Assembly (NCBI GenBank): GCA_964408735.1
Contig: CAYPAX010000007.1
Span: 1,450 to 65,449, forward strand
Reading direction: 5' to 3'
DNA from: an uncultured Rhodospirillaceae bacterium
GTDB taxonomy: Bacteria > Pseudomonadota > Alphaproteobacteria > UBA7887
Length of the DNA stretch: 64,000 nt
In this document: positions 1 through 64,000 of the stretch, in pieces
How the letters are laid out: every line of letters begins with the position of its first letter
How positions within the stretch are numbered: position 1 is the first letter of the stretch
The notes under the pieces: generated by a model
Told to the model about the DNA's origin: nothing
The model's database searches: none
The model's input: the letters and a program-made list of their open reading frames with translations, nothing else
Made by a program: the position numbers and the translations under genes

Positions 1-1215
1 ATCGCCGCCGCGGCGACGGTGGTCGAGGCCGACTACAGCTACCCGTACCAGAACCACGCGACGATGGAGCCGATGAATGCAACGGCGCTCTGGACCCCCG
101 AAAAGTGCGAGGTCTGGTGCCCAACCCAGAACGGCGAAGCGGCGTTCGCCGCCACCGTCGAGGCAGCGGAACTGCCAGTCGAGCGTTGCGATGTGCACAA
201 GCTCCATCTCGGCGGCGGCTTCGGCCGACGCGGCGCCTTTCATGAATATGTGCGCCAGGCCGTGCTCATCGCCAAGCAAATGCCCGGGGTTCCGGTGAAG
301 CTGCTGTGGACGCGCGAAGAAGACATGACGCACGGCCACTACCATCCCATCACCAAGGCGCGGCTTGCGGGTGGATTGGACGAGAACGGCGAACTCGTCG
401 GTTTGCGTGTGCGCCTGTCAGGGCAATCGATCCTGGCCGCCGTGAGGCCGACGCGCATGCGCGAGGACGGTGCCGACCCGATCACCTTCCAGGGCCTGTT
501 ATCCGGAGGCGACCACGGCTTCATATACAGCGTGCCCAACCTGTTGGCAGACCACGCCATGCGCAATCCCCATGTGCCGCCAGGCTTCTGGCGTGGCGTC
601 AACATCAACCAGAATGCGATCTACCTCGAGTGCTTCCTGGACGAGCTGGCGCACGCGGCGGGCAAGGATGCGCTCGCCTTTCGGCAAAAGCTCCTGGCCG
701 ACGAACCGAAAGCGCTGGCGGTGCTGAATGCGGTGGCCGAACGCGCCGGCTGGGGCACGCCGGCGCCGGCCGGGGTGCATCGCGGGCTTGCCGTGTGCAA
801 GGCGTTCGCGAGCTACATCGCGTCCTGTGCCGAGGCTTCGGTCGCCGAAGACGGAACCCTTACCGTGCACCGTATCGTCGCCGCCACCGACAGCGGCCAT
901 GTGGTCAACCCGCAGCAAGTCGAGGCGCAGGTCGAAGGCTCTTTCGTCTACGGGCTTTCCGCCTTGCTCTATGGCGCCTGCACGGTCAAGGCCGGGCGCA
1001 TCGAGCAGGAGAACTTCGACACGTACAACTCGCTGCGTATCGCAGAAATGCCGGCGGTCGAGACCATCGTCATGCCGTCGGGAGGCTTCTGGGGCGGCGT
1101 CGGCGAGCCCACCATCGCGGTGGCGGCGCCGGCGGTGCTGAACGCCATTTTCCGCGCGACCGGCAAGCGCATCCGGCATTTCCCCCTCAGGAATGCCGAT
1201 TTGAGTGCCGCGTGA
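1..1215 (+). CDS. Xanthine dehydrogenase/aldehyde oxidase family molybdopterin-binding subunit (IorB-like), 3' portion; 5' end lies outside the window
   Basis: Frame is open from nt 1. The translation carries molybdopterin-binding large-subunit motifs (GGGFGRRG, C-terminal dimerisation region). Stop at 1213-1215. Confidence 0.75.
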   Translation: MAAAATVVEADYSYPYQNHATMEPMNATALWTPEKCEVWCPTQNGEAAFAATVEAAELPVERCDVHKLHLGGGFGRRGAFHEYVRQAVLIAKQMPGVPVKLLWTREEDMTHGHYHPITKARLAGGLDENGELVGLRVRLSGQSILAAVRPTRMREDGADPITFQGLLSGGDHGFIYSVPNLLADHAMRNPHVPPGFWRGVNINQNAIYLECFLDELAHAAGKDALAFRQKLLADEPKALAVLNAVAERAGWGTPAPAGVHRGLAVCKAFASYIASCAEASVAEDGTLTVHRIVAATDSGHVVNPQQVEAQVEGSFVYGLSALLYGACTVKAGRIEQENFDTYNSLRIAEMPAVETIVMPSGGFWGGVGEPTIAVAAPAVLNAIFRATGKRIRHFPLRNADLSAA

Positions 1216-1222
1216 TGGGGTG

Positions 1223-1681
1223 ATGGCAATGCCGGCGGCTCGGTGCGCTGCGTGGTGGCTGCCGATTGCGCTGCTGATGACAAACGGCGCTGCTGCGGAG
1301 CCGGTGGTCGGCGACACCATTCCGGAGGCCTTGAGCGATAGCCCCGGCGATGCCGCCAACGGTCAAACTGTCTTCGTCGATCGCGACCGCGGTCATTGCG
1401 TGTTGTGTCATCGCGTGGCTGGACTCGACGAGCCGTTTCAGGGAGACATCGGCCCTGACCTGTCGGCCGTCGGCGAGCGCTTGAGTCCGGCGCAGATGCG
1501 CCTTCGCCTGGTCGATCCGACACGGCTCAACCCGGACACGGCCATGCCCGCCTATCACCGAACGCACGATCTCCGCCAAGTCGCCGAAGCCTATGTCGGC
1601 GTGCCCGTGCTGACGGCGCAGGAGGTCGAGGATGTGGTGGCCTATCTCGCAACCCTGCGGCGCCAGGAGACGGTGGAGTGA
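1223..1681 (+). CDS. soxX: Monohaem c-type cytochrome SoxX
   Basis: About 150 aa with an N-terminal signal peptide and a single CVLCH haem motif. It sits immediately upstream of soxYZA. The ORF opens at GTG 1205; ATG 1223 or 1229 are more likely starts. Confidence 0.7.
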   Translation: MAMPAARCAAWWLPIALLMTNGAAAEPVVGDTIPEALSDSPGDAANGQTVFVDRDRGHCVLCHRVAGLDEPFQGDIGPDLSAVGERLSPAQMRLRLVDPTRLNPDTAMPAYHRTHDLRQVAEAYVGVPVLTAQEVEDVVAYLATLRRQETVE

Positions 1682-2133
1682 CCAAAGCATCAACCAGACG
1701 GGGCTTCATGATCGGTGCAGGGGCAGCCATCGTCACGCTGCGCGCCCTGCCTGTCCAAGCGACGCCGGAGAGCATGAAGGCCGCCATCAATGCGGCCTTC
1801 GGCGATGCCGCCATCCAAGAAGGAAAAGTCACCGTTACCCTGCCGCCGATCAGCGAGAACGGGAACTCGGTCGGTCTGACGGTCGAAGTCGATTGCGCCA
1901 TGACCGAGGCGGATCATGTGCGTTCGATCCATGTGTTCTCGGAGCAGAACCCGCTGCCTGACGTGGCACGCTACCATCTCAATGCGAGGTCGGGCCGGGC
2001 ACGGCTGACGACGCGAATTCGCCTCGCCGACTCCCAAGCCATCGTCGCCGTCGCGACCATGAGCGACGGCACGCTCTGGTCGGGCTCGGCCAAGAGCATC
2101 GTTGCGCTCTCGGCCTGCGTTGATCTGATATGA
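1678..2133 (+). CDS. soxY: SoxY-family sulfur carrier protein with a non-canonical C-terminus
   Basis: Twin-arginine signal (TRRGFMIGAGAA). The core aligns with SoxY (ADHV...NPxPxV...RIRLA..Q.IVAVA.MSDG). GTGA overlap with soxX. The C-terminus is ...ALSACVDLI rather than the usual GGCGG swinging arm. Confidence 0.7.
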   Translation: MTKASTRRGFMIGAGAAIVTLRALPVQATPESMKAAINAAFGDAAIQEGKVTVTLPPISENGNSVGLTVEVDCAMTEADHVRSIHVFSEQNPLPDVARYHLNARSGRARLTTRIRLADSQAIVAVATMSDGTLWSGSAKSIVALSACVDLI

Positions 2134-2143
2134 GGCAGGAGCA

Positions 2144-2464
2144 ATGACCAAGATCCGCCTTGCCGTGCCGGAGACCGCCAAAGCGGGCGAGGTCATCGAG
2201 ATCAAGACCCTGATCGCCCATCCGATGGAAACGGGGTTTCGTCGCGACGCTGTCGGCAAGGCAATCCCGCGCGACATCATCACCGATTTCGCTTGCCTCT
2301 ATAACGGCGAAGAGGTCTTCCGCGCCGCTTTCCAGCCGGCAGTGGCGGCCAATCCGTATCTGACGTTCTTCACCACAGCGATGGACAGCGGTGAGTTGGT
2401 GTTTGTCTGGACAGATCAGCACGGCAACACCTATACCGACACCGCCTCGATCACGGTCGAATGA
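2144..2464 (+). CDS. soxZ: Thiosulfate oxidation carrier complex protein SoxZ
   Basis: 106 aa of SoxZ-like sequence with an AGGAG RBS 6 nt upstream. It follows soxY. Confidence 0.75.
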   Translation: MTKIRLAVPETAKAGEVIEIKTLIAHPMETGFRRDAVGKAIPRDIITDFACLYNGEEVFRAAFQPAVAANPYLTFFTTAMDSGELVFVWTDQHGNTYTDTASITVE

Positions 2465-3222
2465 ACGCCGTCCGCTCCGTAATTTTCGCAGCTTTCCTCT
2501 GGGCAAGCGCCGCCGCAGCGGACGAATTGCTGTCCGGCTATGCCTTTCAGTCTCCGGATACGCAGGCGCTGCAGGACGATCCCTTTGCCAACCCCGGAAT
2601 GCTTTGGGTCGACGCCGGCAGGGATCTCTGGCAATACGCCGACGGCACCGCCGAAAAGGCATGTGCCGCATGCCATGGACCGGATGGCAATGAGATGGCA
2701 GGCGTCGCAGCACGCTATCCGGCTTATGACCGACAGGAACGACATCTGGTCAATCTGGAGCAGCGGATCAACCTGTGCCGCAGCCGCCATCAGGATGCGT
2801 CCCCGCTACCCTACGAATCGGAAGACCTGCTGTCGCTGACCGCTTTCGTTGCCCATCAATCGAATAGCATGTCCATCGATGTGAGCGTCGCTGGCGAGGC
2901 GCGGCCGTTTTTCGAGGCGGGCCGGGCCTACTACACGCAGCGACGGGGGCAGCTCAATCTCGCCTGCCGCCACTGTCATGAGGACAATGCGGGCAAGATG
3001 CTGCGCGGCGATCGCCTGAGCCAAGGCCACGCAAACGGCTACCCGACATATAGGCTGGAATGGCAGACGCTCGGGTCATTGCATCGCAGGCTGCGTTTTT
3101 GCGACCGCGGCGTCCGCGCGGAGCCGCATGCCTTCGGTTCCTCCGAATATGTCAATCTCGAGCTGTTCCTGGCTTGGCGCGCGACTGGATTGAGAATCGA
3201 ATCCCCGGCTGTCCGCCGCTAG
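2461..3222 (+). CDS. soxA: Dihaem cytochrome c SoxA
   Basis: 253 aa with a signal peptide and two haem motifs, CAACH and CRHCH. ATGA overlap with soxZ. Confidence 0.75.
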   Translation: MNAVRSVIFAAFLWASAAAADELLSGYAFQSPDTQALQDDPFANPGMLWVDAGRDLWQYADGTAEKACAACHGPDGNEMAGVAARYPAYDRQERHLVNLEQRINLCRSRHQDASPLPYESEDLLSLTAFVAHQSNSMSIDVSVAGEARPFFEAGRAYYTQRRGQLNLACRHCHEDNAGKMLRGDRLSQGHANGYPTYRLEWQTLGSLHRRLRFCDRGVRAEPHAFGSSEYVNLELFLAWRATGLRIESPAVRR

Positions 3223-3259
3223 AGCGCTTCATCATATAATCTCTCTGATGGATGAGGCG

Positions 3260-4066
3260 TCACGTCGGGAGACCGTCGACGAAATCGAGCATGGCCTGGG
3301 CGGCGGCGGTGCCGTGGCTCAGGACCACGCCGTGGCGGGCATTGGCGCAGAGGAGCAGCTTCGCCCCGGGCACCCGCGAATGGGTCTCGGCTAGGGTCGG
3401 CGGCGACAGGAAGGGGCTCGAATCGCCGGCGATCATCAGCGTCGGCACGCTGATGCGGCCGAGCTCGTCCGACAAATCGACATCGGCCAGCATGTCGCCC
3501 TGGCCGAGCACCACGCTCGCGTCGCAGGCCGATTGGCAGGCGTGGAACCAGTCCCATTCGGCTTGGGCAATGCCGTTCGCGAAGAAGCGCCGGTCCATCA
3601 TGGTCTCGGACCAGGCGGACATGCCGTCGCCCTCGATCTGCTCGCGCCAGGTACCGAGGCCCGAGACGGCGATGCCCTTATGCGGCGCGGTGCAGGAAAT
3701 CAGGCTGAGGAGGGACTCACCGTGATGAATGGCGAGGTAATAGCCAAGCGCACCGCCCATCGATTCGCCTACGTAATGAAAGCGCACGGCGCCCGCCGCC
3801 TCGGCCACCGCCAGGGCATCGGCGGCCAGGCCCGGTATCGACCAGTCGTAACCCATGCCGGCCTCCGCCGAGCGGCCATAGCCGCGCACGTCGAAGCGCA
3901 CCAGGCGAAAGCGCCGCGACAGGATCGGCCACCATTTGCACCAGATACGATGGTCGATGCCGACGCCGTGGTGGAACAGCACCGTCTCGGGCGCGCGCTC
4001 CCACGGCGGCGTGAGGTCGATGATGTCGTACCAGATATTGCCGTGGGCGGTTTGCAGCGTGGCCAT
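3260..4066 (-). CDS. Alpha/beta-fold hydrolase
   Basis: GESMGG nucleophile elbow and HHGVG oxyanion region. Start chosen at MATLQTAHG (ATG 4066..4064); the ORF's upstream extension looks spurious. Confidence 0.7.
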   Translation of the reverse strand: MATLQTAHGNIWYDIIDLTPPWERAPETVLFHHGVGIDHRIWCKWWPILSRRFRLVRFDVRGYGRSAEAGMGYDWSIPGLAADALAVAEAAGAVRFHYVGESMGGALGYYLAIHHGESLLSLISCTAPHKGIAVSGLGTWREQIEGDGMSAWSETMMDRRFFANGIAQAEWDWFHACQSACDASVVLGQGDMLADVDLSDELGRISVPTLMIAGDSSPFLSPPTLAETHSRVPGAKLLLCANARHGVVLSHGTAAAQAMLDFVDGLPT

Positions 4067-4173
4067 GCCATGTCTCTCCCTGAAAGCTGTCGGCGGAATT
4101 TGGTATAGGCGGAAGTGGCGTCCTTTGGCGAGCCCGCTATGATGGCGCTCCCCGCAACCCTGCCCGGACCGCC

Positions 4174-4848
4174 ATGCCCAGCTCGCCACGCCCCAAAGAT
4201 GCCGCCACGCTCATATTGCTGCGCCACAGCCACGGCGCGGCCGAGGTGTTGCTTGGACAGCGCCATGCTCGGCACGCCTTCATGCCCAACCGCTACGTCT
4301 TTCCCGGCGGCCGGGTCGATGCCTATGACCACCGGGTGCGGGTGGCGAGCGAGCTTCGCCCCGAGGTCCGCGACCGTCTCGAGCGTGCGGCCACGTCGGC
4401 CCGCGCCCATGCGCTGGCGGTGGCGGCGGTTCGCGAAACCTGGGAGGAGACCGGCCTGCTCCTGGCGCAACCGTTGCCTTACGGTATGCGCCCCACCACG
4501 CGGGCGCCTTGGGATGCGTTCAGCGAGCGCGGCCTGGCGCCGGCGTTGGATTGCCTGGACTATATCTATCGCGCGGTGACTCCACCGGGGCGACCGCGGC
4601 GTTTCAATGCGCGCTTCTTCCTGGCCGATGCGGCCAATGCCACGGGCGAGCTGGGCGGCGATGGCGAGCTGCTGGACCTACGCTGGGTGCCGCTTGACGA
4701 TGCGCTTTCGTTGCCGATTCCCCAGGTCACGCACCTGGTACTCGAGGAAGTGCGGCGCATCATGGAGACGCGCCCGGACATGCCCAAACACCGGCCGCTG
4801 CCGCGCTTTCAGACCGTCAACGGCCGCTTCGTCTTCGACCACGAATAG
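4174..4848 (+). CDS. NUDIX hydrolase
   Basis: Nudix box GGRVD...RETWEETG. Confidence 0.7.
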   Translation: MPSSPRPKDAATLILLRHSHGAAEVLLGQRHARHAFMPNRYVFPGGRVDAYDHRVRVASELRPEVRDRLERAATSARAHALAVAAVRETWEETGLLLAQPLPYGMRPTTRAPWDAFSERGLAPALDCLDYIYRAVTPPGRPRRFNARFFLADAANATGELGGDGELLDLRWVPLDDALSLPIPQVTHLVLEEVRRIMETRPDMPKHRPLPRFQTVNGRFVFDHE

Positions 4849-4851
4849 GCG

Positions 4852-5316
4852 CTATTCGTCCTCGATCCGCTCGACCTTGAGCACGGTGCCGTCGACGTCG
4901 ACGACCTTGACCTCGGTACCGACCGGCATGTCCTCGCCCGCCACCAGCCACAGGCTGTCGCCGACCCGCGCCCGGCCACGGCCGTTGCTGATGGGCTCAG
5001 CCAGAGTGTAGACACGGCCGATATGCTGGTCGCCGCGGCGGTTGAGGTCGGGCCTGTCCGTCTCGACCTGTCCCGGGCGCCAGAATTTGCGCCCGACATA
5101 GATGCTGGCGATCGAGAGTGCCGAGAACACCAGCAGTTGATAGCGCCAGTCGAACTCCGGCAAGGCCAGCAGCAGCAGGCCTGTGACGCCGGCCGAGACG
5201 CCGAGCCAGAGGAACAGGGTTCCCGGCAGCAGCACCTCGAGAATGATGAAGGCGACACCGGCGATCCACCAATGCCAGTATTGGACTTCGGTAAAGAAGG
5301 CAGGATCCATTTCCAT
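4852..5316 (-). CDS. NfeD-family membrane protein
   Basis: Two N-terminal TM helices and a C-terminal OB-like domain. It lies immediately downstream of an SPFH gene, the usual pairing. Confidence 0.7.
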   Translation of the reverse strand: MEMDPAFFTEVQYWHWWIAGVAFIILEVLLPGTLFLWLGVSAGVTGLLLLALPEFDWRYQLLVFSALSIASIYVGRKFWRPGQVETDRPDLNRRGDQHIGRVYTLAEPISNGRGRARVGDSLWLVAGEDMPVGTEVKVVDVDGTVLKVERIEDE

Positions 5317-5319
5317 GGC

Positions 5320-6273
5320 TCAGGCGTCCCGGTTCCAGGGGCCGTCGCCGCCACGCGCGACGCCGGCCTGTTTGGCCAGCTCGGCAACACCGGCCACGGC
5401 GCCGATCACGCCGGAGGCCTCGAGCGGCATCAGCACCACCTTCTCGTTGTCGGCGCTGGCGATCCCCTGCAAGGCCTCGATATAGCGCTGGGCGATGAAA
5501 TAGTTGATCGCCTGCACGTCGCCGGCGGCGATCGCCTCGGAGACCACTGTCGTCGCCTTGGCTTCGGCTTCGGCCGCGCGCTCGCGCGCCTCGGCCTCGC
5601 GGAAGGCGGCCTCGCGCTTGCCCTCGGCATCGAGCACCACGGCTGCCTTGGCGCCTTCGGCACGCAGGATTTGCGATTGCCGCTCACCCTCGGCCTCGAG
5701 GATCAAGGCCCGGCGCTCGCGCTCGGCCTTCATCTGCCGGGCCATGGAATCGACGAGGTCGCGCGGCGGCGAGATGTCCTTGATCTCGATGCGGGTGATC
5801 TTGACGCCCCAGGGATTGGTGGCCTCGTCGACCACGGTCAGGATGCGGCTGTTGATCTGCTCGCGCTGGGACAGCAGCTCGTCCAGATCCATCGAGCCCA
5901 TCACCGTTCTCAGATTGGTCATGGTCAGGTTGATCGTGGCCAGTTCGAGATTGTTGACCTCGTAGGCCGCCTTCGGCGCGTCGAGAATCTGGAAGAAGAC
6001 GACGCCGTCGACCGTCACCATGGCGTTGTCCTTGGTGATGATCTCCTGGCTCGGCACGTCGAGCACCTGCTCCATCATGTTGAGCTTGGCGCCGATGCCG
6101 TCGACGATCGGCACGATAAGGTTGAGGCCAGGCCGCAGGGTCTTGGTGTAGCGCCCGAAACGCTCGACCGTGTATTCGCGGCCCTGGGGGACGGACTTGA
6201 CCCCCATGAAAACCAGAATAACTGCCAGAACCAGGACCACGAGGACGAAAATCGTCAAGCCGGTGGGTTCCAT
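5320..6273 (-). CDS. SPFH/band-7 (stomatin-like) protein
   Basis: N-terminal TM helix, SPFH domain, Ala/Glu-rich coiled-coil tail. Start placed at MEPTGLTIF. Confidence 0.75.
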
Positions 6274-6402
6274 TATCCGTTCCCTGTATGCTGTGCCAAA
6301 GTGGCGACCGGTCGGGGAGGGCAATTGTTAAGCGCCCTCCTCACTGGACTTACGATAAAGTGGTACCGCGACAGACGAGTATCGGCAAGAGAGTGATAAC
6401 GG

Positions 6403-6981
6403 ATGGTGGATTCTGACAAGAGCACGGATAAGGCTGGATCGGGCTATCACATAGAGCAGGGGCGGATCGGGGACCTGGTCGGCGAGGTCATGACCCTGTT
6501 CGCCTCGATGCAGTCGTTTCGCCGGGGATTGGCGTCGATTCGCCATCCCAAGCAGGAAGAAGACCGCTTCGATACCATCGCCGACCAGCTCGACGCCATC
6601 ATCGCCGCCACTGAGGAAGCCACCAATGTCATCATGGATGCGGTCGAGCGCATCTCGGACATGATCATCGAGCGCCGTAGCGAGCTTGACGGTGCGGGCT
6701 TGAGCGAGTGGGCCGACGGCATCGACACCGAGTTCCAGAAGGTCTTCGAGGCCTGCTCGTTCCAGGACATCACCGGCCAGCGCATCGGCAAGGTGGTGGA
6801 AGAGCTCAAGTTCATGAACGACAAGCTCGCCTCCATGGTCGAGATCTGGGGTCCGGAGGCGCTGTCTGCGGAGCCTCTGGCAGACAAAAAGAAAGACGTG
6901 CCCGAGGGCGAGGTCCTGGAGGGCCCGGCCCTCGAAGGCAAGGGCGTCAGCCAGGGCGATATCGACAAGCTGTTCGACTGA
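6403..6981 (+). CDS. cheZ: CheZ-like protein phosphatase (orphan)
   Basis: The motif FQDITGQR matches the catalytic D..Q region of CheZ. The acidic helical architecture and the ~190 aa size are typical of alphaproteobacterial CheZ homologues. Confidence 0.55.
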   Translation: MVDSDKSTDKAGSGYHIEQGRIGDLVGEVMTLFASMQSFRRGLASIRHPKQEEDRFDTIADQLDAIIAATEEATNVIMDAVERISDMIIERRSELDGAGLSEWADGIDTEFQKVFEACSFQDITGQRIGKVVEELKFMNDKLASMVEIWGPEALSAEPLADKKKDVPEGEVLEGPALEGKGVSQGDIDKLFD

Positions 6982-6993
6982 CGGCGCACACAG

Positions 6994-7159
6994 ACGGTGA
7001 CAGTTACCTATTATTTCGGTATTTATCGTTTATTTTCAAAATATTGCGGAGACTTTGGCCTGAGCCTGTTGTGGCAAGGATCGACCGAGCTCGATCGAAA
7101 GACTCGTAACACATTGATATCAACCGAAAAGATTCTGAGTAATAGGTAACTGTCACCGT
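6994..7159. mobile_element. MITE-like element: perfect 20-bp terminal inverted repeats (ACGGTGACAGTTACCTATTA) around a 126-bp AT-rich core
   Basis: IR-L 6994-7013 and IR-R 7140-7159 are exact reverse complements. The core is about 40% GC in a roughly 68% GC background. The element lies between two convergent gene ends. Confidence 0.5.
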
Positions 7160-7162
7160 TTG

Positions 7163-8335
7163 TTAGGCGGTTTCGTCGAACAGTTCGCGGCCGATCAGCA
7201 TGCGCCGGATCTCGCTGGTGCCGGCGCCGATCTCGTAGAGCTTGGCGTCGCGCAGCAGCCGCCCGGTCGGGCTTTCGCTGATATAGCCGGTGCCACCCAG
7301 GGCCTGGATCGCCTCCAGCGCCATCCAGGTCGCCTTTTCCGCCGCATAGAGGATGACGCCAGCGGAATCCTTGCGCGTGGTCTCGCCGCGGTCGCAGGCC
7401 TTGGCGACAGAATAGGCGTAGGCCTTGCAGGCGTTCATGGTGGTGTACATGTCGGCGAGCTTGCCCTGCATGAGCTGGAAAGTGCCGATGGGCCGGCCGA
7501 ACTGCTCGCGCTGGTGCACATAGGGCACGACGATATCCATGCAGGCCTGCATGATGCCGAGCGGCCCGCCGGCCAGCACCGTGCGCTCGTGGTCGAGGCC
7601 GCTCATCAGCACCGCGACGCCGCCGCCGACCTCGCCGAGCACGTTCTCTTCCGGCACTTCGCAGTCCTCGAACACCAGCTCGCAGGTGTTGGAGCCGCGC
7701 ATGCCGAGCTTGTCGAGCTTCTGGGCGGTGGAAAACCCGGCGAAATCCTTCTCGATGAGGAACGCCGTGATGCCGCGGCTGCCGGCCTCCGGGTCGGTCT
7801 TGGCATAGACCACGAGGGTATCGGCGTTGGGCCCGTTGGTGATCCACATCTTGTTGCCGTTGAGGATGTAGCGCTCGCCACGTTTCTCGGCGCGCAGCTT
7901 CATGCCGACGACATCGGACCCGGCGCCGGGCTCGCTCATGGCCAGGGCGCCGACATGCTCGCCCGAGATCAGCTTCGGCAGGTAGCGCGCCTTTTGTTCG
8001 GGCGTGGCGTTGCGGTTGATCTGGTTGACGCAGAGATTGGCGTGGGCGCCGTAGGACAGCCCGACCGAGGCCGAGCCGCGGCTGATCTCCTCGATCGCCA
8101 CCACCTGCTCGATATAGCCCATGCCGGCGCCGCCATAGGCCTCGTCGGCGGTGATGCCGAGCAGTCCGAGATCGCCGAGCTTGCGCCAGAGGTCGCCGGG
8201 GAAATCGTTGCTCTCGTCGATGGCCTCGGCCCGCGGCGCGATCTCGTCGGCGGTGAAATTGGTCACCGACTCCCGCAACATGTCCACGGTCTCGCCGAGA
8301 TCGAAGTCGAGGGTCGGGTAGCGGTTGGGAATCAT
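7163..8335 (-). CDS. ivd: Isovaleryl-CoA dehydrogenase (acyl-CoA dehydrogenase family)
   Basis: 390 aa from [15 protein letters not shown], with strong ACAD motifs and an IVD-like sequence. The ORF's N-terminal extension is treated as spurious. Confidence 0.8.
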
Positions 8336-8425
8336 GGGGTCCTCAGAGGCTTTGCCAACGTTGCGCCATGCTACGGCTCGAATTGTCTTCGGTCGAGCCG
8401 ATTTCACATATGCTATCCTCGCGCC

Positions 8426-9394
8426 ATGAGCACGGCAGGCGAAGAGTTTCGCGATGACGGGCGCCGGCTGCGGGGGTTGGCGGCGGCTGACGTCAAGCGG
8501 CTGAGCACGCTCGATGGGGGCAGGGCGACGCTGGCGGTGGCGGAGACCTGGGCGGTGATTGGGCTGGCCGCGGCGGCGGCGATCGCCTGGTGGAACCCGC
8601 TGACGGTGATCCTGGCCATCCTGGTCATCGGCAGCCGCCAGCATGCGCTTTTCGTGCTGGCCCACGACGCGGCGCACTACCGGCTATATGGCGCCCGCTG
8701 GCTCAACGATCTGGTCGGCGGGCTGTGCGGCGCGGCGGGTGGCATATCGATGCGGACCTACCGGGTGATCCACCGCCTGCACCACAATCATCTCTACGGT
8801 GCTGAGGATCCGGACGTGGCGCTGGCCGGCGGCTATCCGCGCGGGCGGACCTATCTCGTTCGCAAGCTGCTCACCGACCTTTGTGGCCTGACGGCGCACA
8901 AGACCTACGCCTATTTCTTCGGCCATCCGGCGCTCAACGATGCCCGCGGCGAGGCCATCAAGCCCCTCGACGATACCGCGCCACGCCTGCGCCAAGCCGC
9001 CCGGCGCGACCGGGTGTTCGTCATAGTGCTGCAGGCCGGGCTGCTCGCGGCGGCGATCGCGACGGGCTGGTGGCTGGAATATCTGCTGCTCTGGCTGCTG
9101 CCTGCGGCGACGCTGCTACAAGCCTTGCTGCGCCTGCGGGCGGTCCTGGAGCACGGGGCGGTGCGCGATTTCGACTCGGCGCTGACCGCGGCGCGCACCA
9201 ATACCGCCTCAGCCGTGGTGCTCTGGCTGCTCTTTCCGCACCACGTCAACTACCACATCGAGCATCATCTCTACCCGGCCATCCCCCACTACCATCTGGC
9301 CGAGGCGCATGCCCTGCTGGGACAGAGCGGTGCACTCACGGATGCAGAGGTGTCGCCGGTCGGCCAAAGCCTCGTCCGTGTGTTAGGCGCGTAG
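8426..9394 (+). CDS. Membrane fatty acid desaturase
   Basis: His boxes HDAAH, HRLHH and HIEHH, with TM segments. This is the in-frame ATG within a longer antisense ORF. Confidence 0.7.
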
Positions 9395-10132
9395 GCCGCG
9401 ATCGAACAGGGCCAGCATGCGCTGCCAGTGACGCTCGCCGGCCGGCTTGTTGTAGACCGGGCGCTGGGGAAAGGCGAAGCCGTGCTCGGTGCCGGGATAG
9501 ACCTCGATGCGGTGGTTGGTCCCCGCCGCCTCGAAAATGCCCGGCATGCGGTCCAATAGCTCCTGGGGCACGTAGGGATCGTCGGCGGCGAAGCCGAGAT
9601 AGAGCTCGCCCTTGATGCGGTCGGCCTTGAGGTGGGGCGAATCCGCTTTGTCTGTGACGATACCGACGCCGTAGAACGAAGCGATGGCGGCGAAGTCGTC
9701 CGCATACGCTGCTGCGACCGAGACCACGTACTGCCCGCTCATGCAATAGCCGACGCAGCCGATACCGCCGGCCGCCGCGGCCTCGGCGCTGCGGATATGC
9801 GCCAGCATGGGCCTGGTATCGGCGACCACGCGGGCATTGCCGAGGGTGTTCATGACATCGAACATCTTCTGGCGCTCGTCGTCGTCGCTGCGGATGCGCG
9901 CCAGGTCGAAGCCATAGGCGCCCTCGCGGCCATTGCGGTAGTACATGTTCGGCAGCACCACGAAATAGCCCACCGTCGCGATGCGCCGCGCCATGTCGCG
10001 CAGCTCCTCGCGGATGCCGGGCGCATCCATGTACAGGATTACCGCCGGATGCGGCCCGTCCTCGTCGGGATGGCAGACGAAGCAATCCATGGTGCCGTCG
10101 GCGGTCTCCAGCTCGGTCTCGTATTCGTACAT
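9383..10132 (-). CDS. Dienelactone hydrolase family protein
   Basis: 249 aa with a DLH-like alpha/beta fold and a CMSGQ nucleophile motif. Confidence 0.7.
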   Translation of the reverse strand: MYEYETELETADGTMDCFVCHPDEDGPHPAVILYMDAPGIREELRDMARRIATVGYFVVLPNMYYRNGREGAYGFDLARIRSDDDERQKMFDVMNTLGNARVVADTRPMLAHIRSAEAAAAGGIGCVGYCMSGQYVVSVAAAYADDFAAIASFYGVGIVTDKADSPHLKADRIKGELYLGFAADDPYVPQELLDRMPGIFEAAGTNHRIEVYPGTEHGFAFPQRPVYNKPAGERHWQRMLALFDRGLRA

Positions 10133-10302
10133 GTCCCTCTCCTCCCTGATTGGTCTGCGATAGCATGTCCTGCGCGCGGGCTCCAGCCGGCGTGCGTGCG
10201 GCAGTTTCGTTTGCCCACGGCGTGGCGGTCCGCTATGTCAGATAGAGCCGGCGCCGTAAGAGCGGCCGCCTTGACAGAGAATTTCCGGGGAGGAAATCGA
10301 CT

Positions 10303-10965
10303 ATGACCAAGATCTTCGGGCCGCAACAGCGCGCCATGCAGGACAAGTTCGACACCCGCCGCGTTGCCGATTTCATCGCCGGCGGCTTTATCGTCGACGA
10401 GATCAGCGAGGCCGACCAGGCCTTCATCGAGAGCCGCGACATGTTCTGGATGGCGACGATCGGCGAGGACGGCGCGCCGACGGTCTCCTATAAGGGCGGC
10501 GACGCCGGATTCCTCAAAGTGCTCGACAACAAGACCATCGCCTTCCCGAGCTATGACGGCAACGGCATGTTCTATTCGATGGGCAATATCGCCACCAGCG
10601 CCAAGATCGGCATGCTGTTCATCGACTTCGAGAATCCCATTCGCCTGCGCGTCCAGGGCACGGCGACGGTGTCCGACAACGACCCCCTGCTGAGCGAGTT
10701 CAAGGAAGCGCAGATGGTGGTGCGGGTCACGGTCGACGGCATGTGGCCCAACTGCCCGCGCTATGTCCATCGCATGCAGAAAGTCACGCCGTCGCGCTAT
10801 GTGCCGCGCGAGGGTGCGGATACGCCGCTGGCCGGCTGGAAGCGCATCGACATCGCGCAGGAAGTCTTGCCCGCCGCCGACCAGGGCCGGGCCGAGGCCG
10901 AAGGCGGCCAAATCACCGTCGAGGATTGGTTCGGCAAGGTCGCGACCGGCGACCCCGAAGCCTGA
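10303..10965 (+). CDS. Pyridoxamine 5'-phosphate oxidase-family FMN-binding protein
   Basis: Split-barrel PNPOx-like pattern (FWMATIGEDGAPTVSYKGG). Confidence 0.6.
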   Translation: MTKIFGPQQRAMQDKFDTRRVADFIAGGFIVDEISEADQAFIESRDMFWMATIGEDGAPTVSYKGGDAGFLKVLDNKTIAFPSYDGNGMFYSMGNIATSAKIGMLFIDFENPIRLRVQGTATVSDNDPLLSEFKEAQMVVRVTVDGMWPNCPRYVHRMQKVTPSRYVPREGADTPLAGWKRIDIAQEVLPAADQGRAEAEGGQITVEDWFGKVATGDPEA

Positions 10966-10972
10966 CCGAGGT

Positions 10973-11005
10973 CCTGCCGTCCCCGCGTCTTGCGGGGACG
11001 GCAGG
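10973..11005 (+). terminator. GC-rich hairpin with a 14-bp stem (CCTGCCGTCCCCGC/GCGGGGACGGCAGG) between the PNPOx-like gene and panE
   Basis: Perfect inverted repeat with a 5-nt loop and no U-tract. It may act as a terminator or a stability element. Confidence 0.35.
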
Positions 11006-11018
11006 TCAAGGAGCTCAA

Positions 11019-11945
11019 ATGAAGATCGCAGTGGTAGGCGCCGGCGCCATGGGCTCGGTCTATGCGGCCCTGTTGGCCAAGGCCGGCAACGAGGTCTGGG
11101 CAGTCGACGTCTGGCAGGAGCATATCGAGGCGATTCGCGAGGGCGGCCTGCACATCGAAGGCGCCAGCGGCGACAACACGGTGGCGGTCAATGCCACCAC
11201 CGAGGCGGCCGAGGTCGGCACCTGCGATCTGGTGATCCTGGCCACCAAGGCGCGCCATGTCGCGAACGCCGCCGAGAGCATCAGGGCCATGCTGGCGCCG
11301 GAGGCCTCGGTGCTGACCATCCAGAACGGGCTAGGCAGTGGCGATGCGGCCGCCGCGGCGCTTGGGCCCGAGCGCGTGAGCATCGGTGTCGCCGGCGGCT
11401 TCGGCGCCAAGATGCTCGGCCCCGGCCATGCCCGCCACGAAGGCATGGAGCTGATCCGGCTCGGCGAGATGGAAGGCCCCGTGACGCCGCGCCTCGCAGC
11501 CATTGCCGCCGTTTGGAGCGAGGCCGGCTTCAAGGTCAAATGCTTCGACGACATCCACCAGCTGATCTGGGAGAAGCTGATCTGCAACGGCACTTTCAGC
11601 GCCGTCTGCACGCTGAGCGGCCTGACCGCGGGCGGCGTGCTCGACGACCCTGACGCCTGGGCCGTGGCCTCGGCCTGCGCGACGGAGGGCGCGGCGGTGG
11701 CACGGGCCAAGGGAATCACCCTCGATTTCGACGATCCGGTGGCCTACGTGCACGCTTTCGGAGCCAAGATCCGCGGCGGCAGACCGTCCATGTGGCAGGA
11801 CATGGATGCCGGGCGTCCGGGCGAGATCGACGCCATCAACGGCGCCATCGCCGCCGCCGGCAAGGCCGCGGGCGTGGCCACCCCGACCCACGATACGCTG
11901 ACCGCGCTGGTGCGCGCCGCCGAGGTTGCCCGCGGCATTCGGTAA
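11019..11945 (+). CDS. panE: 2-Dehydropantoate 2-reductase
   Basis: N-terminal Rossmann motif VVGAGAMGS and the ApbA/PanE fold. AAGGAG RBS 6 nt upstream of the ATG. Confidence 0.8.
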   Translation: MKIAVVGAGAMGSVYAALLAKAGNEVWAVDVWQEHIEAIREGGLHIEGASGDNTVAVNATTEAAEVGTCDLVILATKARHVANAAESIRAMLAPEASVLTIQNGLGSGDAAAAALGPERVSIGVAGGFGAKMLGPGHARHEGMELIRLGEMEGPVTPRLAAIAAVWSEAGFKVKCFDDIHQLIWEKLICNGTFSAVCTLSGLTAGGVLDDPDAWAVASACATEGAAVARAKGITLDFDDPVAYVHAFGAKIRGGRPSMWQDMDAGRPGEIDAINGAIAAAGKAAGVATPTHDTLTALVRAAEVARGIR

Positions 11946-12443
11946 GGCCGAGCCAGGCTCGGCACACGCCAAGTCCCGCGCCAGACGGCGCTGCCGTCGC
12001 CCGGCTGCAATGGCGAGGCCGTATCGATCTCGGCCTCGCCGGCAAGTCCCGCCAGGCGGCCCGTGCCGCCGAGCCAGACGGCCCTGCCGCGGCAGCGGTC
12101 GGCGACGGTGCGGCAGTGCCACTCGGCAACGGCGGTGTCGCGCTCCGGCGTAGCGAACAGGCAACGGCCGCGCATCGCCTCGCCGCGCCCTTCGAACTCG
12201 CAGACGACCTCCGCTTCGGCAAAGCGGGCGTCCGAGCCTTCGCTGACCAGGCCCGACCAGGTGCCATGGAACTGCGCCTCCTCGACGGTGACTTCCGGCG
12301 CGCCCGCGAAGGCGATGCGCAGCTCGTCGGCTGCCATGGCAGGGCAAGCGAGGAGCAGCCCTATCGCGCACAAAGACATCGTGCCGCATTGCGGCAACAG
12401 CGAAAATTTGGCATGAGGGGGCGTCGTCTCCGCCCTTCCTCCG

Positions 12444-14174
12444 GTGCACTCCGTCATGCTCATCCTCGGCGTTCATTCCGGCCACCACGATGCCGTGGCG
12501 GTCCTCTTCGAGGACTATGCCATGCGCGCGGCCATTCAGCTCGAACGCCTGACCCGGCGCAAGATCGATGGCGGGCGCATTCCCGACGAGGCGATCGATG
12601 CCTGCCTCGAATCGGTTGGTGCACGCCGCGCCGATGTTGATGCGGTGGTGCTCGGCCGGGCGGTCTTTCCCTGGCGCCATTTCCGCCACTTCAGCGGCGG
12701 CCGCTGGGTCGAGGGCAAAGTGCGCCAGGCGATTGGCAAGGAAAAGCACAAGAGCATGGAGCGCGAGCTGATCCGCGCTGGCACCTCGGATGCCTTGGCG
12801 CTGTTCGATGCCGGGCGCTTCAAGGCCGAGCAGGGCTTGCGCGCCGAAATCCCGCTCAGCTTCTACAATCACCATCTGGCGCATGCCTTGCCCTGCCTGT
12901 TCCACACCGAGTGGGACGAGGCCCTGCTCTGTACCGCCGACGGCGGCGGCGACAACGTGCAATACAGCCATCGCATCTTTCGTGACGGTGCCATCGAGAC
13001 CCTGCATGGCGGCGAGGACGGTCTTCTCGCACCGTTGCGGATCGATAGTTTAGGCCTAGCCTATGGCTATGCCACCCAGGCGCTCGGCTACCGCATGAAC
13101 CGGCACGAAGGCAAGCTGACCGGCCTTGCCGCCTTCGGCGAGCCGACGCTGTACAAGCCGTTAGCCGAGCACTTCTCTGTCGATGACCAAGGCCGTATCG
13201 ACAGCGATTTCGAGAGCTACACGGCGATGCGCAAATGCGTCTTCGCCCTGGCGGAGGGCGCCAAGCCGGCCGATGTCGCGGCCTCGGTGCAAACCTTGCT
13301 GGAAGAGTGCATGCTGACCTCGGTGCGGCGCCTGCTGGCGCGCCAACCTGTGCGCAATCTGGGTCTTGCCGGCGGCGTCTTCGGCAATGTGCGGCTCAAC
13401 CAACGCCTGGCCGAGGAGACCGGTGTCGACGAGGTCTTCGTCTACCCTGCCATGAGCGATGCCGGCCTGGCGGCGGGCGGCGTGCTCGATTTCCTGCTTG
13501 CCCGCGACGGGATGGCGCACTGGCTGGCCAGCCGCCGGCGCCTCGACGCCCTCTATCTCGGTACCGATTGGGGCGAGGGCGCCGACACTGTCTTTGCAGC
13601 GGACGCGCGCATCGAGGCCCTTCCCGGCGCGCCGGTCGAGACAGCGGCGCAACTGCTCGCCGAGGGTGCTGCCGTTGCCATCTTCACTCATGGCGGCGAA
13701 TACGGGCCGAGGGCGCTAGGCGCGCGCAGCATCCTGGCGGCGCCGACCGACAGCGCCATCAACGACGTTCTCAACGCGCGGCTCGGGCGCACGGAGTTCA
13801 TGCCTTTCGCGCCCGTGGTCGCGGCGGAGGATGCCAACGATATATTCGAGCTGGGCGACGGCCTCGCCTATGCCGCCCGCTTCATGACCATCACCTGCGC
13901 CGTGCGCCCCGACTGGCGCCAGCGCGTTCCCGCCGTGGTCCATGTCGATGGTACCGCCCGGCCGCAAGTGATCGAGCGCGCGCCCAACCCGCTCTATTAC
14001 GATATCCTCGCCGCCTATAAGCGCCTCAGCGGCATTCCGGTGCTGATCAACACCAGCTTCAACGCCCACGAAGAGCCGATCATCAACACGCCCGAGGAAT
14101 GTGCCCAGGCGCTGGCCGACGATCGCGTGGATTACGTCGTCAGCGAAGGCGCGGTGTATCGCCGGATACGCTAG
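12444..14174 (+). CDS. Carbamoyltransferase (NodU/CmcH family)
   Basis: 576 aa. The N-terminal ASKHA/Kae1-like domain and C-terminal carbamoyltransferase domain are colinear with NodU-type enzymes. Confidence 0.7.
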   Translation: MHSVMLILGVHSGHHDAVAVLFEDYAMRAAIQLERLTRRKIDGGRIPDEAIDACLESVGARRADVDAVVLGRAVFPWRHFRHFSGGRWVEGKVRQAIGKEKHKSMERELIRAGTSDALALFDAGRFKAEQGLRAEIPLSFYNHHLAHALPCLFHTEWDEALLCTADGGGDNVQYSHRIFRDGAIETLHGGEDGLLAPLRIDSLGLAYGYATQALGYRMNRHEGKLTGLAAFGEPTLYKPLAEHFSVDDQGRIDSDFESYTAMRKCVFALAEGAKPADVAASVQTLLEECMLTSVRRLLARQPVRNLGLAGGVFGNVRLNQRLAEETGVDEVFVYPAMSDAGLAAGGVLDFLLARDGMAHWLASRRRLDALYLGTDWGEGADTVFAADARIEALPGAPVETAAQLLAEGAAVAIFTHGGEYGPRALGARSILAAPTDSAINDVLNARLGRTEFMPFAPVVAAEDANDIFELGDGLAYAARFMTITCAVRPDWRQRVPAVVHVDGTARPQVIERAPNPLYYDILAAYKRLSGIPVLINTSFNAHEEPIINTPEECAQALADDRVDYVVSEGAVYRRIR

Positions 14175-15241
14175 CCGGCCGCCGTCACCAGCGCTGGCGC
14201 GGCGGCGACGCGGTTGCGGCCCTGGTTCTTGGCCTCGTAGAGCGCCTTGTCGGCAGCGGCCAGCAAGATAGCGGAGTCGATTGCCATGGTCGGCTCGGCA
14301 CTGGCAACGCCGACGCTCACCGTGACCACGCCGGCGCCGGTGCGCGACGTGCTGTGGCCGACGCCCTTGTCCTGCACGCTTTGCCGCATCGCTTCGGCCA
14401 CCTGCAAGGCACCCTCCATGGGCGTGTCGGGGAGGACCACGAGAAACTCCTCGCCGCCGTAGCGACCCACCATATCGGCGCCGCGGTTGAGGCAATCCTT
14501 GAGGCTGAGCGCGATCATCCAGAGACATTCGTCACCGGCCTGATGGCCCTGGCTGTCGTTGAAGTTCTTGAAATCGTCGACGTCGATCATGACCAGGGAC
14601 AGGCAGCCCTCCTCGCGCGCCGCGCGGCGCCATTCCATGTCGAAAAAATCGTTCAGCCCGCGCCGGTTGGCGACACCTGTCAGAGCGTCGCGCGTGGACA
14701 ACAGCTGCAAGCGCTCATTGGTCTGCTGCAAGACCTCGGTGACCTTGATCAGCTCCTTTTCGCGCTTTTCCAGCTCGTCTTCGCGCTCAACACGGATCAG
14801 CATCGAGCGCCGCCAGCCCAGCGCCGCGCTGATGCGGGCCTCGAGCTCGTAATCGGCGACTGGCTTGGTGATGAAGTCGGCGGCCCCGGCATCGAAGGCT
14901 TCCTTTAGGGTCGCGGCGTCGGAGAGCGAGGTGACGATGATAATGGGAACCAAGGCCAGGGCCGGCGAGGCGGCAAGGCGGCGGCAAAGATCGATGCCGT
15001 TGCTGTCCCCCAGGATCACGTCCATCAGGATCAGGTCGACGGCTTGCGTCTTCGGGCCCGGCTCGGGATAGCCGACGATGGCGAAGGCTTCCTCGGCCGA
15101 GGCGGCGGAACAAACGCCGCCGGCACCCATGCTTTCCAGCATGGCGGCCACGATATGCCGCTGCGTGGCATCGTCCTCGACCAACAGCACGTTGGCTTCG
15201 GAGATATTGCCCGACAGTCTGATGCCGTAACCAGGAGCCAT
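14171..15241 (-). CDS. Response regulator receiver + GGDEF diguanylate cyclase (PleD-like)
   Basis: REC domain (LLVEDD...DLILMD) followed by a GGDEF domain with an intact GGEEF motif. Start placed at MAPGYGI. Confidence 0.8.
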   Translation of the reverse strand: MAPGYGIRLSGNISEANVLLVEDDATQRHIVAAMLESMGAGGVCSAASAEEAFAIVGYPEPGPKTQAVDLILMDVILGDSNGIDLCRRLAASPALALVPIIIVTSLSDAATLKEAFDAGAADFITKPVADYELEARISAALGWRRSMLIRVEREDELEKREKELIKVTEVLQQTNERLQLLSTRDALTGVANRRGLNDFFDMEWRRAAREEGCLSLVMIDVDDFKNFNDSQGHQAGDECLWMIALSLKDCLNRGADMVGRYGGEEFLVVLPDTPMEGALQVAEAMRQSVQDKGVGHSTSRTGAGVVTVSVGVASAEPTMAIDSAILLAAADKALYEAKNQGRNRVAAAPALVTAAG

Positions 15242-15420
15242 GTTATCCAGTCTCCTTCCAGAGAGGCCCCCACCCCAATGCGGCAAGTCCTATAGCACCG
15301 AAGTCACTTCAAGGTCTTGCAAAAACCCCCATGATCGGCACCCCACATGGCGCGTAGCGGAGCCGGCGGTCCCATGATAACGTCGCCGCCTTGGGAAGGG
15401 TTCACCGGTGAGGAGCGGCC

Positions 15421-16593
15421 ATGCCAGTCGTCAATCGGATCGCGGCATTCCACGACGTCATGCGCGAATGGCGCCACGACATTCATCGCCATCCGGAGTT
15501 GGCCTACGAGGAGCAGCGCACTGCCTCTGTGGTGGCCGAGCGCCTGCGCGAATTCGGCTTGGACGAGGTAACCGAAGGCATTGGCAAGACCGGCGTCGTC
15601 GGGGTCATCCGCAATGGCGAAGGACCTTCCATCGGCCTGCGCGCCGACATGGACGCCTTGCCGATCACCGAGCTGACGGGACTGTCGTACCAGTCCACCA
15701 AGGAAGGGCTGATGCATGCCTGCGGCCATGACGGCCATACGGCGATGCTGCTCGGCGCGGCACGGTACCTGTCGGAGAACCGCAATTTCGACGGCACGGT
15801 GGTGTTCGTCTTCCAGCCCGCGGAAGAAGGCTTCGCCGGTGCCAAGGCGATGATCGATGACGGTCTGTTCGAGCGCTACCCGGTGGATTCGATCTACGGC
15901 GTCCACAACATGCCCGGCCTGCCGACAGGCACCATCGCTCTGTCGCCCGGCCCGGTCATGGCGGCGGCGGATTCGTTCAGCATCACGGTCCAGGGCAAGG
16001 GCGGCCACGGCGCCATGCCGCACATGGCTGTCGATCCGGTGCCTGCCGCCGCGGCAATGATCTCGGCGCTGCAGGGCATCGTCTCGCGCAATGCCGATCC
16101 CTCGGCGACCCTGGTGATCTCGGTGACCACGCTGCATGCGGGCGACGCCTTCAACGTGATCCCCGATACGGTCGAGTTCGGCGGCACGGTGCGCCACTTC
16201 GACAGCGCCGTCGGCGAAATGGCGGAGCGGCGCATGCGCGAGGTGGTCGAAGGCGTCGCCGCCGCGCACGGCGCGGGGATCGCCTTTTCCTACCGCAAGG
16301 GCTATCCGCCGACCGTCAACCACAGCGAGGAAACGGCCTTCGCGCGCGAGGTCGCGGCCGACGTGCTGGGCTCGGAATCGCCCGAGCAGCCCCGCGTCAT
16401 GGGCTCGGAGGATTTCTCCTTCTTCCTCGACGAAAAGCCGGGGGCCTATGCTTTTGTCGGCAATGGCGACGGCCCCGCCTGCGTCACGGTGCACAATCCC
16501 CATTACGACTTCAACGACGAGATCCTGCCGGTGGGTGCAAGCTTTTTCGCGCGCTTGGTGGAGACCGCACTGCCCCGCACTCCGGTGGCCTGA
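15421..16593 (+). CDS. M20-family amidohydrolase (hippurate hydrolase / N-acyl-amino-acid amidohydrolase type)
   Basis: Metal-binding motifs HACGHDGH and QPAEEG. 390 aa. GGAG RBS. Confidence 0.8.
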   Translation: MPVVNRIAAFHDVMREWRHDIHRHPELAYEEQRTASVVAERLREFGLDEVTEGIGKTGVVGVIRNGEGPSIGLRADMDALPITELTGLSYQSTKEGLMHACGHDGHTAMLLGAARYLSENRNFDGTVVFVFQPAEEGFAGAKAMIDDGLFERYPVDSIYGVHNMPGLPTGTIALSPGPVMAAADSFSITVQGKGGHGAMPHMAVDPVPAAAAMISALQGIVSRNADPSATLVISVTTLHAGDAFNVIPDTVEFGGTVRHFDSAVGEMAERRMREVVEGVAAAHGAGIAFSYRKGYPPTVNHSEETAFAREVAADVLGSESPEQPRVMGSEDFSFFLDEKPGAYAFVGNGDGPACVTVHNPHYDFNDEILPVGASFFARLVETALPRTPVA

Positions 16594-16609
16594 GCGGGCA
16601 TACGCAGCA

Positions 16610-17410
16610 ATGCCGAGATTCGCCGCCAACCTGTCCACCATGTTCACGGAGCTGGATTTTCTCGAACGCTTCCGGGCGGCGGCGAATTGCGGCTTCCCCG
16701 CTGTCGAGTTTCAGTTTCCCTATCAATGGCGGGTGGGAGAGATCGCCGAGCAGCTCTTCAACAACGGCTTGGAGCTGGTGCTGTTCAACGTGCCGCCAGG
16801 AGACCTGGCGGCGGGCGAGCGCGGGCTTGGCGCGGTGCCCGGGCGCGAGGCGGATTTTCGCGATGGCGTGCAGCGCTCGCTCGACTATGCCGAGAGCCTG
16901 CGGTGTTCGCGTCTGCACGTGATGGCGGGCATGGTCGGGGCGGATGGCGACGCCGCGGCGGCGCATGCCTGTTTTGTCGAAAACCTGCGCTGGGCGGCAG
17001 CGGAATGCGCCGGGCGCGGCGTGCGGGCGTTGCTCGAGCCGATCAATACCAAGCACGACATACCGGGCTATTTCCTCGACACGATAGACCAGGCGCGCGC
17101 CATCATGGACGAGGTCGCGAGCGACAATCTGTTCCTCCAGTTCGACTTCTATCACCGCCAGATCATGGGCGGCGATCTGGCAACGGCCTTCGAGGCGGCG
17201 CTGCCGACCATCGATCATATCCAGATCGCCGGGGTTCCCGGCCGCCACGAGCCGGACAATGGCGAGATCAACTACCCCTATTTGTTCAATCTGATCGACA
17301 GCCTCGGCTACCGCGGCTGGATCGGTTGCGAGTACAGCCCCGCCGGCGCCACCCGCGATGGTCTTGCCTGGGCCTTCGATTATGGCATTAGTGGTCACGG
17401 CGGCGGTTGA
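16610..17410 (+). CDS. hyi: Hydroxypyruvate isomerase-family sugar phosphate isomerase/epimerase (TIM barrel)
   Basis: 266 aa from MPRFAANLSTMFTE, a Hyi-like sequence. Confidence 0.7.
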   Translation: MPRFAANLSTMFTELDFLERFRAAANCGFPAVEFQFPYQWRVGEIAEQLFNNGLELVLFNVPPGDLAAGERGLGAVPGREADFRDGVQRSLDYAESLRCSRLHVMAGMVGADGDAAAAHACFVENLRWAAAECAGRGVRALLEPINTKHDIPGYFLDTIDQARAIMDEVASDNLFLQFDFYHRQIMGGDLATAFEAALPTIDHIQIAGVPGRHEPDNGEINYPYLFNLIDSLGYRGWIGCEYSPAGATRDGLAWAFDYGISGHGGG

Positions 17411-17433
17411 ACAGGGTAGAATGATGCCAAGGG

Positions 17434-18654
17434 GTGAGTGGCCGCGGTATCGGCAGAGAGGACTGTGACGTGGGCATTTCGAGCGACGACCTGCAAAGGC
17501 TGCGTGACGCTTCGACGCCTGAGCTGCGCGGCCGCATTGCCGGCCAGATCGGCGCCGAATTCTCGTCCGGCGACCTGACGCCACGGGCGCGTTCCGATGC
17601 GATCGCCATTTTCCGGGCCCTGCTTGAGGATGTCGAGGTGGAGGTCCGCCGCAGCATGTCGCAGGCCTTGGCGCGCACGCCCGATCTGCCGAGCGACATC
17701 GCCAAGCGCCTGGCGCGCGACGTGCTGGAGGTCTCCCAGCCTGTCATCGAGCTCTCGGACGCGCTCAGCGAGGACGATCTGGTCGAGATCGTCGAGAACC
17801 CTGTGCCCCAGGAGCTGCGGCAAAATTACGGGGTCGGCGAACGCTCGTCGCTGGTGGTCGAGATCGAGCGCCGGCTCAACTCCGTGGCCCGGCGCCAATC
17901 CATATCCGGGCGCTTGAGCGACAAGCTCGTCGATCACGGCAGTCCGAGCGTGGTGGCGACCCTGCTTTCTAATCCCGGCGCCACCATAGAAGAGCCGACC
18001 GCGCACAAGGCGATCGACCGCTTCGGCAACGACAACGCCGTGCAGGCCGCATTCGCGACCCGCGACAGCGTGCCGGTAGCGGTGGTAGAGCGCCTGCTCT
18101 TCGTGGTCTCGGTGGCGGTGCGGGACACGCTTTGCACCAAGCACCAGGTGCCGCCGGCAGTCGTCGCAAGCGTCTCGCAGCAGGTCAAGGAACGCGCCAC
18201 CATGGCCCTGCTCACGGACCGCTCCGTGGGCGGCGCGAGACGGCTCGTCGATACCTTGGCGAGCCAGGACCGGCTGACGGCGACGCTGATCCTGCGCGGC
18301 ATTTGCACCGGCTGCTTCGCCTTTGTCGAGCATGGTCTGGCCAGCATGGCCGGCAGCCCGGTCGAGGTGGTGCGCAGCAGCCTGCGCCACGGCGGCGAGC
18401 GCGACCTGGCAGCACTCTATCGCGACGCCCACGTGCCCGCCCAGGTCATCCCGGCCTTGGACCGCGCCATCGCCGTGGCCTATCGCGATGGCGTGCCGGC
18501 GGACCCGGACGACGTCGAAGCCTACAGCACGCACATGCTGGGCGCGCTCAGCCCCGTCGTCACCGAAGGCAAGGATGCCTTGCCGGCCGGCGCCATCGCC
18601 GACATCGACGCGGTGATCGCCCATGTCGGGCGTGGCCTCACAGCGCCGGAGTAA
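17434..18654 (+). CDS. DUF2336 domain-containing protein
   Basis: About 400 aa helical-repeat protein characteristic of alphaproteobacteria. The start is uncertain; ATG 17434 and GTG 17470 are both possible. Confidence 0.55.
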   Translation: MSGRGIGREDCDVGISSDDLQRLRDASTPELRGRIAGQIGAEFSSGDLTPRARSDAIAIFRALLEDVEVEVRRSMSQALARTPDLPSDIAKRLARDVLEVSQPVIELSDALSEDDLVEIVENPVPQELRQNYGVGERSSLVVEIERRLNSVARRQSISGRLSDKLVDHGSPSVVATLLSNPGATIEEPTAHKAIDRFGNDNAVQAAFATRDSVPVAVVERLLFVVSVAVRDTLCTKHQVPPAVVASVSQQVKERATMALLTDRSVGGARRLVDTLASQDRLTATLILRGICTGCFAFVEHGLASMAGSPVEVVRSSLRHGGERDLAALYRDAHVPAQVIPALDRAIAVAYRDGVPADPDDVEAYSTHMLGALSPVVTEGKDALPAGAIADIDAVIAHVGRGLTAPE

Positions 18655-18696
18655 CCGGCGGGGCGCGAAACGACCGGATTGACAGAGGTGGAAATC

Positions 18697-19392
18697 ATGT
18701 CTGCCGATACCGCTCCCGATGTGGGAGACACCGCACCCGCCTTCACACTGGCCGCTGTCAACCGGGACGGCGACATCAGCTTGGCCGACTACAAGGAGCG
18801 ACAGGCGCTTCTGCTGGGCCTGTTTCGCGGTCTGCATTGCCCCTTCTGCCGCCGCCAAGTCGCTCAGATGAACCGCCAAGCGGAGCAACTGGAGGGACTG
18901 GGTGTCGTGCCGCTCGCCGTTCTCAACACCGACCTCGCGCACGCCAAGGCCTATTACGGCAGGCTCGGATTTGGCTTGGCGCTCGCGGTCGATCCCGAGT
19001 GGGACACCCATCGCCGCTATGGCCTGACGGAGACCAAGATTGGCCTCGGCAAGACCGATTGGCCGAGAAAGGTCAATCCGCTGGATCTCATGCGTGTGAA
19101 GATCGGGCCGGAGGACGGCCCACCGAAATCGCTGACATTCATGCGCGCTTCCGCCGCCATGGACCGGGCCGAAGGCTATAAGCCGCGGCTGGCGGATAAG
19201 GCCGGGCAAATAAAGAACGGCCTCACCAATTCCGGTTACGTCCTCATGGATCGGATGGGAATCATCCGTTGGCGGTGGGTCGAGGGCAGCGAGAGCCAGA
19301 ACGAGATGTTCAAGTTCCCATCATCGGACACTGTCGTCGCCGCGATATCGCAAGCGCTAAGCGAGGCGCCGTCCGGATCCGCGACGCCATAG
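18697..19392 (+). CDS. Redoxin (AhpC/TSA-like thiol peroxidase) family protein
   Basis: CPFC motif. GAGGTGGA RBS ahead of ATG 18697. Confidence 0.6.
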   Translation: MSADTAPDVGDTAPAFTLAAVNRDGDISLADYKERQALLLGLFRGLHCPFCRRQVAQMNRQAEQLEGLGVVPLAVLNTDLAHAKAYYGRLGFGLALAVDPEWDTHRRYGLTETKIGLGKTDWPRKVNPLDLMRVKIGPEDGPPKSLTFMRASAAMDRAEGYKPRLADKAGQIKNGLTNSGYVLMDRMGIIRWRWVEGSESQNEMFKFPSSDTVVAAISQALSEAPSGSATP

Positions 19393-19399
19393 CCAGCTT

Positions 19400-20269
19400 G
19401 TGAGCAAACCCGTCGCCATCGTCACCGGCGCCAATGCGGGGCTTGGCAAGGAGACCGTGATCGGCCTGGCGAAGACGGGGCTGACGGTGGTCATGGCCTG
19501 TCGCGGCCTCGCGCGCGGGGAGGCCGCCAGGGCCGAGATTCTGGAACGCCTGCCCAGGGCCGATCTGGCGGTCATGGAACTGGATCTGGCGAGCCTGGCT
19601 TCGGTCAGGGCCTTTGCCGCGGCATTCCGCGAAGCCCAACCAAAGCTCGATCTGCTGATCAACAATGCCGGCATCATGGTGCCGCCGCCCGGCCGCAGCG
19701 AGGACGGCTTCGAGATCCAGATGGCGGCGAACTATTTCGGCCACTTTCTGCTCACGGCGCTGCTCATCGACAGCATGCCGGACAGCCGGCGAAGCCGCGT
19801 CGTCTCGCTGGCCAGCATCGCCCACAAGAGCGGGCGCATCCGTCTCGACGGCCTGGCGAGCGCGGGCGATTACGGCCAAAGCAAGCTCGCCTGCCTGATG
19901 TTCGCCTTCGAGCTCGACCGCAGGCTGAAGCGTGCCGGATGGAAGATCCTCTCTGTGGCCGCCCATCCCGGCGTTTCGCTGACACCGCTGGTGCGGCATA
20001 TGAACCCGGTGCTGATCGCGCTGCTCCGCGCCACCGTCGCGCCGGTGCTATTCCACTCGGCGGCGCGGGGGGCGGAATCGACCCTATTGGCGGCGCTCGG
20101 CCGCAAGGTAGAGGGCGGCCAGTATTACGGCCCGCAAGGGCTCATGGAGATGCGTGGGCGCCCCGGCCTCGCCCGCATCGCACCCCAGGCCAGGGACGAG
20201 GCCATAGCTGGCCGGCTCTGGGAGCAGTCCGAGGCGCTGACGGGAGCGGCCTTTCCGTTCGACGCTTAG
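19400..20269 (+). CDS. SDR-family oxidoreductase
   Basis: TGANAGLG Rossmann motif and NNAG. GTG start. Confidence 0.7.
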   Translation: MSKPVAIVTGANAGLGKETVIGLAKTGLTVVMACRGLARGEAARAEILERLPRADLAVMELDLASLASVRAFAAAFREAQPKLDLLINNAGIMVPPPGRSEDGFEIQMAANYFGHFLLTALLIDSMPDSRRSRVVSLASIAHKSGRIRLDGLASAGDYGQSKLACLMFAFELDRRLKRAGWKILSVAAHPGVSLTPLVRHMNPVLIALLRATVAPVLFHSAARGAESTLLAALGRKVEGGQYYGPQGLMEMRGRPGLARIAPQARDEAIAGRLWEQSEALTGAAFPFDA

Positions 20270-21945
20270 CTGTCGAACTCTCTCAGCACCGCGCCCGGCA
20301 GGGCACCGTTGGCGATCAGGCCGCTGGCATCGGCGATACGGCTGCCGTTGACCCAGACACCGTGCAAACCGTTGCCATCGCAGACCAGGCGGCTGGCGCC
20401 GGCCGGCAGGTCGTGGACGCGGCGGTTGGTCGAGCGCCCGACCGTGGCCGGGTCGAACAGCATCATGTCCGCCCAGGCGCCGGGGCGCAGCCGTCCGCGG
20501 TCGGGAATGCGATAGATGTCAGCCTGGCGGCCGGTCATCTCGTAGACCGCGCGCTCGAGCGGAAACAGGCCGCGCTCGCGCACCCAATTGCCGTAGAGGT
20601 GCAGGCCGAAGCCGGCATCGCAGAAGAAGGTCAGGTGTGCGCCCGCGTCCGATAGCGCGATGGTGCTGTGGGGATCGCTCAGCAGCTTGCCGACCGCCTC
20701 GGGCTGGGCATTGAGCAGCACCGAGGCGAAGGTCGTCTTCATGTCCTCGGCCAGGCCGAAGTCGAGGATCCAGTCGAGGGGATCGACTCCCGCCTCCGCC
20801 GCCAGGGAGGCGATGTCGCGGCCTTCCTTGTCGCGGTTGGCGGGGTCCGCCACCTCGGCGATCTTGATGCCGCTCCAGTCGCCGGTAAAGGCGGTCATCT
20901 TGCCGGGATCGGCGATCTCCGCCTTCACCGCCGCGCGCAGGGCGGGGTCGCGGTAGAGGGCCGGCAGCGCTTCCGGCGCGGCTTCCATGATGGGCTTCCA
21001 GGAGTCGAAGGCCTCCATCATGTACGGATTGTACAAGCTGAAATCCAAGGTCAGCGGGCAGCAGGAGACCTGGCCGTAGAGCTCATGGCCGCGGCCGTTG
21101 GCCTCGCCGATCTTCACCATGGCACCCAAGGTGGCGCGGTCGTTCAGGGGGTTGTGCAGCAGCGCGGCGACGATCACCGGCCGCCCCGAGGTCTCGGCCA
21201 GGGATTCCAGGAAGCCCAACTTCGAGCCCGAGCCGCGCGTCAGCATGAAGGCGCCGCGGCCGCCCTCGGCCATGGCGGCGACCAGCGCTTCGATCTCGCT
21301 CTGCTCGGCAAGGCGCGAGGGCATGGGCACGCCGCCGGCGCCGTTGTGGCCTTCGAAGGTCGACGTCGCGAAGCCGATGGCACCGGCCGCCATGCCCTCG
21401 CGCAGCAGGCCCGCCATGGCCGCGATCTCGTCAGCGCTGGCGGCGCGCTCGGTGGCGTCGTCGCCCATCACCCAGGTGCGCAGCGAGGAATGGCCGGCGA
21501 AGCAGGCGACATTGAGGCCGACGCCGCGGGCTGCAATGTGATCGAGATAGTCGCCGAAGCTTTCGAAATCCCAGCGCATGCCTTCGCCGAGCGCCTCCAG
21601 GGACATGCCTTCGACATTGCAAAGATTGCGTGCGGTGGCGGCGCGGTGCTCGGGCTTGCAAGGCGCTACGGTGAAACCGCAATTGCCCATCAGCACCGTG
21701 GTCACGCCGAGGCGCGAGGAAGGATCGAGCCAGGGGTCCCACGTGACCTGGGCGTCGTAATGGGTGTGGGTGTCGATAATGCCCGGCGCCAGCGCCAGGC
21801 CCTCGGCATCGACGACCTCGCGGCCTGTCCCGACATCGCTGCCGATCTCGGCAATACGGCCTTCGCTGACGGCAAGCGCGGCATGTTGCGGCGCTTCGCC
21901 GCTGCCGTCGTAGAGGACTGCGTTCTTGATCACCAGATCATGCAT
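20266..21945 (-). CDS. N-acyl-D-amino-acid deacylase-family amidohydrolase
   Basis: DTHTHYD metal motif and a D-aminoacylase-like architecture. 559 aa from MHDLVIKNAVLYDG. Confidence 0.75.
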   Translation of the reverse strand: MHDLVIKNAVLYDGSGEAPQHAALAVSEGRIAEIGSDVGTGREVVDAEGLALAPGIIDTHTHYDAQVTWDPWLDPSSRLGVTTVLMGNCGFTVAPCKPEHRAATARNLCNVEGMSLEALGEGMRWDFESFGDYLDHIAARGVGLNVACFAGHSSLRTWVMGDDATERAASADEIAAMAGLLREGMAAGAIGFATSTFEGHNGAGGVPMPSRLAEQSEIEALVAAMAEGGRGAFMLTRGSGSKLGFLESLAETSGRPVIVAALLHNPLNDRATLGAMVKIGEANGRGHELYGQVSCCPLTLDFSLYNPYMMEAFDSWKPIMEAAPEALPALYRDPALRAAVKAEIADPGKMTAFTGDWSGIKIAEVADPANRDKEGRDIASLAAEAGVDPLDWILDFGLAEDMKTTFASVLLNAQPEAVGKLLSDPHSTIALSDAGAHLTFFCDAGFGLHLYGNWVRERGLFPLERAVYEMTGRQADIYRIPDRGRLRPGAWADMMLFDPATVGRSTNRRVHDLPAGASRLVCDGNGLHGVWVNGSRIADASGLIANGALPGAVLREFDS

Positions 21946-21962
21946 GGCGCTGCCCTTTTCCG

Positions 21963-22583
21963 TCAGGTGAGCGGTATGCCGGCGACGCGGGCCTCGAAGG
22001 CGGGACGCGCGCGGGTGCGGGCATACCAGGCATTGAGCGCTGCCATAGCCGGTGGCGCCTTGGCCAGCGAGAACCAGCGCCACGCCAGGATGGCGAGCGG
22101 GATATCGGCGATGGTGAAGCTATCGCCCATGATCCAGTCGCGCCCCTCGAGGCGGGCATCGAGAATTTGCCAGATCGGCACTGCCGCCGCCTCGGCTTCC
22201 GCGATCTGCGCCTCCGTATAGGCCTCGGGCGTGCGCACGCGGCCCCAGAAGATGGTCGTCAGCGGCACCAGCACGGTGGTCTGCTGCCAGTCCATCCAAC
22301 GGTCCGCATCGGCGCGTGCCTGGATATCCGTCGGCCACATGGCACCGGACGCATATTTGGCTGCGAGATAGCGCAGGATGGCGTTGCTTTCCCAGAGCAC
22401 GAAGCCGTCATCCTCGATGGTCGGCACGCGGGCATTGGGATTGCGCGCCAGCATGTCGGCATCGGTGGTGCGGCCGAAATCGCCGCCGATCTCCTCGTGC
22501 TCGAAGCGCAGTGCCGCCTCGTCGCAAAACCATAAGACCTTCTGCACGTTCGACGAATTGCGCCGGCCCCAGACCTTGAGCAT
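21963..22583 (-). CDS. Glutathione S-transferase
   Basis: 206 aa with a GST N-terminal thioredoxin-like domain and a C-terminal helical domain. Confidence 0.7.
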   Translation of the reverse strand: MLKVWGRRNSSNVQKVLWFCDEAALRFEHEEIGGDFGRTTDADMLARNPNARVPTIEDDGFVLWESNAILRYLAAKYASGAMWPTDIQARADADRWMDWQQTTVLVPLTTIFWGRVRTPEAYTEAQIAEAEAAAVPIWQILDARLEGRDWIMGDSFTIADIPLAILAWRWFSLAKAPPAMAALNAWYARTRARPAFEARVAGIPLT

Positions 22584-22593
22584 GGCGGCGCCG

Positions 22594-23217
22594 CTATTCC
22601 GCAGCCTGTGCCGCTTGCGGCGACAAGGGCAGGCCGACCCCGATCATGCTGTCTCGGGTGACGAGCTTGGCGAGATCCTCCTCGCTCCAGCCCTCGGTGC
22701 CGTCGGGGCGCTTCGGCAGCACCATGTAACGCATGTCGGCGGTGGAATCGTGCACCCGCAGCTCGATGTCGTCGGCCATGCTGACGCCGAACTCAGCCAG
22801 CACCGTGCGTGGCTCGCGCACCACGCGCTTGCGGTATTCCTGCGCCTTGTACCAGTCCGGCGGCAGGCCGAGGACGGTGCGCGGATAACAGGAGCAGAGC
22901 GTGCAGACGAAAAGATTGTGCACATCGTCGGTGTTCTCGACCACCACCAGCAGGGTGCCGTCGAGAGTGAGGCCGAGTTCCTCCGCCGCGGCGCTGCCGT
23001 CAGCGAGCATGCGGGCGCGATAGGCCTCGTCGGTCCAGGCGCGGGCGACCATGCGGGCGCCGTCGGCCGGGCTGCGGGCGTCCATGCGTTCCATCTGGCG
23101 GGCGATGCGATCGTCGGTCAGCACGCCATGCTCGACCAGCAATTCGCGCACCGCGACCGCGAGGTGGCGGTAATAGGGGTCGTGCACACCGTGGCGGTGG
23201 TTGACTTCGTCGCTCAT
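22594..23217 (-). CDS. Nitrile hydratase-family alpha subunit, cobalt type
   Basis: The metal-binding motif VCTLCSCYP is followed by a region that aligns with NHase alpha (VVREPR, WSEE-L-LVTRDSMIGV). 207 aa from MSDEVNH. ATGA overlap with the upstream gene. Confidence 0.8.
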   Translation of the reverse strand: MSDEVNHRHGVHDPYYRHLAVAVRELLVEHGVLTDDRIARQMERMDARSPADGARMVARAWTDEAYRARMLADGSAAAEELGLTLDGTLLVVVENTDDVHNLFVCTLCSCYPRTVLGLPPDWYKAQEYRKRVVREPRTVLAEFGVSMADDIELRVHDSTADMRYMVLPKRPDGTEGWSEEDLAKLVTRDSMIGVGLPLSPQAAQAAE

Positions 23218-23513
23218 GACGCCTGCTCCAGCCAATGTTCGTAGATCTCGACCTCGACGCAGTCCTGGGCCGGGCCGGTATAGTCGGGCCACAGATGGGA
23301 TTGCGGAAAACGCACCCGGTAGAGGGTCTGCTTGGGCAGGCCTTCCTCGCCATAGGCGAGCGCTTCGGGATTGCGAAAGGTGCCGCAGATGCGTTCGATC
23401 TCGCCGCTCTTGCCGCGCACATACCAGGGCGTGCGCAAATGGGGTTTGCGCGGCTCGCTGGGCGGATCGCGGAAGGCGACATGCACCTTATCGCCGACAG
23501 CGAAGCGGCTCAT
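23214..23513 (-). CDS. Nitrile hydratase beta subunit, C-terminal half, as a separate polypeptide (ToyL/ScnA-like)
   Basis: 99 aa. FxVGDKVxV...PRYVRGKxG...LYxVRF matches the C-terminal SH3-like domain of NHase beta. ATGA overlaps at both ends. Confidence 0.7.
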   Translation of the reverse strand: MSRFAVGDKVHVAFRDPPSEPRKPHLRTPWYVRGKSGEIERICGTFRNPEALAYGEEGLPKQTLYRVRFPQSHLWPDYTGPAQDCVEVEIYEHWLEQAS

Positions 23514-23818
23514 GCCTCTCCCTCCCGCGCCGCCACCTCGGCCACCCGCGCCTGTACCTCGGTCTCGTCGAGCACGCCCTTCTCGATCAGAATGGCGGCG
23601 ATGGAAGCAATCCAGCGCTCGTAATAGCTCAAGGACGAGTAGGCATCCGGCGCCAACGCCTCGATGCCGCGGCGCAGCTCGTCGACGCGCATGATCTTCT
23701 CTTCCTGGATCAGCAACGACATCAGCGCATCGATACGCTTCTCCCAGACGTCGTAGTCGTGCTCGCCAAGCTCCACCGGCCCCGCTGGCTGGCCGCCCAT
23801 ATCATGATGACTGCGCAT
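23510..23818 (-). CDS. Nitrile hydratase beta subunit, N-terminal half, as a separate polypeptide (ToyK/ScnB-like)
   Basis: 103 aa from MRSHHDMGG, which matches the HDLGG start of NHase beta. Other matches are WEKRIDAL and YYERWI. GGGAGG RBS. Confidence 0.7.
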   Translation of the reverse strand: MRSHHDMGGQPAGPVELGEHDYDVWEKRIDALMSLLIQEEKIMRVDELRRGIEALAPDAYSSLSYYERWIASIAAILIEKGVLDETEVQARVAEVAAREGEA

Positions 23819-24064
23819 GTTCGTCCTCCCACGGGGCGCATTGTGGGCCGGGCCGCGGGGGCTTGGCAAGGGTCGGCCGCCACGTTCCTGTTCCGAGCTC
23901 AGCCACCGTATCCCGTGTCTCCAACTGCCAAGGTCACGCAGAGGAGAGGAATGGTCGAGACTGACAGTCGCCGATGTCGGCTGGCTTGCCTCGTCGGATT
24001 GCCCAGCGCAGCCCCTCCGCGCACTCCGCGGCTCCGCGTGCCCCTTCTTCTTTATCGTAGACTT

Positions 24065-24949
24065 TCAGCCCAGCCTTGCCACGAAGTCCGCCACCGCTTC
24101 GCCTATCTGGTCGGGGGAGTCTTCCTGGATGAAGTGGAGGCCGGGGACGGTGACCTCGGTCTGGTTGGGCCAGGCGCGGCAGAACTCGCGCTGCTCGCCG
24201 ACCAGAATGCTGCCGGGATCGGCGTTGATGAAGAGCTTGGGCAGGTCGCTTGACGCCAGCCATTGCGAATAGCCCTCGGCGATGGCGACCACGTCCGCCG
24301 GCTCGCCGTCGATGGGGATCTGGCGCGGCCAGGTCAGGGTCGGGCGGCGGGATTCGCCGGGCTCCGTGAAGCGCTTGCGGTAATGCGCCATCTCGGCGTC
24401 GCTCAAGCCCCGGGCCACGGCGCGGGGCAATAGCACCTCGACGAAAAGGTTCTTGGTCAGCACCATGTCGTCCCCCGCCGGCGAGCGCAGGGCCTGGAAG
24501 AACTCGCGCGCGCCGTCGGGCCAGTCGGCCCACGACACGGGTCGTACCAGCGCTTCCATATAGGCGATGCCGGCAACCCGGTCCTGGTTGCGGTGGGCCC
24601 AGTGGAAGCCGAGGGCGGAGCCCCAGTCGTGCACCACGAAGACCGCGTCGCGCAGATCCATGGCCGCGAGCCAGGCGTCGAGATAGCGGGCGTGGGTGGC
24701 GAAGGTGTAGTCGCCATCCGACGAGACGCCGGAGTCCCCCATGCCGATGAGGTCCGGTGCCAGGCAACGATTGCCCTCGGCCAAATGCGGGATGATATTG
24801 CGCCAGAGATAAGACGAGGTCGGGTTGCCGTGCAGGAACACCACGGGACGGCCATCGGCCTTGCCGGTGTCCACATAGGCGATCTCGGAATCGAGCACGG
24901 CGGCGCGCCGGCGCGGGTGGGGGTCGGCGGCGGATGGCGTGGCTGTCAT
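24065..24949 (-). CDS. Haloalkane dehalogenase-family alpha/beta hydrolase
   Basis: FLHGNPTSSYLWRNIIPHL and HDWGSALG are hallmarks of DhaA-type haloalkane dehalogenases. 294 aa from MTATPSAAD. Confidence 0.75.
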   Translation of the reverse strand: MTATPSAADPHPRRRAAVLDSEIAYVDTGKADGRPVVFLHGNPTSSYLWRNIIPHLAEGNRCLAPDLIGMGDSGVSSDGDYTFATHARYLDAWLAAMDLRDAVFVVHDWGSALGFHWAHRNQDRVAGIAYMEALVRPVSWADWPDGAREFFQALRSPAGDDMVLTKNLFVEVLLPRAVARGLSDAEMAHYRKRFTEPGESRRPTLTWPRQIPIDGEPADVVAIAEGYSQWLASSDLPKLFINADPGSILVGEQREFCRAWPNQTEVTVPGLHFIQEDSPDQIGEAVADFVARLG

Positions 24950-25050
24950 GGCGTCCCTCCTGTTCGGGCGCATTTGGGCGTGCGCTGCCGATTGAGTCAA
25001 GCCGCGCACCCGCGTATCTTGGCCGCCGCACGAAATACAGGGAGGCCGGC

Positions 25051-25827
25051 ATGGCACGGTTGGACGGCAAGGTCGCGTTGATTACGGGCGGGGCATCGGG
25101 CATCGGCAGGCGCTCGGCGGAGCGCATGGTGGGGGAAGGTGCGCGCGTGGTGATCACCGACATCCAGGCCGAAGTGGGCCACGCGGCGGCCGAGGAGATC
25201 GGCGGCGACACGCTGTTTCTCGAACACGACGTCACCCACGAGGCCGGCTGGCAGGCGGTTGTCGAGGTCGCGCTGACCCGCCACGGCCGCCTCGACGTGC
25301 TGGTCAACAGTGCCGGCATTGCCGAGATGGGCAATGTCGAGGAGACCGCGTTCGAGGACTGGAAGCGCACCCAGGCGGTCAATTCCGACGGCGTGTTCCT
25401 GGGCTGCAAATACGGCGTGGCGGCGATCAAGCAGACCTCGCGCGAGGAAGGCGCCGGCGGTTCGATCATCAACATCTCTTCCGTCTCAGGCCTTATCGGC
25501 GGCCACAACCTCGCCGCCTACAATGCCTCCAAGGGCGCGGTGCGACTGCTGACCAAGTCCGTCGCCCTCTATTGCGCCCGCCAGGGCTACAACATCCGCT
25601 GCAACTCGGTGCATCCCACCTTCATCGACACGCCCATGGTCAAGGCCATGTACGAAGGCGCCGCCGATCCCGCCAAGACCAAGGCCAAGCTGGAGCGCCA
25701 GATCCCCCTCGGCCATATGGGCGAGCCCGACGACATCGCCTGGGGGATTGTCTATCTGGCGTCGGAGGAATCGAAGTTCATGACCGGCACCGAGTTCGTG
25801 CTCGATGGCGGCATTACGGCCATGTAG
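25051..25827 (+). CDS. SDR-family oxidoreductase
   Basis: TGGASGIG and the N..S...YNASK catalytic tetrad. 258 aa. Confidence 0.8.
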   Translation: MARLDGKVALITGGASGIGRRSAERMVGEGARVVITDIQAEVGHAAAEEIGGDTLFLEHDVTHEAGWQAVVEVALTRHGRLDVLVNSAGIAEMGNVEETAFEDWKRTQAVNSDGVFLGCKYGVAAIKQTSREEGAGGSIINISSVSGLIGGHNLAAYNASKGAVRLLTKSVALYCARQGYNIRCNSVHPTFIDTPMVKAMYEGAADPAKTKAKLERQIPLGHMGEPDDIAWGIVYLASEESKFMTGTEFVLDGGITAM

Positions 25828-25834
25828 CACACTC

Positions 25835-27319
25835 ATGAATCTCGCCGAATGGCTGTACCGAACCGCGCGCACCCGTCCTGAGGCGCCGGCGCTTTTCACC
25901 AGCGAGCGGCAGGTCGCGGATTATCGCGAATTCGCCCGCCGCGCCTCCGCAATCGCCGGCGGCCTGGCGGCAAGCCACGGCATCGCACCCGGCGACCGGG
26001 TCGGCGTGTTCATGAAGAACCGGGTGGACTATCTCGAGGTGCTCTACGGCATCTGGTGGCTTGGCGCCGCCGCCGTGCCGATCAATGCCAAGCTGCATGC
26101 GCGCGAGGCCGAGTGGATTCTCGACAACGCCGGCTGCCCGGCCGTCTATTGCGACGGCGGCACGGCCGCAGCGCTGACGACAGAGGCCACGGTGCTTTCC
26201 GTCGACGACCCGGCCCATGCGGCGATGCGCGACGGCGAAGGGCCGGCGCGGCCGTTAGCGCGCGAAGAGAACGACCTCGCCTGGCTGTTCTATACCTCCG
26301 GCACCACGGGCCGGCCGAAGGGCGTGATGCTATCGCACGGCAATCTCGCGGTGCAGGCGTTGTGCTACGTCATGGATGTCGAGGCCATCGGACCCGAGGA
26401 CGCCATTCTCTACGCCGCGCCGATGTCCCACGGCGCCGGGGTCTACAATTTCCAGAACGTGCGTGCCGGCGCCCGCCACGTGGTGCCCGAGTCCGGCGGC
26501 TTCCATGCGAACGAGGTGCTCGACCTCGCGGCCGCTTTGCGCAATGTCTCCCTGTTCGCGGCACCGACCATGGTGCGCCGCCTGGTCGATGCGGCCAAGG
26601 CGCGCGGGCTCGACGGCGACGGCATCAAGTCCGTGATCTATGGCGGCGGGCCGATGTATCTCGCCGATATCGAGGATGCGCTCGACGTCATGGGCCAGCG
26701 CTTCATCCAGATCTACGCCCAAGCCGAATCGCCCATGACCATCACCGCGCTGGGGCGGCGCTGGCACGACTCGCGTAAGCATCTGTCATCGGTCGGCCTC
26801 GCCGAAAGCGCCGTCGAGCTGCGCATCACGGGCGAGGACGGCGCGGCGCTGGGGCCCGGCGAGGCGGGCGAGATCGAGGTCAAGGGGCCGGCGGTGATGC
26901 TTGGCTACTGGAACAATGCGCAAGCCACCGCCGAGACCGTGCGCGAGGGTTGGCTGCGCACGGGCGATGTCGGCGTGCTCGACGAAGACGGTTTTCTCAC
27001 GCTTCGCGACCGCTCCAAGGACATGATCGTCTCCGGCGGTAGCAACATCTATTCGCGGGAGGTCGAAGAGGTGCTGCTGCGCCATACGGACGTGCACGAA
27101 GCCGCCGTGGTCGGGCGTCCCCATGCGGAATGGGGCGAGGAGGTGGTGGCCTTCGTCGTCATGAAGGACGGTGCGGCTCTGGATCCGGCCTCGCTCGATG
27201 CCCTCTGCCTGGAGCACATCGCCCGCTTCAAGCGCCCCAAAGCCTACTTCGCCATCGACGAGCTGCCCAAGAACAATTACGGCAAAGTGGTCAAGACGGC
27301 CCTGCGCGAGCGGCTCTGA
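25835..27319 (+). CDS. AMP-dependent synthetase/ligase (acyl-CoA synthetase family)
   Basis: AMP-binding motif YTSGTTGRPKG and the C-terminal lysine motif. Start placed at MNLAEW. Confidence 0.8.
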   Translation: MNLAEWLYRTARTRPEAPALFTSERQVADYREFARRASAIAGGLAASHGIAPGDRVGVFMKNRVDYLEVLYGIWWLGAAAVPINAKLHAREAEWILDNAGCPAVYCDGGTAAALTTEATVLSVDDPAHAAMRDGEGPARPLAREENDLAWLFYTSGTTGRPKGVMLSHGNLAVQALCYVMDVEAIGPEDAILYAAPMSHGAGVYNFQNVRAGARHVVPESGGFHANEVLDLAAALRNVSLFAAPTMVRRLVDAAKARGLDGDGIKSVIYGGGPMYLADIEDALDVMGQRFIQIYAQAESPMTITALGRRWHDSRKHLSSVGLAESAVELRITGEDGAALGPGEAGEIEVKGPAVMLGYWNNAQATAETVREGWLRTGDVGVLDEDGFLTLRDRSKDMIVSGGSNIYSREVEEVLLRHTDVHEAAVVGRPHAEWGEEVVAFVVMKDGAALDPASLDALCLEHIARFKRPKAYFAIDELPKNNYGKVVKTALRERL

Positions 27320-27451
27320 CGCCGAATCTGCCGCGCTGTGACTGTTCCGAATTCGAAACTTCTCCATATCGGAGATGCTTGAGATGAATCGTCAACCTAT
27401 AACTGATGTGATACCGTAACGAATTCGCGTGGGCAAACGGGGGGCTCGGCG

Positions 27452-30439
27452 ATGAGGAAACTGCTCGACGAGCTTGACTTTCACTATGGCGAATCGGCAC
27501 TGACCGCTATGGCGTCCCGTTTGGCGGCCGCGCAAGAGCATAGGTTCCAAGCGGGCGACTCCAGGACGCAGGAGGTGACCCGAACGACCGCGCTCGTCGT
27601 GCTTGCCGAGATGGACGACAGGGTGGCCGAGGCCTTGGCCGCGGGGAAACTCTCTCTTGAGGCATTCCGCGAGGAGGTGGCGCTGAGCGGGGCGATCGCG
27701 TCGGTTTCGGCGACGGATGTCGACCTGCATGCGAATTTTGGCACTGCCATCAGGGGCTACGCCGCACGGTATCCGGACAAGCGTGACCTCACGCCGCACG
27801 CGCTAGCGCTCGCCATTGCCGAGATGGCCGAGGCGGACGCAGGCGGCTTGATCCCCGACCGGCTGCGCGAGGCAGGCGCGGACATCTCCGCGATCGTGAT
27901 GGCCCTGCGCGCGATTCATGTTGCCCCGACGACCCTGGATGTTCCGCGCCCGACGGTCTGGCTGCTGCACTACGATGTCACCGATCAACTGGTCGGCTTG
28001 ATCTTGGGCAACGATCTTGAAACTACGGTTGCTTGGATAAGCAAGAAAATCGTCGACGGGATCGAGCCTAGCGATCCGGTGATATATTGGCGCAACACGA
28101 GCGCTGACGAGAAGCGTAGCGGCGGCCTCGTGGGAACGGGCCGGTTCGTGAGCGGGCGGCACAGCGAAGCCGAGGAACCTCCGGATCCCGGCGAGGGCAG
28201 GTCTGCCCGGAAGGCCTATGCGACCGAGATCATCGAGCGGTTTCCGGATGACGTAATACCCGAGGATGACATTATCACCGAGACAGGGCTCGATATGCCC
28301 TGGCGCCTTGGCTCGATACTCGAAGTGCCGAACGACGTGGCCCTGAAGATCGACGACATGTTGACCTCACGGGGTCACGTCAGCCTGTTTCCCCGGCTGG
28401 CGACGGAGATCACGTTCGTCGATGATTCGCCGAAGGCCGACGAGGACTATCTGCAGCGCGCCGAGCATGCCTTCGTGTTGGCTGCGCGGCTCAATCGCAT
28501 CTGGGAGGAGGCCTGCGGCATTGGCGAGCCGCCGCCGCAGGAGCCGGGCACGGTAGCAAGCGCGAGCTGGACCGGCATCGGCGCGGAAGAGGCCACGCCG
28601 GCCGCGGAAAACAGCTTCGTGGTTCACATAGACGCGCCGTGGGGAGGCGGCAAGACGACCTTCGCCAACTACCTGACCCGCATACTCAATCCATTTCGCC
28701 ATGGCACCGGCGAGCCCAGTTGGCTCGGTCGGCTACACCTTGATGACGCTGAGGCCTGGCCGCGTGAGTTCCGCAAGCCCTGGTGCGTGGTCGAGTTCAA
28801 CGCCTGGGAGCACGAGCATATCGACCCGCCCTGGTGGGTGTTCTATCAGGCCGTCAGGCGGCAATGCTTCGAAGCGGTCAGGACCGAGCACTTCCGCAAC
28901 ACCGCCTTCGACTGGTCCGCGGAGAACGGCTGGCGCACGGCCGTGGTGCGTCATCTCGACTGGCTGGCATTGTGGCTCAGGGAACTCGGCTGGCGGATAT
29001 TCACGCCACGTGTTGGCCTTCTCGGCATGACCTTCGCCCTGACCGTGGTGCTGGCGATCATTCTCGCCCAGCATGACCTGTTCGACCCGGACAGCGTGCT
29101 GTCGGGAGAAGAGGCCGACATAGTCGCGGCAACGCCCGCGCCTGGGTTGGAAACACAAGGCGCAGGCGATACCGCAGATGCGGCGGTGGACGGTGCGGGA
29201 AAGCCGGTCGCCGATGAAGCGGGCAACGGGCAGTCGGAAGGCACGCTGTCGCAGATAATCGTCACCTCGGTGCTCGTGCTGCTCGGCGGCGCCACCGGGA
29301 TATGGTCGGTCGTGGCCGCCTTCACGCAGTCGCTGCTGCCCGGAACACCGAGCTCGGCGCGCAACTACTCGCTAGGCTCGGGCGATCCGCTCGACCGCTT
29401 TCGCATCCACTTCGATCGCATGATGCGACAGCTCGGGCGCCCGATCGTCGTCATTGTCGATGACATCGACCGCTGCAATCCGCAGTTCGTCGTGGAATTG
29501 TTGCGTGGCATGCAAATCATCCTCAAGAGCCCGCGCGTGGTATATCTGCTGCTCGGCGACAGGAACTGGATCGAGCAAAGCTTTTCCGAGGTGCACAAGG
29601 CCATGAAGGATCTGAGCGTTGGTCCCGAACACAGCCTGGGCGGCCGTTTCGTTGAAAAGTCGATCCAGCTGTCCTTGATACTGCCCGGCATATCGTTCGA
29701 AGATAAGTCGGAATATGTGCGGCGAATTCTCAACGTCGATGGCAATGGCGCTGCCGCGCCGGCCGGGACCGAGTCGGCGAATCGGCTGGCCGATATCCAT
29801 GAGGATCTGGAGGCCATCTCCGCGGTCAAGGATCCGGTGCGGCGCGACGCCGGCGCGAGCACGCTGCGCCGCTCGATAGAGAGCGATGCGGCGCTCGACG
29901 ACGATCAGAGGAAGGCCGCCCAAAGGGAGATCGACGTTACGCTTGCCATGCGCTCCGCCGTCGACGAATCCCTGCAGCAGGCGACGCAGCACCGCCTGGT
30001 ACCCATCGCCGGTGTGCTACCGGCGAACCCGCGGCAGATCAAGCGTATCATCAACGCCGTCGCCTTCCTGCAGGAGATCGCCCGCATCGCCGAAGGCATA
30101 CAGCCCGGCAGCAAGGAATGGTGCAACATGGCGCTTTGGGTGGTTGTGATGACCGAATGGCCGCGCAGCTGGGCAAAAATGTCGCATTATCCCCGGCTTA
30201 TCGATCGCCTGCGCAACCCGAGCCTCCAAGACACCGACGGCTTGCCGGAACAAAAGCTCATGGCAAGCTGGCTCAAGACGATCAGGGAGGATGTCGGCCT
30301 GGTAGCGCTGCTCGACTTCAGCTCGAAGAACCCGCAATGGACCGAAGCGCGGCTCGAGGCCGATGACATACGGCGCTTCCGCAATTTCATGCCGCCGCCG
30401 CCGGAGATCGACGAAACGCCACCGCCCGAGCAGAAGTAA
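27452..30439 (+). CDS. KAP-family P-loop NTPase with a ~390-aa uncharacterised N-terminal extension and TM helices inserted into the NTPase domain
   Basis: Walker A APWGGGKT is followed by the FNAW motif. Hydrophobic helices (VGLLGMTFALTVVLAIILA, IIVTSVLVLLGGATGIWSVVAAF) sit between Walker A and Walker B (IVVIVDDIDRC). The KAP signature NPRQIKRIINAVAF is present. 995 aa. Confidence 0.8.
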   Translation: MRKLLDELDFHYGESALTAMASRLAAAQEHRFQAGDSRTQEVTRTTALVVLAEMDDRVAEALAAGKLSLEAFREEVALSGAIASVSATDVDLHANFGTAIRGYAARYPDKRDLTPHALALAIAEMAEADAGGLIPDRLREAGADISAIVMALRAIHVAPTTLDVPRPTVWLLHYDVTDQLVGLILGNDLETTVAWISKKIVDGIEPSDPVIYWRNTSADEKRSGGLVGTGRFVSGRHSEAEEPPDPGEGRSARKAYATEIIERFPDDVIPEDDIITETGLDMPWRLGSILEVPNDVALKIDDMLTSRGHVSLFPRLATEITFVDDSPKADEDYLQRAEHAFVLAARLNRIWEEACGIGEPPPQEPGTVASASWTGIGAEEATPAAENSFVVHIDAPWGGGKTTFANYLTRILNPFRHGTGEPSWLGRLHLDDAEAWPREFRKPWCVVEFNAWEHEHIDPPWWVFYQAVRRQCFEAVRTEHFRNTAFDWSAENGWRTAVVRHLDWLALWLRELGWRIFTPRVGLLGMTFALTVVLAIILAQHDLFDPDSVLSGEEADIVAATPAPGLETQGAGDTADAAVDGAGKPVADEAGNGQSEGTLSQIIVTSVLVLLGGATGIWSVVAAFTQSLLPGTPSSARNYSLGSGDPLDRFRIHFDRMMRQLGRPIVVIVDDIDRCNPQFVVELLRGMQIILKSPRVVYLLLGDRNWIEQSFSEVHKAMKDLSVGPEHSLGGRFVEKSIQLSLILPGISFEDKSEYVRRILNVDGNGAAAPAGTESANRLADIHEDLEAISAVKDPVRRDAGASTLRRSIESDAALDDDQRKAAQREIDVTLAMRSAVDESLQQATQHRLVPIAGVLPANPRQIKRIINAVAFLQEIARIAEGIQPGSKEWCNMALWVVVMTEWPRSWAKMSHYPRLIDRLRNPSLQDTDGLPEQKLMASWLKTIREDVGLVALLDFSSKNPQWTEARLEADDIRRFRNFMPPPPEIDETPPPEQK

Positions 30440-30468
30440 CGCCGCCTCGCGGGCCACACTCTCCGCGC

Positions 30469-30933
30469 TCACACCCCCGAATAGGCCACGCTGATGGTCT
30501 CGGCAACGCAGGCGGGGCGCTCGGCGCCTTCGATCTCGACCGTGACTTCGCCGAACACCTTGAGGCCGTTGTTGGCCATGTCCTCGGTGCCCTTGAGGCG
30601 CAGGCGGGCGCGCACGCGGCTGCCCGAGGGCACCGGCGAGGTGAAGCGGATCTTGTTGGCGCCGTAGTTGAGGCCGTGGGTGACATTGGCGATCTTGTAG
30701 ATCTCGTACATCATCATCGGCACCAGCGAGAGCGTGAGATAGCCGTGGGCGATGGTCTTGCCGCCGGGCATCTCGTCCTTGGCGCGGGCCGGATCGACGT
30801 GGATCCATTGGAAGTCCCCCGTCGCCTCGGCGAACTTGTCGATGCGCTCCTGGGTCACGTCGACCCAGCTGCTCACCCCCATCTCCTCGCCCACCAGGGC
30901 ACGCATCTCGTCGAAATTGGCGATCTCTCTCAC
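30469..30933 (-). CDS. MaoC-family dehydratase (hot-dog fold)
   Basis: Hot-dog/MaoC sequence. GTG 30933 is preceded by GGGAGG with a 6-nt spacer, which I prefer over the upstream ATG 30987. Confidence 0.6.
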   Translation of the reverse strand: MREIANFDEMRALVGEEMGVSSWVDVTQERIDKFAEATGDFQWIHVDPARAKDEMPGGKTIAHGYLTLSLVPMMMYEIYKIANVTHGLNYGANKIRFTSPVPSGSRVRARLRLKGTEDMANNGLKVFGEVTVEIEGAERPACVAETISVAYSGV

Positions 30934-31006
30934 GGGCTTCCTCCCATCGTTGCGGCCCGCTAAGCTGGCACGGTCTGAACCAAGCATGCAAGTGAGGAGC
31001 GACAGG

Positions 31007-31864
31007 ATGCGCTACGCCTTTATCGGGCTCGGGCAGATGGGGGCACGCATGGCAGCGCGGCTGGCAGGCGCCGGGCACGCCTTGGTGGGCTTCGACGCCG
31101 CAGGCACCGCCGAGCGGCTGCCGGATGGCGCGGCAGCCGCCGACTCCGTGGCGGATGCGCTTGCCCAGGCCGATACGGCGCTGCTGTCCCTGCCCGACGG
31201 CCCCGTGGTCGAGGCGGTGGCAGGCGAGATCGCCGCGAGCGGCTGGAAAGGCTGCGTCTTCGACCACTCGACCATCGGCCCGGAGGCGGCGGTGCGCGTG
31301 CACGGGCGCCTGGCAGGCGAGGGCGTCACGTATCTGGATGCGCCCGTCTCGGGCGGCACCCGCGGCGCGGCCCAGGGCACGCTGGCGATGATGGTCTCGG
31401 GGGAGCGCGGCCTGTATGACCAGGCCGAGCCGGCGCTTAATGTCATGGCCAAGAACCTCTTCTACATCGGCCCGGCGCCGGGCCAGGGCCAGACCATGAA
31501 GCTGCTCAACAACCTGCTCTCGGGCGTTGCCATGGTGGCGACCAGCGAGGCCGTGCTGTTCGGCGAGGCGCACGGGCTCGACCCCGAAGTCATGGTCTCC
31601 GTCCTCAACGTCTCCAGCGGCCAGAACACGGCCACCTCCGACAAGTTCCCCACCCGCATACTGAACGGCCGCTACGACGCCGGCTTCACCATCGACCTCT
31701 TGAGCAAGGACGTATCGCTGTACCTGGCGGAAGCCGACCGTATCGGTGCCCGCGAAAAGGTAGCCCGGCAAGTGGGCGAGACCCTCGCCGCCATGCGCGA
31801 GGCCATGCCGGGCGCGGATTTCACGAGACTCTATCCGTATCTGAAGGAGCTGGGCGAGGAGTAG
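31007..31864 (+). CDS. NAD(P)-dependent 3-hydroxyisobutyrate dehydrogenase-family oxidoreductase
   Basis: FIGLGQMG Rossmann motif and the beta-hydroxyacid dehydrogenase fold. GAGGAG RBS. Confidence 0.8.
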   Translation: MRYAFIGLGQMGARMAARLAGAGHALVGFDAAGTAERLPDGAAAADSVADALAQADTALLSLPDGPVVEAVAGEIAASGWKGCVFDHSTIGPEAAVRVHGRLAGEGVTYLDAPVSGGTRGAAQGTLAMMVSGERGLYDQAEPALNVMAKNLFYIGPAPGQGQTMKLLNNLLSGVAMVATSEAVLFGEAHGLDPEVMVSVLNVSSGQNTATSDKFPTRILNGRYDAGFTIDLLSKDVSLYLAEADRIGAREKVARQVGETLAAMREAMPGADFTRLYPYLKELGEE

Positions 31865-32033
31865 ATTGCTGCGCCACCGCCTGCCGCCGGCATCGCACTT
31901 GACGAACAAGGCAAATTGCCCTGTTCTTACCGTCATCGAAACGGCCGCATGGCCCGCCCTACCCAACCCAGGGAGATGACCATGATTCCTTTGCGGGCCT
32001 GCGCCAAGGGCCACATCCGCGGGCCCTGTTGCC

Positions 32034-32315
32034 ATGTCTGACATCAAGGTCGAGATCGACTTCGACGCGCTCGACGAGGCGGCGGTGCGCGCCGCCTTGT
32101 CGAGCTCCGATCCCAACCATCCGGTGGCTGTCGAGATCGCGAAGCGCATCACCCGCATCACCCAGAGCATCGCCCTCCAGGCCAGGGGCGGCCGTGTCTG
32201 GACCCTGCGTCTGGCGGCGCCGAGAAGTGTCGTCGACCGGGCCGCCACAGACATCGCGCTCGAAGCGGTGAGGACCGAGACCGGCGCCGAGCTCCAAGTC
32301 AGATACCGAGCATGA
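32034..32315 (+). CDS. Hypothetical protein (93 aa)
   Basis: No family recognised. Intergenic ORF with a good codon-usage appearance. Confidence 0.3.
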   Translation: MSDIKVEIDFDALDEAAVRAALSSSDPNHPVAVEIAKRITRITQSIALQARGGRVWTLRLAAPRSVVDRAATDIALEAVRTETGAELQVRYRA

Positions 32316-32360
32316 CTCCGCACCAAATCATCAAATGACCGTGTATGGTCGAAATATGCT

Positions 32361-32628
32361 CTAGTGGTCCAAATCTGACATATGGTACCCATAGGATCGC
32401 CTCTGACGCCGCCTCGCTAGAAAGGTGCGCGCCGGTGATGCCAGCCCATCGGCAAGCGCGCCTGACGACGCGAGGCGGCGTCAGAGGCGACCTATGGGCG
32501 GCCGTCCGCGCCCACCGGCGTCGTTGCGCGGTCCTTGCGATGGACCCGCATCGCGGCGCACCGCGCGCCTAACCGGTGGGCGCGGACGACCGTCCTATGG
32601 GTACCATATGTCAGATTTGGACCACTAG
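32361..32628. mobile_element. MITE-like element: perfect 36-bp terminal inverted repeats with nested internal hairpins
   Basis: IR-L 32361-32396 (CTAGTGGTCCAAATCTGACATATGGTACCCATAGGA) is the exact reverse complement of IR-R 32593-32628. Nested IRs of 19 bp (32398-32416 / 32468-32486) and 16 bp lie inside. IR-R abuts the stop codon of the cyclase gene. Confidence 0.55.
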
Positions 32629-35600
32629 CTATTGCGCGAACGCCTCCGGCCCCGGATCGGGCGGGATATCCCAGCCACACGCCGTGAGGCCGGACGTGAG
32701 GGCATCGATCATCGGGCGGGTGCCCGCTTTCTGCCAGAAATATACCTCCTGCCAATAGGCATCACGGAATCCTGGATATGCCGACAGCGCCGTATCCAGG
32801 GCAATCTTTCCGCGTTCCAGATCATCGCTGGCGCAGTGGGCCGCGGCCAGAAACACGTGGGTCAGGAAGTACCAGTTCATCTGGTTCGCCTCCAACCGGG
32901 AGATCGCCGCACCAAATTCGCCGCGTGCCATGTGAACCTTGGCCATGTTCCAGTTCATCCAGCCCGGGTATTTCGGGTTCAGGATCGTGAGCCTGTCCAT
33001 GATCTCGACGGTTCGCTCATAGGCCCCGACGTTGGAAAACACTTCCGCCGCCCAGCCGATGATATCCGAGTTGTTCGGCTCCAGGCGCAAGGCCTCCTCG
33101 GCCTCGCGAATGGCGCGTTGCGGGTCGTCTGTCAGGTAGAGGGCTTGGGCGTATATGACGTGACCAATGCCGCTGTTCGGATCTAGGAAGACGGCTCTTT
33201 CAAGTGTCGAAAGCGCTCTGTCGAGGGAGGAGTCCGGCAGGGGGTTGAGCCCGACGGCGATCTCCAGGAGGTAGAGATTGCCGAGATAGGCCAGCGCCTC
33301 AGCATAATCCGGTTCGCTCTCTATGACGCCTTCCAGACAATCCCGTGCCACACTATGCGTTTCCGGCCCGACCTGGCGGACGAACTCATGAGCGCGCAGA
33401 ATGCAGTCGTAGGAAGAAAAATATTTCGGTGCCTGCCTATCGCCTCGCGCGGACTGGGCGAGGGAGATCGCGCCGTGCACGTCGCCGATTCGGCCCGCCA
33501 CGGTTTCCGTAATCTCGTCCTGAATCGAGAATATGTTCGCCGCATCGAGTGCGCGGTCAAAGGTCTCGGCCCATAGGTGCGTGCCCTCTTCAGCCGCCAG
33601 CAGCTGCGCCGTCACCCGCACCGTGTCGCCGCTGCGGCGGATGCTGCCCTCGACCACGTAGTCGGCGCCGAGCTTCTCGGAGATGGCCGGGATATCCACG
33701 GCTTCTCCCTTGAACTGGAACGTGGTATTGCGGCCCAGCACGAGGATGTCCGGATACTGCGCCAGCCGCGTAATAATGTCCTCGGTGATGCCGTCGGCGA
33801 AGTATTCCTGGCTAGGGTCCCCCGAAAGATTGTCGAAGGGGAGGACAGCAATGACGGGCCGTCGAGCCTCGGCATCAGGCGAATGTTCGGGCACGCCGAG
33901 GTCGCGTAACGTCGCCAGATAGCCTGCAACGATCGCTCGGTCCTTATAGGCCCAAATGCGCTCCGTGTCGTTTCGCACTACCTCGATGGACAAGGCAGGA
34001 TCCTTGTTGCGGAGACGCGCAATGGCAGCCATGGCGTCGGCCTCGCGACTAGCTCTGGCGAGTGCGATGGGCAGGATATACTGGACTTCGGGATCGTCAG
34101 GCACGAGCGAGCTGTAACGCTCCAGCCAATGTGCGCCCTCGACGGGGTGTCCCGAGTTGAGAAGGATTGTCCCCTTGTCCAGGAGATACCAATGGGGATG
34201 CACCGGGCTGAGGCGAATGGCCTCATCAAGCTCTGTCATGGCGAGCTCGTAGCTGCCCGACGTATACAGCATCAGGGCATAGTGCGCGTGTGCGAGCGAG
34301 CCGCCGGGATCAAGCTCGACGCCCCGGCGCGCGGCGGCGATCGCAGCCTCGTGCTCATGCAAGTCGCGGTGAATCATTACCTGCAGGCCGTAAGCGGCGG
34401 CCAGGGTATCGTCCGCCGCGAGCGCCTTTTCGACATGCGCTTTGGCCTGCAACAGGCCGTCCGCATGATCTTCCCAGCGGTAGCGGTAAGTATATTCCAA
34501 CGCCCATCCCAGATACGCCCAACCCAAGGCAAATCCGGGGTCGTCGGCTACGGCGGAGGCGAATAACGACTGTGCACGCGCATTGTCAGCCTGGTTGGCC
34601 TTTCGCAGCAGCGCGACACCTTGCTGCCATTTTTCCCAAGCTTCGATGTTGTTCGTGCCACCACGCCAGCGCAGCGCTTGTGGCCCTTCGGTAAGCTCGA
34701 CTTGCAGCGCACTCACCACTTCCAGGGTAATATCGTCCTGCAGCGCGAATATGTCGTCGAGCGGGCGGTCGTAGCGCTCGGCCCAGACATGGCCGCCGCT
34801 CGCCACCTCGATCAGTTGCATGACAATGCGAATCTGATCTCCGGCAACCTGCACGCTGCCCTCCAGCACATGTTCGACACCGAGCTGGCGGGCGACCTCG
34901 CTCATGTCCGCTTCCGCGTCTCGGTACTGCAGCGTCGAATAGCGCGCCGGCACGAACAGCCGCCGGGCCTGCGACAGACTGGCTATGATGTTTTCGTGCA
35001 GACCGTCGGCGAGAAAAGCGTATTCGTCGGAACCGCTCAAGTCGGCGAACGGCAGCACCGCCACGGACGCCGTGTCGGGATCGACAAGCACCGGGTCGCC
35101 GGAGGGCGTGGCCATCTCCGATGGCTCCGGAATGCCGACCAGCCACCAGATCGTCGCGCCGGCAATGATGACGGCCGTGAGTGCAGCCGCGATGCCAATG
35201 ACAGGGCGGCGCTTGCGGCGTAGGGGTGCCGGCTCGGACGCCTCCGCCGTCACCCGATAGGCCGGTACCGGCCGCGGGATATTCTTCACCTCGTGCTCGC
35301 CAATGAAGGCGAAGCCGAGTGCCAGCCGATCACGCACTTCTTCATAGACCTTGCCGGAGACATTGGCCGTGCCCGGCTCGGCCAGCCCCTCCAGCCGCGC
35401 CGCGACATTCACGCCATCGCCATAGATCGTCCCGTCCTCTTCCTCGATAACGTCGCCCTGGTTGACGCCGATGCGGAACAGCATGCGCCGCGCCTCGGCC
35501 ACCGGCGCGTTGATTTCCGCCAGCTTCTCCTGCACTTCCACGGCGCATTGCACGGCCTCGACGACGCTGCGGAACTCGGCCAGCACGCTGTCTCCGGCGG

Positions 35601-35787
35601 TATCGATGAGCCGGCCCGAATGTGCCTCGATGCTCTCGCGGAAAACCGCTCGCGCCTGCTGCAGCGCCGTCACGGTGGCCTGATCGTCGTCGGCCATCAG
35701 CCGCGAGTAGCCCGCCACGTCGGCCGCGAGGATGGCCGCCAGCTTGCGGCTGCCGGTGGGCGGGGGCTCATGCGTGTCGGAGGGCAT
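32629..35787 (-). CDS. Class III adenylate/guanylate cyclase (CHD), then a TM helix, then two copies of a periplasmic-type domain plus TPR repeats
   Basis: N-terminal CHD motifs (LAAILAADVAGYSRLM, TAGDSVLAEF, GVNVAARLE). TM helix IGIAAALTAVIIAGATIWWLV. Repeated LPFxxLSGD...YFADG modules and TPR-like helices. 1052 aa. Confidence 0.8.
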   Translation of the reverse strand: MPSDTHEPPPTGSRKLAAILAADVAGYSRLMADDDQATVTALQQARAVFRESIEAHSGRLIDTAGDSVLAEFRSVVEAVQCAVEVQEKLAEINAPVAEARRMLFRIGVNQGDVIEEEDGTIYGDGVNVAARLEGLAEPGTANVSGKVYEEVRDRLALGFAFIGEHEVKNIPRPVPAYRVTAEASEPAPLRRKRRPVIGIAAALTAVIIAGATIWWLVGIPEPSEMATPSGDPVLVDPDTASVAVLPFADLSGSDEYAFLADGLHENIIASLSQARRLFVPARYSTLQYRDAEADMSEVARQLGVEHVLEGSVQVAGDQIRIVMQLIEVASGGHVWAERYDRPLDDIFALQDDITLEVVSALQVELTEGPQALRWRGGTNNIEAWEKWQQGVALLRKANQADNARAQSLFASAVADDPGFALGWAYLGWALEYTYRYRWEDHADGLLQAKAHVEKALAADDTLAAAYGLQVMIHRDLHEHEAAIAAARRGVELDPGGSLAHAHYALMLYTSGSYELAMTELDEAIRLSPVHPHWYLLDKGTILLNSGHPVEGAHWLERYSSLVPDDPEVQYILPIALARASREADAMAAIARLRNKDPALSIEVVRNDTERIWAYKDRAIVAGYLATLRDLGVPEHSPDAEARRPVIAVLPFDNLSGDPSQEYFADGITEDIITRLAQYPDILVLGRNTTFQFKGEAVDIPAISEKLGADYVVEGSIRRSGDTVRVTAQLLAAEEGTHLWAETFDRALDAANIFSIQDEITETVAGRIGDVHGAISLAQSARGDRQAPKYFSSYDCILRAHEFVRQVGPETHSVARDCLEGVIESEPDYAEALAYLGNLYLLEIAVGLNPLPDSSLDRALSTLERAVFLDPNSGIGHVIYAQALYLTDDPQRAIREAEEALRLEPNNSDIIGWAAEVFSNVGAYERTVEIMDRLTILNPKYPGWMNWNMAKVHMARGEFGAAISRLEANQMNWYFLTHVFLAAAHCASDDLERGKIALDTALSAYPGFRDAYWQEVYFWQKAGTRPMIDALTSGLTACGWDIPPDPGPEAFAQ

Positions 35788-37589
35788 TATTCGGTCTGCT
35801 CAGGGATATTAAGGCCGGCTTTGCGCAGGCCGTCAATCCACGCCTTGTATCGGGGCCGTAGCGCTTCGGGGTTCAGCGGGGAAAGCGCCGCCAAGGCCAC
35901 CTCAGGGGTGAAGTCCGGTTTAACTTCTAACAGCCCTTTGAGCGCAATCTTGGCTTCTGCGGGTTTACCAAGGTGTGCCAACGCCGATGCCAAATGCGCG
36001 TGAGGCCAAAATGGGGTTGCTGGGAATCGGACCGCGCGCCGCGCATCCTCCACTGTCGATTCGTAGTCTCCTAATAAAAAATGAGCAAGAGCGCGTAAGG
36101 TATAGAATGCCCATGCAAATGGGTCGCGCGGGCTTAAGCGGATGGCGGTGCTATACTCGGCGATGGCATCGTCATAACGCTCACTTCGCGCAAGCGCCAT
36201 GCCGAGCCCATTATGCGCAAATGCCGAGCTGGGATTAAGGTCAATGGCCGTACGTAGCTCTGCGATCGCCGCATCGTATTCGCCTCGTGAGACGTGCACC
36301 CTACCAAGCGCGAGATGAGCCATTGCGTCTTTGTCGTCCAGCGCCACGGCCCTGTTCGCGAACCGCTGTGCATCGTCCACATCCTCAAGAGGTGTATCTG
36401 AGTAGGCGTGCAGAACCTGGAGGAACAGCGTGAACCCAAGCGCCGCGAATGCTTGGGCAAAATTCGGATCTTGGTCGCTGGCAAGTTGGAAAAATCGACG
36501 CGCCTCCGCCATGTCCTCGGCATTGATTTGCCAAAGATGCCACATACCGCGCTGGTAGCACTCCCACGCATCGAGATTTTCCGGCCGCTTGCGACGGGCG
36601 CGTTCGCTTTCGAATTCGCCGACTTCCACTTGCAGGGCTGCGACCAGAGTTTCAGTGATCTCGTCCTGCAACGCGAAGATATCCGACAGGTCGCGGTCGT
36701 ATCGCTCAGCCCATATATGGTTGCCTGTGAGAGCATCGATCAATTGCGCCGTGATGCGCACCCGTTCGCCACCTCTACGGACGCTGCCCTCGACAACGTA
36801 TCGAACCTTGAGGTCATGGCCGACCTGTTTCACATCGACAGCTGTGTTCTTGTAGGTGAAGGAAGAATTGCGGGCCGAAACCTGGAGCCAGCGCAGGCGC
36901 GACAGCTCTGTGATCAGGTCTTCCGCTATGCCATCGGCAAAGTACTCTTGGTCGGCATCGCCGCTTAGGTTATTAAACGCTAACACAGCTATTGATGGCT
37001 TCTCAGCTAGCGACTGTGCAGCGTTCGGCGCAGGCGACATATCACGCGTGTTCAAAATGATCTGATAGGCACGCACCGAGCGGGCAATGTTCTTGAACTC
37101 GTGTTCACCCACATCGGCGAACGCAATATTCAGGCGCCCACTCACAGCACCGTGTATCATGTCCGATACGGTGATCCCGCCCGGCTCGCTCAGGCCTTCC
37201 AGCCGGGCCGCGACATTTACGCCATCGCCATAAACCGTCCCGTCGGCCTTCTCGTGGATGTCGCCAAGGTGGATGCCAATACGGAAGTGCATCTGGCGGG
37301 CCTCGGGAACATCCGCATTGAGCGCCGCCAAGCCTTCCTGGATCGCCAGAGAAGCCCGCAACGCCCCATTCGTGGTCTCGAAGACGGCCAGCACGCTGTC
37401 GCCCGCCGTGTCCACCACCCGGCCGTGGTTGCCCTCGACGTGTTTCGTGAAGACCGCCCGCGCGCGGTCCAGCGCCGCGATGGTCCCCTTCTCGTCGTCG
37501 GCCATCAGCCGCGAATAGCCGACCGCATCCGCCGCCAGGATCGCCGCGACGCGCTCGGTTATGCCGTCCTGTCCGTCGTCCTCAGCCAC
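35787..37589 (-). CDS. Class III adenylate/guanylate cyclase (CHD) with TPR repeats, paralogue of the downstream gene
   Basis: The same CHD motifs plus a single LAFNNLSGD module and TPRs. Its stop overlaps the next gene's start by 1 nt (TAATG). Confidence 0.8.
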   Translation of the reverse strand: MAEDDGQDGITERVAAILAADAVGYSRLMADDEKGTIAALDRARAVFTKHVEGNHGRVVDTAGDSVLAVFETTNGALRASLAIQEGLAALNADVPEARQMHFRIGIHLGDIHEKADGTVYGDGVNVAARLEGLSEPGGITVSDMIHGAVSGRLNIAFADVGEHEFKNIARSVRAYQIILNTRDMSPAPNAAQSLAEKPSIAVLAFNNLSGDADQEYFADGIAEDLITELSRLRWLQVSARNSSFTYKNTAVDVKQVGHDLKVRYVVEGSVRRGGERVRITAQLIDALTGNHIWAERYDRDLSDIFALQDEITETLVAALQVEVGEFESERARRKRPENLDAWECYQRGMWHLWQINAEDMAEARRFFQLASDQDPNFAQAFAALGFTLFLQVLHAYSDTPLEDVDDAQRFANRAVALDDKDAMAHLALGRVHVSRGEYDAAIAELRTAIDLNPSSAFAHNGLGMALARSERYDDAIAEYSTAIRLSPRDPFAWAFYTLRALAHFLLGDYESTVEDARRAVRFPATPFWPHAHLASALAHLGKPAEAKIALKGLLEVKPDFTPEVALAALSPLNPEALRPRYKAWIDGLRKAGLNIPEQTE

Positions 37590-37716
37590 GCCTCGTCCCT
37601 TCCCATGGCGCCTGAAGCCTTAGGCGCGAATGGTACGGCTTGCTCGGGCCTTGCGCAATGCAACCGCGCGGGCCGCGCCATGGCATGGCGGTGTCAGGGA
37701 AGCCGCGCCGCAATAC

Positions 37717-37765
37717 CCGCCCCCGGCGCCCGGGCGGAGTTCGCCGTTCGGCGGGCCGCCGGGGA
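37717..37765 (+). repeat. GC-rich ~45-bp hairpin-forming repeat, copy 1
   Basis: It reads CCCCCGGCGCCCGGGCGGAGTTCGCCGTTCGGCGGGCCGCCGGGG. Copy 2 at 38315-38360 differs at 2-3 positions, and the differences preserve the inner stem (GGCGGA/TTCGCC versus GGCGAA/TTCGCC). Confidence 0.55.
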
Positions 37766-37838
37766 GTGGGAGGCAAGTTATTCGTTGCAGCAATATCGCA
37801 TTCTACGATGGTCATGCAATGAGTTGCACCACCATTGC

Positions 37839-38085
37839 GATGCTAAAATGAAAGACTTGACCCCCAAGACCTGGGAGGTGCGGATTGCACCCGCGTTGCG
37901 TTGCGTTGGCGCAAACCGTACCATCGCCGGGCGCCAGGAAATCCGGGGTCAAGTCTTTCATTTCAGGAAATCCGGGGTCAAGTCTTTCATTTTAGCATTT
38001 GCTCGAGACTGGCAGTGGCACGCTCTCGCCGCCTGATAACGAAACGCCTGCGGGAGATGCTAAAATGAAAGACTTGACCCCAAAT
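37839..38085. repeat. Four copies of a ~24-bp motif (GATGCTAAAATGAAAGACTTGACCCC) in forward, reverse, reverse, forward order; the middle pair is a 29-bp tandem duplication
   Basis: Forward copies at 37839-37865 and 38057-38082. Reverse-complement copies at 37938-37966 and 37967-37997. Confidence 0.6.
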
Positions 38086-38314
38086 TTTCAGGTGCCGGCG
38101 GCGGCGATATCGGGGGCCGCAGGAAGCGCCATGGTCCGATGGTGAGCGGGTGACATATCGGCCACGGGAGTCAAGGGCCTGCGGTCCGCTTCGCGGATGG
38201 CCTACGGGGCCACCCTTGACTCCCCTGGCCGATATGCAAAATGGCAACCATCGGACCATGGCGCGGGCCGCGCATTGGGTGGCAGCGTCGCGGAAGTCGC
38301 GCCCCAACGAACGC

Positions 38315-38360
38315 CCCCGGCGCCCGGGCGAATTTCGCCGTTCGGCGGGCCGCCGGGGTC
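38315..38360 (+). promoter_or_regulatory. GC-rich hairpin repeat, copy 2, ending 19 nt upstream of the cobA start; a candidate 5'-UTR regulatory structure
   Basis: Same sequence family as 37717-37765. Its position suggests an RBS-proximal regulatory hairpin. Confidence 0.35.
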
Positions 38361-38378
38361 TGCTATAAGACGCCGGTG

Positions 38379-39191
38379 ATGGTGGACTTTCCTTTCGATA
38401 TGCCGCGCCTGGAGGCGGGCTGGGTGTGGCTGGTGGGCACCGGGCCGGGGGATCCGGGCCTGCTCACCCTGCATGCCTGGAACGCCATGCAACAGGCGGA
38501 CGTGGTGGTCTATGACGCGCTGGTCGGCGATCAGGTGATGGCCATGATCGGGCCCGGAGCCGAGGTCGAGTTCGCCGGCAAGCGCGGCGGCAAGCCCTCG
38601 GCGCGGCAGCCGGATATCTCGCGCCGGCTCGTGGAACTCGCCAAGGCGGGCAAGCGCGTGGTGCGGCTGAAGGGCGGCGATCCTTTCGTTTTCGGGCGTG
38701 GCGGCGAGGAAGCCCTGGCGCTGGTCGCGGCGGGCGTGCCGTTCCGTGTCGTGCCGGGTATCTCGGCGGGCATCGGCGCCTTGGCCTATGCGGGCATTCC
38801 GCTCACCCACCGCAGCACCAATGCGGCGGTCACCTTCGTCACCGGCCACGCGGCGGACGGGGAGGTGCCGGGGGCGCTGGACTGGGATGCCATCGCCCGC
38901 GGCTCGCCGGTCATCGTGCTCTACATGGCCATGGGCCATCTCGCCGCCATTGCCGCGCGCCTGCAGGCGGGCGGCCGTGCGGCGGACGAGCCGGTGGCAG
39001 TGATCTCGGCGGCGACCACCCCGGCCCAGGTGGTGCTGGAGACCACGCTGGGGGCCTGTGCGGCGGAGGCCGAGGCCGCCGCTGTCGGGCCGCCGGCGAT
39101 CGTCGTGGTCGGCGATGTGGTGCGGCTGCGCGCGGGCCTCGACTGGCTGGGGGCGGCTGCCGGCAAGACGCTTAACGCCGAGCCGCTGTGA
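38379..39191 (+). CDS. cobA: Uroporphyrinogen-III C-methyltransferase
   Basis: Methylase motifs GTGPGDPGLLT and GGDPFVFGRGGEE. 270 aa. Confidence 0.85.
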   Translation: MVDFPFDMPRLEAGWVWLVGTGPGDPGLLTLHAWNAMQQADVVVYDALVGDQVMAMIGPGAEVEFAGKRGGKPSARQPDISRRLVELAKAGKRVVRLKGGDPFVFGRGGEEALALVAAGVPFRVVPGISAGIGALAYAGIPLTHRSTNAAVTFVTGHAADGEVPGALDWDAIARGSPVIVLYMAMGHLAAIAARLQAGGRAADEPVAVISAATTPAQVVLETTLGACAAEAEAAAVGPPAIVVVGDVVRLRAGLDWLGAAAGKTLNAEPL

Positions 39192-40486
39192 GCGCGCCGG
39201 CGCTGATCCTGGCCGCGCCCGCGTCCGCCAGCGGCAAGACCACGCTGACCCTGGCGCTGCTGAGGGCGTTTCGAAACCGTGGTGTGCGGGTGGCCTCCTT
39301 CAAGGTCGGGCCGGACTATATCGATCCCGCCTTCCATGCCGCGGCATCCGGGCACCCCTGCCCCAATCTCGACACCTGGGCCATGCGCCCCGGCACCGTC
39401 GCGGCCATCGTTAGCGAGCTATGTGCCGATGCGGAGCTGGTCATCGGCGAGGGCGTCATGGGCCTCTTCGACGGTGCCGCCGGCGGCGGCGGCTCGACCG
39501 CCGACGTCGCCGCCGCGCTGGGTCTGCCGGCGGTGCTGGTGCACGATGTCAAGGGCCAGTGGGCGAGCGCCGCCGCCGTCGTCGAGGGCTTCGCCAACCA
39601 TCGCGCCGACGTGGCCGTGGCCGGGGTGATCTTCAACTATGTCGGCAGCCCCCGCCACGCCGCCCTGCTGGAGAAGGCTTGCGCCGATGTCGCGCCGGCC
39701 CGCCTCGGTGCCGTGCCCCGCGACGATCGTCTGGCTCTGCCCGACCGCCATCTCGGCCTGGTGCAGGCGGGCGAGCATGCGGGCCTCGAAGACTTTCTCG
39801 ACGGTGCCGCCGCGCTTGTCGCCGCCCATGTCGACCTCGACCGCCTCGCCGCTCTCGCCCGGGTTCCGACCGCCAGCGCCGAGGCCTGCCCGCCGCTGCC
39901 GCCGCTCGGCCAGCGCATTGCCATCGCCAACGATACCGCCTTCGCTTTTGCCTACCGTCACCTATGCCTAACCTTGCACGACCAGGGGGCCGAGCTGTTG
40001 CCGTTTTCGCCCCTTGCAGATGAGCCGCCGGGCGACGCGGACGCCATCTATCTGCCAGGCGGCTACCCGGAATTGCACGCCGGGCGCCTGGCCGCCAACG
40101 CCCGCTTCCTAGACGGCCTAAGGGCAGCCGCCGCCGGCGGCGTCACGGTCTATGGCGAATGCGGCGGCTATATGGTTCTAGGCGATGGGCTCATCGATGG
40201 CGACAGCGCGCGCCACGCCATGGCCGGGCTGTTGCCGCTCGAGACGTCGTTCGCGAAACCGCGCCTGCATCTCGGCTATCGCCAGCTGGCGCTGGCGGCC
40301 GATACGCCGCTGGGGGCCAAGGGCGCCCGCTTTCGCGCCCACGAGTTCCACTATGCGGAGGGCATGCCCGGCAGGGCGGCGGCCCTATTCGAGGCCAGCG
40401 ATTCCGAAGGCCGGCCGCTGGGACCCGCGGGACTGTGCGCGGGCTCGGTGATGGGCTCGTTCATGCACCTCGTCGACGCAGCGTGA
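39188..40486 (+). CDS. cobB: Cobyrinate a,c-diamide synthase
   Basis: The N-terminal ATP-binding motif SGKT and a C-terminal glutamine amidotransferase domain are colinear with CobB/CbiA. GTG start with a 4-nt overlap onto cobA. Confidence 0.8.
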   Translation: MSAPALILAAPASASGKTTLTLALLRAFRNRGVRVASFKVGPDYIDPAFHAAASGHPCPNLDTWAMRPGTVAAIVSELCADAELVIGEGVMGLFDGAAGGGGSTADVAAALGLPAVLVHDVKGQWASAAAVVEGFANHRADVAVAGVIFNYVGSPRHAALLEKACADVAPARLGAVPRDDRLALPDRHLGLVQAGEHAGLEDFLDGAAALVAAHVDLDRLAALARVPTASAEACPPLPPLGQRIAIANDTAFAFAYRHLCLTLHDQGAELLPFSPLADEPPGDADAIYLPGGYPELHAGRLAANARFLDGLRAAAAGGVTVYGECGGYMVLGDGLIDGDSARHAMAGLLPLETSFAKPRLHLGYRQLALAADTPLGAKGARFRAHEFHYAEGMPGRAAALFEASDSEGRPLGPAGLCAGSVMGSFMHLVDAA

Positions 40487-40622
40487 GCGTGCGCAGCGCC
40501 AGACCGCCGGCGAGCAGCAACAGAATCGCGGCCAGCAGACCGGGCTGGGCTTCGTGGCCGGGATGGGCGAAAGCGGTGCCCGGCACGAGGGCGAGCACGA
40601 AGGTCAGGGCAAGGTTACGCAT
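40461..40622 (-). CDS. Small hypothetical membrane/periplasmic protein (53 aa): signal peptide, HPGHE, then a TM anchor
   Basis: ORF MRNLALTFVLALVPGTAFAHPGHEAQPGLLAAILLLLAGGLALRTL... lies immediately downstream of cbtA and overlaps the cobB 3' end by 26 nt. Confidence 0.3.
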   Translation of the reverse strand: MRNLALTFVLALVPGTAFAHPGHEAQPGLLAAILLLLAGGLALRTLTLRRRGA

Positions 40623-40639
40623 CGTCGATAGTCCTTTCG

Positions 40640-41320
40640 TCAGGCGGGATGGCTGTCGCTGTGACCCAGCCGTGCCATTGCAGTGGCGGCAAGCGCGCCA
40701 AGCGCCAGCCAGAAGACGAGATTGGCGACCATGGTCGCGCTTACGAAAGCCGCTGCCATCTCGGGCGGCACGCTGCCGGCGATGGCCGGCACCTCGGGTG
40801 CGCCGACCGCATGGGGCAGAACGATGAGCACCACGCCGATGGTCTTCAGCCAGGTCGCCGGCACCAGCAGCAGCGCCCACAGGCCGATGCCCGTGGCGAC
40901 CACCGTACCGAGCCACCAGGCCTGACGCTCGGCCAGCTCGCCACCGACCATGCCGGGCAATTCGGGCGGCATCCCGAGGGCCGGCGCAAGGGAGAACACG
41001 GCAAAGCCGGCCAGACCCCATAACGCGCCCTGGCGCCAGTCCAGCCGGCGCCCGGTCAGCGCCAGCGCAGCACTCAACAGCAAGGCGAAACCGACGCCGA
41101 CCAGCACATTGGTGCCGAGGCGCAGAACCACGCGCCCGCCTTCGCTTTCGGGGATTGCGGCAGCATCGCCATGGCCATGATCGTGGCCGTCCGCCGCCTG
41201 CACCTCATAGGTCTCGGCAGCGAGGATCAGCGGCTGCACCTTGTGCGCCTGCAGCGCCGTCAGCAAAAGGCCAGACAGCACACCGGCGATGATTGCCGAT
41301 AGGGCAATTCTCAGAAACAT
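40640..41320 (-). CDS. cbtA: Cobalt transporter subunit CbtA
   Basis: Multi-TM protein with a His-rich loop (DGHDHGHGD) and CbtA-like topology. Start placed at MFLRIALS. Confidence 0.7.
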   Translation of the reverse strand: MFLRIALSAIIAGVLSGLLLTALQAHKVQPLILAAETYEVQAADGHDHGHGDAAAIPESEGGRVVLRLGTNVLVGVGFALLLSAALALTGRRLDWRQGALWGLAGFAVFSLAPALGMPPELPGMVGGELAERQAWWLGTVVATGIGLWALLLVPATWLKTIGVVLIVLPHAVGAPEVPAIAGSVPPEMAAAFVSATMVANLVFWLALGALAATAMARLGHSDSHPA

Positions 41321-41324
41321 GCGC

Positions 41325-41513
41325 TCAGTGGCAGGGGAACGCCATGCCGTGCCGCCCGTCATGAGCGGCATTGTGCAGGACTGACGGCTGGGCGAAGCCT
41401 ACGCCATAAAGGATAAAGGCGCCAAGCAGGACCGCAGCCACGGCAGCCGCCAAAGTCCCGAGCCCTTGTTCAGCCTGGGTGCCGCTCTCGACACGTGCGC
41501 CAATTGCCGTCAT
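41325..41513 (-). CDS. cbtB: Cobalt transporter subunit CbtB
   Basis: 62 aa, one TM helix, C-terminal HNAAHDGRHGMAFPCH (the CbtB signature). Located directly upstream of cbtA. Confidence 0.65.
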   Translation of the reverse strand: MTAIGARVESGTQAEQGLGTLAAAVAAVLLGAFILYGVGFAQPSVLHNAAHDGRHGMAFPCH

Positions 41514-41587
41514 CGTCTTCTCCCTGCGCTCAAGTTTTCGGTGCCGACCATAGAGCGCGACGGCAGAGATGGGAAGGGCAAACAGGG

Positions 41588-42124
41588 ATGGCAGACCCGT
41601 TCGTAGCGCTGACCTTGGTGTTGGGCGGCGCCCGTTCCGGCAAGAGCCATTTTGCCGAGGCCCTCGTCGAATCGAGCGGGCTCGATGCGGTCTATGTCGC
41701 CACCGCACAAGCCGGCGATGAGGAGATGGCGGCGCGTATCGCCCATCATCAGGCGCGCCGGGGTGCGGTCTGGCGCACTGTGGAGGCGCCTTTGCAGTTG
41801 GCCGCCGCCCTGGCCCGCGAAGCCGCGCCCGGGCGCGCCGTGCTGGTCGACTGCCTGACGCTGTGGCTCGCCAACATCATGGCCGACGGCTGTGATGTCG
41901 AGGCTGAAGCGGAGCGCCTTGTCGCAGCGCTTGGTGAGCTCGCCGGCCCGGTGGTGCTGGTCAGCAACGAGGTCGGCCAGGGCATCGTGCCGGACAACGC
42001 CCTCGCCCGCGCCTTTCGCGACCACGCCGGGCGCCTGCACCAGGACATCGCGGCGGCAGCGGACACTGTGTACTTCGTCACCGCCGGCCTGGCGCAGACC
42101 TTGAAGAGCCCTAACCCTCGCTGA
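41588..42124 (+). CDS. cobU: Adenosylcobinamide kinase / adenosylcobinamide-phosphate guanylyltransferase
   Basis: P-loop GGARSGKS and a CobU/CobP-like sequence. 178 aa from MADPFVAL. Confidence 0.8.
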   Translation: MADPFVALTLVLGGARSGKSHFAEALVESSGLDAVYVATAQAGDEEMAARIAHHQARRGAVWRTVEAPLQLAAALAREAAPGRAVLVDCLTLWLANIMADGCDVEAEAERLVAALGELAGPVVLVSNEVGQGIVPDNALARAFRDHAGRLHQDIAAAADTVYFVTAGLAQTLKSPNPR

Positions 42125-43130
42125 CACCCGCGTCCGCGAAGGTGGCCATGCCGGCGTGGGTCGTAACCGCGGCCTTGACCAGGTGTGCGGCGAGCGCGGC
42201 GCCGGAGGCTTCGCCGAGGCGCATGCCGAGGTCGAGCAGTGGTGTCAGGCCGAGCGCCTTGAGAAGGCGGTCGTGGCCGGCTTCGGCCGAGCGATGGCTG
42301 GCCAGGCAGTGGTCGAGCGCGCCGGGCGCGGCACGCTGGAGCACGGCGGCGGCGGCGCAGCAGATGAAGCCGTCCAGCATCACCGGCACGCGGGCGCGCC
42401 GGGCGCCGAGAATGGCACCGGCGATGGCGGCAAGCTCATAGCCGCCGAGCCGCCGCAAGACCTCGAGGGGATCGCCGAGTGCCGCGCCGTGAAAGGCCAT
42501 GGCGGCGGCGATCGTCTCGCGCTTGCGGGCGAGGCCGGCATCGTCGACGCCTGTGCCGCGGCCCACCCAGTCGGCCGGCTCGCCGCCGAACAGCGCCGTC
42601 GCCAAAGCCGCTGCCGAGGTGGTGTTGGCAATGCCCATCTCGCCGAGGCAAAGCAGATCCGTCCCTGCCTCGACGCGCGCCATGCCGGTGGCGAAGGCGG
42701 CGGCGCAGGCGGCCTCGCTCATTGCCGCGTCAGCGGTGAAGTCGGCGGTCGGAGACTCGAGATCGAAGGCATCGACGCTGAGCTCGGCGCCGAGGCTACG
42801 GCAAAGCTGATTGATGGCGGCACCGCCGGCCTCGAAATTCGCCACCATCTGCACGGTCACTTCGGCGGGAAAGGCGGATACGCCGCGCGCAGCGACGCCG
42901 TGATTGCCGGCGAAGACGAGCGTGCGCAGGGCCTCGGCGCGGGCCGGGTGGCGGCCCTGCCAGGCGGCCATCCAGGCGGCGATATCCTCGAGCCTGCCAA
43001 GCGAGCCGGAGGGCTTGGTGAGTTGCGCGTCGCGGGCGCGCGCTTCCGCCGCGGCAGCGTCGTCCGCGGATGCCAAATCGCTCAGCATTTGGCGTATGGT
43101 GGCAAAATCCAAAGTAAGGGCTCCGTTCAT
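42111..43130 (-). CDS. cobT: Nicotinate-nucleotide--dimethylbenzimidazole phosphoribosyltransferase
   Basis: 339 aa CobT-like sequence (GEMGIANTTSAAAL). Confidence 0.8.
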   Translation of the reverse strand: MNGALTLDFATIRQMLSDLASADDAAAAEARARDAQLTKPSGSLGRLEDIAAWMAAWQGRHPARAEALRTLVFAGNHGVAARGVSAFPAEVTVQMVANFEAGGAAINQLCRSLGAELSVDAFDLESPTADFTADAAMSEAACAAAFATGMARVEAGTDLLCLGEMGIANTTSAAALATALFGGEPADWVGRGTGVDDAGLARKRETIAAAMAFHGAALGDPLEVLRRLGGYELAAIAGAILGARRARVPVMLDGFICCAAAAVLQRAAPGALDHCLASHRSAEAGHDRLLKALGLTPLLDLGMRLGEASGAALAAHLVKAAVTTHAGMATFADAGVSEG

Positions 43131-43132
43131 TC

Positions 43133-43897
43133 ATGGTTGCTAGGCAGGTCATAACACGGCTGGACGATCTGCGTGTGGCTGCTGCGTTCCTCACGCGCCT
43201 GCCGGTGCCCGCGCCGGAAGGCAGAGGCATGGAAGCGGTGGCCGGGGCTTGCCGCGCCTACCCGCTTGTCGGCGCCGGCATCGGCTTCGCCGCGGGCGGG
43301 ATATGCCTTGCCTCCCAGGCCATCGGGCTCGGGGTCTGGCTGGCGGCCATATTGGCAGTCATTTGCCAGGTGGTGCTGAGCGGTGCCCTGCACGAAGACG
43401 GCCTGGCGGATGTGGCCGACGGCCTCGGCGGCTATGACAAGGAAAGACGCCTCGAGATCATGCGCGACAGCCGCATCGGCGCCTATGGCGTGCTGGCGCT
43501 GATCCTTGCCACCCTGTTGCGTGTCGCCGCCATCGCCAGCCTGGCGGGTGACGCGCTGGCAGCTTTGGTGGTGGCAGCGGCGCTGTCGCGCGCGGCCATG
43601 GCCTGGCCGATGGCGATGTTGCCGCCGGCTCGCGATGATGGTCTCGCCGCCGGGGCCGGCAGACCTGCCACGGCTCGTGTGGTCGAGGGCGCGTTGATCG
43701 CGTTGGCACTGGCAGTCGCGATTTCCGGTCTTGCCGGATTGCTCGCCGCGGCGATTGCGGCATTTGCAGCGCTATCGGTCGCCCGGCTCGCAGAGCGCAG
43801 TCTCGGCGGCACAACGGGCGATATTATCGGCACCACCCAGATGGTTGCCGAGATCGCCGTGTTGCTGGCGCTGGTTACGCTGACAGCAGCGTATTAG
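43133..43897 (+). CDS. cobS: Adenosylcobinamide-GDP ribazoletransferase (cobalamin synthase)
   Basis: Polytopic membrane protein of about 250 aa with CobS-like motifs. Diverges from cobT. Confidence 0.7.
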   Translation: MVARQVITRLDDLRVAAAFLTRLPVPAPEGRGMEAVAGACRAYPLVGAGIGFAAGGICLASQAIGLGVWLAAILAVICQVVLSGALHEDGLADVADGLGGYDKERRLEIMRDSRIGAYGVLALILATLLRVAAIASLAGDALAALVVAAALSRAAMAWPMAMLPPARDDGLAAGAGRPATARVVEGALIALALAVAISGLAGLLAAAIAAFAALSVARLAERSLGGTTGDIIGTTQMVAEIAVLLALVTLTAAY

Positions 43898-44807
43898 CGC
43901 CGTCTTCCTCTTGCTGCAGGGAGAAGATCGAGGTGTAGCCTGCCGACCAGTCCGGCGGGATGAGGCAGGGCTCGGGATCGAAGCGCATCCACTTGGCAGG
44001 CTGGCCGCGCACGATGGCGCCGGAATGCGTGGTGCTGTCGAGCAGGTTCGTCACCGGCATGGAGTCGGCGGCGGAAAAGGCGTTGAGCAGCAGCGGGCGC
44101 ATGCGCGGTGAGCGGTTCTCAGTCGAGCCATGCACCAGGCGGCAATTGTGCACCGTCACCGAGCCGCGCTTGCCGGTCAGCCAGACCGCCTTGTCGAGGG
44201 CCACGCGCGACATGTCCGCATCGCGAACGGCGCCGGTCCACTGCTCGTTTTCGTCATAGAGATCGAACAGCTCGCCACGGTGGCTGCCGGGGATCACCCC
44301 GAGCGGCCCCATCTCGTCGTCCACATCGTGCAGGTAGAGGCCGATGGCCAAATGCGAATAGTTGGTATGGGGATAGAACTGGATGTCCTGGTGCCACTTC
44401 ACTTCCTCGCCGCCGCCGGCCCATTTCAAGTTGAGCTTGGAGTGGTGGAACTTGACATCGGCACCAAGCAGGTCTTCGGCGATATCGACGATCGGCCCGT
44501 TGAGCGCGAACTCGCGGTAGACGGGATGGTTCTCGACTGGGTGGTTGATGCGCCGCAGTCGCGGGTTCGTCGCGTTGTGGTCGGGCTCGATATCGAAGAA
44601 TTCGTCCGGGGCCGCGACGGCGCGGCTCTTCTCGATAAAATCGTTGGTGACCTGCCAGAGCCGATCGAGCCATTCCTCGGAAATGAAATCCTCGACGCAG
44701 ACATAGCCGTCGCGGAAGTAGCCTTGCCGCTGTTCCTGGCTCAGCACTTTGGCCGGCCGCGCCAGCACTTCTTCGCTCAACATCGCCTTCTCCACCTCTA
44801 CTTCCAT
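43875..44807 (-). CDS. Phytanoyl-CoA dioxygenase (PhyH)-family Fe(II)/2-oxoglutarate oxygenase
   Basis: The HxD...H facial triad (HQD, HGSTE) in a PhyH-like context. It sits inside the cob cluster and overlaps the cobS 3' end by 23 nt. Confidence 0.65.
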   Translation of the reverse strand: MEVEVEKAMLSEEVLARPAKVLSQEQRQGYFRDGYVCVEDFISEEWLDRLWQVTNDFIEKSRAVAAPDEFFDIEPDHNATNPRLRRINHPVENHPVYREFALNGPIVDIAEDLLGADVKFHHSKLNLKWAGGGEEVKWHQDIQFYPHTNYSHLAIGLYLHDVDDEMGPLGVIPGSHRGELFDLYDENEQWTGAVRDADMSRVALDKAVWLTGKRGSVTVHNCRLVHGSTENRSPRMRPLLLNAFSAADSMPVTNLLDSTTHSGAIVRGQPAKWMRFDPEPCLIPPDWSAGYTSIFSLQQEEDGANTLLSA

Positions 44808-44833
44808 GGCGTCAGCTTAGCACCTTCGCCCGC

Positions 44834-45379
44834 TCAGAGGCGATTGACGAAATCGACAGACCAGCCATGGCCTTGGCGCACCAGGCAGGTGAGCGACAGT
44901 GGCTGCACCTGGACTGCCAGGGCTCGCTCGGGTGTCAGATCCAGCGCTTTCGCGACCGCGGCGCGGATCGGGCCGGCATGGGCAACGACAAGAAGCTCGG
45001 GCGCATCGATGCGGTCGATGGCCGCGTGCACCCGTGTCACGACGTCCGTGAAGCTTTCGCCGCCGGGCGGGCGCAAGGTGGCCGGTGACGACCAGTCCGT
45101 ATCGATATGCTCGTAAAGTAACCCTTCCCAGGCGCCGAAATCCTGCTCGGCAAAGGCAGGTTCGGTGTCCGCCTGGGCAAAGCCGGGCAACGCCGCGAAG
45201 GTGCGCCGGGCGCGCAGGCGTGGGCTGGTCAGGCAGATGGCAGCATTGGGAATTTGCGCCGAGATCCGCGCCACGGTGGCCGGGTCCGGCTCGAGACAAT
45301 CCACGTCGCTCGATCCGACACAAACACCGGCGCCAACGGCACTCGGTGCATGGCGCAGCCACCACCAGCGGCCGGTCAC
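44834..45379 (-). CDS. cobC: Alpha-ribazole phosphatase (histidine phosphatase family)
   Basis: N-terminal RHA motif (WLRHAPS) and a phosphoglycerate-mutase-like fold. Adjacent to cobD. Confidence 0.65.
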   Translation of the reverse strand: MTGRWWWLRHAPSAVGAGVCVGSSDVDCLEPDPATVARISAQIPNAAICLTSPRLRARRTFAALPGFAQADTEPAFAEQDFGAWEGLLYEHIDTDWSSPATLRPPGGESFTDVVTRVHAAIDRIDAPELLVVAHAGPIRAAVAKALDLTPERALAVQVQPLSLTCLVRQGHGWSVDFVNRL

Positions 45380-46365
45380 GTCAGCGCATCCGCCAGGCGC
45401 TCGGCCGCCGCTTCGTTGCCGGGCAGGCCGAAACGCAGACGACCGGGCTGGTCGGCGAAGCGCCGCACCAGGATGCCGTGTTCGCCCAAGCGTTCGAACA
45501 CAGCGTCCGCCTGTGGCGTTTCGACCAGGCGGAACAAGGTGGTGCCGCCGGCCACCGCCAGACCGGCCTTGGCGAGTACGCCGTCGAGGACCGCCGCCTC
45601 GCCTGCCAGGCGTTGGCGCATGGCAGAGGCCCAGGCGGAATTCGCCAAGGCCTCGCGCCCCACCGCCACGGCCGGGCCGCTTACCGGCCAGGGGCCGAAG
45701 GCGTCGCGGATCCGTGCCGCCAAGGCGGGCGCGGCGATGGCAAAGCCGAGGCGCAGGCCGGGCAGTCCGTAGAACTTGCCGAAGGAGCGCATGACGACCG
45801 TCTGCCCGCCGGCTTGCGCTGCAAAGCTGATCCCGGGGGCCACGTCAGCATAGGACTCGTCGATCACCAGGCGGCCATCAAGCGTCGCGAGCGCGTCCGG
45901 CTCATGCCGGGCGCCGTCCGGGTTGTTGGGATTGGTGACAACAATGGTGTCGAAGCCAGCCGCCGGGCTCGGCAGGCCGCTGACGATCTCGACCACGTGT
46001 CCGGCCGCGGCCCAGGCGCGCGCGTGTTCCGCATAGGTCGGCCCGACCACGGCCACGCGTCCAAAATCGCACAAGCGCGGCAGCAGTTGAATGAGCGCTT
46101 GGACGCCCGGCACGGGTACGAGATTTTCTGTGCTCGCCGCGCCGTAACAGGCCGAGGCGGCCGCGCTCAGCGCAGCGAGCTCGGCGGCTTCTGGTAGACG
46201 CGTCCACGCCGCCTGGGCCGGGGGCGAGAAGGGGTAGGCGTGGGGGTTTATGCCCGTGCTGAGGTCGAGCCAGTCGTCTCCCGCCTGGGGGAAGCGGCGC
46301 TTGGCCCAGGCCAGCTCGCCGCCATGGTCCGGGTCGTCAGCGGCCGGCGCGGCGGTTGATGTCAT
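45376..46365 (-). CDS. cobD: L-threonine-O-3-phosphate decarboxylase (class I/II aminotransferase fold)
   Basis: PLP lysine region SFGKFYGLPGLRLG. 329 aa from MTSTAAP. 4-nt overlap with cobC. Confidence 0.75.
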   Translation of the reverse strand: MTSTAAPAADDPDHGGELAWAKRRFPQAGDDWLDLSTGINPHAYPFSPPAQAAWTRLPEAAELAALSAAASACYGAASTENLVPVPGVQALIQLLPRLCDFGRVAVVGPTYAEHARAWAAAGHVVEIVSGLPSPAAGFDTIVVTNPNNPDGARHEPDALATLDGRLVIDESYADVAPGISFAAQAGGQTVVMRSFGKFYGLPGLRLGFAIAAPALAARIRDAFGPWPVSGPAVAVGREALANSAWASAMRQRLAGEAAVLDGVLAKAGLAVAGGTTLFRLVETPQADAVFERLGEHGILVRRFADQPGRLRFGLPGNEAAAERLADALT

Positions 46366-46834
46366 CGTGACGCTCACGGATCTCCCGGGGCCAACTGGCC
46401 TTGATGAAAGAGAGCACGGCAACGATATCGCCGTCGCTCAATATCGTGCCGTAACCCGGCATGTCGCTCTGATAGCCGCCGCCGACCAAAGCCGCCGTGC
46501 CCTGTTTGGTGATGGCGAATAGGTCCGCGTCCGGATGGTGCCAGGTATGCCCGGTTCCGTCGTGAGGCGGCGCGGGCATGCGGCCGTTGGGCAGCTTCTC
46601 GCGCCAGTTCGGCTGGCCTTGCAGGGCGTCGCCATGGCAGCTGGCGCAGGCTTCGGCATAGATCTCGCCGCCGCGTGCGGTAACCGCCGCATCGTCGGGC
46701 ATCAGCAAGGTGCCGCCACCCCGCAGCAACCAGTATGCGGCGCCGGCGGCCACGAGGACGCCCAGGGAAATGACGACCCGGCGCCTCAATGGCCGGGGCC
46801 GCTCTCGCCCGCCAGGTCGTCGAGGATCGGGCAA
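46337..46834 (-). CDS. Membrane-anchored monohaem c-type cytochrome
   Basis: TM anchor and a single CASCH motif. The start is uncertain because the ORF overlaps the merR-like gene by 49 nt. Confidence 0.5.
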   Translation of the reverse strand: MPDPRRPGGRERPRPLRRRVVISLGVLVAAGAAYWLLRGGGTLLMPDDAAVTARGGEIYAEACASCHGDALQGQPNWREKLPNGRMPAPPHDGTGHTWHHPDADLFAITKQGTAALVGGGYQSDMPGYGTILSDGDIVAVLSFIKASWPREIRERHDDINRRAGR

Positions 46835-47187
46835 TCGGGCCGCTCGTCGCCATGGCAGGCATGGATCAGATGGGCAAGCGCGCCGCGCAAGCTTTGCAGG
46901 GCGGCGATCTTGTCGTCGATCTCGGCGAGATGCGCCTCCGCAATGCCTTTGACGTCGGCGGAAGCGCGCTCCTGATCGTCGTAGAGCGAGAGCAGGGCGC
47001 GGCAGTCGCCGATGGAAAAGCCGAGATTGCGGGCACGCTGCAGAAAACGCAGCTTGTGCACGTCGCGGGGCACGTAAGCGCGGTAGCCATTGGCCTTGCG
47101 CTCGGGCGAGATCAGCCCGACCTCTTCGTAGTAGCGGATGGTCTTGGCGCTGAGGCCCGCTTGCCGTCCCGCCTGGCCGATGTTCAT
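46786..47187 (-). CDS. cueR: MerR-family Cu(I)-responsive regulator (CueR/HmrR-like)
   Basis: N-terminal HTH and a C-terminal metal-binding loop [10 protein letters not shown]. It lies directly upstream of copA with a 4-nt overlap. Confidence 0.75.
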
Positions 47188-49571
47188 AGGCGCGTCCTCC
47201 TCAGCCGCAACGCATTGCCGATGACCGAGACCGAGCTCAGGCTCATGGCCGCCGCGGCGATCATCGGGCTCAGCAACAGCCCGATGACAGGATAGAGCGC
47301 GCCGGCCGCGATGGGTACCCCGAGGGCGTTGTAGAAGAAGGCGAAGAACAGGTTCTGGCGGATATTGCTCATGGTCGCCTGGCTCAGGCGGCGGGCGCGC
47401 ACGATACCGATCAGATCGCCCTTGACCAGGGTCACGCCGGCGCTCTCGATGGCAACATCGGTGCCGCTGCCCATGGCGATGCCGACATCGGCCTGGGCCA
47501 GCGCCGGGGCGTCGTTGACGCCGTCGCCGGCCATGGCCACGACGCGGCCCTCGGCCTGCAGGCGGCGGACGACCTCGCTCTTGCGCTCGGGCAGCACCTC
47601 GGCCTCGACTTCGCTGATGCCGAGTTCAGCCGCCACGGCTTCGGCGGCGCCGCGATTGTCACCGCTCAGCATGACCACGCGCAAGCCGGCCTGGCGCAAG
47701 GCTTCGAGTGCTGCCGGCGTTGTCGCCTTGACAGGATCGGCAACGGCAATGAACCCCGCGGCGGTGCCGTCGATGGCCATGAACATGACCGTCGCACCAG
47801 AGGGAGCCACGAGGTCGGCCAGGTCGATCCCGAGATCGGCCATCAATGCCGCGTTACCGAGGGCGCAGGCCAGACCCTCGACAGTACCGCTCACGCCCTT
47901 GCCGGTGGTGGCGGCAAAATCCGCGGGCTCGGACAGTGCCAGGCCGCGCGCTTCGGCGGCGGCGACGATGGCGGCGGCAAGGGGGTGCTCGCTGGCGCGC
48001 TCGAGGCTGGCGGCTAAGCGCAGCAGCCGGTCATCGTCGCCATCGAGGGCGAGGATCTGACGCAGCTGGGGCGCACCTTCGGTCAAGGTGCCGGTCTTGT
48101 CGACCACCAGGGTGTCCACGGCCTCAAGGCGCTCCAAGGCTTCGGCGTCGCGAATCAAGACGCCCATGCTTGCGCCGCGTCCGGTGCCGACCATGATCGA
48201 CATCGGCGTGGCGAGGCCGAGCGCGCAGGGACAGGCGATGATCAGTACGGAGACTGCGGCGAGCAGCGCATGCGCCAGTGCCGGCGGCGGGCCCCAGATG
48301 GCCCAGGCCGCGAAGGCGAGCACGGCGCAGGCGATCACGGCCGGCACAAAATAGCCGGCTACCGTATCGGCCAAGCGCTGGATCGGCGCGCGGCTGCGCT
48401 GGGCTTCGCCGACCATGCGCACGATGCGCGCCAGCAGCGTGGCGTCGCCCACGGCTTGCGCCCGCATGACCAGGCCGCCGGCGCCGTTGAGGGTGCCGCC
48501 GACAAGCGCATCGCCGGCGCCTTTTTCGACCGGGATCGATTCGCCGGTGACCATGGATTCGTCGACCGCGCTCGACCCTTCGAGCACGATGCCATCGACG
48601 GGCACGCTTTCACCGGGGCGCACGCGCAGGCGGTCGCCCTGTTCGACAAGGGCGAGGGCCACCGTCTCTTCGGTGCCGTCGCGCAGGCGCAGCGCGGTCT
48701 TGGGCGCGAGGTCGAGCAGGGCGCGCACGGCATCGCCCGTGCGTTCGCGGGCGCGCAGCTCCAGCACCTGGCCGAGCAGCACAAGCGTTGTGATCACCGC
48801 TGCGGCTTCGAAATAAAGCCCGATATGGCCGCCTTCTCGAAAGCCTTCCGGGAACACCCCGGGCGCGACCACGGCGACCAGGCTGTAGAGATAGGCAGTG
48901 CCCGTGCCGATGGCGATCAGGGTGAACATGTTGAGATTGCCGCTGACCACCGAACGCCAGCCGCGCACAAAGAACGGCCAGCCGGCCCAAAGCGCCACCG
49001 GTGTCGCCAGAGCGAGCTGTGTCCAGGCGTTCCAGGCGCCGCGCAGCACCTCGCCAACGACCATCTCGCCCATGGCGATGGCGAACAACGGCACGGTCAG
49101 CGCCGCCGCCAGCCAGAAGCGCCGCGTCATGTCGATGAGCTCGGGGTTCGGCGGGCGCTCAGCCGCCACCATCACCGCTTCCAGCGCCATGCCGCACTTG
49201 GGGCAGTCGCCGGGCGCGTCGGCGACGACCTCGGGGTGCATGGGGCAGGTGTATTTGAGCGTTGCCGCGGCCGCCGGTTCCGCAGCTTCCAGCGCCATGC
49301 CGCATTTCGGGCACGGCGCGGGAACCTCGCTGTGGACCTCCGGGCACATGGGGCAGAGATAACCGCTCGGCGCCGGCGCGGCGTCCTCGTCGCGCGGCTC
49401 AGGGTTCAGAAAGCCTTCCGGATCGGCGGCGAAGCGCTCGGCGCAGCGGCCACAGCAGAAATGATATACCGTGCCCTCATGGTCGCGACGGGGCTTGCCG
49501 GCGTCGGGGTCGACCGACATGCCGCAGACGGGATCGGTCTCGCTTCGGGGCGTCTCGAGATGCGTGTTCAC
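47184..49571 (-). CDS. copA: Copper-translocating P1B-type ATPase
   Basis: CPC motif (IIACPCALG), DKTGTLT, the HP motif and GDGVNDAP. The N-terminus carries a CGM...HFCCGRC TRASH-like domain followed by two CPM(C/H)PE...CPKCGMAL metal-binding repeats. Confidence 0.85.
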
Positions 49572-49593
49572 AGCCCGGATATAAAGCTTCCCG

Positions 49594-50586
49594 TTACGGG
49601 AAGGTCAAGGGGGAAACCCTGATATCAGACCATTCGATGGCGCTGCCCGAGTGCTGGAACAGGCCGAACGAGGCGGCGCGGTGGCGAATGCGGTCGCCTG
49701 CCAGCGCGGCATCGTTTTCCTGGCACAGCCAAGCCTCGGGCTCGGCCTCGCCGACGGGCCAGATGCGAAAGCGGCAGCGGTCGACGCCGTCGGCGAAAAT
49801 CAGCTGGTGGCGCACGGCGTAATCGATGCCAGGGGAAATCTCTACCGGGTTGGGCGGGTCGGTGACCACCACCCATTCGGCGTCGGTCTCGGAATGGTCG
49901 CCCCAGGCGATGAAGCAGCGCGCCTCGCCTTTGGGATTGAGCGCCATCATACCGGCGCTAGACCAGCCGGTCTTGATGGCGATGGCCGGCACCTTGTCCT
50001 CGAAGCCAACGAAGAAATCGCTGGGCCCGAGCCACTTGACGCCTGCGAAATCCGTGAAACGCACCTGATAGGTGGCCTCCTGGCTGCCATGCTCGGAGCC
50101 CAGCAGAAGCAGGGAATCGGGCACCTGGGGGGCGACGGAACGGATGCAGTTGCGCGCCCTATCGATCTCGAAGCGCCCGGCCACCACCTGGCCGATCTCC
50201 TGGATGTCATCGACGCCGCCGAGGTCCGAAAGGTCGAGCGCCGCCGGCAAAGGCGCCGGGTCCCAGGTGAAGGCCAGTTCCGCCTGCTCGCCGTCGATGT
50301 CCAGAGCCAGGCGATTCTCGCCCGCGTGAAGATCGCCATGCGTGGCCGGAAACTCGACAACGAAATCGCCGCGCTCCTTGCAGCGCAGCTCGGCAGGCGA
50401 CTCCTTGTAGCCGTTGACCCAGTCGACGCCTTCGTCGGAGATCGCCTCGACATAGAGCGCCACCGGCTCGCCGTCATTGAGGCGCCATTGTGCATGCCTG
50501 GCCGGCGAGGCGTGGCCGGCAAAGGTGAGGTCGCGGGTGCGCCGGCGCAGACGCTGGCGGGGTCCGCAGGTGAAAGTGACAGGCAT
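49594..50586 (-). CDS. Hypothetical protein, possibly with a C-terminal beta-sandwich (concanavalin-like) domain
   Basis: No confident family. The C-terminal [17 protein letters not shown] resembles DUF1080-type jelly-roll ends. Start uncertain. Confidence 0.4.
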
Positions 50587-50684
50587 GACATCTCCCGCTT
50601 GCAGGCAGTCGTTACGGCGGCACGCCGATATGCTACGGTACGCGGGGACATCGAAATGGGACAACGGAAATCTGGGGGAATGCC

Positions 50685-51269
50685 ATGCTTATGCTCGGTC
50701 TCGGAGTCATTCTGTTCGGGCTCGTTCATCTCATACCCAGCGCCTTGCCGGGGCTGCGGGCGGGTCTTGCCGGCAGCATCGGCGAGATGGGCTTCAAGGG
50801 CCTCATCGCGGTCGCCAGCATCGTCGGCATCGTGCTCATGGTGCTCGGCTGGCAGCAGGTCGAGCCGGCGCTGGTTTACCAGTTGCCGCTGTCGGTGACA
50901 CGCGCCACCAAGGGCTTGATGATCTTTGCGCTAATCCTCTTTTTCGCGCCCTACATCCCGACCAACATCCGCCGTGCCGTGCGCCATCCGCAGCTCACCG
51001 GCGTGCTGGTCTGGGGCATCGCGCATATGCTGGCGAACGGCGACAACCGCTCGGTGGTGCTGTTCGGCGGCATGGCCATGTGGTCGGTGGTGGCGATGGC
51101 CCTGATCAGCGGCCGCGATGGCGACTGGGTACCCCCGGAGCCGAAATCGCCGATCGGCGACGCGGTGGCGGTGATCGTCGGCGTGGTCGCCTTCATCGGC
51201 CTCGTGCTGATGCACCAGTCGCTGTTCGGCGGCGCCTCGATCATGGCCGGCTTCGCGTCCGGCGTCTGA
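50685..51269 (+). CDS. NnrU-family membrane protein
   Basis: Four or five TM helices and NnrU-like sequence. Confidence 0.6.
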   Translation: MLMLGLGVILFGLVHLIPSALPGLRAGLAGSIGEMGFKGLIAVASIVGIVLMVLGWQQVEPALVYQLPLSVTRATKGLMIFALILFFAPYIPTNIRRAVRHPQLTGVLVWGIAHMLANGDNRSVVLFGGMAMWSVVAMALISGRDGDWVPPEPKSPIGDAVAVIVGVVAFIGLVLMHQSLFGGASIMAGFASGV

Positions 51270-51285
51270 GCAACTGACGCCGCGC

Positions 51286-52965
51286 CTACACCGCCACCAG
51301 CGGCGCTCCGAAGCCGAGCTCTTGGCGCAGGCAGGCGACGATTTCGCCGTGGGTGATGCCGGCCTCGGCGGCTTCGACGACGCGGGCGAAGACGTTCTCG
51401 TTGTCGCTGTTGGCGGCCCGCGCCAGGCGGTCGAGGGCGGCAGCGACGGAGCCCTGGTCGCGGCCCGCCTTGAAGCGCGCGAAATCCTCCAGCAGCGCCG
51501 CGATGGCGGCCGGGTCGGGGCGGTAGGGCGGGGGCGCGTCGCTCTCGCCCTCTACCGTGTGGCAATTGACGCCGATGAGCTTTTCCTCGCCACTCTCGAT
51601 GCGCTCCTGGTGGGCGTTCGCGGACTTGCCGATCATGCGTTGCACCAGGCCCTTCTCCACCGCCGCATACATGCCGCCGGCGGCATCGATGGTTGCGATC
51701 ACCGCCTCGATCTTCTCTTCCATGTCGTTTGTCAGCGTCTCGACGTAATAGGAGCCGCCGAGGGGATCGATGACGTCGCAGAGATGCGCTTCCTCGCGCA
51801 GGATGTTCTGGGTGGCGATGGCGACGCGCGCCGGGCCTTCGGTCGGCGTGCCGATGGCCTCGTCATAGGCGTCCGTGTGCATGGATTGCAGGCCGCCGAA
51901 GATCCCCGCCATGGCCTGCGCCGTGACCCGGGCGATATTGTTCAGCGGCTGCTGGCGGGTGAGGTCGGCGCCCGAGGTCTGGCCATGGAACTTGAAGCGC
52001 CAGGCGCGCGGGTCCGTGGCGCCCAAGCGGTCCCGGGCGATGCGGGCCCAGATGCGCCTGCCGGCGCGGAACTTGGCAACCTCCTCGAAGACGCTGACGG
52101 AAATGTCGAAGAAGAAGGTGAAGCGGCGCAGCAGCGCGTCCATGTCCATGCCGCGGGCGCGGCAGTCCTCGGCATATTGGATGGCGGTCGACAGCGTGAA
52201 GCCCATGGCCTCGGCCGGTGTCGCGCCCGCCTGCTGCGTGTGCTGGCCGACCACCGAGATCGGGTTCCAGTTGGGCACGTGATCGCGGCAGAATTCCACT
52301 TGGTCGAGGAAGACCCGCCGCGAGCCCGGCAGCGAAAGCCGGTAGAACATGTGGTTGGCAACGAAGTGCGAGATATAATCGCTCTGGTTGGCGGTGCCGG
52401 TAATCCTGTCCCAGCCGACGCCACGGCGCCTGGCGACACCCAGCAGGAAGGCGAAGAGGGTGAACGGCGAGGGATCGTTCATGGCCGTCGAGATGTCGCC
52501 GAGCGCCACGCCGTCGAGCGCCTGGTCCATATGCTCGATGGTATCGACGACACTGCCGCAGGTGCCGAGCAGCGCGGCCGGCACCTCGTCGCAATCGACG
52601 CCGCGGAACACCGAATTGCAGGGGATCAGGCTGATGGCGGTGGTGCCGGCGTCGATCATTGTCTTGACCCGGCTGTTGTAGTCGGCCGGCGTGCCGAGGC
52701 CGACCAGCTGGCGCTGCGACCAGGTCCGCCCGCGATGCATGGAGGCATAGATGCCGCGGGCATAGGGCAGGCGCCCGGGCACGCCGAGGTCCTCCAGATA
52801 GCGGTCGTCCGACCAGTCCTTGGCCGTATAGAGCGGTTGCACCTCGATGCCCGAGCGATTGCGGATGGTCCGTTCCTCGCCGACCTGGGCGCGGTATTCG
52901 CGCCGCCACTCCGCCAGCTCGCTGTCGAGATAGGGCAGCTCCAGCTGCTCTGCCGCGTCACTCAT
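51286..52965 (-). CDS. Acyl-CoA mutase large (catalytic TIM-barrel) subunit, methylmalonyl-CoA mutase family (IcmA/HcmA-like split mutase)
   Basis: 559 aa MCM N-terminal domain with no fused B12 domain. The B12-binding subunit is encoded immediately upstream. Confidence 0.75.
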
Positions 52966-52975
52966 GAGTGTCTCC

Positions 52976-53383
52976 CTATGCTTCGGCGCGGGCTTCGGTG
53001 GCCAGGCGCTCGGTCGCGGCAACGATCTCGGCACGATCCGCGCCCGGCCCGAAGATCATGCTCACCCCCGCCTCGTGCAGCATGGGCTGCTCCGGCTCGG
53101 GCACGATGCCGCCGACCAGCACCCTTATGTGGCCGAGGCCCGCGTCGCGCAGTGCCGCCATCAGGTCCGGCACGATGAGATGGTCGGTGGCCAGCGAGCT
53201 GACGCCGATGACATCCACGTCCTCCTGCATCGCCGTCGTTACCACGGTCTCGATCTCCTGCCAGGGCGGCGTGTAGATCACCTCCATGCCGGCATCGCGC
53301 AAGGCCGACGCCACCACGCGACTGCCGCGGTCGTGGCCGTCTAGACCGATCTTGGTGACAAGCACCTTGGCCGGGCGGGTCAT
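52976..53383 (-). CDS. Cobalamin-binding small subunit of the split acyl-CoA mutase
   Basis: 135 aa with the DxHxxG motif (LDGHDRG) and a Rossmann-like B12-binding domain. Confidence 0.8.
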
Positions 53384-53973
53384 GGCGCCACCCCGCGTTT
53401 CAGGGCGCGCACGAAGGTGCTGGCGATCTCAGCCGGGGTCTCGCCGCCGGGGCGGTACCAGACCTGGGCACCGTTGAGGGCGCCCAGCAGCATCAGGCGC
53501 AGGCTTCCCGGCGAGGCGGCGGGCGCCAGGTCGAGGGCTGCGAATAGGCTGCGGAAGCGCGCCTCGTAGCCATCGCGCGCGGCGGTAAGCGCCGCCGCGG
53601 CGTCATCCGCATCCTCGGGCAGAACCCGCACCATCACCTTGGCGTAGGCGCTGGTGTCGAGCACCGTCTCCATATGCGCCACCGCGGCGGCTTCGAGACG
53701 GGCCCAGGGGTCGTGTTCGGCCGCAATCGCGGTATCGACCCGGCTTGCGATCGCCGTCACCGCCTCGTCATAGACCGCCAGCAGCAGCGCCTCCTTGGAG
53801 GGAAAGTGGTAGTAGACCGAGCCCGGCAGCATGCCCACGGCGCCGGCAATATCGCGGATCGTCGTTGCGCGATAGCCTTGCGCCGCGAAGGCCGCCGCCG
53901 CGGCATCCATCAGCGCGCGCTTGCGATTGTCCTGGCGCGGCACGCGCTCGATCACAGCTTCCGTCGTCATCCG
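53380..53973 (-). CDS. TetR/AcrR-family transcriptional regulator
   Basis: N-terminal HTH (RKRALMDAAAAAFAAQGYRATTIRDIAGAVG). 4-nt overlap with the mutase small-subunit gene. Confidence 0.75.
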   Translation of the reverse strand, partial: RMTTEAVIERVPRQDNRKRALMDAAAAAFAAQGYRATTIRDIAGAVGMLPGSVYYHFPSKEALLLAVYDEAVTAIASRVDTAIAAEHDPWARLEAAAVAHMETVLDTSAYAKVMVRVLPEDADDAAAALTAARDGYEARFRSLFAALDLAPAASPGSLRLMLLGALNGAQVWYRPGGETPAEIASTFVRALKRGVAP

Positions 53974-54044
53974 TCGCCCAATTAAAAACAAACAGTTGTT
54001 TGGTAATAGGCCGACGATCAAGGCGTGTCAATGGCGTCGCGCCC

Positions 54045-54866
54045 TCAGTGCGGCACGACGCCTTGGGTGATGACGAACTCGCCCGGGATCTCGTAATGGC
54101 CGTTGACCCGGTGCGCAGCGATGGAGTCGAGATATTCCGCCCGCGCTGCGTCCCGCGTGGCCTCGTCGAAGCGGGCATAGGCGAGCGCCACCGGGCCGCC
54201 GACGAGCGCCGCGCCACAGGCCTGTTTGGGCCCCTCGAAGCGCAGCGCGTAAGACAGGCGCTCGGAGCGGATTTGGCTGAAGCCGGCCTCGCGGAACACC
54301 GTTTCCAGCGCCTCGCCGGTGCCGAGATTGAAAAACATCGGGCAGACGTCCGAGGCGACGCGGGCATCGACGATCGGGAACACGCCGGCCCAGCCGCAGG
54401 CCTTGCGCCGGCCCCAGACCGCGGCGACTGCGCGCCCGCCCGGCCGCAGCGCCTCGCGCGTCACTTCCATGGCACGAACCGGGTTCGGCATATACATCAG
54501 GCCGAGAGCGCAGAGTGCGGCGTCGAAGGCCTCTCCGCCCTCGACCGGTGCCTCCCCGTCGCGGCGCACGAAGCGCATGTTGCCCAGGCCGCGCTCCCGG
54601 CGCAAGGCCTCGGCGCGCTCCACCATGTGCTCGGAGATGTCGTCGCCGACCACCAGGCCGTCGCGGCCGACCTGTTCGCCGGCCCGGAACGAGACCAGGC
54701 CGTCGCCGCAAGCCACGTCCAGGACGCGCTCGCCGGGTTGCAGGTCGGCGGTTTCGAGAAGCTGCGACTGCACCGGGTGGAGCTGCGTCTGCCAGTAATA
54801 GGCGTATTCGTCGCTGGCACGATTCCAGCCGTAGCGCTGTACGCGCTTTTGCAGGCGGGCATCCAT
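54045..54866 (-). CDS. Class I SAM-dependent methyltransferase
   Basis: Motif I VLDVACGDG. 273 aa from MDARLQKR; the upstream ORF extension looks spurious. Confidence 0.7.
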   Translation of the reverse strand: MDARLQKRVQRYGWNRASDEYAYYWQTQLHPVQSQLLETADLQPGERVLDVACGDGLVSFRAGEQVGRDGLVVGDDISEHMVERAEALRRERGLGNMRFVRRDGEAPVEGGEAFDAALCALGLMYMPNPVRAMEVTREALRPGGRAVAAVWGRRKACGWAGVFPIVDARVASDVCPMFFNLGTGEALETVFREAGFSQIRSERLSYALRFEGPKQACGAALVGGPVALAYARFDEATRDAARAEYLDSIAAHRVNGHYEIPGEFVITQGVVPH

Positions 54867-54870
54867 GGCC

Positions 54871-55389
54871 TTAGGCCGCCACAGTGGCGTTGCGCACGGT
54901 GCGCTCGACCGCGACAGGCGTGCGGATATTGGCAAGCCAGGGGCTGTGCGCATCCGACGTGTCCAGCACCTGCATGACGTCGGCTTCCGATGCCGGGCTG
55001 TCGATGCTGACGGAAAAGCGGATCGCCGAATAGGCAGGGCTCGCTTGCGAGATCCCGAGCACGGCGCCGTAATCGAAGTCGGCCTCCAGCTCCACTTCGA
55101 TGGTGTTGACCGGCACGTCGAGGCGCGCGAACCAATGAGCATATCCGATAGCCAGGCAACTGCTGACCGCTGCGCGACCGTAGACGCCCGGATCGGGGCC
55201 GGTATCGCTGCCGCCGAGGGCCTTCTTCATGTCGGCGGCGAGCGTCCAGTCGCCGTCCTCGATCTTGCAGCTGAGGCCGTCGTGAACGCTGGCCTTGCAC
55301 GATTTGCTCAACAGTCCGAGAGCCGGGCGTCTGCGGACCTTGTCCTCGACCCGTATCGCCGCGGCCTTGATGTCTTGTTCCGTGCCCAT
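54871..55389 (-). CDS. OsmC/Ohr-family peroxiredoxin-like protein
   Basis: 172 aa with an OsmC fold and two conserved cysteines. Confidence 0.65.
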   Translation of the reverse strand: MGTEQDIKAAAIRVEDKVRRRPALGLLSKSCKASVHDGLSCKIEDGDWTLAADMKKALGGSDTGPDPGVYGRAAVSSCLAIGYAHWFARLDVPVNTIEVELEADFDYGAVLGISQASPAYSAIRFSVSIDSPASEADVMQVLDTSDAHSPWLANIRTPVAVERTVRNATVAA

Positions 55390-55407
55390 GGCTATCCTCC
55401 GATCGCC

Positions 55408-56675
55408 TCAGCGCATTGCCGCTGCCTGGAGCGGCGCGGATTGGTGGTCAAGATAGGCTTCCAAATGCCCGCTCAACTGCTGTGCATCGTCGGCAGCACC
55501 GTCGATCAGCGCAGATTTGCGCCGCCGCAGGAATTGCAGGCCCATGACGTAGAGACCCGGCGCCTCGGTCACGCCGCCGTCGTGGCGGATGCGGCCCTTG
55601 CGGTCGAAAACCGGCACGTCGAGCCAAGAATGGTCGGGCCGGTAGCCCGTGGCCCACAGCACGGTGCGGATCTCGCCGCCGGTCAGGTCGAGGCCGAGAG
55701 GCGGCTTGGCCTCGAGACGCGTCGCCTCGAAGCTGTCGCGTGCGCCCGGCTCGCTGCCATGGCCGTTTTCGTTCGCCCACTCATCGATGGTGTCGAGCAG
55801 GCGGCCCATCTTGAGGTCGGCAAGCTGGCATTTGTTGGCCAGCGAGCCCGAGAATTGCGCCTTGCCGTCGCGTATGCCGGCAAGTTTGCCGACCAGACGC
55901 ACGCCGTCGTCCGTCAGCGCATTCAAGTCCAGGCTGCTGCGCGCGGCCGAGCCGGCGAGCTGCGAGGATGGCACCCGACGGGCGCGGGTGATGTCGTCGA
56001 CTTCGTCATAGCGCTCGCCGAGCACGCCGGCGGCATCCATCCACCACATGATGTCGCGACCGCGATAGAGGCGGGGCAGGCGAACATGCTCGCCGACCGC
56101 CAGTGTCACGGGACGGCCGGAAGCGTGGATCTCCTTGGCCAGCTGGGTGCCCGTGGCCGAGGCGCCGACGACCAGCACGCCGCCTTCGGCGAGCTGGCTC
56201 GGATTGCGGTATAGTCCATCGCCGTAACCGTATCGACGCTCTCGGGCACGCCGACCGCCAGGGCCGGCACATTGGCGATGTTGCAGGCACCGCTCGCCAC
56301 CACGACAGCGCGGCATCGCCATTCGCCCTGATCGGTCTGCACGTGGTAGCCGGCGTCGTTGGCGCGCACGGACAAGACCGTGGTGTTGGTCTCGACCGGC
56401 GCCTTTATCTTTCGCGCGAAGCCTGCAATGAATTCGATCGTCTCAGGCATGTCGCGATAGCCGTCCGGGTCATCGCCCTGATAGCCATAGCAAGGCAAAC
56501 GGCTGAGCCAGTTCGGTGTCAGAAGTGTGAGGGAGTCCCAGCGCTCCTTGCGCCAAGTGTTCGCCACCTCGCCACGCTCCAATAAGACGTGGTCGATTCC
56601 GCGCACGGCGAGGTAGCGGCTCATGGCCAGGCCGGCGTGTCCAGCACCGATAACGACCGCGGTTATGTTGCGCAT
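55408..56675 (-). pseudogene. FAD-dependent flavin monooxygenase/oxidoreductase, frameshifted near nt 56205-56215
   Basis: The N-terminal ORF (56106-56675, GAGHAGL FAD motif) and the C-terminal ORF (55408-56322, VVGASATG second Rossmann motif) encode consecutive parts of one protein in different frames. The junction reads ...VTAMDY | LYRNPSQLAEGG.... Confidence 0.6.
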
Positions 56676-56705
56676 GGCTTGGACTCCCCCGGTGTCGCTA
56701 GTGTC

Positions 56706-57266
56706 TTACTTGACCTCGACCGTGATATTGGTCGGGTTGGTAATTGCATCGAAAACGGCAGAGCGTTTTTGCGACTGAGCGACGACCGCTTCGATTTCGT
56801 CCTGGGTGGCATTCGCGTCGATGTCGAAAGACACCTTGATGTCGCCGAAGCCGTTACGCACGTCGGAGTCGATACCGAGGATGCCCTGGATATCCATGTC
56901 GCCTTCGAGCGTCGCCTTGACGGATTTGAGCTGGATATCCCGGTTCTGGGCGACGGCGGCGACGCCGGCGGTCAGGCAGCTTGCCAATGCGACCAGGAGA
57001 TGCTCCGCAGGTGTCGAGCCGTGATCTTCCGATGCGAAGACCTCCGGGTGGTCGTTGTCATATTCGAACGTGGTCTTGTGGTGCTGCTCCTCGCCGAGGC
57101 CGAAGAAGCCGTCGACCTTGGAATGGCTGTGCGTGCCGTTCACCCAGTCACAGGTCGCGCGCCACTTGAACTGCGCGCCTGCCGGCTGCTCGGTCAGCGC
57201 TTCGCGCGCCCCCAACAATGCCTCGACATTGACGCCGTTGTTCACTGCACTCGTTGAATCTGCCAT
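56706..57266 (-). CDS. OsmC-family protein, second paralogue
   Basis: OsmC-like sequence. Start placed at MADSTSAV with a GGAGGG RBS; ATG 57278 is an alternative. Confidence 0.6.
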   Translation of the reverse strand: MADSTSAVNNGVNVEALLGAREALTEQPAGAQFKWRATCDWVNGTHSHSKVDGFFGLGEEQHHKTTFEYDNDHPEVFASEDHGSTPAEHLLVALASCLTAGVAAVAQNRDIQLKSVKATLEGDMDIQGILGIDSDVRNGFGDIKVSFDIDANATQDEIEAVVAQSQKRSAVFDAITNPTNITVEVK

Positions 57267-57299
57267 TGATCCCTCCATCTGTTTGCCCCCATCCGGGCA

Positions 57300-57360
57300 T
57301 TGTGTATTGCGACACAAGCATAGTTGCCTTGCGTCACACGCATGACAGTTAACTATGTCA
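57300..57360. promoter_or_regulatory. Two palindromic operator-like sites upstream of the second OsmC gene
   Basis: TTGTGT-N6-ACACAA at 57300-57317 and TGACAGTTAACTATGTCA at 57343-57360, in a lower-GC promoter region 35-95 nt upstream of the start. Confidence 0.35.
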
Positions 57361-57389
57361 CACCGCCAGGATAACAGGCGGGGCGCAGA

Positions 57390-58385
57390 TCAGGGAATGA
57401 GTGTCTCGGCTGCCGCCAGCAGCTCGGCACCGAAACCGCCGGCCTCGGCGAGATAGGCGTCTCGCAGGGGCAGCGTCGCCTGCTGCCAGGCCGCGAGCTC
57501 CGTGTCGCTCAAGGTATGCGCCGCCATGCCATTGGCGATCGCGGTCTCCAGCGCCGCCGCTTCGATGACCGGAAAGCTGTCGCGCAGCTCCTGCTCTACC
57601 GCCAGCGCCGCGTCTTGCAGGATCGCCCGCTGGCTGTCGTCGAGGCGTTGCCAAAAGCGCTCATTGACCAGCACGATGAATTCGATCGCCGAATGGTTGG
57701 TGAGCGTCAATGAGCCGAGCACCTGATAGAGCTTGCGGTCGGCCACCGTGAGCAGGCCGGTCATGCCGCCGTCGACGGTGCCCCTCTCATAGGCCAGGTA
57801 TTGCCGCGAGCCGGAAACATTGGTGGCGGCGCCGCCAAGGGTGTTGACGAAGGCCTCCAGCGCCTTGCCGAAGGTGCGGATCTTGAGCCCGCGCAAGTCG
57901 CCGGGCAGTCGCGCCGGCTGGTCCTGGCGCAACATCATGATCGACATGCCATAGGGCTGCCACCACAAGGGCCTGGCGCCCTTGGCGGTCATGGCCGCAT
58001 CGAGGGGGCTGCGCACCGGCGAGCCGGGTGCGGTGGCGGCGCGCACCAGCTCCGGCGTGTTGAACAGGAACGGCACGGTAAAGATGTCGACTGCCGGAAT
58101 GCTGCCGGCAAAGCGTGCCAGCGAAGACACGCCCATCTCGATCTGGCCCGAGGCTACCGCCGTCGGCACCTCACGGTCGGTGAAAAGCTGGGCGTTGGGA
58201 TAGATCTCGACGCGCAATTCGCCGCCGCTCGCCGTCTCGACACGATCCTTGAAGGCGACCAGGTTCTGACCGAGCGGCGTCGTGATCGGCAGCTGCAGGG
58301 TAATGCGCAGGGTCTCTGCCGCCTGGGCCGTGCCCGCCGCCAGCACCCCGGCCAGCAGCGCCAGGCTCAGGATGCGGAGGATCAC
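57390..58385 (-). CDS. TRAP transporter substrate-binding protein (DctP family)
   Basis: Signal peptide and a DctP-like periplasmic binding fold. 331 aa. Confidence 0.7.
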   Translation of the reverse strand: MILRILSLALLAGVLAAGTAQAAETLRITLQLPITTPLGQNLVAFKDRVETASGGELRVEIYPNAQLFTDREVPTAVASGQIEMGVSSLARFAGSIPAVDIFTVPFLFNTPELVRAATAPGSPVRSPLDAAMTAKGARPLWWQPYGMSIMMLRQDQPARLPGDLRGLKIRTFGKALEAFVNTLGGAATNVSGSRQYLAYERGTVDGGMTGLLTVADRKLYQVLGSLTLTNHSAIEFIVLVNERFWQRLDDSQRAILQDAALAVEQELRDSFPVIEAAALETAIANGMAAHTLSDTELAAWQQATLPLRDAYLAEAGGFGAELLAAAETLIP

Positions 58386-59086
58386 TCGCGCTCCGCCTCG
58401 GCCTCGGCGTGGAAGTCGCCATCCCTGACCGAGAAGCCGCTGTCGACGATGTCCTTCTTGTAGGTGGCGAGCCAGACGGCGCGGATCTCGTCGAAGGGCA
58501 CGTCGACATAGTGGCCGCGCTGGCAGACATATTCCATATGCTTGCGCCCAGAGACATCGAAGGGGTGGAAAAGGGAATCCTCATGCCCGTTGAATTCGAG
58601 GGTCTTGACGCCGAAGCGCTCGCAGAGCGTCTTATTGAAGGCCGGCGTCGCCTTGACCCAGCGCCCGTCGATATAGAGGTCGGTGTAGCCATGGTAGACG
58701 AAAAGGTCGCTGCCCATGGTGTCCAGCAGCTTGCGCGTGGCGAGATGATTGCGCACGTCGCCATAACCGACCCGGGCCGGCAGCCCCATGGCGCGCGCGC
58801 AGGCCGCGAGCAGCGCCGCCTTGGTGATGCAAAAGCCCTTGCGCGCTGCCAGGCAGGCACTGGCGCGAAAGCCCTCCGGCGTGGTGGGAACGCCATAGGG
58901 GTCGTAGAGCAGATCGTCGCGCACGGCATAATAGAGCCGGCAGGCGAGGTCCACATCGCTCGCCGCGTCGCCCGCCGCTTGCGCCGCATAGGCCTTGATG
59001 GTCGCGTGGTCGCTATCGATGAAATGGCCCGGCGCCAGATAGGGCGCGAGGTCCTCGCTGTCGGCCACTGCCGTGCTTGTTGTCAT
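58382..59086 (-). CDS. Transglutaminase-like domain protein
   Basis: The Cys-His-Asp transglutaminase-like core (GFCITKA...H..YTD). 4-nt overlap with the TRAP gene. Confidence 0.55.
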   Translation of the reverse strand: MTTSTAVADSEDLAPYLAPGHFIDSDHATIKAYAAQAAGDAASDVDLACRLYYAVRDDLLYDPYGVPTTPEGFRASACLAARKGFCITKAALLAACARAMGLPARVGYGDVRNHLATRKLLDTMGSDLFVYHGYTDLYIDGRWVKATPAFNKTLCERFGVKTLEFNGHEDSLFHPFDVSGRKHMEYVCQRGHYVDVPFDEIRAVWLATYKKDIVDSGFSVRDGDFHAEAEAERE

Positions 59087-59172
59087 GGATCCCGCGATTT
59101 CTTGTTAGTATTCCAGAGCCGCCAAACCTGACCCCAGCGGCGCGCCACGTCAAGCGATCCCGGGAGTAAGCC

Positions 59173-60276
59173 ATGCCATCGAACCGCCTGCCTTTCCGCG
59201 CCGAGCATATCGGCAGTCTGCTGCGCCCCGCGGCATTGAAGCGTGCGCATAAGGTGCGCGAGGACGACCCCGTGGCCTACGAGGCAGCGTTGGAGGCTGC
59301 GACGGCGGCGGCCATCCGCATGCAGGAGGAGGTCGGCTTGCGCTGCATCAGCGATGGCGAGTTCCGCCGCGCCTCCTGGTTTTCCGCCTTCTTCCAGGCT
59401 ATGCCCGCCTCTTTTGGTGCGACACCGTCGCGCTTTCGCTTCCACGACGGCGAAGGCGGCGAGCATGGTTGGCCTACCTGCTGCGCCACGGCGCCGATCC
59501 GCCGCCGAGGCGGCATCACGCTCGGCGAATACGACGCCATCCGCAGCCATACGGACCGCCTGCCCAAGGTCACCATGCCGACGCCGTCGGCCTTTCACTT
59601 CTTCGCCGGGGATGGCTGCGCCGACAGCTTCGTCTATCCCGACCTGGAGGAGTTCTGGGAGGACCTGGTGCGCGTCTATCAAGAGGAGATCGCGGCGCTG
59701 CACGAAGCCGGCGCGCAGTATGTCCAGATGGACGAGGTGCCGCTGGCGATGCTTTGCGACCCCGCCATTCGCGAACAGCTCGAGGGCTTCGGCGAGGACC
59801 CCGAGGCGCTGACCTCGCTTTACGTGACTGCGGTCAACAGGGCTATTGCCGAGCGCCCGGCCGGCATGCATGTGGGCATCCATCTCTGTCGCGGCAATTT
59901 CCGTGGCCGCTGGATGGCGTCGGGCGGCTACGGCCCCATCGCGCAGGAGCTGTTCAATATCCTCGACGTGGATTCCTTCTTTCTCGAATATGACAGCGAG
60001 CGCGCCGGCGACTTCTCGCCGCTTGCCGAGGTGCCCGACGACAAGACCGTCGTGCTCGGCCTGATCGCCACCAAGACGCCGGCGCTCGAGGAGACCGAGG
60101 CGCTGGCCCGGCGCATCGACGAGGCGACGCGATACGTGCCCTTGGACCGCCTCTGCCTCAGCCCCCAATGCGGCTTCGCCAGCGTCGCCGGCGGCAACCC
60201 CATCAGCGAAGACGACCAGCGCGCCAAGCTGGCGCGCGTGGTGGAGACGGCGGAGCTGGTCTGGGGCGAGGCTTAG
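59173..60276 (+). CDS. Cobalamin-independent methionine synthase (MetE) C-terminal-domain family protein
   Basis: 367 aa resembling the UroD/MetE-like catalytic barrel (HLCRGN, zinc ligands His/Cys/Glu/Cys). Confidence 0.65.
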   Translation: MPSNRLPFRAEHIGSLLRPAALKRAHKVREDDPVAYEAALEAATAAAIRMQEEVGLRCISDGEFRRASWFSAFFQAMPASFGATPSRFRFHDGEGGEHGWPTCCATAPIRRRGGITLGEYDAIRSHTDRLPKVTMPTPSAFHFFAGDGCADSFVYPDLEEFWEDLVRVYQEEIAALHEAGAQYVQMDEVPLAMLCDPAIREQLEGFGEDPEALTSLYVTAVNRAIAERPAGMHVGIHLCRGNFRGRWMASGGYGPIAQELFNILDVDSFFLEYDSERAGDFSPLAEVPDDKTVVLGLIATKTPALEETEALARRIDEATRYVPLDRLCLSPQCGFASVAGGNPISEDDQRAKLARVVETAELVWGEA

Positions 60277-61271
60277 CCGGGTATCAGCACCGCGGCGCCT
60301 TGCAGGCGGCCGTCGCGGAGGTCGGCGAGGGCGCTGTTGGCCTCGGCCAGGGGGTAGCGGCTGACGCTGGTCTTGACCGGGATAGTGGGTGCCAGGCAGA
60401 GAAAATCCGTGCCGTCCTGGCGCGTCAGGTTGGCCACCGAGACCAGCTCGCGCTCGCGCCAGAGCAGCGCGTAGGGAAAGCTCGGGATGTCGCTCATGTG
60501 GATGCCGGCACAGACCACGCGACCGCCCGGGCGCACGGCCGCCAGTGCCGCCGGCACCAGGGCGCCGACGGGGGCGAAGATGATGGCGGCGTCGAGCGGC
60601 CAGGGCGGCGCGGCTTCCGAGGGGCCGGCCCAAACCGCACCGAGATCGCGGGCGAAGGCCTGCGCGGCATCGTCGCCGGTGCGGGTGAAGGCGGCAACCT
60701 CGCGGCCCTGGTGGCGAGCGACCTGGATGACGATATGGGCCGCGGCACCGAAGCCATAGAGGCCGAGGCGCGCGCCATCGCCCGCCTTGACCAGGGAGCG
60801 GTAGCCGATCAGCCCGGCGCAGAGCAGCGGGGCTGCGTCCGCATCGTCGCCCTCGCCCGGCATGGGGAAGCAATAGCGCGCATCGGCCAGGGTGTGCGTG
60901 GCGTAGCCGCCGTCGAGGGTGTAGCCGGTAAAGCGTGCCGCCTCGCAGAGGTTCTCGCGCCCGGCCCGGCAGTGCCCGCAAGCGCCGCAGGTAAAGCCGA
61001 GCCAGGGGATGCCCACGCGCTTGCCGATGCCGGGGCTCGAGACCCCCTCGCCGAGCGCCAGCACATGCCCGACCACCTCGTGGCCCGGCACGATCGGCAG
61101 CGCCGCCTCCTCGAGCTCGCCATCGACCACATGCAGATCGGTGCGGCAGACCCCGCAAGCCCCGACGCGCACCAGCACCTGGCCCGGCCCGGGCAGCGGC
61201 AGCGGCCGCTCGCGCAGCACCAACGGCGTGCCCGGCCGCTCCAGCACCATCGCCTGCATGGTCTCAGCCAT
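60273..61271 (-). CDS. Zinc-dependent alcohol dehydrogenase family protein
   Basis: GHEVVG and CGVCRTDLH zinc motifs and a Rossmann fold. 332 aa. Confidence 0.8.
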   Translation of the reverse strand: MAETMQAMVLERPGTPLVLRERPLPLPGPGQVLVRVGACGVCRTDLHVVDGELEEAALPIVPGHEVVGHVLALGEGVSSPGIGKRVGIPWLGFTCGACGHCRAGRENLCEAARFTGYTLDGGYATHTLADARYCFPMPGEGDDADAAPLLCAGLIGYRSLVKAGDGARLGLYGFGAAAHIVIQVARHQGREVAAFTRTGDDAAQAFARDLGAVWAGPSEAAPPWPLDAAIIFAPVGALVPAALAAVRPGGRVVCAGIHMSDIPSFPYALLWRERELVSVANLTRQDGTDFLCLAPTIPVKTSVSRYPLAEANSALADLRDGRLQGAAVLIPG

Positions 61272-61371
61272 AGGGCAATATTAGAGCAAGTTGCGGCCAT
61301 GCGAGGTGGTCAAATGGCTCCGCATGATCCTGATTTGAAAACACCGCCGCTAACCCTGCCGGCGCCTTATA

Positions 61372-61630
61372 CCAAGGCTCAGTGATAAAGACCCATTTGA
61401 TGGCTCGAGGCGCCTTTCCGGGTAGGAGCGGCGCGCCGGGCGATGTCAGCCATCATCCCAGCGTCGCGACGCATCCGGGGAGCCGCCTCGGGCCACCGCA
61501 GGCCGCGCGCTTTTCGCCGCTGGCGTCGTCGCGGGCCGCTTGACGTGGGGAAACACGACGGCGCGACCCGCTCCTAGCCAGCGACGAAAATCGTGCGGTC
61601 AAATGGGTCTTTATCGCTGAGTCTTGGTAT
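61372..61630. mobile_element. MITE-like element with ~32-bp imperfect terminal inverted repeats and an internally palindromic GC-rich core
   Basis: IR-L at 61372-61402 (TACCAAGGCTCAGTGATAAAGACCCATTTGA) against IR-R at 61600-61630, with 2 mismatches. The 10-bp direct repeat GGTCAAATGG occurs at 61305-61314 and 61597-61606. Confidence 0.5.
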
Positions 61631-62010
61631 TACGCTCCCTCGCCGAAGCCTATCGCACCGGTCGCGCGCGTGGCACAGGCGACAGCGGCGACGGCAAGTC
61701 AGAGGGACGCGAAAGTGCCCTCGCGACATTCCGGTTTCTCTTTTCGAAAGTTCCGACGGATAGGATCGAACAGACCGTCGCTGCACTGACAAGTGAGCTT
61801 TCGGACACGGCCCCATTGTGGCTGGTGGCCGAACGACGGGACTGAGCCGACATACCTCGGATGGGTTCGAATTTTCTCACCTATGGCAGCGGAAATGGCT
61901 CCTTATCCCCATGTGTCGCCGGGCCCGGAGTCTTGGTCACGTCCCGCAAATTTCAAACCGCCCGGCAACGACTTGGTAAGGCTGGCAAAGGCTGTGCTGC
62001 GGTCTCCGTC

Positions 62011-62709
62011 TCAATAATCCTGCCCCAACGCCTTGGTGAGAAACTTCATCAGCGGCGTCGCCAGACGGAAAGTCTCCGTCACCTCATCCAAAAAGCCGGG
62101 CGTCAGCGCCGCCTTTCTGTCAATGCGCTTCATGGCGAAGAAGGTCTTGCGCTTGAGGTCCTCGATGTGGCGGTGGTCGGGATCGTAGCCGCGGGGCGGA
62201 CGGGTGAGGCCGTCGCCGCCAATACCGCCGAAGGTGTCTTTCAGGCGCTTGTTCGCTATCACCCGCTTCCAGCCGGCGCTGTCGGCGACGATGGCGTCGC
62301 GGATCATCGCCAAGGGCTCCTTGGGCGGCAGCCAGATGCCGCCGCCGATGCGCACGTCGTCGGGCGCGAGATGCACGTAATAGCCCGGCGTGTGGGCGTC
62401 GCGGGTGCGCGCCTCGTGGCGGAAATGGCACGAGGCGTGTTCCTTGTAGGGCCGCTTGTCCTTGGCGAAGCGCACGTCGCGATAGATGCGGAACATGGAG
62501 CCGCCATTGGCCCGCGGGTCGGCGACAAAATGGGCTGAGATCTTGCGCAGGCGCGGCGCCATGGCGGCGATGAAGGCGACCATGGGGCTGACCACCTCTT
62601 GCTGGTAGCGCGGCTTGTTGTCGGCGAACCAGTCGCGCGCGTTGTTGGCGGCCAGCTCCTCGAAAAAAGCGAAGAAATCGGGCGAGAAATGGCTGAAATC
62701 GTCGGCCAT
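62011..62709 (-). CDS. DUF2461 (TIGR02453) family protein
   Basis: 232 aa matching the conserved hypothetical family (FFEELAANNARDWF...YRDVRF). Confidence 0.6.
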   Translation of the reverse strand: MADDFSHFSPDFFAFFEELAANNARDWFADNKPRYQQEVVSPMVAFIAAMAPRLRKISAHFVADPRANGGSMFRIYRDVRFAKDKRPYKEHASCHFRHEARTRDAHTPGYYVHLAPDDVRIGGGIWLPPKEPLAMIRDAIVADSAGWKRVIANKRLKDTFGGIGGDGLTRPPRGYDPDHRHIEDLKRKTFFAMKRIDRKAALTPGFLDEVTETFRLATPLMKFLTKALGQDY

Positions 62710-62724
62710 GGGAACAGGCTCCGT

Positions 62725-63489
62725 CTAGTGCTCGAATTGACGGTTGAGGCGTTGCATGCCGCGAATCCAGCGGTCGTAGTCGCCGGTCTTGCGGCGCATG
62801 TATTCCAGCACCTGCTCGTGCGGCAGCACCAGGAACCGCTCGGCTTCGATGGCGGCAAGGCAGGCGTCCGCCACGGGCTCGGGCTCCATCATGCCGTCGA
62901 TGCTGGCGACCGCGTCCTCGTGGCCGGCGGTCATGGCGGTGCGCACGGCCTGGGGGCAGAGCACCGAGACCTTGATGCCCTGGTCGCCATAGGTGATGGC
63001 GAGCCATTCGGCCAAGCCCACCGCGGCATGCTTGGTCACGGCATAGGGTGCCGAGCCGATTTGCGACAACAGCCCGGCGGCGGATGCGGTGTTGAGCAGG
63101 TAGCCGCCGCCGCGCGTGGCCATGCGCGGCACCATGTGGCGCGCGGCGTAGACATGGGCCATGAGGTTGATGTCCCAGATGCGCTGCCAGTCGTCGTTGC
63201 CCACCTCCGGGCCGCCGGCCACGGAGATGCCGGCGTTGGAGCAGAACAGGTCGATCGGCCCCTGCTCGCGCTCGACGCTTTCGATCAGCGCCCGTACCTC
63301 GTCTTCGACGCCCACATTGACCTTGCAGGCGATGCCGCCGACCTCCTCCGCGACAGCCGAAACCCCGTCGCCGTCAAGATCGGCGCAGACCACGCTCACG
63401 GCACCGGCCGCGTGGAAGCGGCGGGCCAGGGCCCGGCCGATGCCACTGGCAGCGCCGGTTACGACAACGATACGATCAGATACATCCAT
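62725..63489 (-). CDS. SDR-family oxidoreductase
   Basis: TGAASGIG and the YAVTKHA catalytic motif. 254 aa from MDVSDRIVVVTG; the upstream ORF extension looks spurious. Confidence 0.75.
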   Translation of the reverse strand: MDVSDRIVVVTGAASGIGRALARRFHAAGAVSVVCADLDGDGVSAVAEEVGGIACKVNVGVEDEVRALIESVEREQGPIDLFCSNAGISVAGGPEVGNDDWQRIWDINLMAHVYAARHMVPRMATRGGGYLLNTASAAGLLSQIGSAPYAVTKHAAVGLAEWLAITYGDQGIKVSVLCPQAVRTAMTAGHEDAVASIDGMMEPEPVADACLAAIEAERFLVLPHEQVLEYMRRKTGDYDRWIRGMQRLNRQFEH

Positions 63490-63530
63490 GGCGGCTCCCT
63501 CCCTCTGGCGGCAGGGTAGCCTATATACTG

Positions 63531-64000
63531 CTACTCCGCAGCGATGCGCTGGGCGAGCCTTTCGGCGTCGGGCGCCTTGTGGAAGCTGCCGTCCTTCATG
63601 ATTGCCAGCAGCCGGTCCGCATCCTGCAGAATGGAGACGTCCTTGCTCGGGTCGCCATCGACCAGAATGAGGTCGGCGAGCCAGCCCTCGCTGACCGTGC
63701 CCAGCTCGTCGCCCATCATCATGATCTGGCCGCCGAGCTTGGTGGCGGCGACGAGCGCCTCCATCGGCGTGTAGCCGAACAAATTGACGAAATGCTCGAG
63801 GTCGCGGGCATTGGCGCCGATGGGGTTCCAGGCGAAGCCGTAATCGCCGCCCGGCAGCACGCGCACGCCGCGCTTCTTGAGATCCTTCATCACCTCGCAA
63901 GCAACCTCGAGCTCACGCACCACGCCCATGCCGGCGGCGACCTCGGCCGTCACGCCCCAGTCGCCTGCCGCCTTGGCGGTGGTATAGGTGATGCCGATGG
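63531..64000 (-). CDS. Metal-dependent amidohydrolase family protein, C-terminal part; the 5' end lies beyond the window
   Basis: Amidohydrolase C-terminal region (DGDPSKDV, GSFHKAP). The frame stays open to the window edge. Confidence 0.55.
   Translation of the reverse strand, partial: IGITYTTAKAAGDWGVTAEVAAGMGVVRELEVACEVMKDLKKRGVRVLPGGDYGFAWNPIGANARDLEHFVNLFGYTPMEALVAATKLGGQIMMMGDELGTVSEGWLADLILVDGDPSKDVSILQDADRLLAIMKDGSFHKAPDAERLAQRIAAE

Follow-up and report, generated by a model that had tools for sequence, protein, structure and literature searches.

A SoxY-related carrier with a variant C-terminal arm is encoded in a conserved operon with a xanthine-oxidase-family molybdoenzyme

Results

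A six-gene operon joins sox genes to a molybdoenzyme

The stretch of DNA analyzed here (64 kb, hereafter the window) opens within a gene for the molybdenum-binding (Mo) subunit of a xanthine-oxidase-family enzyme and continues with four sox genes (Table 1). Reading of the open reading frames shows that the soxX stop and soxY' start share a GTGA and that soxZ and soxA share an ATGA, with soxZ starting 10 nt downstream of soxY', and the Mo subunit gene, ending at 1215, directly precedes soxX. The first-pass annotation had called SoxX, a Tat-signal SoxY, SoxZ and a diheme SoxA with such overlaps at 1205-3222, and both the reading frames and the family assignments, all of them significant, agree with that description. 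The true start of soxX is probably ATG 1223 or 1229, the latter being used in metagenome gene calls and yielding a protein of 150 aa. The window start truncates the Mo subunit gene, and contigs of the same species (L001-L006) carry its Tat-signal N-terminus and the gene for a 2Fe-2S subunit just upstream. The four sox genes form the 3' end of an operon of six genes, which encodes, in order, the 2Fe-2S subunit, the Mo subunit, SoxX, SoxY', SoxZ and SoxA. Comparison with two related genomes gave dN/dS values of 0.06-0.24, indicating purifying selection on all genes of this six-gene variant.

Table 1. Genes at the start of the window
Gene	Coordinates	Strand	Product and features
Mo subunit gene	1..1215	+	Mo-binding subunit, xanthine-oxidase family (IorB / membrane aldehyde-dehydrogenase type); C-terminal 404 codons; Pfam MoCoBD_1 and MoCoBD_2
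soxX	1205..1681 (longest ORF)	+	Monoheme cytochrome c; CVLCH; Sec signal
soxY'	1678..2133	+	Tat-exported SoxY paralogue of the "AACIE arm" family; carrier Cys147 (codon 2116-2118)
soxZ	2144..2464	+	Partner of SoxY'; own signal peptide absent
soxA	2461..3222	+	Type I diheme SoxA; CAACH and CRHCH

Three of the sox products pass the cutoffs of the canonical NCBIfam equivalog models. SoxX scored 80.4 bits against TIGR04485 (cutoff 61) and matched structure 1h31_B (E 4e-20), and every SoxX orthologue in the clusters examined has one C[LIVM][LI]CH motif. SoxZ reached 96.9 bits against TIGR04490 (cutoff 76) and E 7e-26 against 2ox5_Z. For SoxA the values were 239.8 bits against TIGR04484 (cutoff 110) and E 3.8e-57 against 1h31_A over the full length, and the cysteine within LHRRLRFCDRGVRAEP matches the conserved cysteine of the 1h31_A SoxA; two CxxCH motifs and an R-R-x-R-x-C motif are present in 80 of 82 cluster SoxA proteins. 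Judged by these two cytochrome models, the heme motifs and the SoxA cysteine, the locus encodes the SoxXA cytochrome complex of a complete Sox system.

SoxY' carries a variant arm shared by a large named family

SoxY' (151 aa, with the Tat motif TRRGF at residues 6-10) matched Pfam SoxY at E 3e-28 and is 33% identical to Paracoccus SoxY. Its C-terminus reads V142-A-L-S-A-C147-V-D-L-I151-stop (GTT GCG CTC TCG GCC TGC GTT GAT CTG ATA TGA), and none of the window's frames contains a GGCGG-stop. In place of the Gly-Gly flanks, Ala/Ser-Ala precedes the cysteine, and a hydrophobic and then an acidic residue follow it, with 1-4 more residues behind them. As had been claimed, the carrier cysteine is present: Cys147 aligns with that of solved SoxY structures (4uwq_B) and of Paracoccus SoxY. 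The AF2 model consists of a confident beta core followed by unstructured residues 144-151 (pLDDT 50-68), and SoxY' is predicted to keep its cysteine on a flexible tail. The first-pass annotation had placed this cysteine three residues further from the end than in canonical SoxY, a count that needs correction, since four residues follow Cys147 against two in GGCGG and the shift is thus two. Its contention that the terminus is no frame artefact stands, and the terminus is no sequencing artefact either: 24 contigs, drawn from several independent metagenome samples, encode the identical 151-aa protein, and the genes are under purifying selection.

Against the true-SoxY model TIGR04488, SoxY' scored 91.4 bits and fell short of the cutoff of 125, as well as missing the GGCGG terminus. 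It passed TIGR04487 ("SoxY-related AACIE arm protein") with 177.1 bits (cutoff 172, E 1.7e-52, residues 7-149 of 151), a marginal membership when set beside a typical member (locus L038), which scores 218.3. Clustering at 90% identity leaves the TIGR04487 family with at least 7861 clusters, and RefSeq gives its name to Bradyrhizobium, Neorhizobium and Methylobacterium orthologues. In the consensus arm of the family, A-A-C-[TVLI]-[ED] precedes a tail of 1-4 residues; among 303 distinct sequences, Ala occupies position -1 in 99% and position -2 in 92%, T/V/L/I position +1 in 98% and E/D position +2 in 93%. The A-C of the arm and an RR signal were found in all of 42 diverse members. The arm of SoxY', S-A-C-V-D-L-I, fits this consensus at -1 (Ala), +1 (hydrophobic) and +2 (acidic), and has a Ser at -2 that recurs in 4 of the 303 sequences. 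The window protein resembles the family in its Tat signal, SoxY fold, x-A-C-hydrophobic-acidic arm and adjacent soxZ, but is divergent in its Ser at -2, its ...VDLI tail and a score barely over the cutoff. The earlier statement that GGCGG is replaced therefore holds in that the arm does differ; the arm is not unique, being a rare Ser variant of a common A-A-C arm. Variant-arm SoxY is thus no local oddity: it is already catalogued as a named, functionally uncharacterized family, which is named only, with no function described, in the literature searched.

SoxB and SoxCD are absent from the locus and its relatives

Searches with Paracoccus SoxB, C, D, E, F, G and H by tblastn returned no match in the window at E<=1e-3, and the 20 largest other open reading frames carry unrelated Pfam domains, in keeping with the original report that the window lacks soxB and soxCD. 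The roughly 170 related loci were equally devoid of tblastn matches to Paracoccus SoxB, and SoxC-like or SoxD-like matches were sporadic, limited to few related loci and not syntenic. Across these loci, homologues with the variant arm never adjoin soxB.

The Mo subunit resembles aldehyde dehydrogenases

On contig L002 the full Mo subunit comprises 725 aa and is accompanied by a Fer2_2 subunit of 137 aa. The Mo subunit, which carries a Tat signal, reached no NCBIfam equivalog in HMM searches. Its best solved relative is 8gy3_C, an aldehyde dehydrogenase large subunit (E 1.3e-77, full length), and its GVGEP stretch, invariant among 68 orthologues, aligns with GLGEP of 8gy3_C. Across the same 68 orthologues, invariance reaches at least 97% at 212 positions. 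With MoCoBD_1 and MoCoBD_2 domains, a 2Fe-2S small subunit and the G-x-G-E-P motif, the enzyme has the features of the xanthine-oxidase-family IorAB / aldehyde dehydrogenase type. Like IorAB and the membrane-bound aldehyde dehydrogenases (8gy3; also PaoABC, 5g5g), it pairs a Tat-signal Mo subunit with a separate 2Fe-2S subunit and has no FAD subunit; unlike them, it comes without a triheme cytochrome c subunit and its genes are joined in a sox operon. It further differs from 8gy3_C in a cysteine (378 in L008 numbering) that is invariant in the module clade and missing from that structure.

The association is conserved across phyla

The upstream region was assessed in the 66 genome loci with sufficient upstream DNA. 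The Mo subunit gene lies upstream of soxX-soxY'-soxZ-soxA in 65 of them (within 5.2 kb in 63 and slightly beyond in two), the sole exception being L016, and the conserved partner in these 65 loci is a 2Fe-2S subunit together with a Tat-exported xanthine-oxidase-family Mo subunit. The window shows the same context, with both subunits upstream, soxX before soxY' and soxZ-soxA after it. The commoner form has eight genes, with a monoheme cytochrome c (CSGCH motif) and a flavocytochrome-c sulfide dehydrogenase flavoprotein (E 5e-148 against the sulfide dehydrogenase 5n1t_A) between the Mo subunit and soxX. This flavoprotein was found in 63 of the 66 loci, and both additional genes are absent from the window, which differs in this from typical family loci, and from L007, L008, L010 and L082. 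PGAP annotation names all eight genes in Methylobacterium and Roseomonas records, and the gene order is kept in Gammaproteobacteria, Methylomirabilota and Rokubacteria contigs despite unrelated flanks. No further conserved gene was found in the neighborhoods.

Conversely, among 35 metagenome loci picked solely by Mo-subunit similarity, 28 (about 80%) have sox genes downstream. The remaining 20% or so of close Mo-subunit homologues are stand-alone two-gene pairs with no sox gene within 6 kb; they share 65-71% identity, one being 92% identical to a sox-linked homologue, and are interleaved with the linked ones. The six-gene operon of the window is a pared-down version of a module that is widespread, periplasmic and self-contained, and in which the molybdopterin gene is a conserved operon partner of the variant-arm SoxY and not a mere neighbor. 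The first-pass annotation had suggested a SoxAX/YZ module used for something other than complete thiosulfate oxidation, or else a second specialized copy. The failure of SoxY' against TIGR04488, its match to TIGR04487 and the absence of soxB beside its homologues support the first of these in part; the suggestion had overlooked that the arm marks a large named family and that the adjoining molybdopterin gene belongs to the operon. No paper on a sox-Mo module was found in the literature searched. Hosts of the module include the heterotrophs Neorhizobium, Methylobacterium and Roseomonas, and its carriers amount to roughly 520 genomes.

Discussion

The module shares with the canonical Sox systems of Paracoccus pantotrophus and Rhodovulum sulfidophilum a type I diheme SoxA with the aligned cysteine, a monoheme SoxX, SoxZ and a SoxY-fold carrier with its cysteine at the equivalent position of a flexible C-terminal tail, all of them periplasmic. 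It differs in lacking SoxB, SoxCD, SoxG and SoxH, both in the window and next to its relatives, in the replaced GGCGG arm and in its partner, a xanthine-oxidase-family enzyme. SoxCD, which acts on SoxY persulfide in the canonical system, is likewise a molybdoenzyme, and the functional analogy we draw is that of a periplasmic molybdoenzyme genetically tied to a SoxYZ carrier and passing electrons to c-type cytochromes. SoxCD, however, belongs to the sulfite-oxidase family, whereas the enzyme described here has MoCoBD domains, a 2Fe-2S subunit and the GVGEP of Mo hydroxylases in place of an Oxidored_molyb domain.

As the likeliest reading, though one that may well prove wrong, we tentatively propose that the module is a periplasmic sulfur system sufficient in itself, with SoxXA loading sulfur onto Cys147 of SoxY' and the Mo enzyme serving as the dedicated partner of the carrier. 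SoxXA, with its Cys-ligated active-site heme intact, would oxidatively couple sulfide or thiosulfate to Cys147 of SoxY'Z, and the FccAB-type sulfide dehydrogenase, where present, would also load it; because that pair is absent, sulfide loading in the window lineage would rest on SoxXA alone. The loaded arm would then be passed to the Mo enzyme and not to SoxB or SoxCD. In our preferred version the Mo enzyme would oxidize the carrier-bound sulfane sulfur as a non-orthologous substitute for SoxCD, its 2Fe-2S clusters delivering the electrons to the hemes of SoxXA or cytochrome c. Thiosulfonates attacked by a thiol or by sulfide release sulfite, and the oxidized sulfur might leave without SoxB in this manner, for instance when the next sulfide displaces it as sulfite; the module encodes no release enzyme. 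The bulkier arm could be an adaptation to a different active-site funnel, its acidic +2 residue sitting where the C-terminal carboxylate of GGCGG would be. Two observations qualify this proposal. The Mo enzyme can probably use free substrate, because some 20% of its close homologues stand alone without sox genes, and a SoxB encoded elsewhere may be a partner, given that SoxX, SoxZ and SoxA pass the canonical cutoffs. Against the proposal as a whole, the Mo subunit has its nearest solved counterpart in an aldehyde dehydrogenase, and we know of no case of sulfur oxidation by a xanthine-oxidase-family enzyme.

The Mo enzyme could also be served by the sulfur it receives and not be its oxidant. 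Xanthine-oxidase-family enzymes need a terminal Mo=S ligand, which can be lost in the periplasm, for example to cyanide, and a persulfide-loaded SoxY'Z, charged by SoxXA or FccAB, might install or restore it in a Mo enzyme that itself oxidizes a soluble aldehyde or N-heterocycle. Such maintenance would fit the asymmetry of the linkage, in which 65 of 66 SoxY' loci include the Mo enzyme yet about a fifth of close Mo homologues occur alone, and the resemblance of the Mo subunit, through the GVGEP-GLGEP alignment with 8gy3_C, to a normal aldehyde-dehydrogenase-type hydroxylase. The module conserves neither an XdhC-type maturation gene nor a product-release enzyme, and annotation offers a precedent in the "quinoprotein relay system", a SoxYZ-like carrier, rhodanese and SoxH-like hydrolase found beside periplasmic PQQ dehydrogenases. 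We nonetheless consider this role unlikely: six proteins including two separate sulfur-oxidizing enzymes are a costly provision for cofactor upkeep, Moco sulfuration takes place in the cytoplasm ahead of Tat export, and periplasmic resulfuration has, to our knowledge, no experimental precedent.

Nor need sulfur be handed to the Mo enzyme at all. Two parallel, co-regulated periplasmic reactions serving detoxification or energy, with the Mo enzyme acting on an aldehyde and SoxXA, SoxY'Z and FccAB on sulfide, and with both substrates arising together (for instance as the formaldehyde and H2S formed by methanethiol oxidation), would suit the aldehyde dehydrogenase identity of the nearest solved structure, the 5n1t_A match that marks FccAB as a genuine sulfide dehydrogenase, the stand-alone IorAB pairs and the heterotrophic hosts. 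They would leave unexplained both the remodeled arm and the pairing of SoxY' with the Mo enzyme across phyla, sulfide loaded onto SoxY'Z could go no further without SoxB, and the neighborhoods conserve neither a methanethiol oxidase nor another upstream enzyme, all of which makes this arrangement distinctly improbable. We regard as very unlikely that the sox genes are a redundant or condition-specific second SoxXA/YZ thiosulfate set, served by a canonical SoxB (with SoxCD) encoded elsewhere, and the Mo genes unrelated passengers. The canonical scores of SoxX, SoxZ and SoxA and the close relationship of SoxA to Rhodovulum type I SoxA speak for it, as does a 2026 survey that, in genomes with sox clusters, counted about 1000-1300 extra soxA/X/Y/Z copies outside the clusters as opposed to only 65 extra soxB. 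Passenger genes, however, would not show a linkage that is reciprocal and conserved across phyla, and SoxY' fails the true-SoxY model, with both Gly pairs around the cysteine replaced. Bradyrhizobium diazoefficiens cuts both ways: it does have a second soxY, but because only soxY1 is essential for thiosulfate oxidation, soxY2 is no substitute, a point that bears on the present case if soxY2 is of the AACIE-arm type.

Should the preferred reading, oxidation of carrier-bound sulfur by the Mo enzyme, hold, the IorAB-type enzyme would be the first xanthine-oxidase-family molybdoenzyme acting on protein-bound sulfur. A SoxB- and SoxCD-independent sulfur oxidation with SoxXA and SoxY'Z would then be common among soil Bradyrhizobium and further heterotrophic Proteobacteria as well as in Methylomirabilota and Rokubacteria, and would explain a considerable part of the roughly 1000 "orphan" soxXYZA sets in genome surveys. 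This broader claim is a doubtful one.

The carriers of the quinoprotein relay system (TIGR04557) are a further instance of a SoxYZ-type carrier with a non-GGCGG arm that is linked to a periplasmic dehydrogenase in place of SoxB or SoxCD. They differ from SoxY' in ending in ...NGC[LA] or in being SoxY-SoxZ fusions, and in occurring without SoxXA and the Mo enzyme. Against the fused SoxY-SoxZ model TIGR04557 (cutoff 140), SoxY' scored 59.9 bits and SoxZ 50.6 bits, and the two are encoded by separate genes.

A sox block with a variant carrier arm

The window carries four coupled sox ORFs on the same strand, and ORF reading bears out the gene overlaps, heme motifs and Tat-signal SoxY described in the first-pass annotation. 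SoxX, SoxZ and SoxA each score above their NCBIfam equivalog cut-offs, with concordant Pfam assignments. The variant SoxY (SoxY', 151 aa) ends in V-A-L-S-A-C147-V-D-L-I, and in alignments its Cys147 coincides with the carrier cysteine of both Paracoccus SoxY and SoxY proteins of solved structure. Exactly the same protein is encoded by 24 metagenome contigs from several independent samples, and the dN/dS of these operon genes against two related genomes is 0.06-0.24, well below 1. The S-A-C-V-D-L-I terminus is thus neither a sequencing error nor the product of a decaying gene, and a frame artifact, already discounted in the first-pass annotation, is ruled out. The same annotation had placed the cysteine three residues further from the end than in the canonical arm; the displacement is two, since four residues follow the cysteine here and two follow it in GGCGG.

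Coordinates and features of the sox genes in the window
Gene	Position	Strand	Features
soxX	1205-1681	+	ORF; CVLCH heme motif; ATG at 1229 is the gene callers' start on identical metagenome contigs
soxY'	1678-2133	+	ORF; GTGA overlap with soxX stop; twin-arginine signal TRRGF
soxZ	2144-2464	+	ORF
soxA	2461-3222	+	ORF; ATGA overlap; CAACH and CRHCH heme motifs

Searches of the window (tblastn) with the canonical soxXYZABCDEFGH set of a Paracoccus plasmid record matched SoxX, SoxY, SoxZ and SoxA only, with no match within the 64 kb to SoxB, C, D, E, F, G or H. The Pfam domains of the 20 largest remaining ORFs are all unrelated to Sox, in agreement with the initial reading that soxB and soxCD are missing from the window. 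GGCGG followed by a stop is absent from every frame, and hence no GGCGG SoxY is encoded within the 64 kb. The GC content of soxY'ZA (61-62%, versus 66% for the window) was considered as a sign of a horizontal island, but the dip is mild and no mobile genes flank it, so that it is uninformative on horizontal transfer. Internal promoters and terminators above chance were not found, and an Rfam scan of the window returned no RNA family. In the closest metagenome-assembled genome (L007, 10844-11224), soxA matches over its first half only and continues in an Arg-rich frame, probably through a frameshift or an assembly error.

SoxY' belongs to a large family with a remodeled arm

With 177.1 bits, SoxY' narrowly exceeds the cutoff (172) of the NCBIfam model TIGR04487, "SoxY-related AACIE arm protein", and with 91.4 bits it stays below that (125) of TIGR04488, the model for true SoxY. 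The class is large, with thousands of clusters, and soil Bradyrhizobium are especially rich in members: the window protein as query retrieved 551 homolog clusters, and a Bradyrhizobium member at least 7861 clusters at 90% identity, one of them holding 1082 member sequences. In contigs representing one genome per species, a search with a 13-sequence alignment located the family at 521 loci.

When the 150 best representatives at 50% identity are considered, about 100 possess the arm. Across 303 distinct sequences, the cysteine is preceded by Ala at -1 (99%) and -2 (92%), and followed by T/V/L/I at +1 (98%) and Glu/Asp at +2 (93%), with three to six residues after it in total. The Ser at -2 of the window protein is a rare variant in this set, and the protein falls within a divergent subclade whose tails end in AC-V-[DN]-L-I. 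The AlphaFold2 model of SoxY' has a confident beta core up to residue 143, followed by an unstructured, low-confidence tail (144-151), which suggests that the protein keeps the character of a swinging arm. The acidic side chain at +2 would occupy the place of the C-terminal carboxylate of GGCGG.

Other arm types and database entries were encountered in the course of these searches. On a Roseomonas marmotae plasmid (L090, 11875-12315), a SoxY linked to the Mo enzyme ends in VVLGACVETG, its Gly-Ala-Cys lying between GGC and AAC, and is named a true SoxY by RefSeq. On Sinorhizobium meliloti pSymA (L089, 11854-14295) and a Phyllobacterium zundukense plasmid (L091, 12004-14438), four-gene modules of soxY, soxZ, a cytochrome c gene and an FccB-like flavoprotein gene occur without SoxXA, SoxB or a Mo enzyme; their SoxY tails (VATNGCL or VATNGCA) constitute a third arm type, still named "thiosulfate oxidation carrier protein SoxY" by RefSeq. 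One protein labeled as an AACIE arm protein of Leptospira interrogans (P0144) shares a 90%-identity cluster with Bradyrhizobium proteins and looks like Bradyrhizobium contamination of the Leptospira assembly.

The variant carrier is linked to a xanthine-oxidase-family molybdoenzyme

As previously noted, a molybdopterin subunit gene directly precedes soxX. The window begins inside this gene (MoCoBD_1/2, Pfam), which ends at 1215. Contigs of the same species contain the full gene, encoding a 725-aa Tat-signal Mo subunit, preceded by a gene for a 137-aa 2Fe-2S subunit, so that the operon of the window lineage comprises six genes. In 66 related genome loci the sequence extends far enough upstream to judge; the Mo subunit lies within 5.2 kb upstream in 63 of them and slightly beyond that distance in two, where the flavoprotein gene is duplicated or an insertion intervenes. 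Only L016 is without it; there, a 1.3-kb stretch devoid of ORFs of at least 90 aa (6455-7782), possibly a decayed remnant, takes the place of the Mo enzyme upstream of cytochrome c-flavoprotein-soxXY'ZA. The linkage of SoxY' to the Mo enzyme is not incidental.

The usual gene order is 2Fe-2S subunit, Mo subunit, a monohemic cytochrome c of about 100 aa (CSGCH), flavoprotein, soxX, soxY', soxZ and soxA, and RefSeq annotates all eight genes on a Methylobacterium plasmid. On the Roseomonas marmotae plasmid, the genes for the cytochrome c and the flavoprotein lie behind soxA rather than ahead of soxX; this pair is missing from the window lineage, L007 and three further loci (L008, L010 and L082). 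In these pair-less lineages the six remaining genes are retained under purifying selection, and the invariant core therefore consists of the Mo enzyme, SoxXA and SoxY'Z. The module also occurs in contigs of Gammaproteobacteria (Competibacterales), Burkholderiaceae, Methylomirabilota and Rokubacteria, where the flanking genes are unrelated; no further conserved gene was found in its neighborhoods.

We also approached the association from the Mo subunit, using 80 metagenome loci picked solely by similarity to it (63-74% identity), of which 35, those extending 3 kb or more downstream, were scored. Sox genes lie downstream in 28, in one case behind tandem copies of the Mo enzyme, and the remaining seven consist of the two-gene pair alone. 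A distance tree places some of these stand-alone Mo subunits in a small separate clade and others among the linked ones, one being 92% identical to a sox-linked ortholog. The linkage is consequently asymmetric: SoxY' is almost always accompanied by the Mo enzyme, but some Mo enzymes have no sox genes next to them.

Several loci depart from this organization. Two or three tandem pairs of 2Fe-2S and Mo subunit genes lie upstream of the sox genes in L015 (1-7866) and L146 (1-7698), the sox-adjacent Mo copy being the most divergent (about 52% versus 68% identity to the window-lineage protein), and two flavoprotein genes occur in tandem in L034 (6667-9336). A Mo-subunit gene call with a foreign FAD-binding N-terminus in the same-species contig L005 (167-2254) probably reflects a chimeric assembly. 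Five independent same-species assemblies from different samples (L001-L004 and L006) break at position ~35-60, no more than about 60 bp upstream of the 2Fe-2S gene, which suggests a repeat or strain-variable junction just upstream of the operon.

Components and possible function of the module

SoxA is a type I diheme protein (1h31_A, E 3.8e-57) that retains the Cys aligned to the conserved Cys of 1h31_A and the arginine-rich motif; both heme sites are present in 80 of 82 cluster SoxA proteins. The flavoprotein is closely related to flavocytochrome-c sulfide dehydrogenases of known structure (5n1t_A, E 5e-148). Along its entire length, the Mo subunit is similar to 8gy3_C, the large subunit of a membrane-bound aldehyde dehydrogenase (E 1.3e-77); its GVGEP stretch aligns with GLGEP of that protein. 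One Cys that is invariant in the clade has no counterpart in 8gy3_C. The Mo subunit presents 212 positions at least 97% invariant, reaches no NCBIfam equivalog, and is accompanied by neither an FAD subunit nor a triheme cytochrome subunit. All parts of the module are predicted to be periplasmic, through Tat or Sec signals or, as we infer for SoxZ and the 2Fe-2S subunit, through co-export. The module is one self-contained unit, combining a carrier with a remodeled arm, intact SoxXA, usually a sulfide dehydrogenase, and a Mo hydroxylase. Unlike canonical Sox, it has a xanthine-oxidase-family Mo partner and lacks SoxB and SoxCD. The earlier proposal that this SoxAX/YZ set serves something other than complete thiosulfate oxidation is supported in part, by this composition and by the two model scores of SoxY'.

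Our tentative preference, which we hold at somewhat less than an even chance, is for a mechanism in which sulfur would be loaded on Cys147 by SoxXA, together with FccAB where present, and the Mo enzyme would take over the part of SoxCD by acting on the sulfane sulfur bound to the carrier, electrons passing to the hemes and sulfur being released independently of SoxB; the specific chemistry is the more doubtful part. The stand-alone Mo-enzyme pairs and the likeness to aldehyde dehydrogenases weigh against this mechanism and favor two other explanations. The SoxY' persulfide might instead be the sulfur donor for the Mo=S ligand of the Mo enzyme, a relay that we regard as unlikely and that has an annotation-level precedent in the "relay system" of SoxYZ-like, rhodanese and SoxH proteins beside PQQ dehydrogenases. 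Less probable still, the Mo enzyme could act on an aldehyde and the Sox part on sulfide, simply side by side. The equivalog scores of SoxX, SoxZ and SoxA would also agree with a spare SoxXA/YZ set using SoxB in trans, but this leaves both the conserved, reciprocal Mo-enzyme linkage and the remodeled arm unexplained, and we deem it the least probable of these explanations.

Implications for the annotation of sox genes

Curated under its own name by NCBIfam and RefSeq, the family is catalogued but functionally uncharacterized, and the window locus is a slightly atypical member. The real lead is its conserved coupling to a xanthine-oxidase-family molybdoenzyme. Genome annotations and sulfur-cycle surveys take soxX, soxY, soxZ and soxA as evidence of thiosulfate oxidation. 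A large class of these genes belongs to a different module, however, and should therefore not be scored as canonical Sox capacity. If the carrier does serve the Mo enzyme, as substrate holder or sulfur donor, this would represent new chemistry for a well-studied enzyme family, and Neorhizobium galegae, Methylobacterium, Microvirga and Bradyrhizobium provide culturable hosts for a direct test.

A literature search found no paper on the family, its arm, or sox genes linked to an IorAB-type enzyme, and the only genetics known to us concern soxY2 of B. diazoefficiens. This second soxY is reported to be dispensable for thiosulfate oxidation; it is only a possible member of the family, and none of the many Bradyrhizobium AACIE arm proteins retrieved from clusters and a second homolog search is labeled B. 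diazoefficiens. A SoxY phylogeny published in 2024 was restricted to sequences containing "GGC", a filter that excludes the AACIE-arm family. A 2026 survey reported about 1000-1300 extra soxA/X/Y/Z genes outside sox clusters, versus only 65 extra soxB, which is the pattern that the module would be expected to produce.

Other genes of the window

Three small ORFs of nitrile hydratase type (22594-23869, minus strand), with the beta subunit split in two (119 and 99 aa) ahead of the alpha subunit (232 aa), have the same layout as thiocyanate hydrolase scnBAC. That assignment was rejected: the score of the alpha subunit lies above the threshold of the nitrile hydratase model (260 versus 249.9) and below that for thiocyanate hydrolase gamma (208 versus 291), so that these genes are unlinked to sulfur metabolism. 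They are flanked by a GST-like gene, an amidohydrolase gene and a haloalkane dehalogenase gene (24065-25057; NF002938, 425 bits). Cobalamin biosynthesis genes, including a tetrapyrrole methylase, were recognized by eye at 38241-46422. The window yielded neither a cobalamin riboswitch nor any other Rfam family, not even when the region upstream of these genes was scanned at E ≤ 1. Two tandem paralogous genes on the minus strand (32629-37589) encode proteins of 1052 and 600 aa with closely similar N-termini, the former having TPR repeats behind an adenylate/guanylate cyclase domain (Pfam), and a 995-aa KAP-family P-loop NTPase is encoded at 27452-30439.

Follow-up and report, generated by a model that had tools for sequence, protein, structure and literature searches.

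The window, a stretch of 64 kb of DNA from an uncultured Rhodospirillaceae bacterium which was analysed at its full length, contains three consecutive genes on the minus strand which are related to the subunits of nitrile hydratase (NHase). The first one, betaN (23818..23510), encodes 102 amino acids starting with MRSHHDMGG, the second one, betaC (23513..23214), encodes the C-terminal SH3-like barrel half of an NHase beta subunit with 99 amino acids, and the third one, alpha (23217..22594), encodes 207 amino acids with the metal site C105-T-L-C108-S-C110, which is followed by Y-P-R113. Direct reading of the sequence reveals an ATGA overlap of the betaN stop with the betaC start (23510..23513) and another one of the betaC stop with the alpha start (23214..23217). 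A Shine-Dalgarno-like site precedes every one of the three genes on the minus strand, GGGAGGA before betaN (23830-23824), GGGAGGGAGAGG before betaC (23526-23515), and GGAG before alpha (23229-23226). The three genes are translationally coupled, and both the ATGA coupling and the ribosome binding site-like context of the two small reading frames had been described correctly in the earlier note on this DNA. A promoter-like sequence TTGCCA-18-CACAAT is located 5' of betaN (minus strand, 23869-23840); as this is one match in 5.6 kb, where shuffled sequences yield 0.5, the promoter evidence is weak.

Pfam assigned betaN to NHase_beta_N (PF21006, 7e-22), betaC to NHase_beta_C (PF02211, 4e-19), and alpha to NHase_alpha (PF02979, 6e-80). 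On the NCBIfam model TIGR03888 (nitrile_beta, 226 positions) betaN covers positions 1-100 and betaC positions 137-226, and positions 101-136, about 36 positions of the central linker, are missing from both. The respective scores of 69.5 and 61 bits are below the cut-off of 152.2 bits, such that neither reading frame qualifies as a single-chain beta subunit. These results agree with the first reading of the two frames as the N-terminal and C-terminal halves of NHase beta. Alignment with canonical nthB showed that betaN retains HDMGG, WEKR, the arginine of DELRRGIE, and YYERW. The betaC motif H-x-R-x-P-x-Y-x-R-G, here HLRTPWYVRG, is invariant in 24 homologues and aligns with the canonical HTRLPRY.RG, and both conserved arginine motifs as well as the Tyr-Tyr-x-x-Trp segment are therefore present across betaN and betaC. 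Judged by sequence, the two proteins jointly supply all of a normal beta subunit except for the approximately 36 central linker positions. The alpha protein passes the equivalog model TIGR01323 (nitrile_alph) with 260.5 bits at a cut-off of 249.85, and carries VCTLCSC at residues 104-110, which supports its assignment as a cobalt-type alpha subunit, as the threonine in the CTLCSC claw is established to mark the cobalt type (PMC7329996). Its best matches in the PDB are cobalt-type NHase alpha subunits with 214-227 bits, and the gamma subunit of thiocyanate hydrolase (SCNase) scores 157 bits.

Relatives of this locus were sought with each species represented by a single genome, and the count of genomes with a stand-alone betaC gene is a lower bound. 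Such genes were found in at least 588 species-level genomes. A separate search with betaC gave 551 stand-alone homologues of about 95-105 amino acids. The best 80 of these at least 588 are mostly from Alphaproteobacteria, with some from Beta- and Gammaproteobacteria and Planctomycetes, and 76 of the best 80 keep the order betaN-betaC-alpha. A four-nucleotide overlap of betaN with betaC occurs in 67 of the 76 order-keeping loci; for betaC and alpha the same overlap is found in 25 of the 76, and nearly all others have a gap or overlap of less than 30 nucleotides. Split forms are also present on plasmids of cultured Agrobacterium, Rhizobium, Burkholderia, Polymorphobacter, and Microvirga, and a homologue on a Streptomyces plasmid (L085) is 59-61% identical. 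The earlier suggestion that a proteobacterial example is unusual was wrong in view of these genomes and plasmids. The layout is that of a known enzyme type which is common in Alphaproteobacteria, and the locus is an ordinary member of this alphaproteobacterial split-beta group.

Downstream of alpha, with a start 10 nucleotides past its stop, a glutathione S-transferase of 206 amino acids is encoded (21963..22583, minus strand), as judged from the Pfam domains GST_N and GST_C on identical contigs and from 6nv6 as the best PDB match (1e-48); the closest relative, L001, has it at the same position. Seventeen nucleotides past its stop starts a D-aminoacylase-like metallo-amidohydrolase of the Amidohydro_3 type (20266..21945, minus strand, 559 amino acids; PF07969, match to D-aminoacylase 1m7j at 2e-40). 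A homologue of it directly follows alpha in L002 and L053 and is missing in L001; altogether it is found in three lineages of the 80 loci. It is a candidate amide-hydrolysing partner, though not a constant one. On the other side, 246 nucleotides upstream of betaN, lies a haloalkane dehalogenase (24065..24949, minus strand, 294 amino acids; equivalog NF002938, 426 bits at a cut-off of 241), with homologues just 5' of betaN in L001, L002, L005, L006, L007, L045, L050, and L053. The glutathione S-transferase and the dehalogenase are the neighbours which had been named from the sequence. Dehalogenase and a SDR are conserved in the nearest clade only, the gene contexts across the split-beta family are heterogeneous, and neither de novo clustering of reading frames in the 80 loci nor four Pfam-annotated contexts yielded a conserved neighbourhood beyond the three genes which would reveal the substrate. 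In Agrobacterium rubi an amidase is located directly upstream of betaN-betaC-alpha. Cobalt transporters, HoxN or CbtAB, adjoin split-type operons in Streptomyces, Burkholderia, Rhizobium, Polymorphobacter, Microvirga, and three marine loci. CbtA and CbtB had also been noticed in the present window and are indeed found there (40640-41417), but they lie 17 kb off, adjoining cobB in a B12 setting, and so have no particular connection with the NHase genes. No cobalamin riboswitch or other Rfam element was detected in the window at the gathering threshold.

Taking these data together with what is known of related enzymes, the three genes probably encode a functional cobalt-type nitrile hydratase (EC 4.2.1.84 family) which is made from three polypeptides and does not depend on an activator. 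A characterised enzyme of this kind is ScNHase (AnhD-AnhE-AnhA) from Streptomyces canus CGMCC 13662, which contains cobalt, is active on nitriles, and does so without an activator (PMC7329996). By analogy with the family and with this enzyme, alpha would bind a non-corrin Co(III), with Cys108 oxidised to the sulfinic and Cys110 to the sulfenic acid, the complex would probably be (betaN.betaC.alpha)2, and a nitrile would be hydrated to the amide. Glutathione S-transferase and amidohydrolase are probably co-transcribed with alpha, and the latter may hydrolyse the amide product.

A feature which is absent from the earlier note is the arginine following the metal claw. The alpha subunits of split-beta enzymes show CSCYPR at the site which reads CSCYPW in the canonical enzymes of two subunits. 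Arg113 is common to 73 of 77 related loci, and the arginine was present in every split-beta enzyme sampled, including the Agrobacterium operon with the amidase upstream. In an alignment it corresponds to residue 136 of SCNase gamma (2dd4_C). The wild-type chain 2dd4_C scored 3.9 bits above its variant 3vyg_C, and for position 116 of the P. thermophila enzyme the variant 3vyh_A scored 3.7 bits above wild-type 1ire_A. We take these variants to be R136W of SCNase gamma and W116R of PtNHase, and the score gaps are consistent with arginine versus tryptophan at this pocket position. No open paper was found that explains what SCNase Arg136 or Trp116 of PtNHase does. In a neighbour-joining tree, in which operons of RefSeq plasmids and alignment fragments from the PDB stood in for ToyJ, AnhA, and ScnC, split and canonical alpha subunits were separated by a bipartition with 97.5% bootstrap support. 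The alpha subunit therefore does not cluster inside the ordinary two-subunit NHases, a placement which the earlier note had set against its own reading.

The replacement of the canonical pocket tryptophan by arginine suggests a nitrile more polar or anionic than the usual hydrophobic ones, and as thiocyanate hydrolase has the arginine as well, the enzyme may act on something other than an ordinary nitrile. CSCYPR split-beta enzymes occur in hundreds of species, mostly uncultured Alphaproteobacteria, and no biochemical studies of them were found in the literature. A wider proposal, which is speculative and on balance unlikely, would regard them as a functionally distinct branch of the NHases in which the arginine adapts the enzyme to a small polar or anionic substrate with a C-N triple bond in place of the classical nitriles, for example to thiocyanate, cyanamide, a cyanate-like compound, or a carboxylated nitrile like beta-cyanoalanine, and which possibly represents the ancestral state. 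In this view the split state would be ancestral with betaN acting both as a subunit and as a chaperone, and canonical NHases may have arisen by fusion of betaN with betaC while a spare copy of betaN was kept as activator.

Among the alternatives to a nitrile hydratase, an enzyme resembling thiocyanate hydrolase would convert thiocyanate, or some other small compound with a C-N triple bond that is anionic or polar, instead of organic nitriles; its substrates might include cyanate, cyanamide, or cyanide adducts, and the sulfur might feed the Sox system. In its favour, the window has in common with SCNase the three subunits in the same order of N-half, C-half, and catalytic subunit, with SCNase beta corresponding to betaN and SCNase alpha to betaC, as well as the alignment of Arg113 with SCNase gamma residue 136 and the score gaps of the two variants. 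The soxXYZA genes, which had been pointed out before, are found at 1205-3222 of the window and also speak for it; against it, they are about 20 kb from the NHase genes and were not among the neighbours conserved across the relatives. Curated models speak against a thiocyanate hydrolase, as alpha reaches 209 bits on TIGR03887 with its cut-off of 291.45 and yet passes the NHase alpha equivalog, and so do the PDB matches, with their clearly higher scores for cobalt-type NHase alpha subunits than for SCNase gamma. The SCNase chains are also extended at their N-termini as compared to the window subunits, and the matches in them start only at residue 45 of the 157 amino acid beta, residue 35 of the 126 amino acid alpha, and residue 28 of the 243 amino acid gamma subunit. 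The arginine, being present in all split-beta enzymes sampled and even in the amidase-preceded Agrobacterium operon, is a mark of the clade and no proof of thiocyanate use. For the thiocyanate route, which had been called conceivable, the shared pocket arginine is a weak argument, the curated models do not agree with it, and we consider this alternative to be quite unlikely as compared to the nitrile hydratase.

Another question is whether betaN might be the activator, i.e. an accessory protein of the P14K/NhlE type, and the enzyme consist of alpha and a truncated beta subunit, betaC. A tblastn search with two RefSeq accessory proteins detected no homologue of them in the 64-kb window nor in the 80 related loci, with about 6-8 kb covered on each side of the operon in the relatives, and the only genes matched were those of betaN (E 0.007 for betaN of the window); this bears out the previous observation that an activator gene is missing from the vicinity. 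Accessory proteins share homology with the N-terminal half of beta, and it is this homology, together with a match to the accessory model TIGR03889 (18 bits, below its cut-off of 46), that speaks for betaN as activator, as does the behaviour of AnhD of ScNHase, which also acts as a subunit-swapping chaperone (PMC7329996). On the beta model, however, betaN scores 69.5 bits over positions 1-100 as compared to these 18 bits. It retains the HDxGG N-terminus, the active site arginine, and Tyr-Tyr-x-x-Trp, none of which is found in accessory proteins, where the alignment showed both the N-terminus of beta and the arginine to be missing. The near-universal four-nucleotide coupling of betaN with betaC fits equimolar subunits, and the activity of ScNHase requires AnhD as well as AnhE, its holoenzyme being AnhD2E2A2 (PMC7329996). 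An exclusive activator function of betaN is therefore very improbable, and a subunit of the nitrile hydratase is the preferred assignment.

The split of the beta subunit itself is genuine. Four metagenome contigs, assembled independently of one another from ENA and JGI samples, show 100% identity over a region of 1276 bp, and the exact alpha protein is recorded in 45 assembly-collection blocks, on contigs of separate metagenome samples in ENA and JGI. Matching contigs include ENA ERZ23498963 scaffold_594 and JGI Ga0118721_1000224. Purifying selection acts on betaN, betaC, and alpha, with dN/dS values of 0.16-0.25 for all three genes (0.16 for betaN, as compared to L001, and 0.23 for betaC). 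A single beta gene broken by a frameshift, whether through faulty sequencing or assembly or as a pseudogene, is favoured solely by the general experience that neighbouring half-genes are often artefacts and is refuted, with next to no probability left, by the identical assemblies, by the same split with its overlap junction kept in hundreds of genomes, by the complete absence of about 36 central positions of the fused beta where a frameshift would only have shifted the frame, by the selection on both halves, and by RefSeq annotation of complete plasmids with the same split architecture. The earlier note had likewise called a frameshift unlikely.

Three-subunit cobalt-type NHases bear on the assembly of the cobalt centre, and those which are independent of an activator are attractive biocatalysts because their maturation takes one gene fewer. 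The split architecture is no curiosity of Streptomyces but standard in a large, mostly uncultured alphaproteobacterial assemblage, and the conserved pocket arginine offers a testable handle on specificity as well as on the evolution of activators from the N-terminal half of beta.

Compared to known systems, the canonical cobalt-type NHases of P. thermophila, B. pallidus, and P. putida, encoded as nthA-nthB-accessory gene, share with the window the fold and metal claw of alpha (51-56% identity), both beta domains, and the catalytic arginine and tyrosine residues. They differ in that beta is a single chain of 206-233 amino acids with a central linker, in having a dedicated accessory gene in the operon, and in the pocket tryptophan (CSCYPW), their alpha subunits forming the separate clade at 97.5% bootstrap. 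Thiocyanate hydrolase ScnB/ScnA/ScnC from Thiobacillus thioparus (PDB 2DD4) is likewise built from three subunits, its beta, alpha, and gamma chains being the counterparts of betaN, betaC, and NHase alpha, respectively, and has a cobalt-type claw with an arginine three residues past the third cysteine. Its beta, alpha, and gamma subunits, however, comprise 157, 126, and 243 amino acids as compared to 102, 99, and 207 in the window, and the window alpha fails the SCNase gamma model and is clearly nearer in sequence to NHase alpha subunits. For ToyJKL of Streptomyces rimosus the alpha gene comes first, unlike in the window. Nelp et al. are said to have reported in 2014 that its alpha subunit is able to mature alone. 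ToyJKL is the toyocamycin NHase of a nucleoside antibiotic biosynthetic cluster and has, unlike the window enzyme, a defined substrate. In that part of its description which is cited in PMC7329996, it is a three-subunit cobalt-type enzyme with split beta and no activator. The earlier note had likened the subunit sizes to ToyJKL; it recognised the split-beta kind correctly and missed the nearest precedent, ScNHase.

ScNHase is the closest characterised precedent, the likeness being one by description. It originates from an actinomycete and not from an alphaproteobacterium, and was tested with xenobiotic N-cyano insecticides and benzonitrile (PMC7329996). Its docking analysis names Tyr108, Leu110, Lys121, and Arg160 (PMC7329996); when shifted by -3, this numbering agrees with the window alpha, so a leucine would probably be located where the window has Arg113, and with probably leucine and not arginine at the pocket position ScNHase would not be a close orthologue. 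The order betaN-betaC-alpha, on the other hand, is the same as anhD-anhE-anhA (PMC7329996), and in both cases one beta half corresponds by homology to the N-terminal and the other to the C-terminal part of an undivided beta subunit. Its subunits of 10.4, 11.35, and 21.3 kDa (PMC7329996) correspond to the common pattern of about 10, 11, and 21-23 kDa, which goes along with the cobalt-type CTLCSC motif and the absence of an activator gene in both systems.

The nitrile hydratase (NHase) operon of the window was confirmed as three consecutive minus-strand genes, namely betaN (23818..23510, 102 amino acids, starting with MRSHHDMGG), betaC (23513..23214, 99 amino acids), and alpha (23217..22594, 207 amino acids, with VCTLCSCYP as residues 104-112), and at both junctions stop and start codons overlap as ATGA. 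Each gene is preceded by a Shine-Dalgarno-like run on the same strand (GGGAGGA at 23830-23824 for betaN, GGGAGGGAGAGG at 23526-23515 for betaC, and GGAG at 23229-23226 for alpha), and these runs speak for ATG starts at 23818 (betaN) and 23217 (alpha) rather than for the TTG and GTG, respectively, further upstream. A weak promoter-like site lies immediately upstream of betaN. The family assignment of the earlier note likewise proved correct, with Pfam matches of betaN to NHase_beta_N (7e-22), betaC to NHase_beta_C (4e-19), and alpha to NHase_alpha (6e-80). In the NCBIfam model nitrile_beta (226 positions) betaN covers positions 1-100 and betaC 137-226, therefore about 36 central linker positions are absent outright. 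The two proteins also matched the corresponding halves of solved NHase beta chains, and betaC keeps the invariant H-x-R-x-P-x-Y-x-R-G in the alignment. Alpha scored above the NCBIfam equivalog threshold of nitrile_alph (260.5 bits, cut-off 249.85) and below that of the thiocyanate hydrolase gamma model (209 bits, cut-off 291.45); compared with solved structures, Co-type NHases came out on top with 214-227 bits versus 157 bits for thiocyanate hydrolase gamma.

A clustering of alpha inside the ordinary two-subunit NHases, which would have spoken against a distinct enzyme type, was not seen: in a neighbour joining tree of 33 alphas canonical and split-type sequences were separated with 97.5% bootstrap support, which places the window alpha outside the former, and an unbootstrapped neighbour joining tree of 138 sequences agreed. 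Canonical Co-type alphas read CSCYPW, whereas CSCYPR is found in the window alpha and in 73 of 77 related loci (the remainder having K in two and V in two). All eight annotated split-beta operons examined, of both gene orders, carry arginine at this claw+3 position, versus tryptophan in all four canonical operons that include an accessory gene. The alpha superfamily as a whole varies here, with R in 55 and W in 21 of 150 representatives and with L, T, S, V, and further residues also occurring. Arg113 corresponds, in ungapped local alignment, to gamma residue 136 in thiocyanate hydrolase and to alpha residue 116 in P. thermophila. Compared with the wild types, the variant chain 3vyg_C scored 3.9 bits lower and 3vyh_A 3.7 bits higher, as expected for an R-to-W and a W-to-R exchange at the position aligned with Arg113; we take 3vyg to be R136W and 3vyh to be W116R, for which no confirming paper was found in the open literature. 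Split operons with the alternative order betaC-alpha-betaN, located on plasmids of Rhizobium, Burkholderia, Polymorphobacter, and Microvirga (loci L087, L090, L096, L099, and L100), also have CSCYPR and form a group with 94% bootstrap support in the 33-alpha tree. HoxN or CbtAB cobalt transporter genes lie beside them, in some loci together with aquaporin, DUF302, cytochrome P460, sulfite oxidase, or cyanase, and in Burkholderia betaC is extended at its N-terminus by what resembles a twin-arginine signal (SRRSWLKALAASGAAVA). Enzymes of this group might be nearer to the chemistry of thiocyanate or sulfur.

The reported absence of a nearby activator gene was borne out by tblastn with two RefSeq "nitrile hydratase accessory proteins", which in the 64-kb window matched only the betaN gene (E 0.007) and the alpha N-terminus (E 0.08) and in 80 related loci only betaN genes. 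De novo clustering of the neighbouring open reading frames in the related loci yielded no conserved fourth gene beside the operon. That betaN itself is a mere activator was rejected, as it scored 69.5 bits on the beta model versus 18 bits (cut-off 46) on the accessory model; in a joint alignment betaN keeps the HDxGG N-terminus, the arginine of DELRRGIE, and YYERW, whereas the accessory proteins are without the beta N-terminus and have a gap at this arginine.

That the two beta genes are one frameshifted gene was refuted by identical contigs, hundreds of split homologues, a shared overlap, and low dN/dS. The 1276-bp three-gene region is shared at 100% identity by four contigs, which come from different ENA and JGI samples and are a few SNPs apart outside it, and 45 blocks of the public assembly collection contain the identical alpha protein. 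Searching with betaC retrieved 551 stand-alone proteins of about 95-105 amino acids with beta_C as sole domain, and, with each species represented by one genome, such proteins proved to be encoded in at least 588 genomes. In the best 80 loci of these, on which neighbourhood counts were taken, the order betaN-betaC-alpha occurs in 76, of which 67 share the 4-nt betaN/betaC overlap of the window. Against the closest relative, L001 (89.5% DNA identity), dN/dS was 0.16 for betaN, 0.23 for betaC, and 0.25 for alpha. The window has a G+C content of 66%, and L001 is an uncultured Rhodospirillaceae metagenome-assembled genome (MAG). The view that a proteobacterial example is unusual found no support, since the best 80 of the at least 588 loci are mostly from Alphaproteobacteria (Rhodospirillales, Reyranella, Vineibacter, Stellaceae, Dongiaceae, Kiloniellales, and marine clades), with a few from Beta- or Gammaproteobacteria or Planctomycetes, and proteobacterial plasmids add to them. 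The betaN-betaC-alpha layout is also present on complete RefSeq plasmids of Streptomyces sp. NBC_01176, Planktothrix agardhii, and Agrobacterium rubi, where PGAP names the half-subunit genes "SH3-like domain-containing protein" and in one case "nitrile hydratase". The beta of Roseobacter sp. CCS2, which "appeared truncated" to Marron et al. 2012 and was swapped out in their alignment (PMC3323583), was probably an alphaproteobacterial split beta that went unrecognised. Natural fusions among alpha relatives (P0123, P0131, P0134, P0143, P0150, P0170, and P0173) comprise betaN-alpha, betaC-alpha, eukaryote-like betaN-betaC-alpha, and betaN-betaC-alpha-HAD hydrolase; the family as a whole joins the three modules in many combinations.

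Threonine in the alpha claw marks the cobalt type, and its occurrence in the window alpha indicates a putative cobalt enzyme. At the family level, cobalt is supported by HoxN or CbtAB transporter genes, which adjoin split-type operons of six cultured strains and of three marine loci. The CbtAB pair noticed earlier in the window (CbtA, 40640-41371, TIGR02458, 210 bits; CbtB, about 41328-41417) lies 17 kb from the operon and adjoins cobB (39188-40486), so this transporter stands in a cobalamin (B12) context; in the whole window no cobalamin riboswitch came up to the gathering score of Rfam.

Among the neighbours, the glutathione S-transferase (GST) and haloalkane dehalogenase already recognised were verified. 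The GST starts 10 nt past the alpha stop, followed after 17 nt by a D-aminoacylase-like Amidohydro_3 protein of 559 amino acids (1m7j, 2e-40), and the haloalkane dehalogenase equivalog lies on the same strand 246 nt upstream of betaN, with a short-chain dehydrogenase (SDR) and an acyl-CoA synthetase divergent beyond it. Only in the nearest clade do haloalkane dehalogenase and SDR stand beside the operon; an amidohydrolase 3' of alpha recurs in two further lineages (L002 and L053) and is cleanly absent from L001 (89% DNA identity), as seen on comparing L001 at about 9560 with window 20305-21942. Other family members have unrelated gene contexts, and in Agrobacterium rubi a signature amidase lies directly upstream. 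It is reasonable, but no more than that, to infer that nitriles, perhaps halogenated or otherwise polar ones, are converted to the amide and then to the acid. The soxXYZA genes pointed out about 20 kb away are present on the plus strand, as called by eye from the translation (soxX, 1205-1681, CxxCH; soxY, 1678-2133, Tat-like leader; soxZ, 2144-2464; soxA, 2461-3222, two CxxCH); sox genes were not among the neighbours conserved across related loci. Elsewhere in the window, 27452-30439 (+) encodes a 995-aa KAP-family P-loop NTPase weakly matching the model for the QatA anti-phage ATPase (52 bits, cut-off 600).

Further genes were observed in relatives. In a Rhodospirillales MAG (L091, 6907-7488, the L013 locus), and in this lineage only, a cysteine dioxygenase type I (PF05995) lies 5 nt past the alpha stop, which is intriguing because NHase maturation requires cysteine oxidation to sulfinic acid. 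Among loci L001-L080, about 11 encode near the operon, some 3.7 kb upstream of betaC, a cupin-like protein of about 170 amino acids with a His-rich C-terminal tail (HPHPHDHGHTHAHPH), which could be metal-related; an example is L019, at relative -2399..-1884. A few Aliidongia-like loci (L092, at 6988-7245, and, in the same place, L020 and L031) carry an 85-aa open reading frame directly 3' of alpha, with no Pfam match and no homologue in the window.

The operon is thus real and its family assignment correct, and judged by its sequence it belongs, as a typical case, to a large class with known examples, the predicted three-subunit, activator-less Co-type nitrile hydratases. The remaining interest lies in the uncharacterised CSCYPR clade, its substrate, and the evolutionary tie between betaN and activator proteins. 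ScNHase of Streptomyces canus CGMCC 13662, the nearest characterised precedent, is encoded by anhD-anhE-anhA, yielding a beta N-half of 10.4 kDa, a beta C-half of 11.35 kDa, and an alpha of 21.3 kDa; it contains cobalt, does not need an activator, and is AnhD2E2A2 in solution, where AnhD acts as metal and self-subunit-swapping chaperone via an AnhD2A complex (PMC7329996; also covered in the review PMC13243292). ToyJKL, cited in PMC7329996, is the other three-subunit NHase that has been characterised. ScNHase resembles the window operon in gene order, subunit sizes, and absence of an activator, so this kind of enzyme was already known. Its docking residues Tyr108, Leu110, Lys121, and Arg160 (PMC7329996) fit the window alpha with a shift of -3, which implies leucine in AnhA where the window alpha has Arg113, and ScNHase therefore probably belongs to another sub-branch.

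Follow-up and report, generated by a model that had tools for sequence, protein, structure and literature searches.

What does a solitary gene for a KAP-family NTPase do in the midst of metabolic genes? One locus in the window that we analyzed (the whole stretch of DNA, 64,000 nucleotides long) raises this question. A first-pass annotation took the gene for a candidate single-gene defense or abortive-infection system. Our analysis suggests that its product is likely an immune sensor whose general kind is known and whose combination of domains has not been described. We consider it somewhat more probable than an even chance that this is a self-contained KAP-class NTPase, anchored in the inner membrane, that acts against phages or mobile elements.

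The locus indeed holds a single ORF of 995 aa (Table 1). The ORF itself stands as first described, except that the feature had been given a start at 27330, which counted in 122 bp of upstream intergenic DNA. Its flanks were also correctly read, with an AMP-binding ligase gene on one side and a MaoC dehydratase gene on the other. This context was the same in 24 contigs, and several independent projects contributed at least 15 contigs in which the ORF was intact and identical or nearly identical. In an exact-protein look-up, which sampled one near-clonal population, the KAP gene was found in every contig with an identical flanking ligase. The surroundings are metabolic genes: around the KAP gene there was no defense island, integrase, transposase, insertion sequence (IS), or repeat boundary, and no nuclease gene lay nearby. 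The spacer held no sigma-70 consensus promoter, a promoter/terminator scan gave nothing above chance, and neither Rfam nor tRNA scans returned any match across the whole window.

Table 1. Features of the KAP locus, in window coordinates
Feature	Residues (aa)	Position	Strand	Description or basis
Upstream intergenic spacer, 132 bp		27320..27451	+	GC 0.53; G-rich stretch 7-13 nt 5' of ATG, possible ribosome-binding site
Complete ORF, 995 aa		27452..30439	+	Clp_N-like, EVE, then KAP NTPase split by an inserted transmembrane (TM) hairpin
Module A	1-160	27452..27931	+	Predicted; all-alpha Clp/Hsp100 N-domain-like fold, protein/peptide/adaptor-binding type
Module B	166-315	27947..28396	+	Predicted; EVE/PUA-like beta-barrel, fold of modified-base readers
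Start of conserved KAP core	317-352	28400..28507	+	TxFxxDxxExExDxLxRxxLAxxLAxRLxxIW helix; conserved columns
Walker A / P-loop APWGGGKT	395-402	28634..28657	+	Invariant in 62 relatives
TM helix 1	521-543	29012..29080	+	Inside NTPase domain; Kyte-Doolittle 19-residue peak 2.55; hydrophobic in 61 relatives
Inter-TM loop	544-600	29081..29251	+	Acidic, low-complexity; 1 basic, 12 acidic residues; predicted periplasmic
TM helix 2	601-625	29252..29326	+	Hydrophobic across family
Walker B IVVIVDDIDRC	665-675	29444..29476	+	Invariant or near-invariant in 62 relatives
KAP signature NPRQIKRIINAVAF	859-872	30026..30067	+	Motif position
C-terminal helical region	877-981	30080..30394	+	Conserved across subfamily

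The assignment to the KAP NTPases was borne out. Pfam KAP_NTPase (PF07693) matched in two stretches at 89.2 bits (gathering cutoff, 20; E = 3.9e-25), and the motifs quoted earlier (Walker A, FNAW at aa 449 to 452, Walker B, and NPRQIKRIINAVAF) are all present. Homology to domain-swapped relatives starts at aa 316 to 322 in all of them, and a variable, low-complexity linker separates the first conserved helix of the core from Walker A. Where two to three hydrophobic helices had been seen between Walker A and Walker B, there are two; the third is absent. The loop that joins these two is the longest in the family, for which the median is 12 aa. Judged by the distribution of charge, the N-terminal modules and both halves of the NTPase are predicted to lie in the cytoplasm. 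The last ~150 aa had been thought an unrecognized extra. They are conserved to aa 981 in all relatives and hence belong to the core of the KAP subfamily; the final 14 aa form a proline/glutamate-rich tail.

Is the N terminus, as first described, a novel domain of ~390 aa? It splits instead into a Clp_N-like domain (module A), an EVE domain (module B), and the start of the KAP core (aa 317 to 390). In the profile search proposed at the outset, Pfam gave no matches to aa 1 to 390 and 850 to 995 of the window protein alone, so domain boundaries were set from alignments of homologs. Relatives of module A were collected by an exhaustive profile search. Module A has the double four-helix-repeat fold of Clp/Hsp100 N-domains, and its confident model matches Clp N-domain structures; none of 14 module A members matched the Clp_N sequence profile (PF02861) at E<=10. 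A weak Death domain match in one member (E = 0.0013) was dropped, as the confident model resembles Clp N-domains and shows no likeness to a Death domain.

Module B has an EVE/PUA-like beta-barrel fold. The window protein's own segment did not match Pfam EVE (PF01878) at E<=10; 11 of 22 homologous segments did (best E = 1.8e-5), as did 4 of 34 segments from a wider set (best, 6e-7). Searching PDB sequences with profiles of both modules returned noise only (E>0.2). Invariant in module B are W170, W195, D208, Y212, and G228-T229-G230, which are W5, W30, D43, Y47, and G63-T64-G65 in module numbering. The EVE domain of VcaM4I receives the flipped modified base in a hydrophobic/aromatic pocket of P24, W82, and Y130. 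Candidate pocket residues in module B, which profile searches could not align residue by residue with an EVE of solved structure, are the invariant W5, W30, and Y47 and the near-invariant W48; an aromatic or hydrophobic residue is also conserved two positions before the invariant T93. We conclude that the N terminus is made up of two recognizable folds that travel independently.

Relatives carry the architectures TIR-EVE-core, DUF4062-EVE-core, caspase-core, Clp_N-core, and Clp_N-EVE-core on a shared KAP core. The slot held by Clp_N is filled in them by TIR, caspase, or DUF4062, while EVE is present or absent independently; the core also sits behind STAND-type modules. P0015 and 49 module-A-only KAPs have Clp_N and core without EVE, and P0012 and a copy on a Rhizobium plasmid have EVE and core with almost no N-terminal module. 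Module A was attached to a KAP NTPase in 49 of 49 proteins. The EVE subtype of module B was on a KAP NTPase in 29 of 34; TIR, Macro, Metallophos, and ThsB_TIR were further partners. About 10 full-length homologs (42 to 46% identity) keep the same architecture as the window protein. The family is very rare and patchy: a search of 1.84 billion proteins yielded 156 cluster representatives, and both modules were present in about 12 of these.

Genomic contexts were wholly different between genera. No neighbor was conserved in nine different contexts, and the solo-gene status claimed for the locus is upheld. Conjugative plasmids carry some relatives, with IS elements alongside, and RelA/SpoT, Hxs, and PLD genes are also among the neighbors. 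Decay is evident in some relatives, among them a frameshifted copy carried by plasmid NZ_CP016290 and P0021, which is truncated and lies beside a transposase. No family members were found in viral contigs and phage genomes, an absence that is neutral for defense and lends no support to mobility.

Does the window gene itself look acquired? It had been called markedly less GC-rich than its flanks and, on that basis, a horizontally acquired cassette. The GC content of the gene is 0.636, against a mean of 0.671 for the genes of the window (z = -1.21), and its GC3 is 0.789 against 0.828 (z = -0.89). GC content is lower still in 5 of 43 genes, and the codon-usage distance of the KAP gene lies within the range of the window's other long genes. 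Only the spacer is clearly AT-richer than its surroundings, and intergenic DNA usually is AT-richer. The description therefore suits the spacer and overstates the case for the gene. Nor is the acquired cassette supported, given a composition of normal spread and a gene found in all contigs that bear the identical ligase. A search for the empty site in genome and metagenome contigs, with the ligase as bait, recovered only relatives of <=67% identity, none with ligase-MaoC adjacency. Neither composition, element boundaries, nor defense neighbors mark a mobile cassette at this locus. At the level of the family, by contrast, contexts vary and there are plasmid and IS associations.

How might such a protein act? 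In the immune explanation that we favor, the EVE domain, kept on the cytoplasmic side of the inner membrane, would bind a modified base flipped out of a nucleic acid, most plausibly hypermodified or methylated invader DNA and possibly modified RNA. Binding would move the KAP NTPase to an NTP-dependent active, probably oligomeric, state. Output would then pass through the N-terminal slot, the membrane hairpin, or both. The slot would here deploy its Clp_N-type domain where paralogs have their TIR, caspase, or DUF4062 effectors; domains of this type in Clp/Hsp100 proteins serve as docking sites for adaptors and substrates. The hairpin could perturb ions or the membrane, as reported for PifA and the analogous Tmn. 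In the end, either the infected cell or the invader would be arrested. Within this mechanism the sensing step by EVE is moderately supported and the output step is the weakest part; no enzymatic effector domain is recognizable in the window protein. The putative defense role of the window protein is strengthened, by analogy, by the module swaps and by KAP fusions described in 2026. Abortive infection is not implied, since the single KAP fusion assayed at both high and low multiplicities of infection did not act abortively (PMC13552941).

A more specific proposal, which we put forward tentatively and consider rather improbable as it stands, is nuclease-free, membrane-anchored, modification-dependent immunity. 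The EVE reader, which the KAP NTPase would tether to the inner membrane, would inspect nucleic acid, possibly incoming phage DNA, for a modified base, and upon recognition NTP-driven switching would collapse membrane or ion homeostasis, or the Clp_N-like domain would pass a target to the Clp proteolytic machinery. If true, this would be the logic of "type IV restriction" with cell arrest as its output and no DNA cleavage, and KAP defense NTPases would gain their first defined class of ligand.

Perhaps, though, the protein is a resident membrane NTPase outside immunity? EVE would then read modified DNA or RNA that belongs to the cell itself (such as a methylated chromosome or modified tRNA/rRNA), Clp_N would dock a host protein, and the protein would act as regulator of, or scaffold for, some housekeeping or stress process at the membrane. 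The metabolic neighborhood free of mobile and defense genes, the ordinary GC content and codon usage, and the presence of the gene in all sampled contigs of the population all agree with such a role. Eukaryotic KAP proteins such as Kidins220 are signaling scaffolds, and EVE domains also serve outside defense, including in RNA/tRNA-related roles, with many EVE proteins predicted in cellular RNA/translation contexts (PMC7641849). Moreover, an EVE-KAP relative holds a conserved syntenic position in three Roseibium species, adjoining prfC and near minCDE, which fits a resident, vertically inherited gene and would be compatible with a cellular role. Conserved synteny across a whole genus, with ordinary GC content and codon usage, had been named in the first-pass annotation as grounds for rejecting defense. 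These three species touch on it, yet the gene diverges there far faster than its neighbors: orthologs are 53 to 60% identical, versus 92 to 94% for prfC, and identity falls from the core (71 to 74%) through EVE (45 to 60%) to the N-terminal module (32 to 40%). The rapid divergence of the accessory modules counts against a resident role; however, a neighboring GGDEF sensor diverges as fast as the KAP gene, and hence conflict genes are not alone in evolving fast. A housekeeping role also sits poorly with a family this rare and patchy, with contexts that change entirely between genera, and with copies on conjugative plasmids or frameshifted and truncated beside IS elements. Finally, the same core bears TIR, caspase, DUF4062, Macro, and ThsB_TIR, which are cell-death or immune effectors and not housekeeping domains. 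We consider a resident role unlikely.

Another explanation, doubtful in our estimate, keeps the protein in immunity and reverses the roles of its modules. The Clp_N-like domain would sense a phage protein or peptide, and EVE would only tether the protein to host nucleic acid or auto-inhibit it. Clp N-domains are dedicated protein/peptide-binding modules, and known membrane P-loop defense NTPases sense phage proteins (T7 gp1.2/gp10 for PifA and T2 RIIB for Tmn). In VcaM4I, EVE and its linker block the catalytic domain, and the existence of Clp_N-core proteins without EVE indicates that the family can work without it. However, Clp_N occupies the slot used by TIR, caspase, and DUF4062 in paralogs, which points to an output rather than an input role, and EVE-core proteins nearly devoid of an N-terminal module also exist. 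EVE is, moreover, the specificity (sensing) module in every characterized defense context (PMC7641849).

The ORF is very unlikely to be an inactive relic or an assembly chimera that serves no function today: some relatives are decaying, but this ORF is intact across independent projects, keeps all catalytic motifs and family-invariant residues, and shares its architecture with the full-length homologs.

KAP NTPases were reportedly proposed as phage-defense proteins in 2004. To the question of what their defense members sense, the EVE-KAP subfamily brings a recognizable input domain. The ligand class of the EVE fold, flipped modified bases, is well understood, and the question of KAP sensing thereby becomes testable. 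The natural module swaps on one core (Clp_N, TIR, caspase, or DUF4062, with or without EVE) could separate the roles of sensor, switch, and effector. Both the EVE-KAP fusion and the KAP-specific Clp_N-like module are absent from the EVE survey (PMC7641849) and from the searched literature that mentions KAP.

Is this a known system under another name? The PADLOC model of PifA matched the Walker B region only (positions 168 to 255 of 720; 49 bits), as did that of PDC-S20 a short stretch (168 to 235 of 464; best match, 52 bits), and the NCBIfam QatA model NF041923 scored 52.3 bits against an equivalog cutoff of 600. We rejected membership in all three because the matches were core-only and sub-threshold. 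QatA shares the KAP-type ATPase core (weak matches to QatA models) and has different accessory domains, and none of QatB, QatC, and QatD lies beside the KAP gene. PifA, the F-plasmid T7 exclusion protein, shares the KAP core, the single-protein format, and action at the membrane. It reportedly has no TM helices (PMC13001434), whereas the window protein has two; it also lacks EVE and Clp_N and senses gp1.2 and gp10.

EVE-McrB is the commonest EVE defense architecture (PMC7641849) and, by analogy, gives a precedent for the putative sensing logic of the EVE-KAP protein. EVE-McrB/McrBC pairs the AAA+ GTPase McrB with the nuclease McrC, whereas the window protein has a membrane-inserted KAP P-loop domain and no McrC or other nuclease partner. 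KAP was its sole NTPase family match and no nuclease gene is near, so we rejected McrBC-type restriction; without a nuclease partner, cutting of DNA by a known nuclease is excluded as the output.

Tmn, of the YobI family, is a single-gene defense that also has two TM helices within its P-loop domain; its NTPase and membrane part form the effector, with ATP turnover, Mg2+ export, and plasmolysis (PMC13001434). It differs in belonging to another P-loop family, in lacking accessory domains, and in sensing a phage protein. The window protein had no match to the YobI-ATPase family at E<=1, and only 2 distant relatives matched, weakly. With the STAND/NLR-like NTPases (Avs and bNACHT; Kaur et al. 2020/2021), the protein shares a tripartite logic and a pool of swappable effectors (TIR, caspase, and others). 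It differs in its NTPase clade, in its membrane insertion, and in having an EVE sensor where STAND proteins have C-terminal repeats. KAP can displace STAND NTPases in counter-invader systems (PMC8195603), and ClpN repeats are known from further conflict systems (PMC7159879).

The single-gene anti-phage KAP proteins reported in PLoS Biology in 2026 (EF_KAP and three gut-metagenome fusions) share with the window protein a stand-alone KAP NTPase, TM helices, and accessory regions, and their phage protection needs Walker B and the accessory region (PMC13552941). The overall logic is also shared, with an NTPase switch joined to variable modules in a single polypeptide. The reported proteins come from Firmicutes and have C-terminal regions of unknown function and fold, whereas the window protein is proteobacterial and has N-terminal Clp_N and EVE domains. 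Single-gene KAP defense is already known from that work; what is new here is the Clp_N-EVE-KAP combination.

The 995-aa window protein contains every one of the motifs quoted in the first-pass annotation: Walker A, FNAW, Walker B and NPRQIKRIINAVAF. Its match to the Pfam family KAP_NTPase (PF07693) scores 89.2 bits, where the gathering cutoff is 20, and upholds the assignment to the KAP NTPases. Two to three hydrophobic helices had been described between Walker A and Walker B; a hydropathy scan found two and no third. The hydrophobicity of both is kept across 61 relatives. They are separated by an acidic, low-complexity loop of 53-57 aa with 1 basic versus 12 acidic residues, and basic residues lie upstream of helix 1. 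Applying the positive-inside rule to this charge pattern, we infer that both NTPase halves and the entire N-terminus are cytoplasmic and that the loop is periplasmic. No other family member has a loop this long (median, 12 aa; absent from some relatives), and we regard this predicted periplasmic segment as a lineage-specific expansion.

The proposed novel 390-aa N-terminal domain did not hold together as one unit. A search of 5.8 billion proteins returned about 10 full-length homologues (42-46% identity) and some 50 further relatives homologous over part of the window protein only. Taking the positions where homologue alignments begin as domain boundaries, we obtained sharp edges that divide the region into module A, with a Clp_N-like fold by structure model, module B, with an EVE/PUA-like fold, and the start of the KAP core, where residues 317-390 comprise the core's conserved DxLxR-type helix and then a variable linker. 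The C-terminal 150 aa or so, previously left as unknown, belong to the conserved core of this KAP subfamily, since the homology of all relatives extends to aa 981. An HMM search of Pfam with the window protein's own residues 1-390 and 850-995, the check that had been suggested, matched nothing. Among homologous module-B segments, 11 of 22 did match Pfam EVE (best E value, 1.8e-5), the window's own segment being unmatched. Invariant in the module-B family are W5, W30, D43, Y47 and G63-T64-G65 (W170, W195, D208, Y212 and G228-T229-G230 of the window protein), and W48 is nearly so. In VcaM4I, P24, W82 and Y130 form a hydrophobic pocket that holds the flipped 5mC or 5hmC base (PMC7897488); the conserved module-B aromatics are suggested by their sequence to be compatible with a pocket of that kind.

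Coordinates of the window protein, its features, other features of the window and relatives at other loci
Feature	Position	Strand	Remark
ORF, 995 aa	27452-30439	+	single long ORF
Module A	~aa 1-160		separate unit; occurs alone in homologues P0015 and P0024
Module B	~aa 166-315		separate unit; behind other N-termini in homologues P0011-P0014 and Roseibium proteins
Core	aa 316/322 to 981		homology throughout in every relative
Walker A, APWGGGKT	aa 395-402		
FNAW	aa 449-452		
Hydrophobic helix 1	aa 521-543		between Walker A and Walker B; hydropathy scan
Inter-helix loop	29081-29251 (aa 544-600)		
Hydrophobic helix 2	aa 601-625		between Walker A and Walker B; hydropathy scan
Walker B, IVVIVDDIDRC	aa 665-675		
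NPRQIKRIINAVAF	aa 859-872		
Nitrile hydratase beta subunit	23214-23818	-	two overlapping ORFs in gene calls of all contigs
22-bp deletion, alpha/beta-hydrolase gene	24072-24093		contig L005
Variant cluster, NAD_binding_2 gene	31095-31172		
93-aa ORF	32034-32315	+	no Pfam match; called as gene in every contig of the population
Class III adenylate/guanylate cyclase gene, first	32629-35787	-	TPR/BTAD fusion, tandem
Class III adenylate/guanylate cyclase gene, second	35787-37589	-	TPR/BTAD fusion, tandem
Roseibium spp. EVE-KAP genes	L010 8001-11594; L183 6001-9627; L184 6001-9603		
Truncated Clp_N-EVE-KAP copy, P0021	L171 8001-11044		677 aa
Frameshifted EVE-KAP relative	L172 1-13454		NZ_CP016290.1

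We searched 1.84 billion cluster representatives exhaustively with a profile of aa 1-318; at an E value of at most 0.001, only 156 proteins matched, about a dozen of which carry both modules. All 49 long proteins with module A alone were KAP NTPases, from a more divergent KAP branch with Walker A GPWGSGKS; single examples in the module-A-only set had TIR, DUF4062, Macro, Metallophos or FGE-sulfatase domains. The EVE subtype alone occurred in KAP NTPases in 29 of 34 proteins, and some of that set had TIR, ThsB_TIR, HTH or PG-binding domains. The N-termini of 49 close core relatives included caspase (5), TIR_2 (3), DUF4062, NB-ARC/nSTAND, SCP2 and TPR domains. Domain coordinates show the swapping directly: the window protein reads Clp_N-EVE-core, and its homologues read TIR(8-120)-EVE-core (P0014), DUF4062(10-91)-EVE-core (P0011), caspase(8-223)-core (P0016), Clp_N-core (P0015) and short N-terminus-EVE-core (P0012 and, separately, a Rhizobium plasmid copy). 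Hence, EVE is an optional module between an N-terminal slot and the core, and Clp_N uses the slot held by death or effector domains in paralogues. Kaur, Burroughs, Iyer and Aravind treat combinatorial shuffling of TIR and caspase domains on a constant NTPase as the hallmark of NTP-dependent conflict systems; they report that a KAP ATPase is able to replace STAND NTPases there (PMC8195603) and that ClpN repeats occur occasionally (PMC7159879).

The window protein thus combines a defined architecture, a membrane hairpin, intact NTPase motifs and modules shuffled with immune effectors, and it has no partner gene. We judge it probable, by a modest margin, that this is a conflict or defence protein, and the defence role first proposed for it seems reasonable. 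EVE domains bind modified bases by flipping them out, and they serve as specificity modules of modification-dependent restriction (PMC7641849; PMC7897488), where EVE-McrB is their commonest architecture (PMC7641849). A membrane-tethered EVE domain might likewise recognize a modified base in the nucleic acid of an invader, a sensor role to which we give slightly less than an even chance, and detection would activate the KAP NTPase, probably as an oligomer. Clp N-domains are docking sites for adaptors and substrates. Output could pass through the Clp_N-like module, which would recruit or trap a protein of the host or the phage, through the membrane hairpin, or through both; any one specific output is doubtful at best.

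Perhaps the protein instead has a cellular, non-immune role, as a membrane NTPase reading modified nucleic acid of the cell itself? The locus offers this reading some support in its metabolic gene context, ordinary composition and fixation in the population. An identical protein occurs on at least 24 marine-metagenome contigs, on every one of which the flanking pair is an AMP-binding ligase gene and a MaoC dehydratase gene. No neighbour was conserved when the window, with its metabolic genes, was compared with four metagenomic homologues, Roseibium genomes and the Rhizobium plasmid; the KAP protein is a self-contained unit. The case for the lower-GC insert in which the gene had been placed proved weak: GC is 0.636 versus a mean of 0.671 (z, -1.21; lower in 5 of 43 genes), GC3 is 0.789 versus 0.828 (z, -0.89), and the codon-usage distance of 0.080 is within the range of other long genes (0.059-0.128). 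Neither repeats nor an integrase or IS lie beside the gene, and a promoter/terminator scan there gave nothing above chance. The KAP gene is present in every contig with the identical ligase; with identity of at least 99.66% among them across 8.4 kb, they represent one near-clonal population without usable polymorphism. Searches of genome and metagenome collections with the ligase as bait yielded relatives of at most 67% identity, none with the ligase-MaoC adjacency.

Several other features of the window were observed. Of the 43 variant positions in the near-clonal population, 14 are concentrated in an 80-bp stretch of the NAD_binding_2 gene; this cluster and the L005 deletion could be recombination patches or assembly artefacts. 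The second cyclase gene, with the lowest GC in its part of the window (0.595; GC3, 0.671), is therefore more atypical than the KAP gene. The 93-aa ORF has the NAD-binding dehydrogenase gene on one side and the cyclase genes on the other. The nitrile hydratase beta ORFs, NHase_beta_C (99 aa) and NHase_beta_N (96-102 aa), adjoin NHase_alpha and are either a genuinely split subunit or a conserved frameshift.

Roseibium synteny also favors the non-immune reading. An EVE-KAP relative occupies one shared position in R. aggregatum, R. porphyridii and R. album (minCDE, GGDEF, one or two variable genes, KAP, prfC, DUF2585), which disfavors a simple mobile-cassette picture; the gene is apparently a vertically inherited resident. 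Its modules are evolving fast, which argues the other way. Among the three species, identity is 92-94% for prfC and 84-90% for DUF2585 but 53-60% for the whole KAP protein, falling from 71-74% in the core to 45-60% in EVE and 32-40% in the N-terminal module. Such a gradient is expected if accessory modules face a changing target, but it is supportive rather than decisive, since the nearby CHASE4-GGDEF sensor is as divergent (48-55%). The fastest-evolving part of the Roseibium proteins is an additional N-terminal region of ~300-330 aa without a Pfam match. The genes just upstream differ by species (MgtC; choline kinase and Npun_R2479; methyltransferase and MFS), which suggests a variable spot adjoining a stable KAP gene.

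Evidence of mobility exists at the family level. EVE-core relatives lie on two conjugative R. leguminosarum megaplasmids with IS transposases directly adjoining; one copy is frameshifted and adjoins RelA/SpoT-domain, HxsABC and PLD-like genes. This copy, on the Vaf10 plasmid (NZ_CP016290.1), has an IS481 transposase and a small RelA/SpoT-domain gene on one side and a PG-binding gene, the HxsABC radical-SAM system and the PLD-like gene on the other. These surroundings resemble a conflict island carried by a conjugative plasmid, and the KAP protein may originally have had what is now the RelA/SpoT gene as an N-terminal module. P0021, a truncated copy followed by a 302-aa ORF with a DDE transposase nearby, looks like a disrupted gene; glycoside hydrolase 19/PG-binding and T6SS Tle1-like lipase genes are also near. 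We found no family members on viral contigs or in phage genomes.

These plasmid and IS copies, together with the rarity and patchiness of the family and its paralogues with TIR and caspase domains, count against the non-immune reading, which we consider unlikely. Slightly less likely again is an immune protein with the roles reversed, in which Clp_N would sense a phage protein and EVE would tether or auto-inhibit. An inactive relic is scarcely credible, given intact motifs and an architecture conserved at 42-46% identity.

How does the favored reading, a defence NTPase with an EVE sensor, compare with known systems? QatA matched at 52 bits, far below the cutoff of 600, and QatBCD genes are absent from the neighborhood. 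PifA and PDC-S20 orthology were ruled out since the matches cover the core only, and YobI/Tmn was ruled out by a Pfam search of the window protein. KAP, P-loop and NTPase fusions go unmentioned in the EVE survey by Bell, Wolf and Koonin (PMC7641849), and the literature we searched, which did not take in the founding KAP paper or domain-architecture databases, included no paper naming KAP with EVE, PUA, YTH or Clp N-domains; within those limits, the domain combination is undescribed. PifA causes membrane depolarization and leakage, and the analogous YobI-family Tmn, a decamer, consumes ATP and exports Mg2+ once it senses a phage protein; like the window protein, Tmn has two TM helices within its P-loop domain (PMC13001434). 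EVE-McrB resembles the window protein in its proposed sensing logic, but the window protein is without any nuclease. Nearest in overall design are the 2026 single-gene KAP fusions. Such fusions protect E. faecalis from phage, the Walker B motif and an accessory region being needed, and one assayed at different MOIs is not abortive (PMC13552941). The KAP NTPase class is already known; the predicted EVE sensor is the addition, and a recognizable sensor gives a concrete means of testing what it is that KAP defence NTPases detect.
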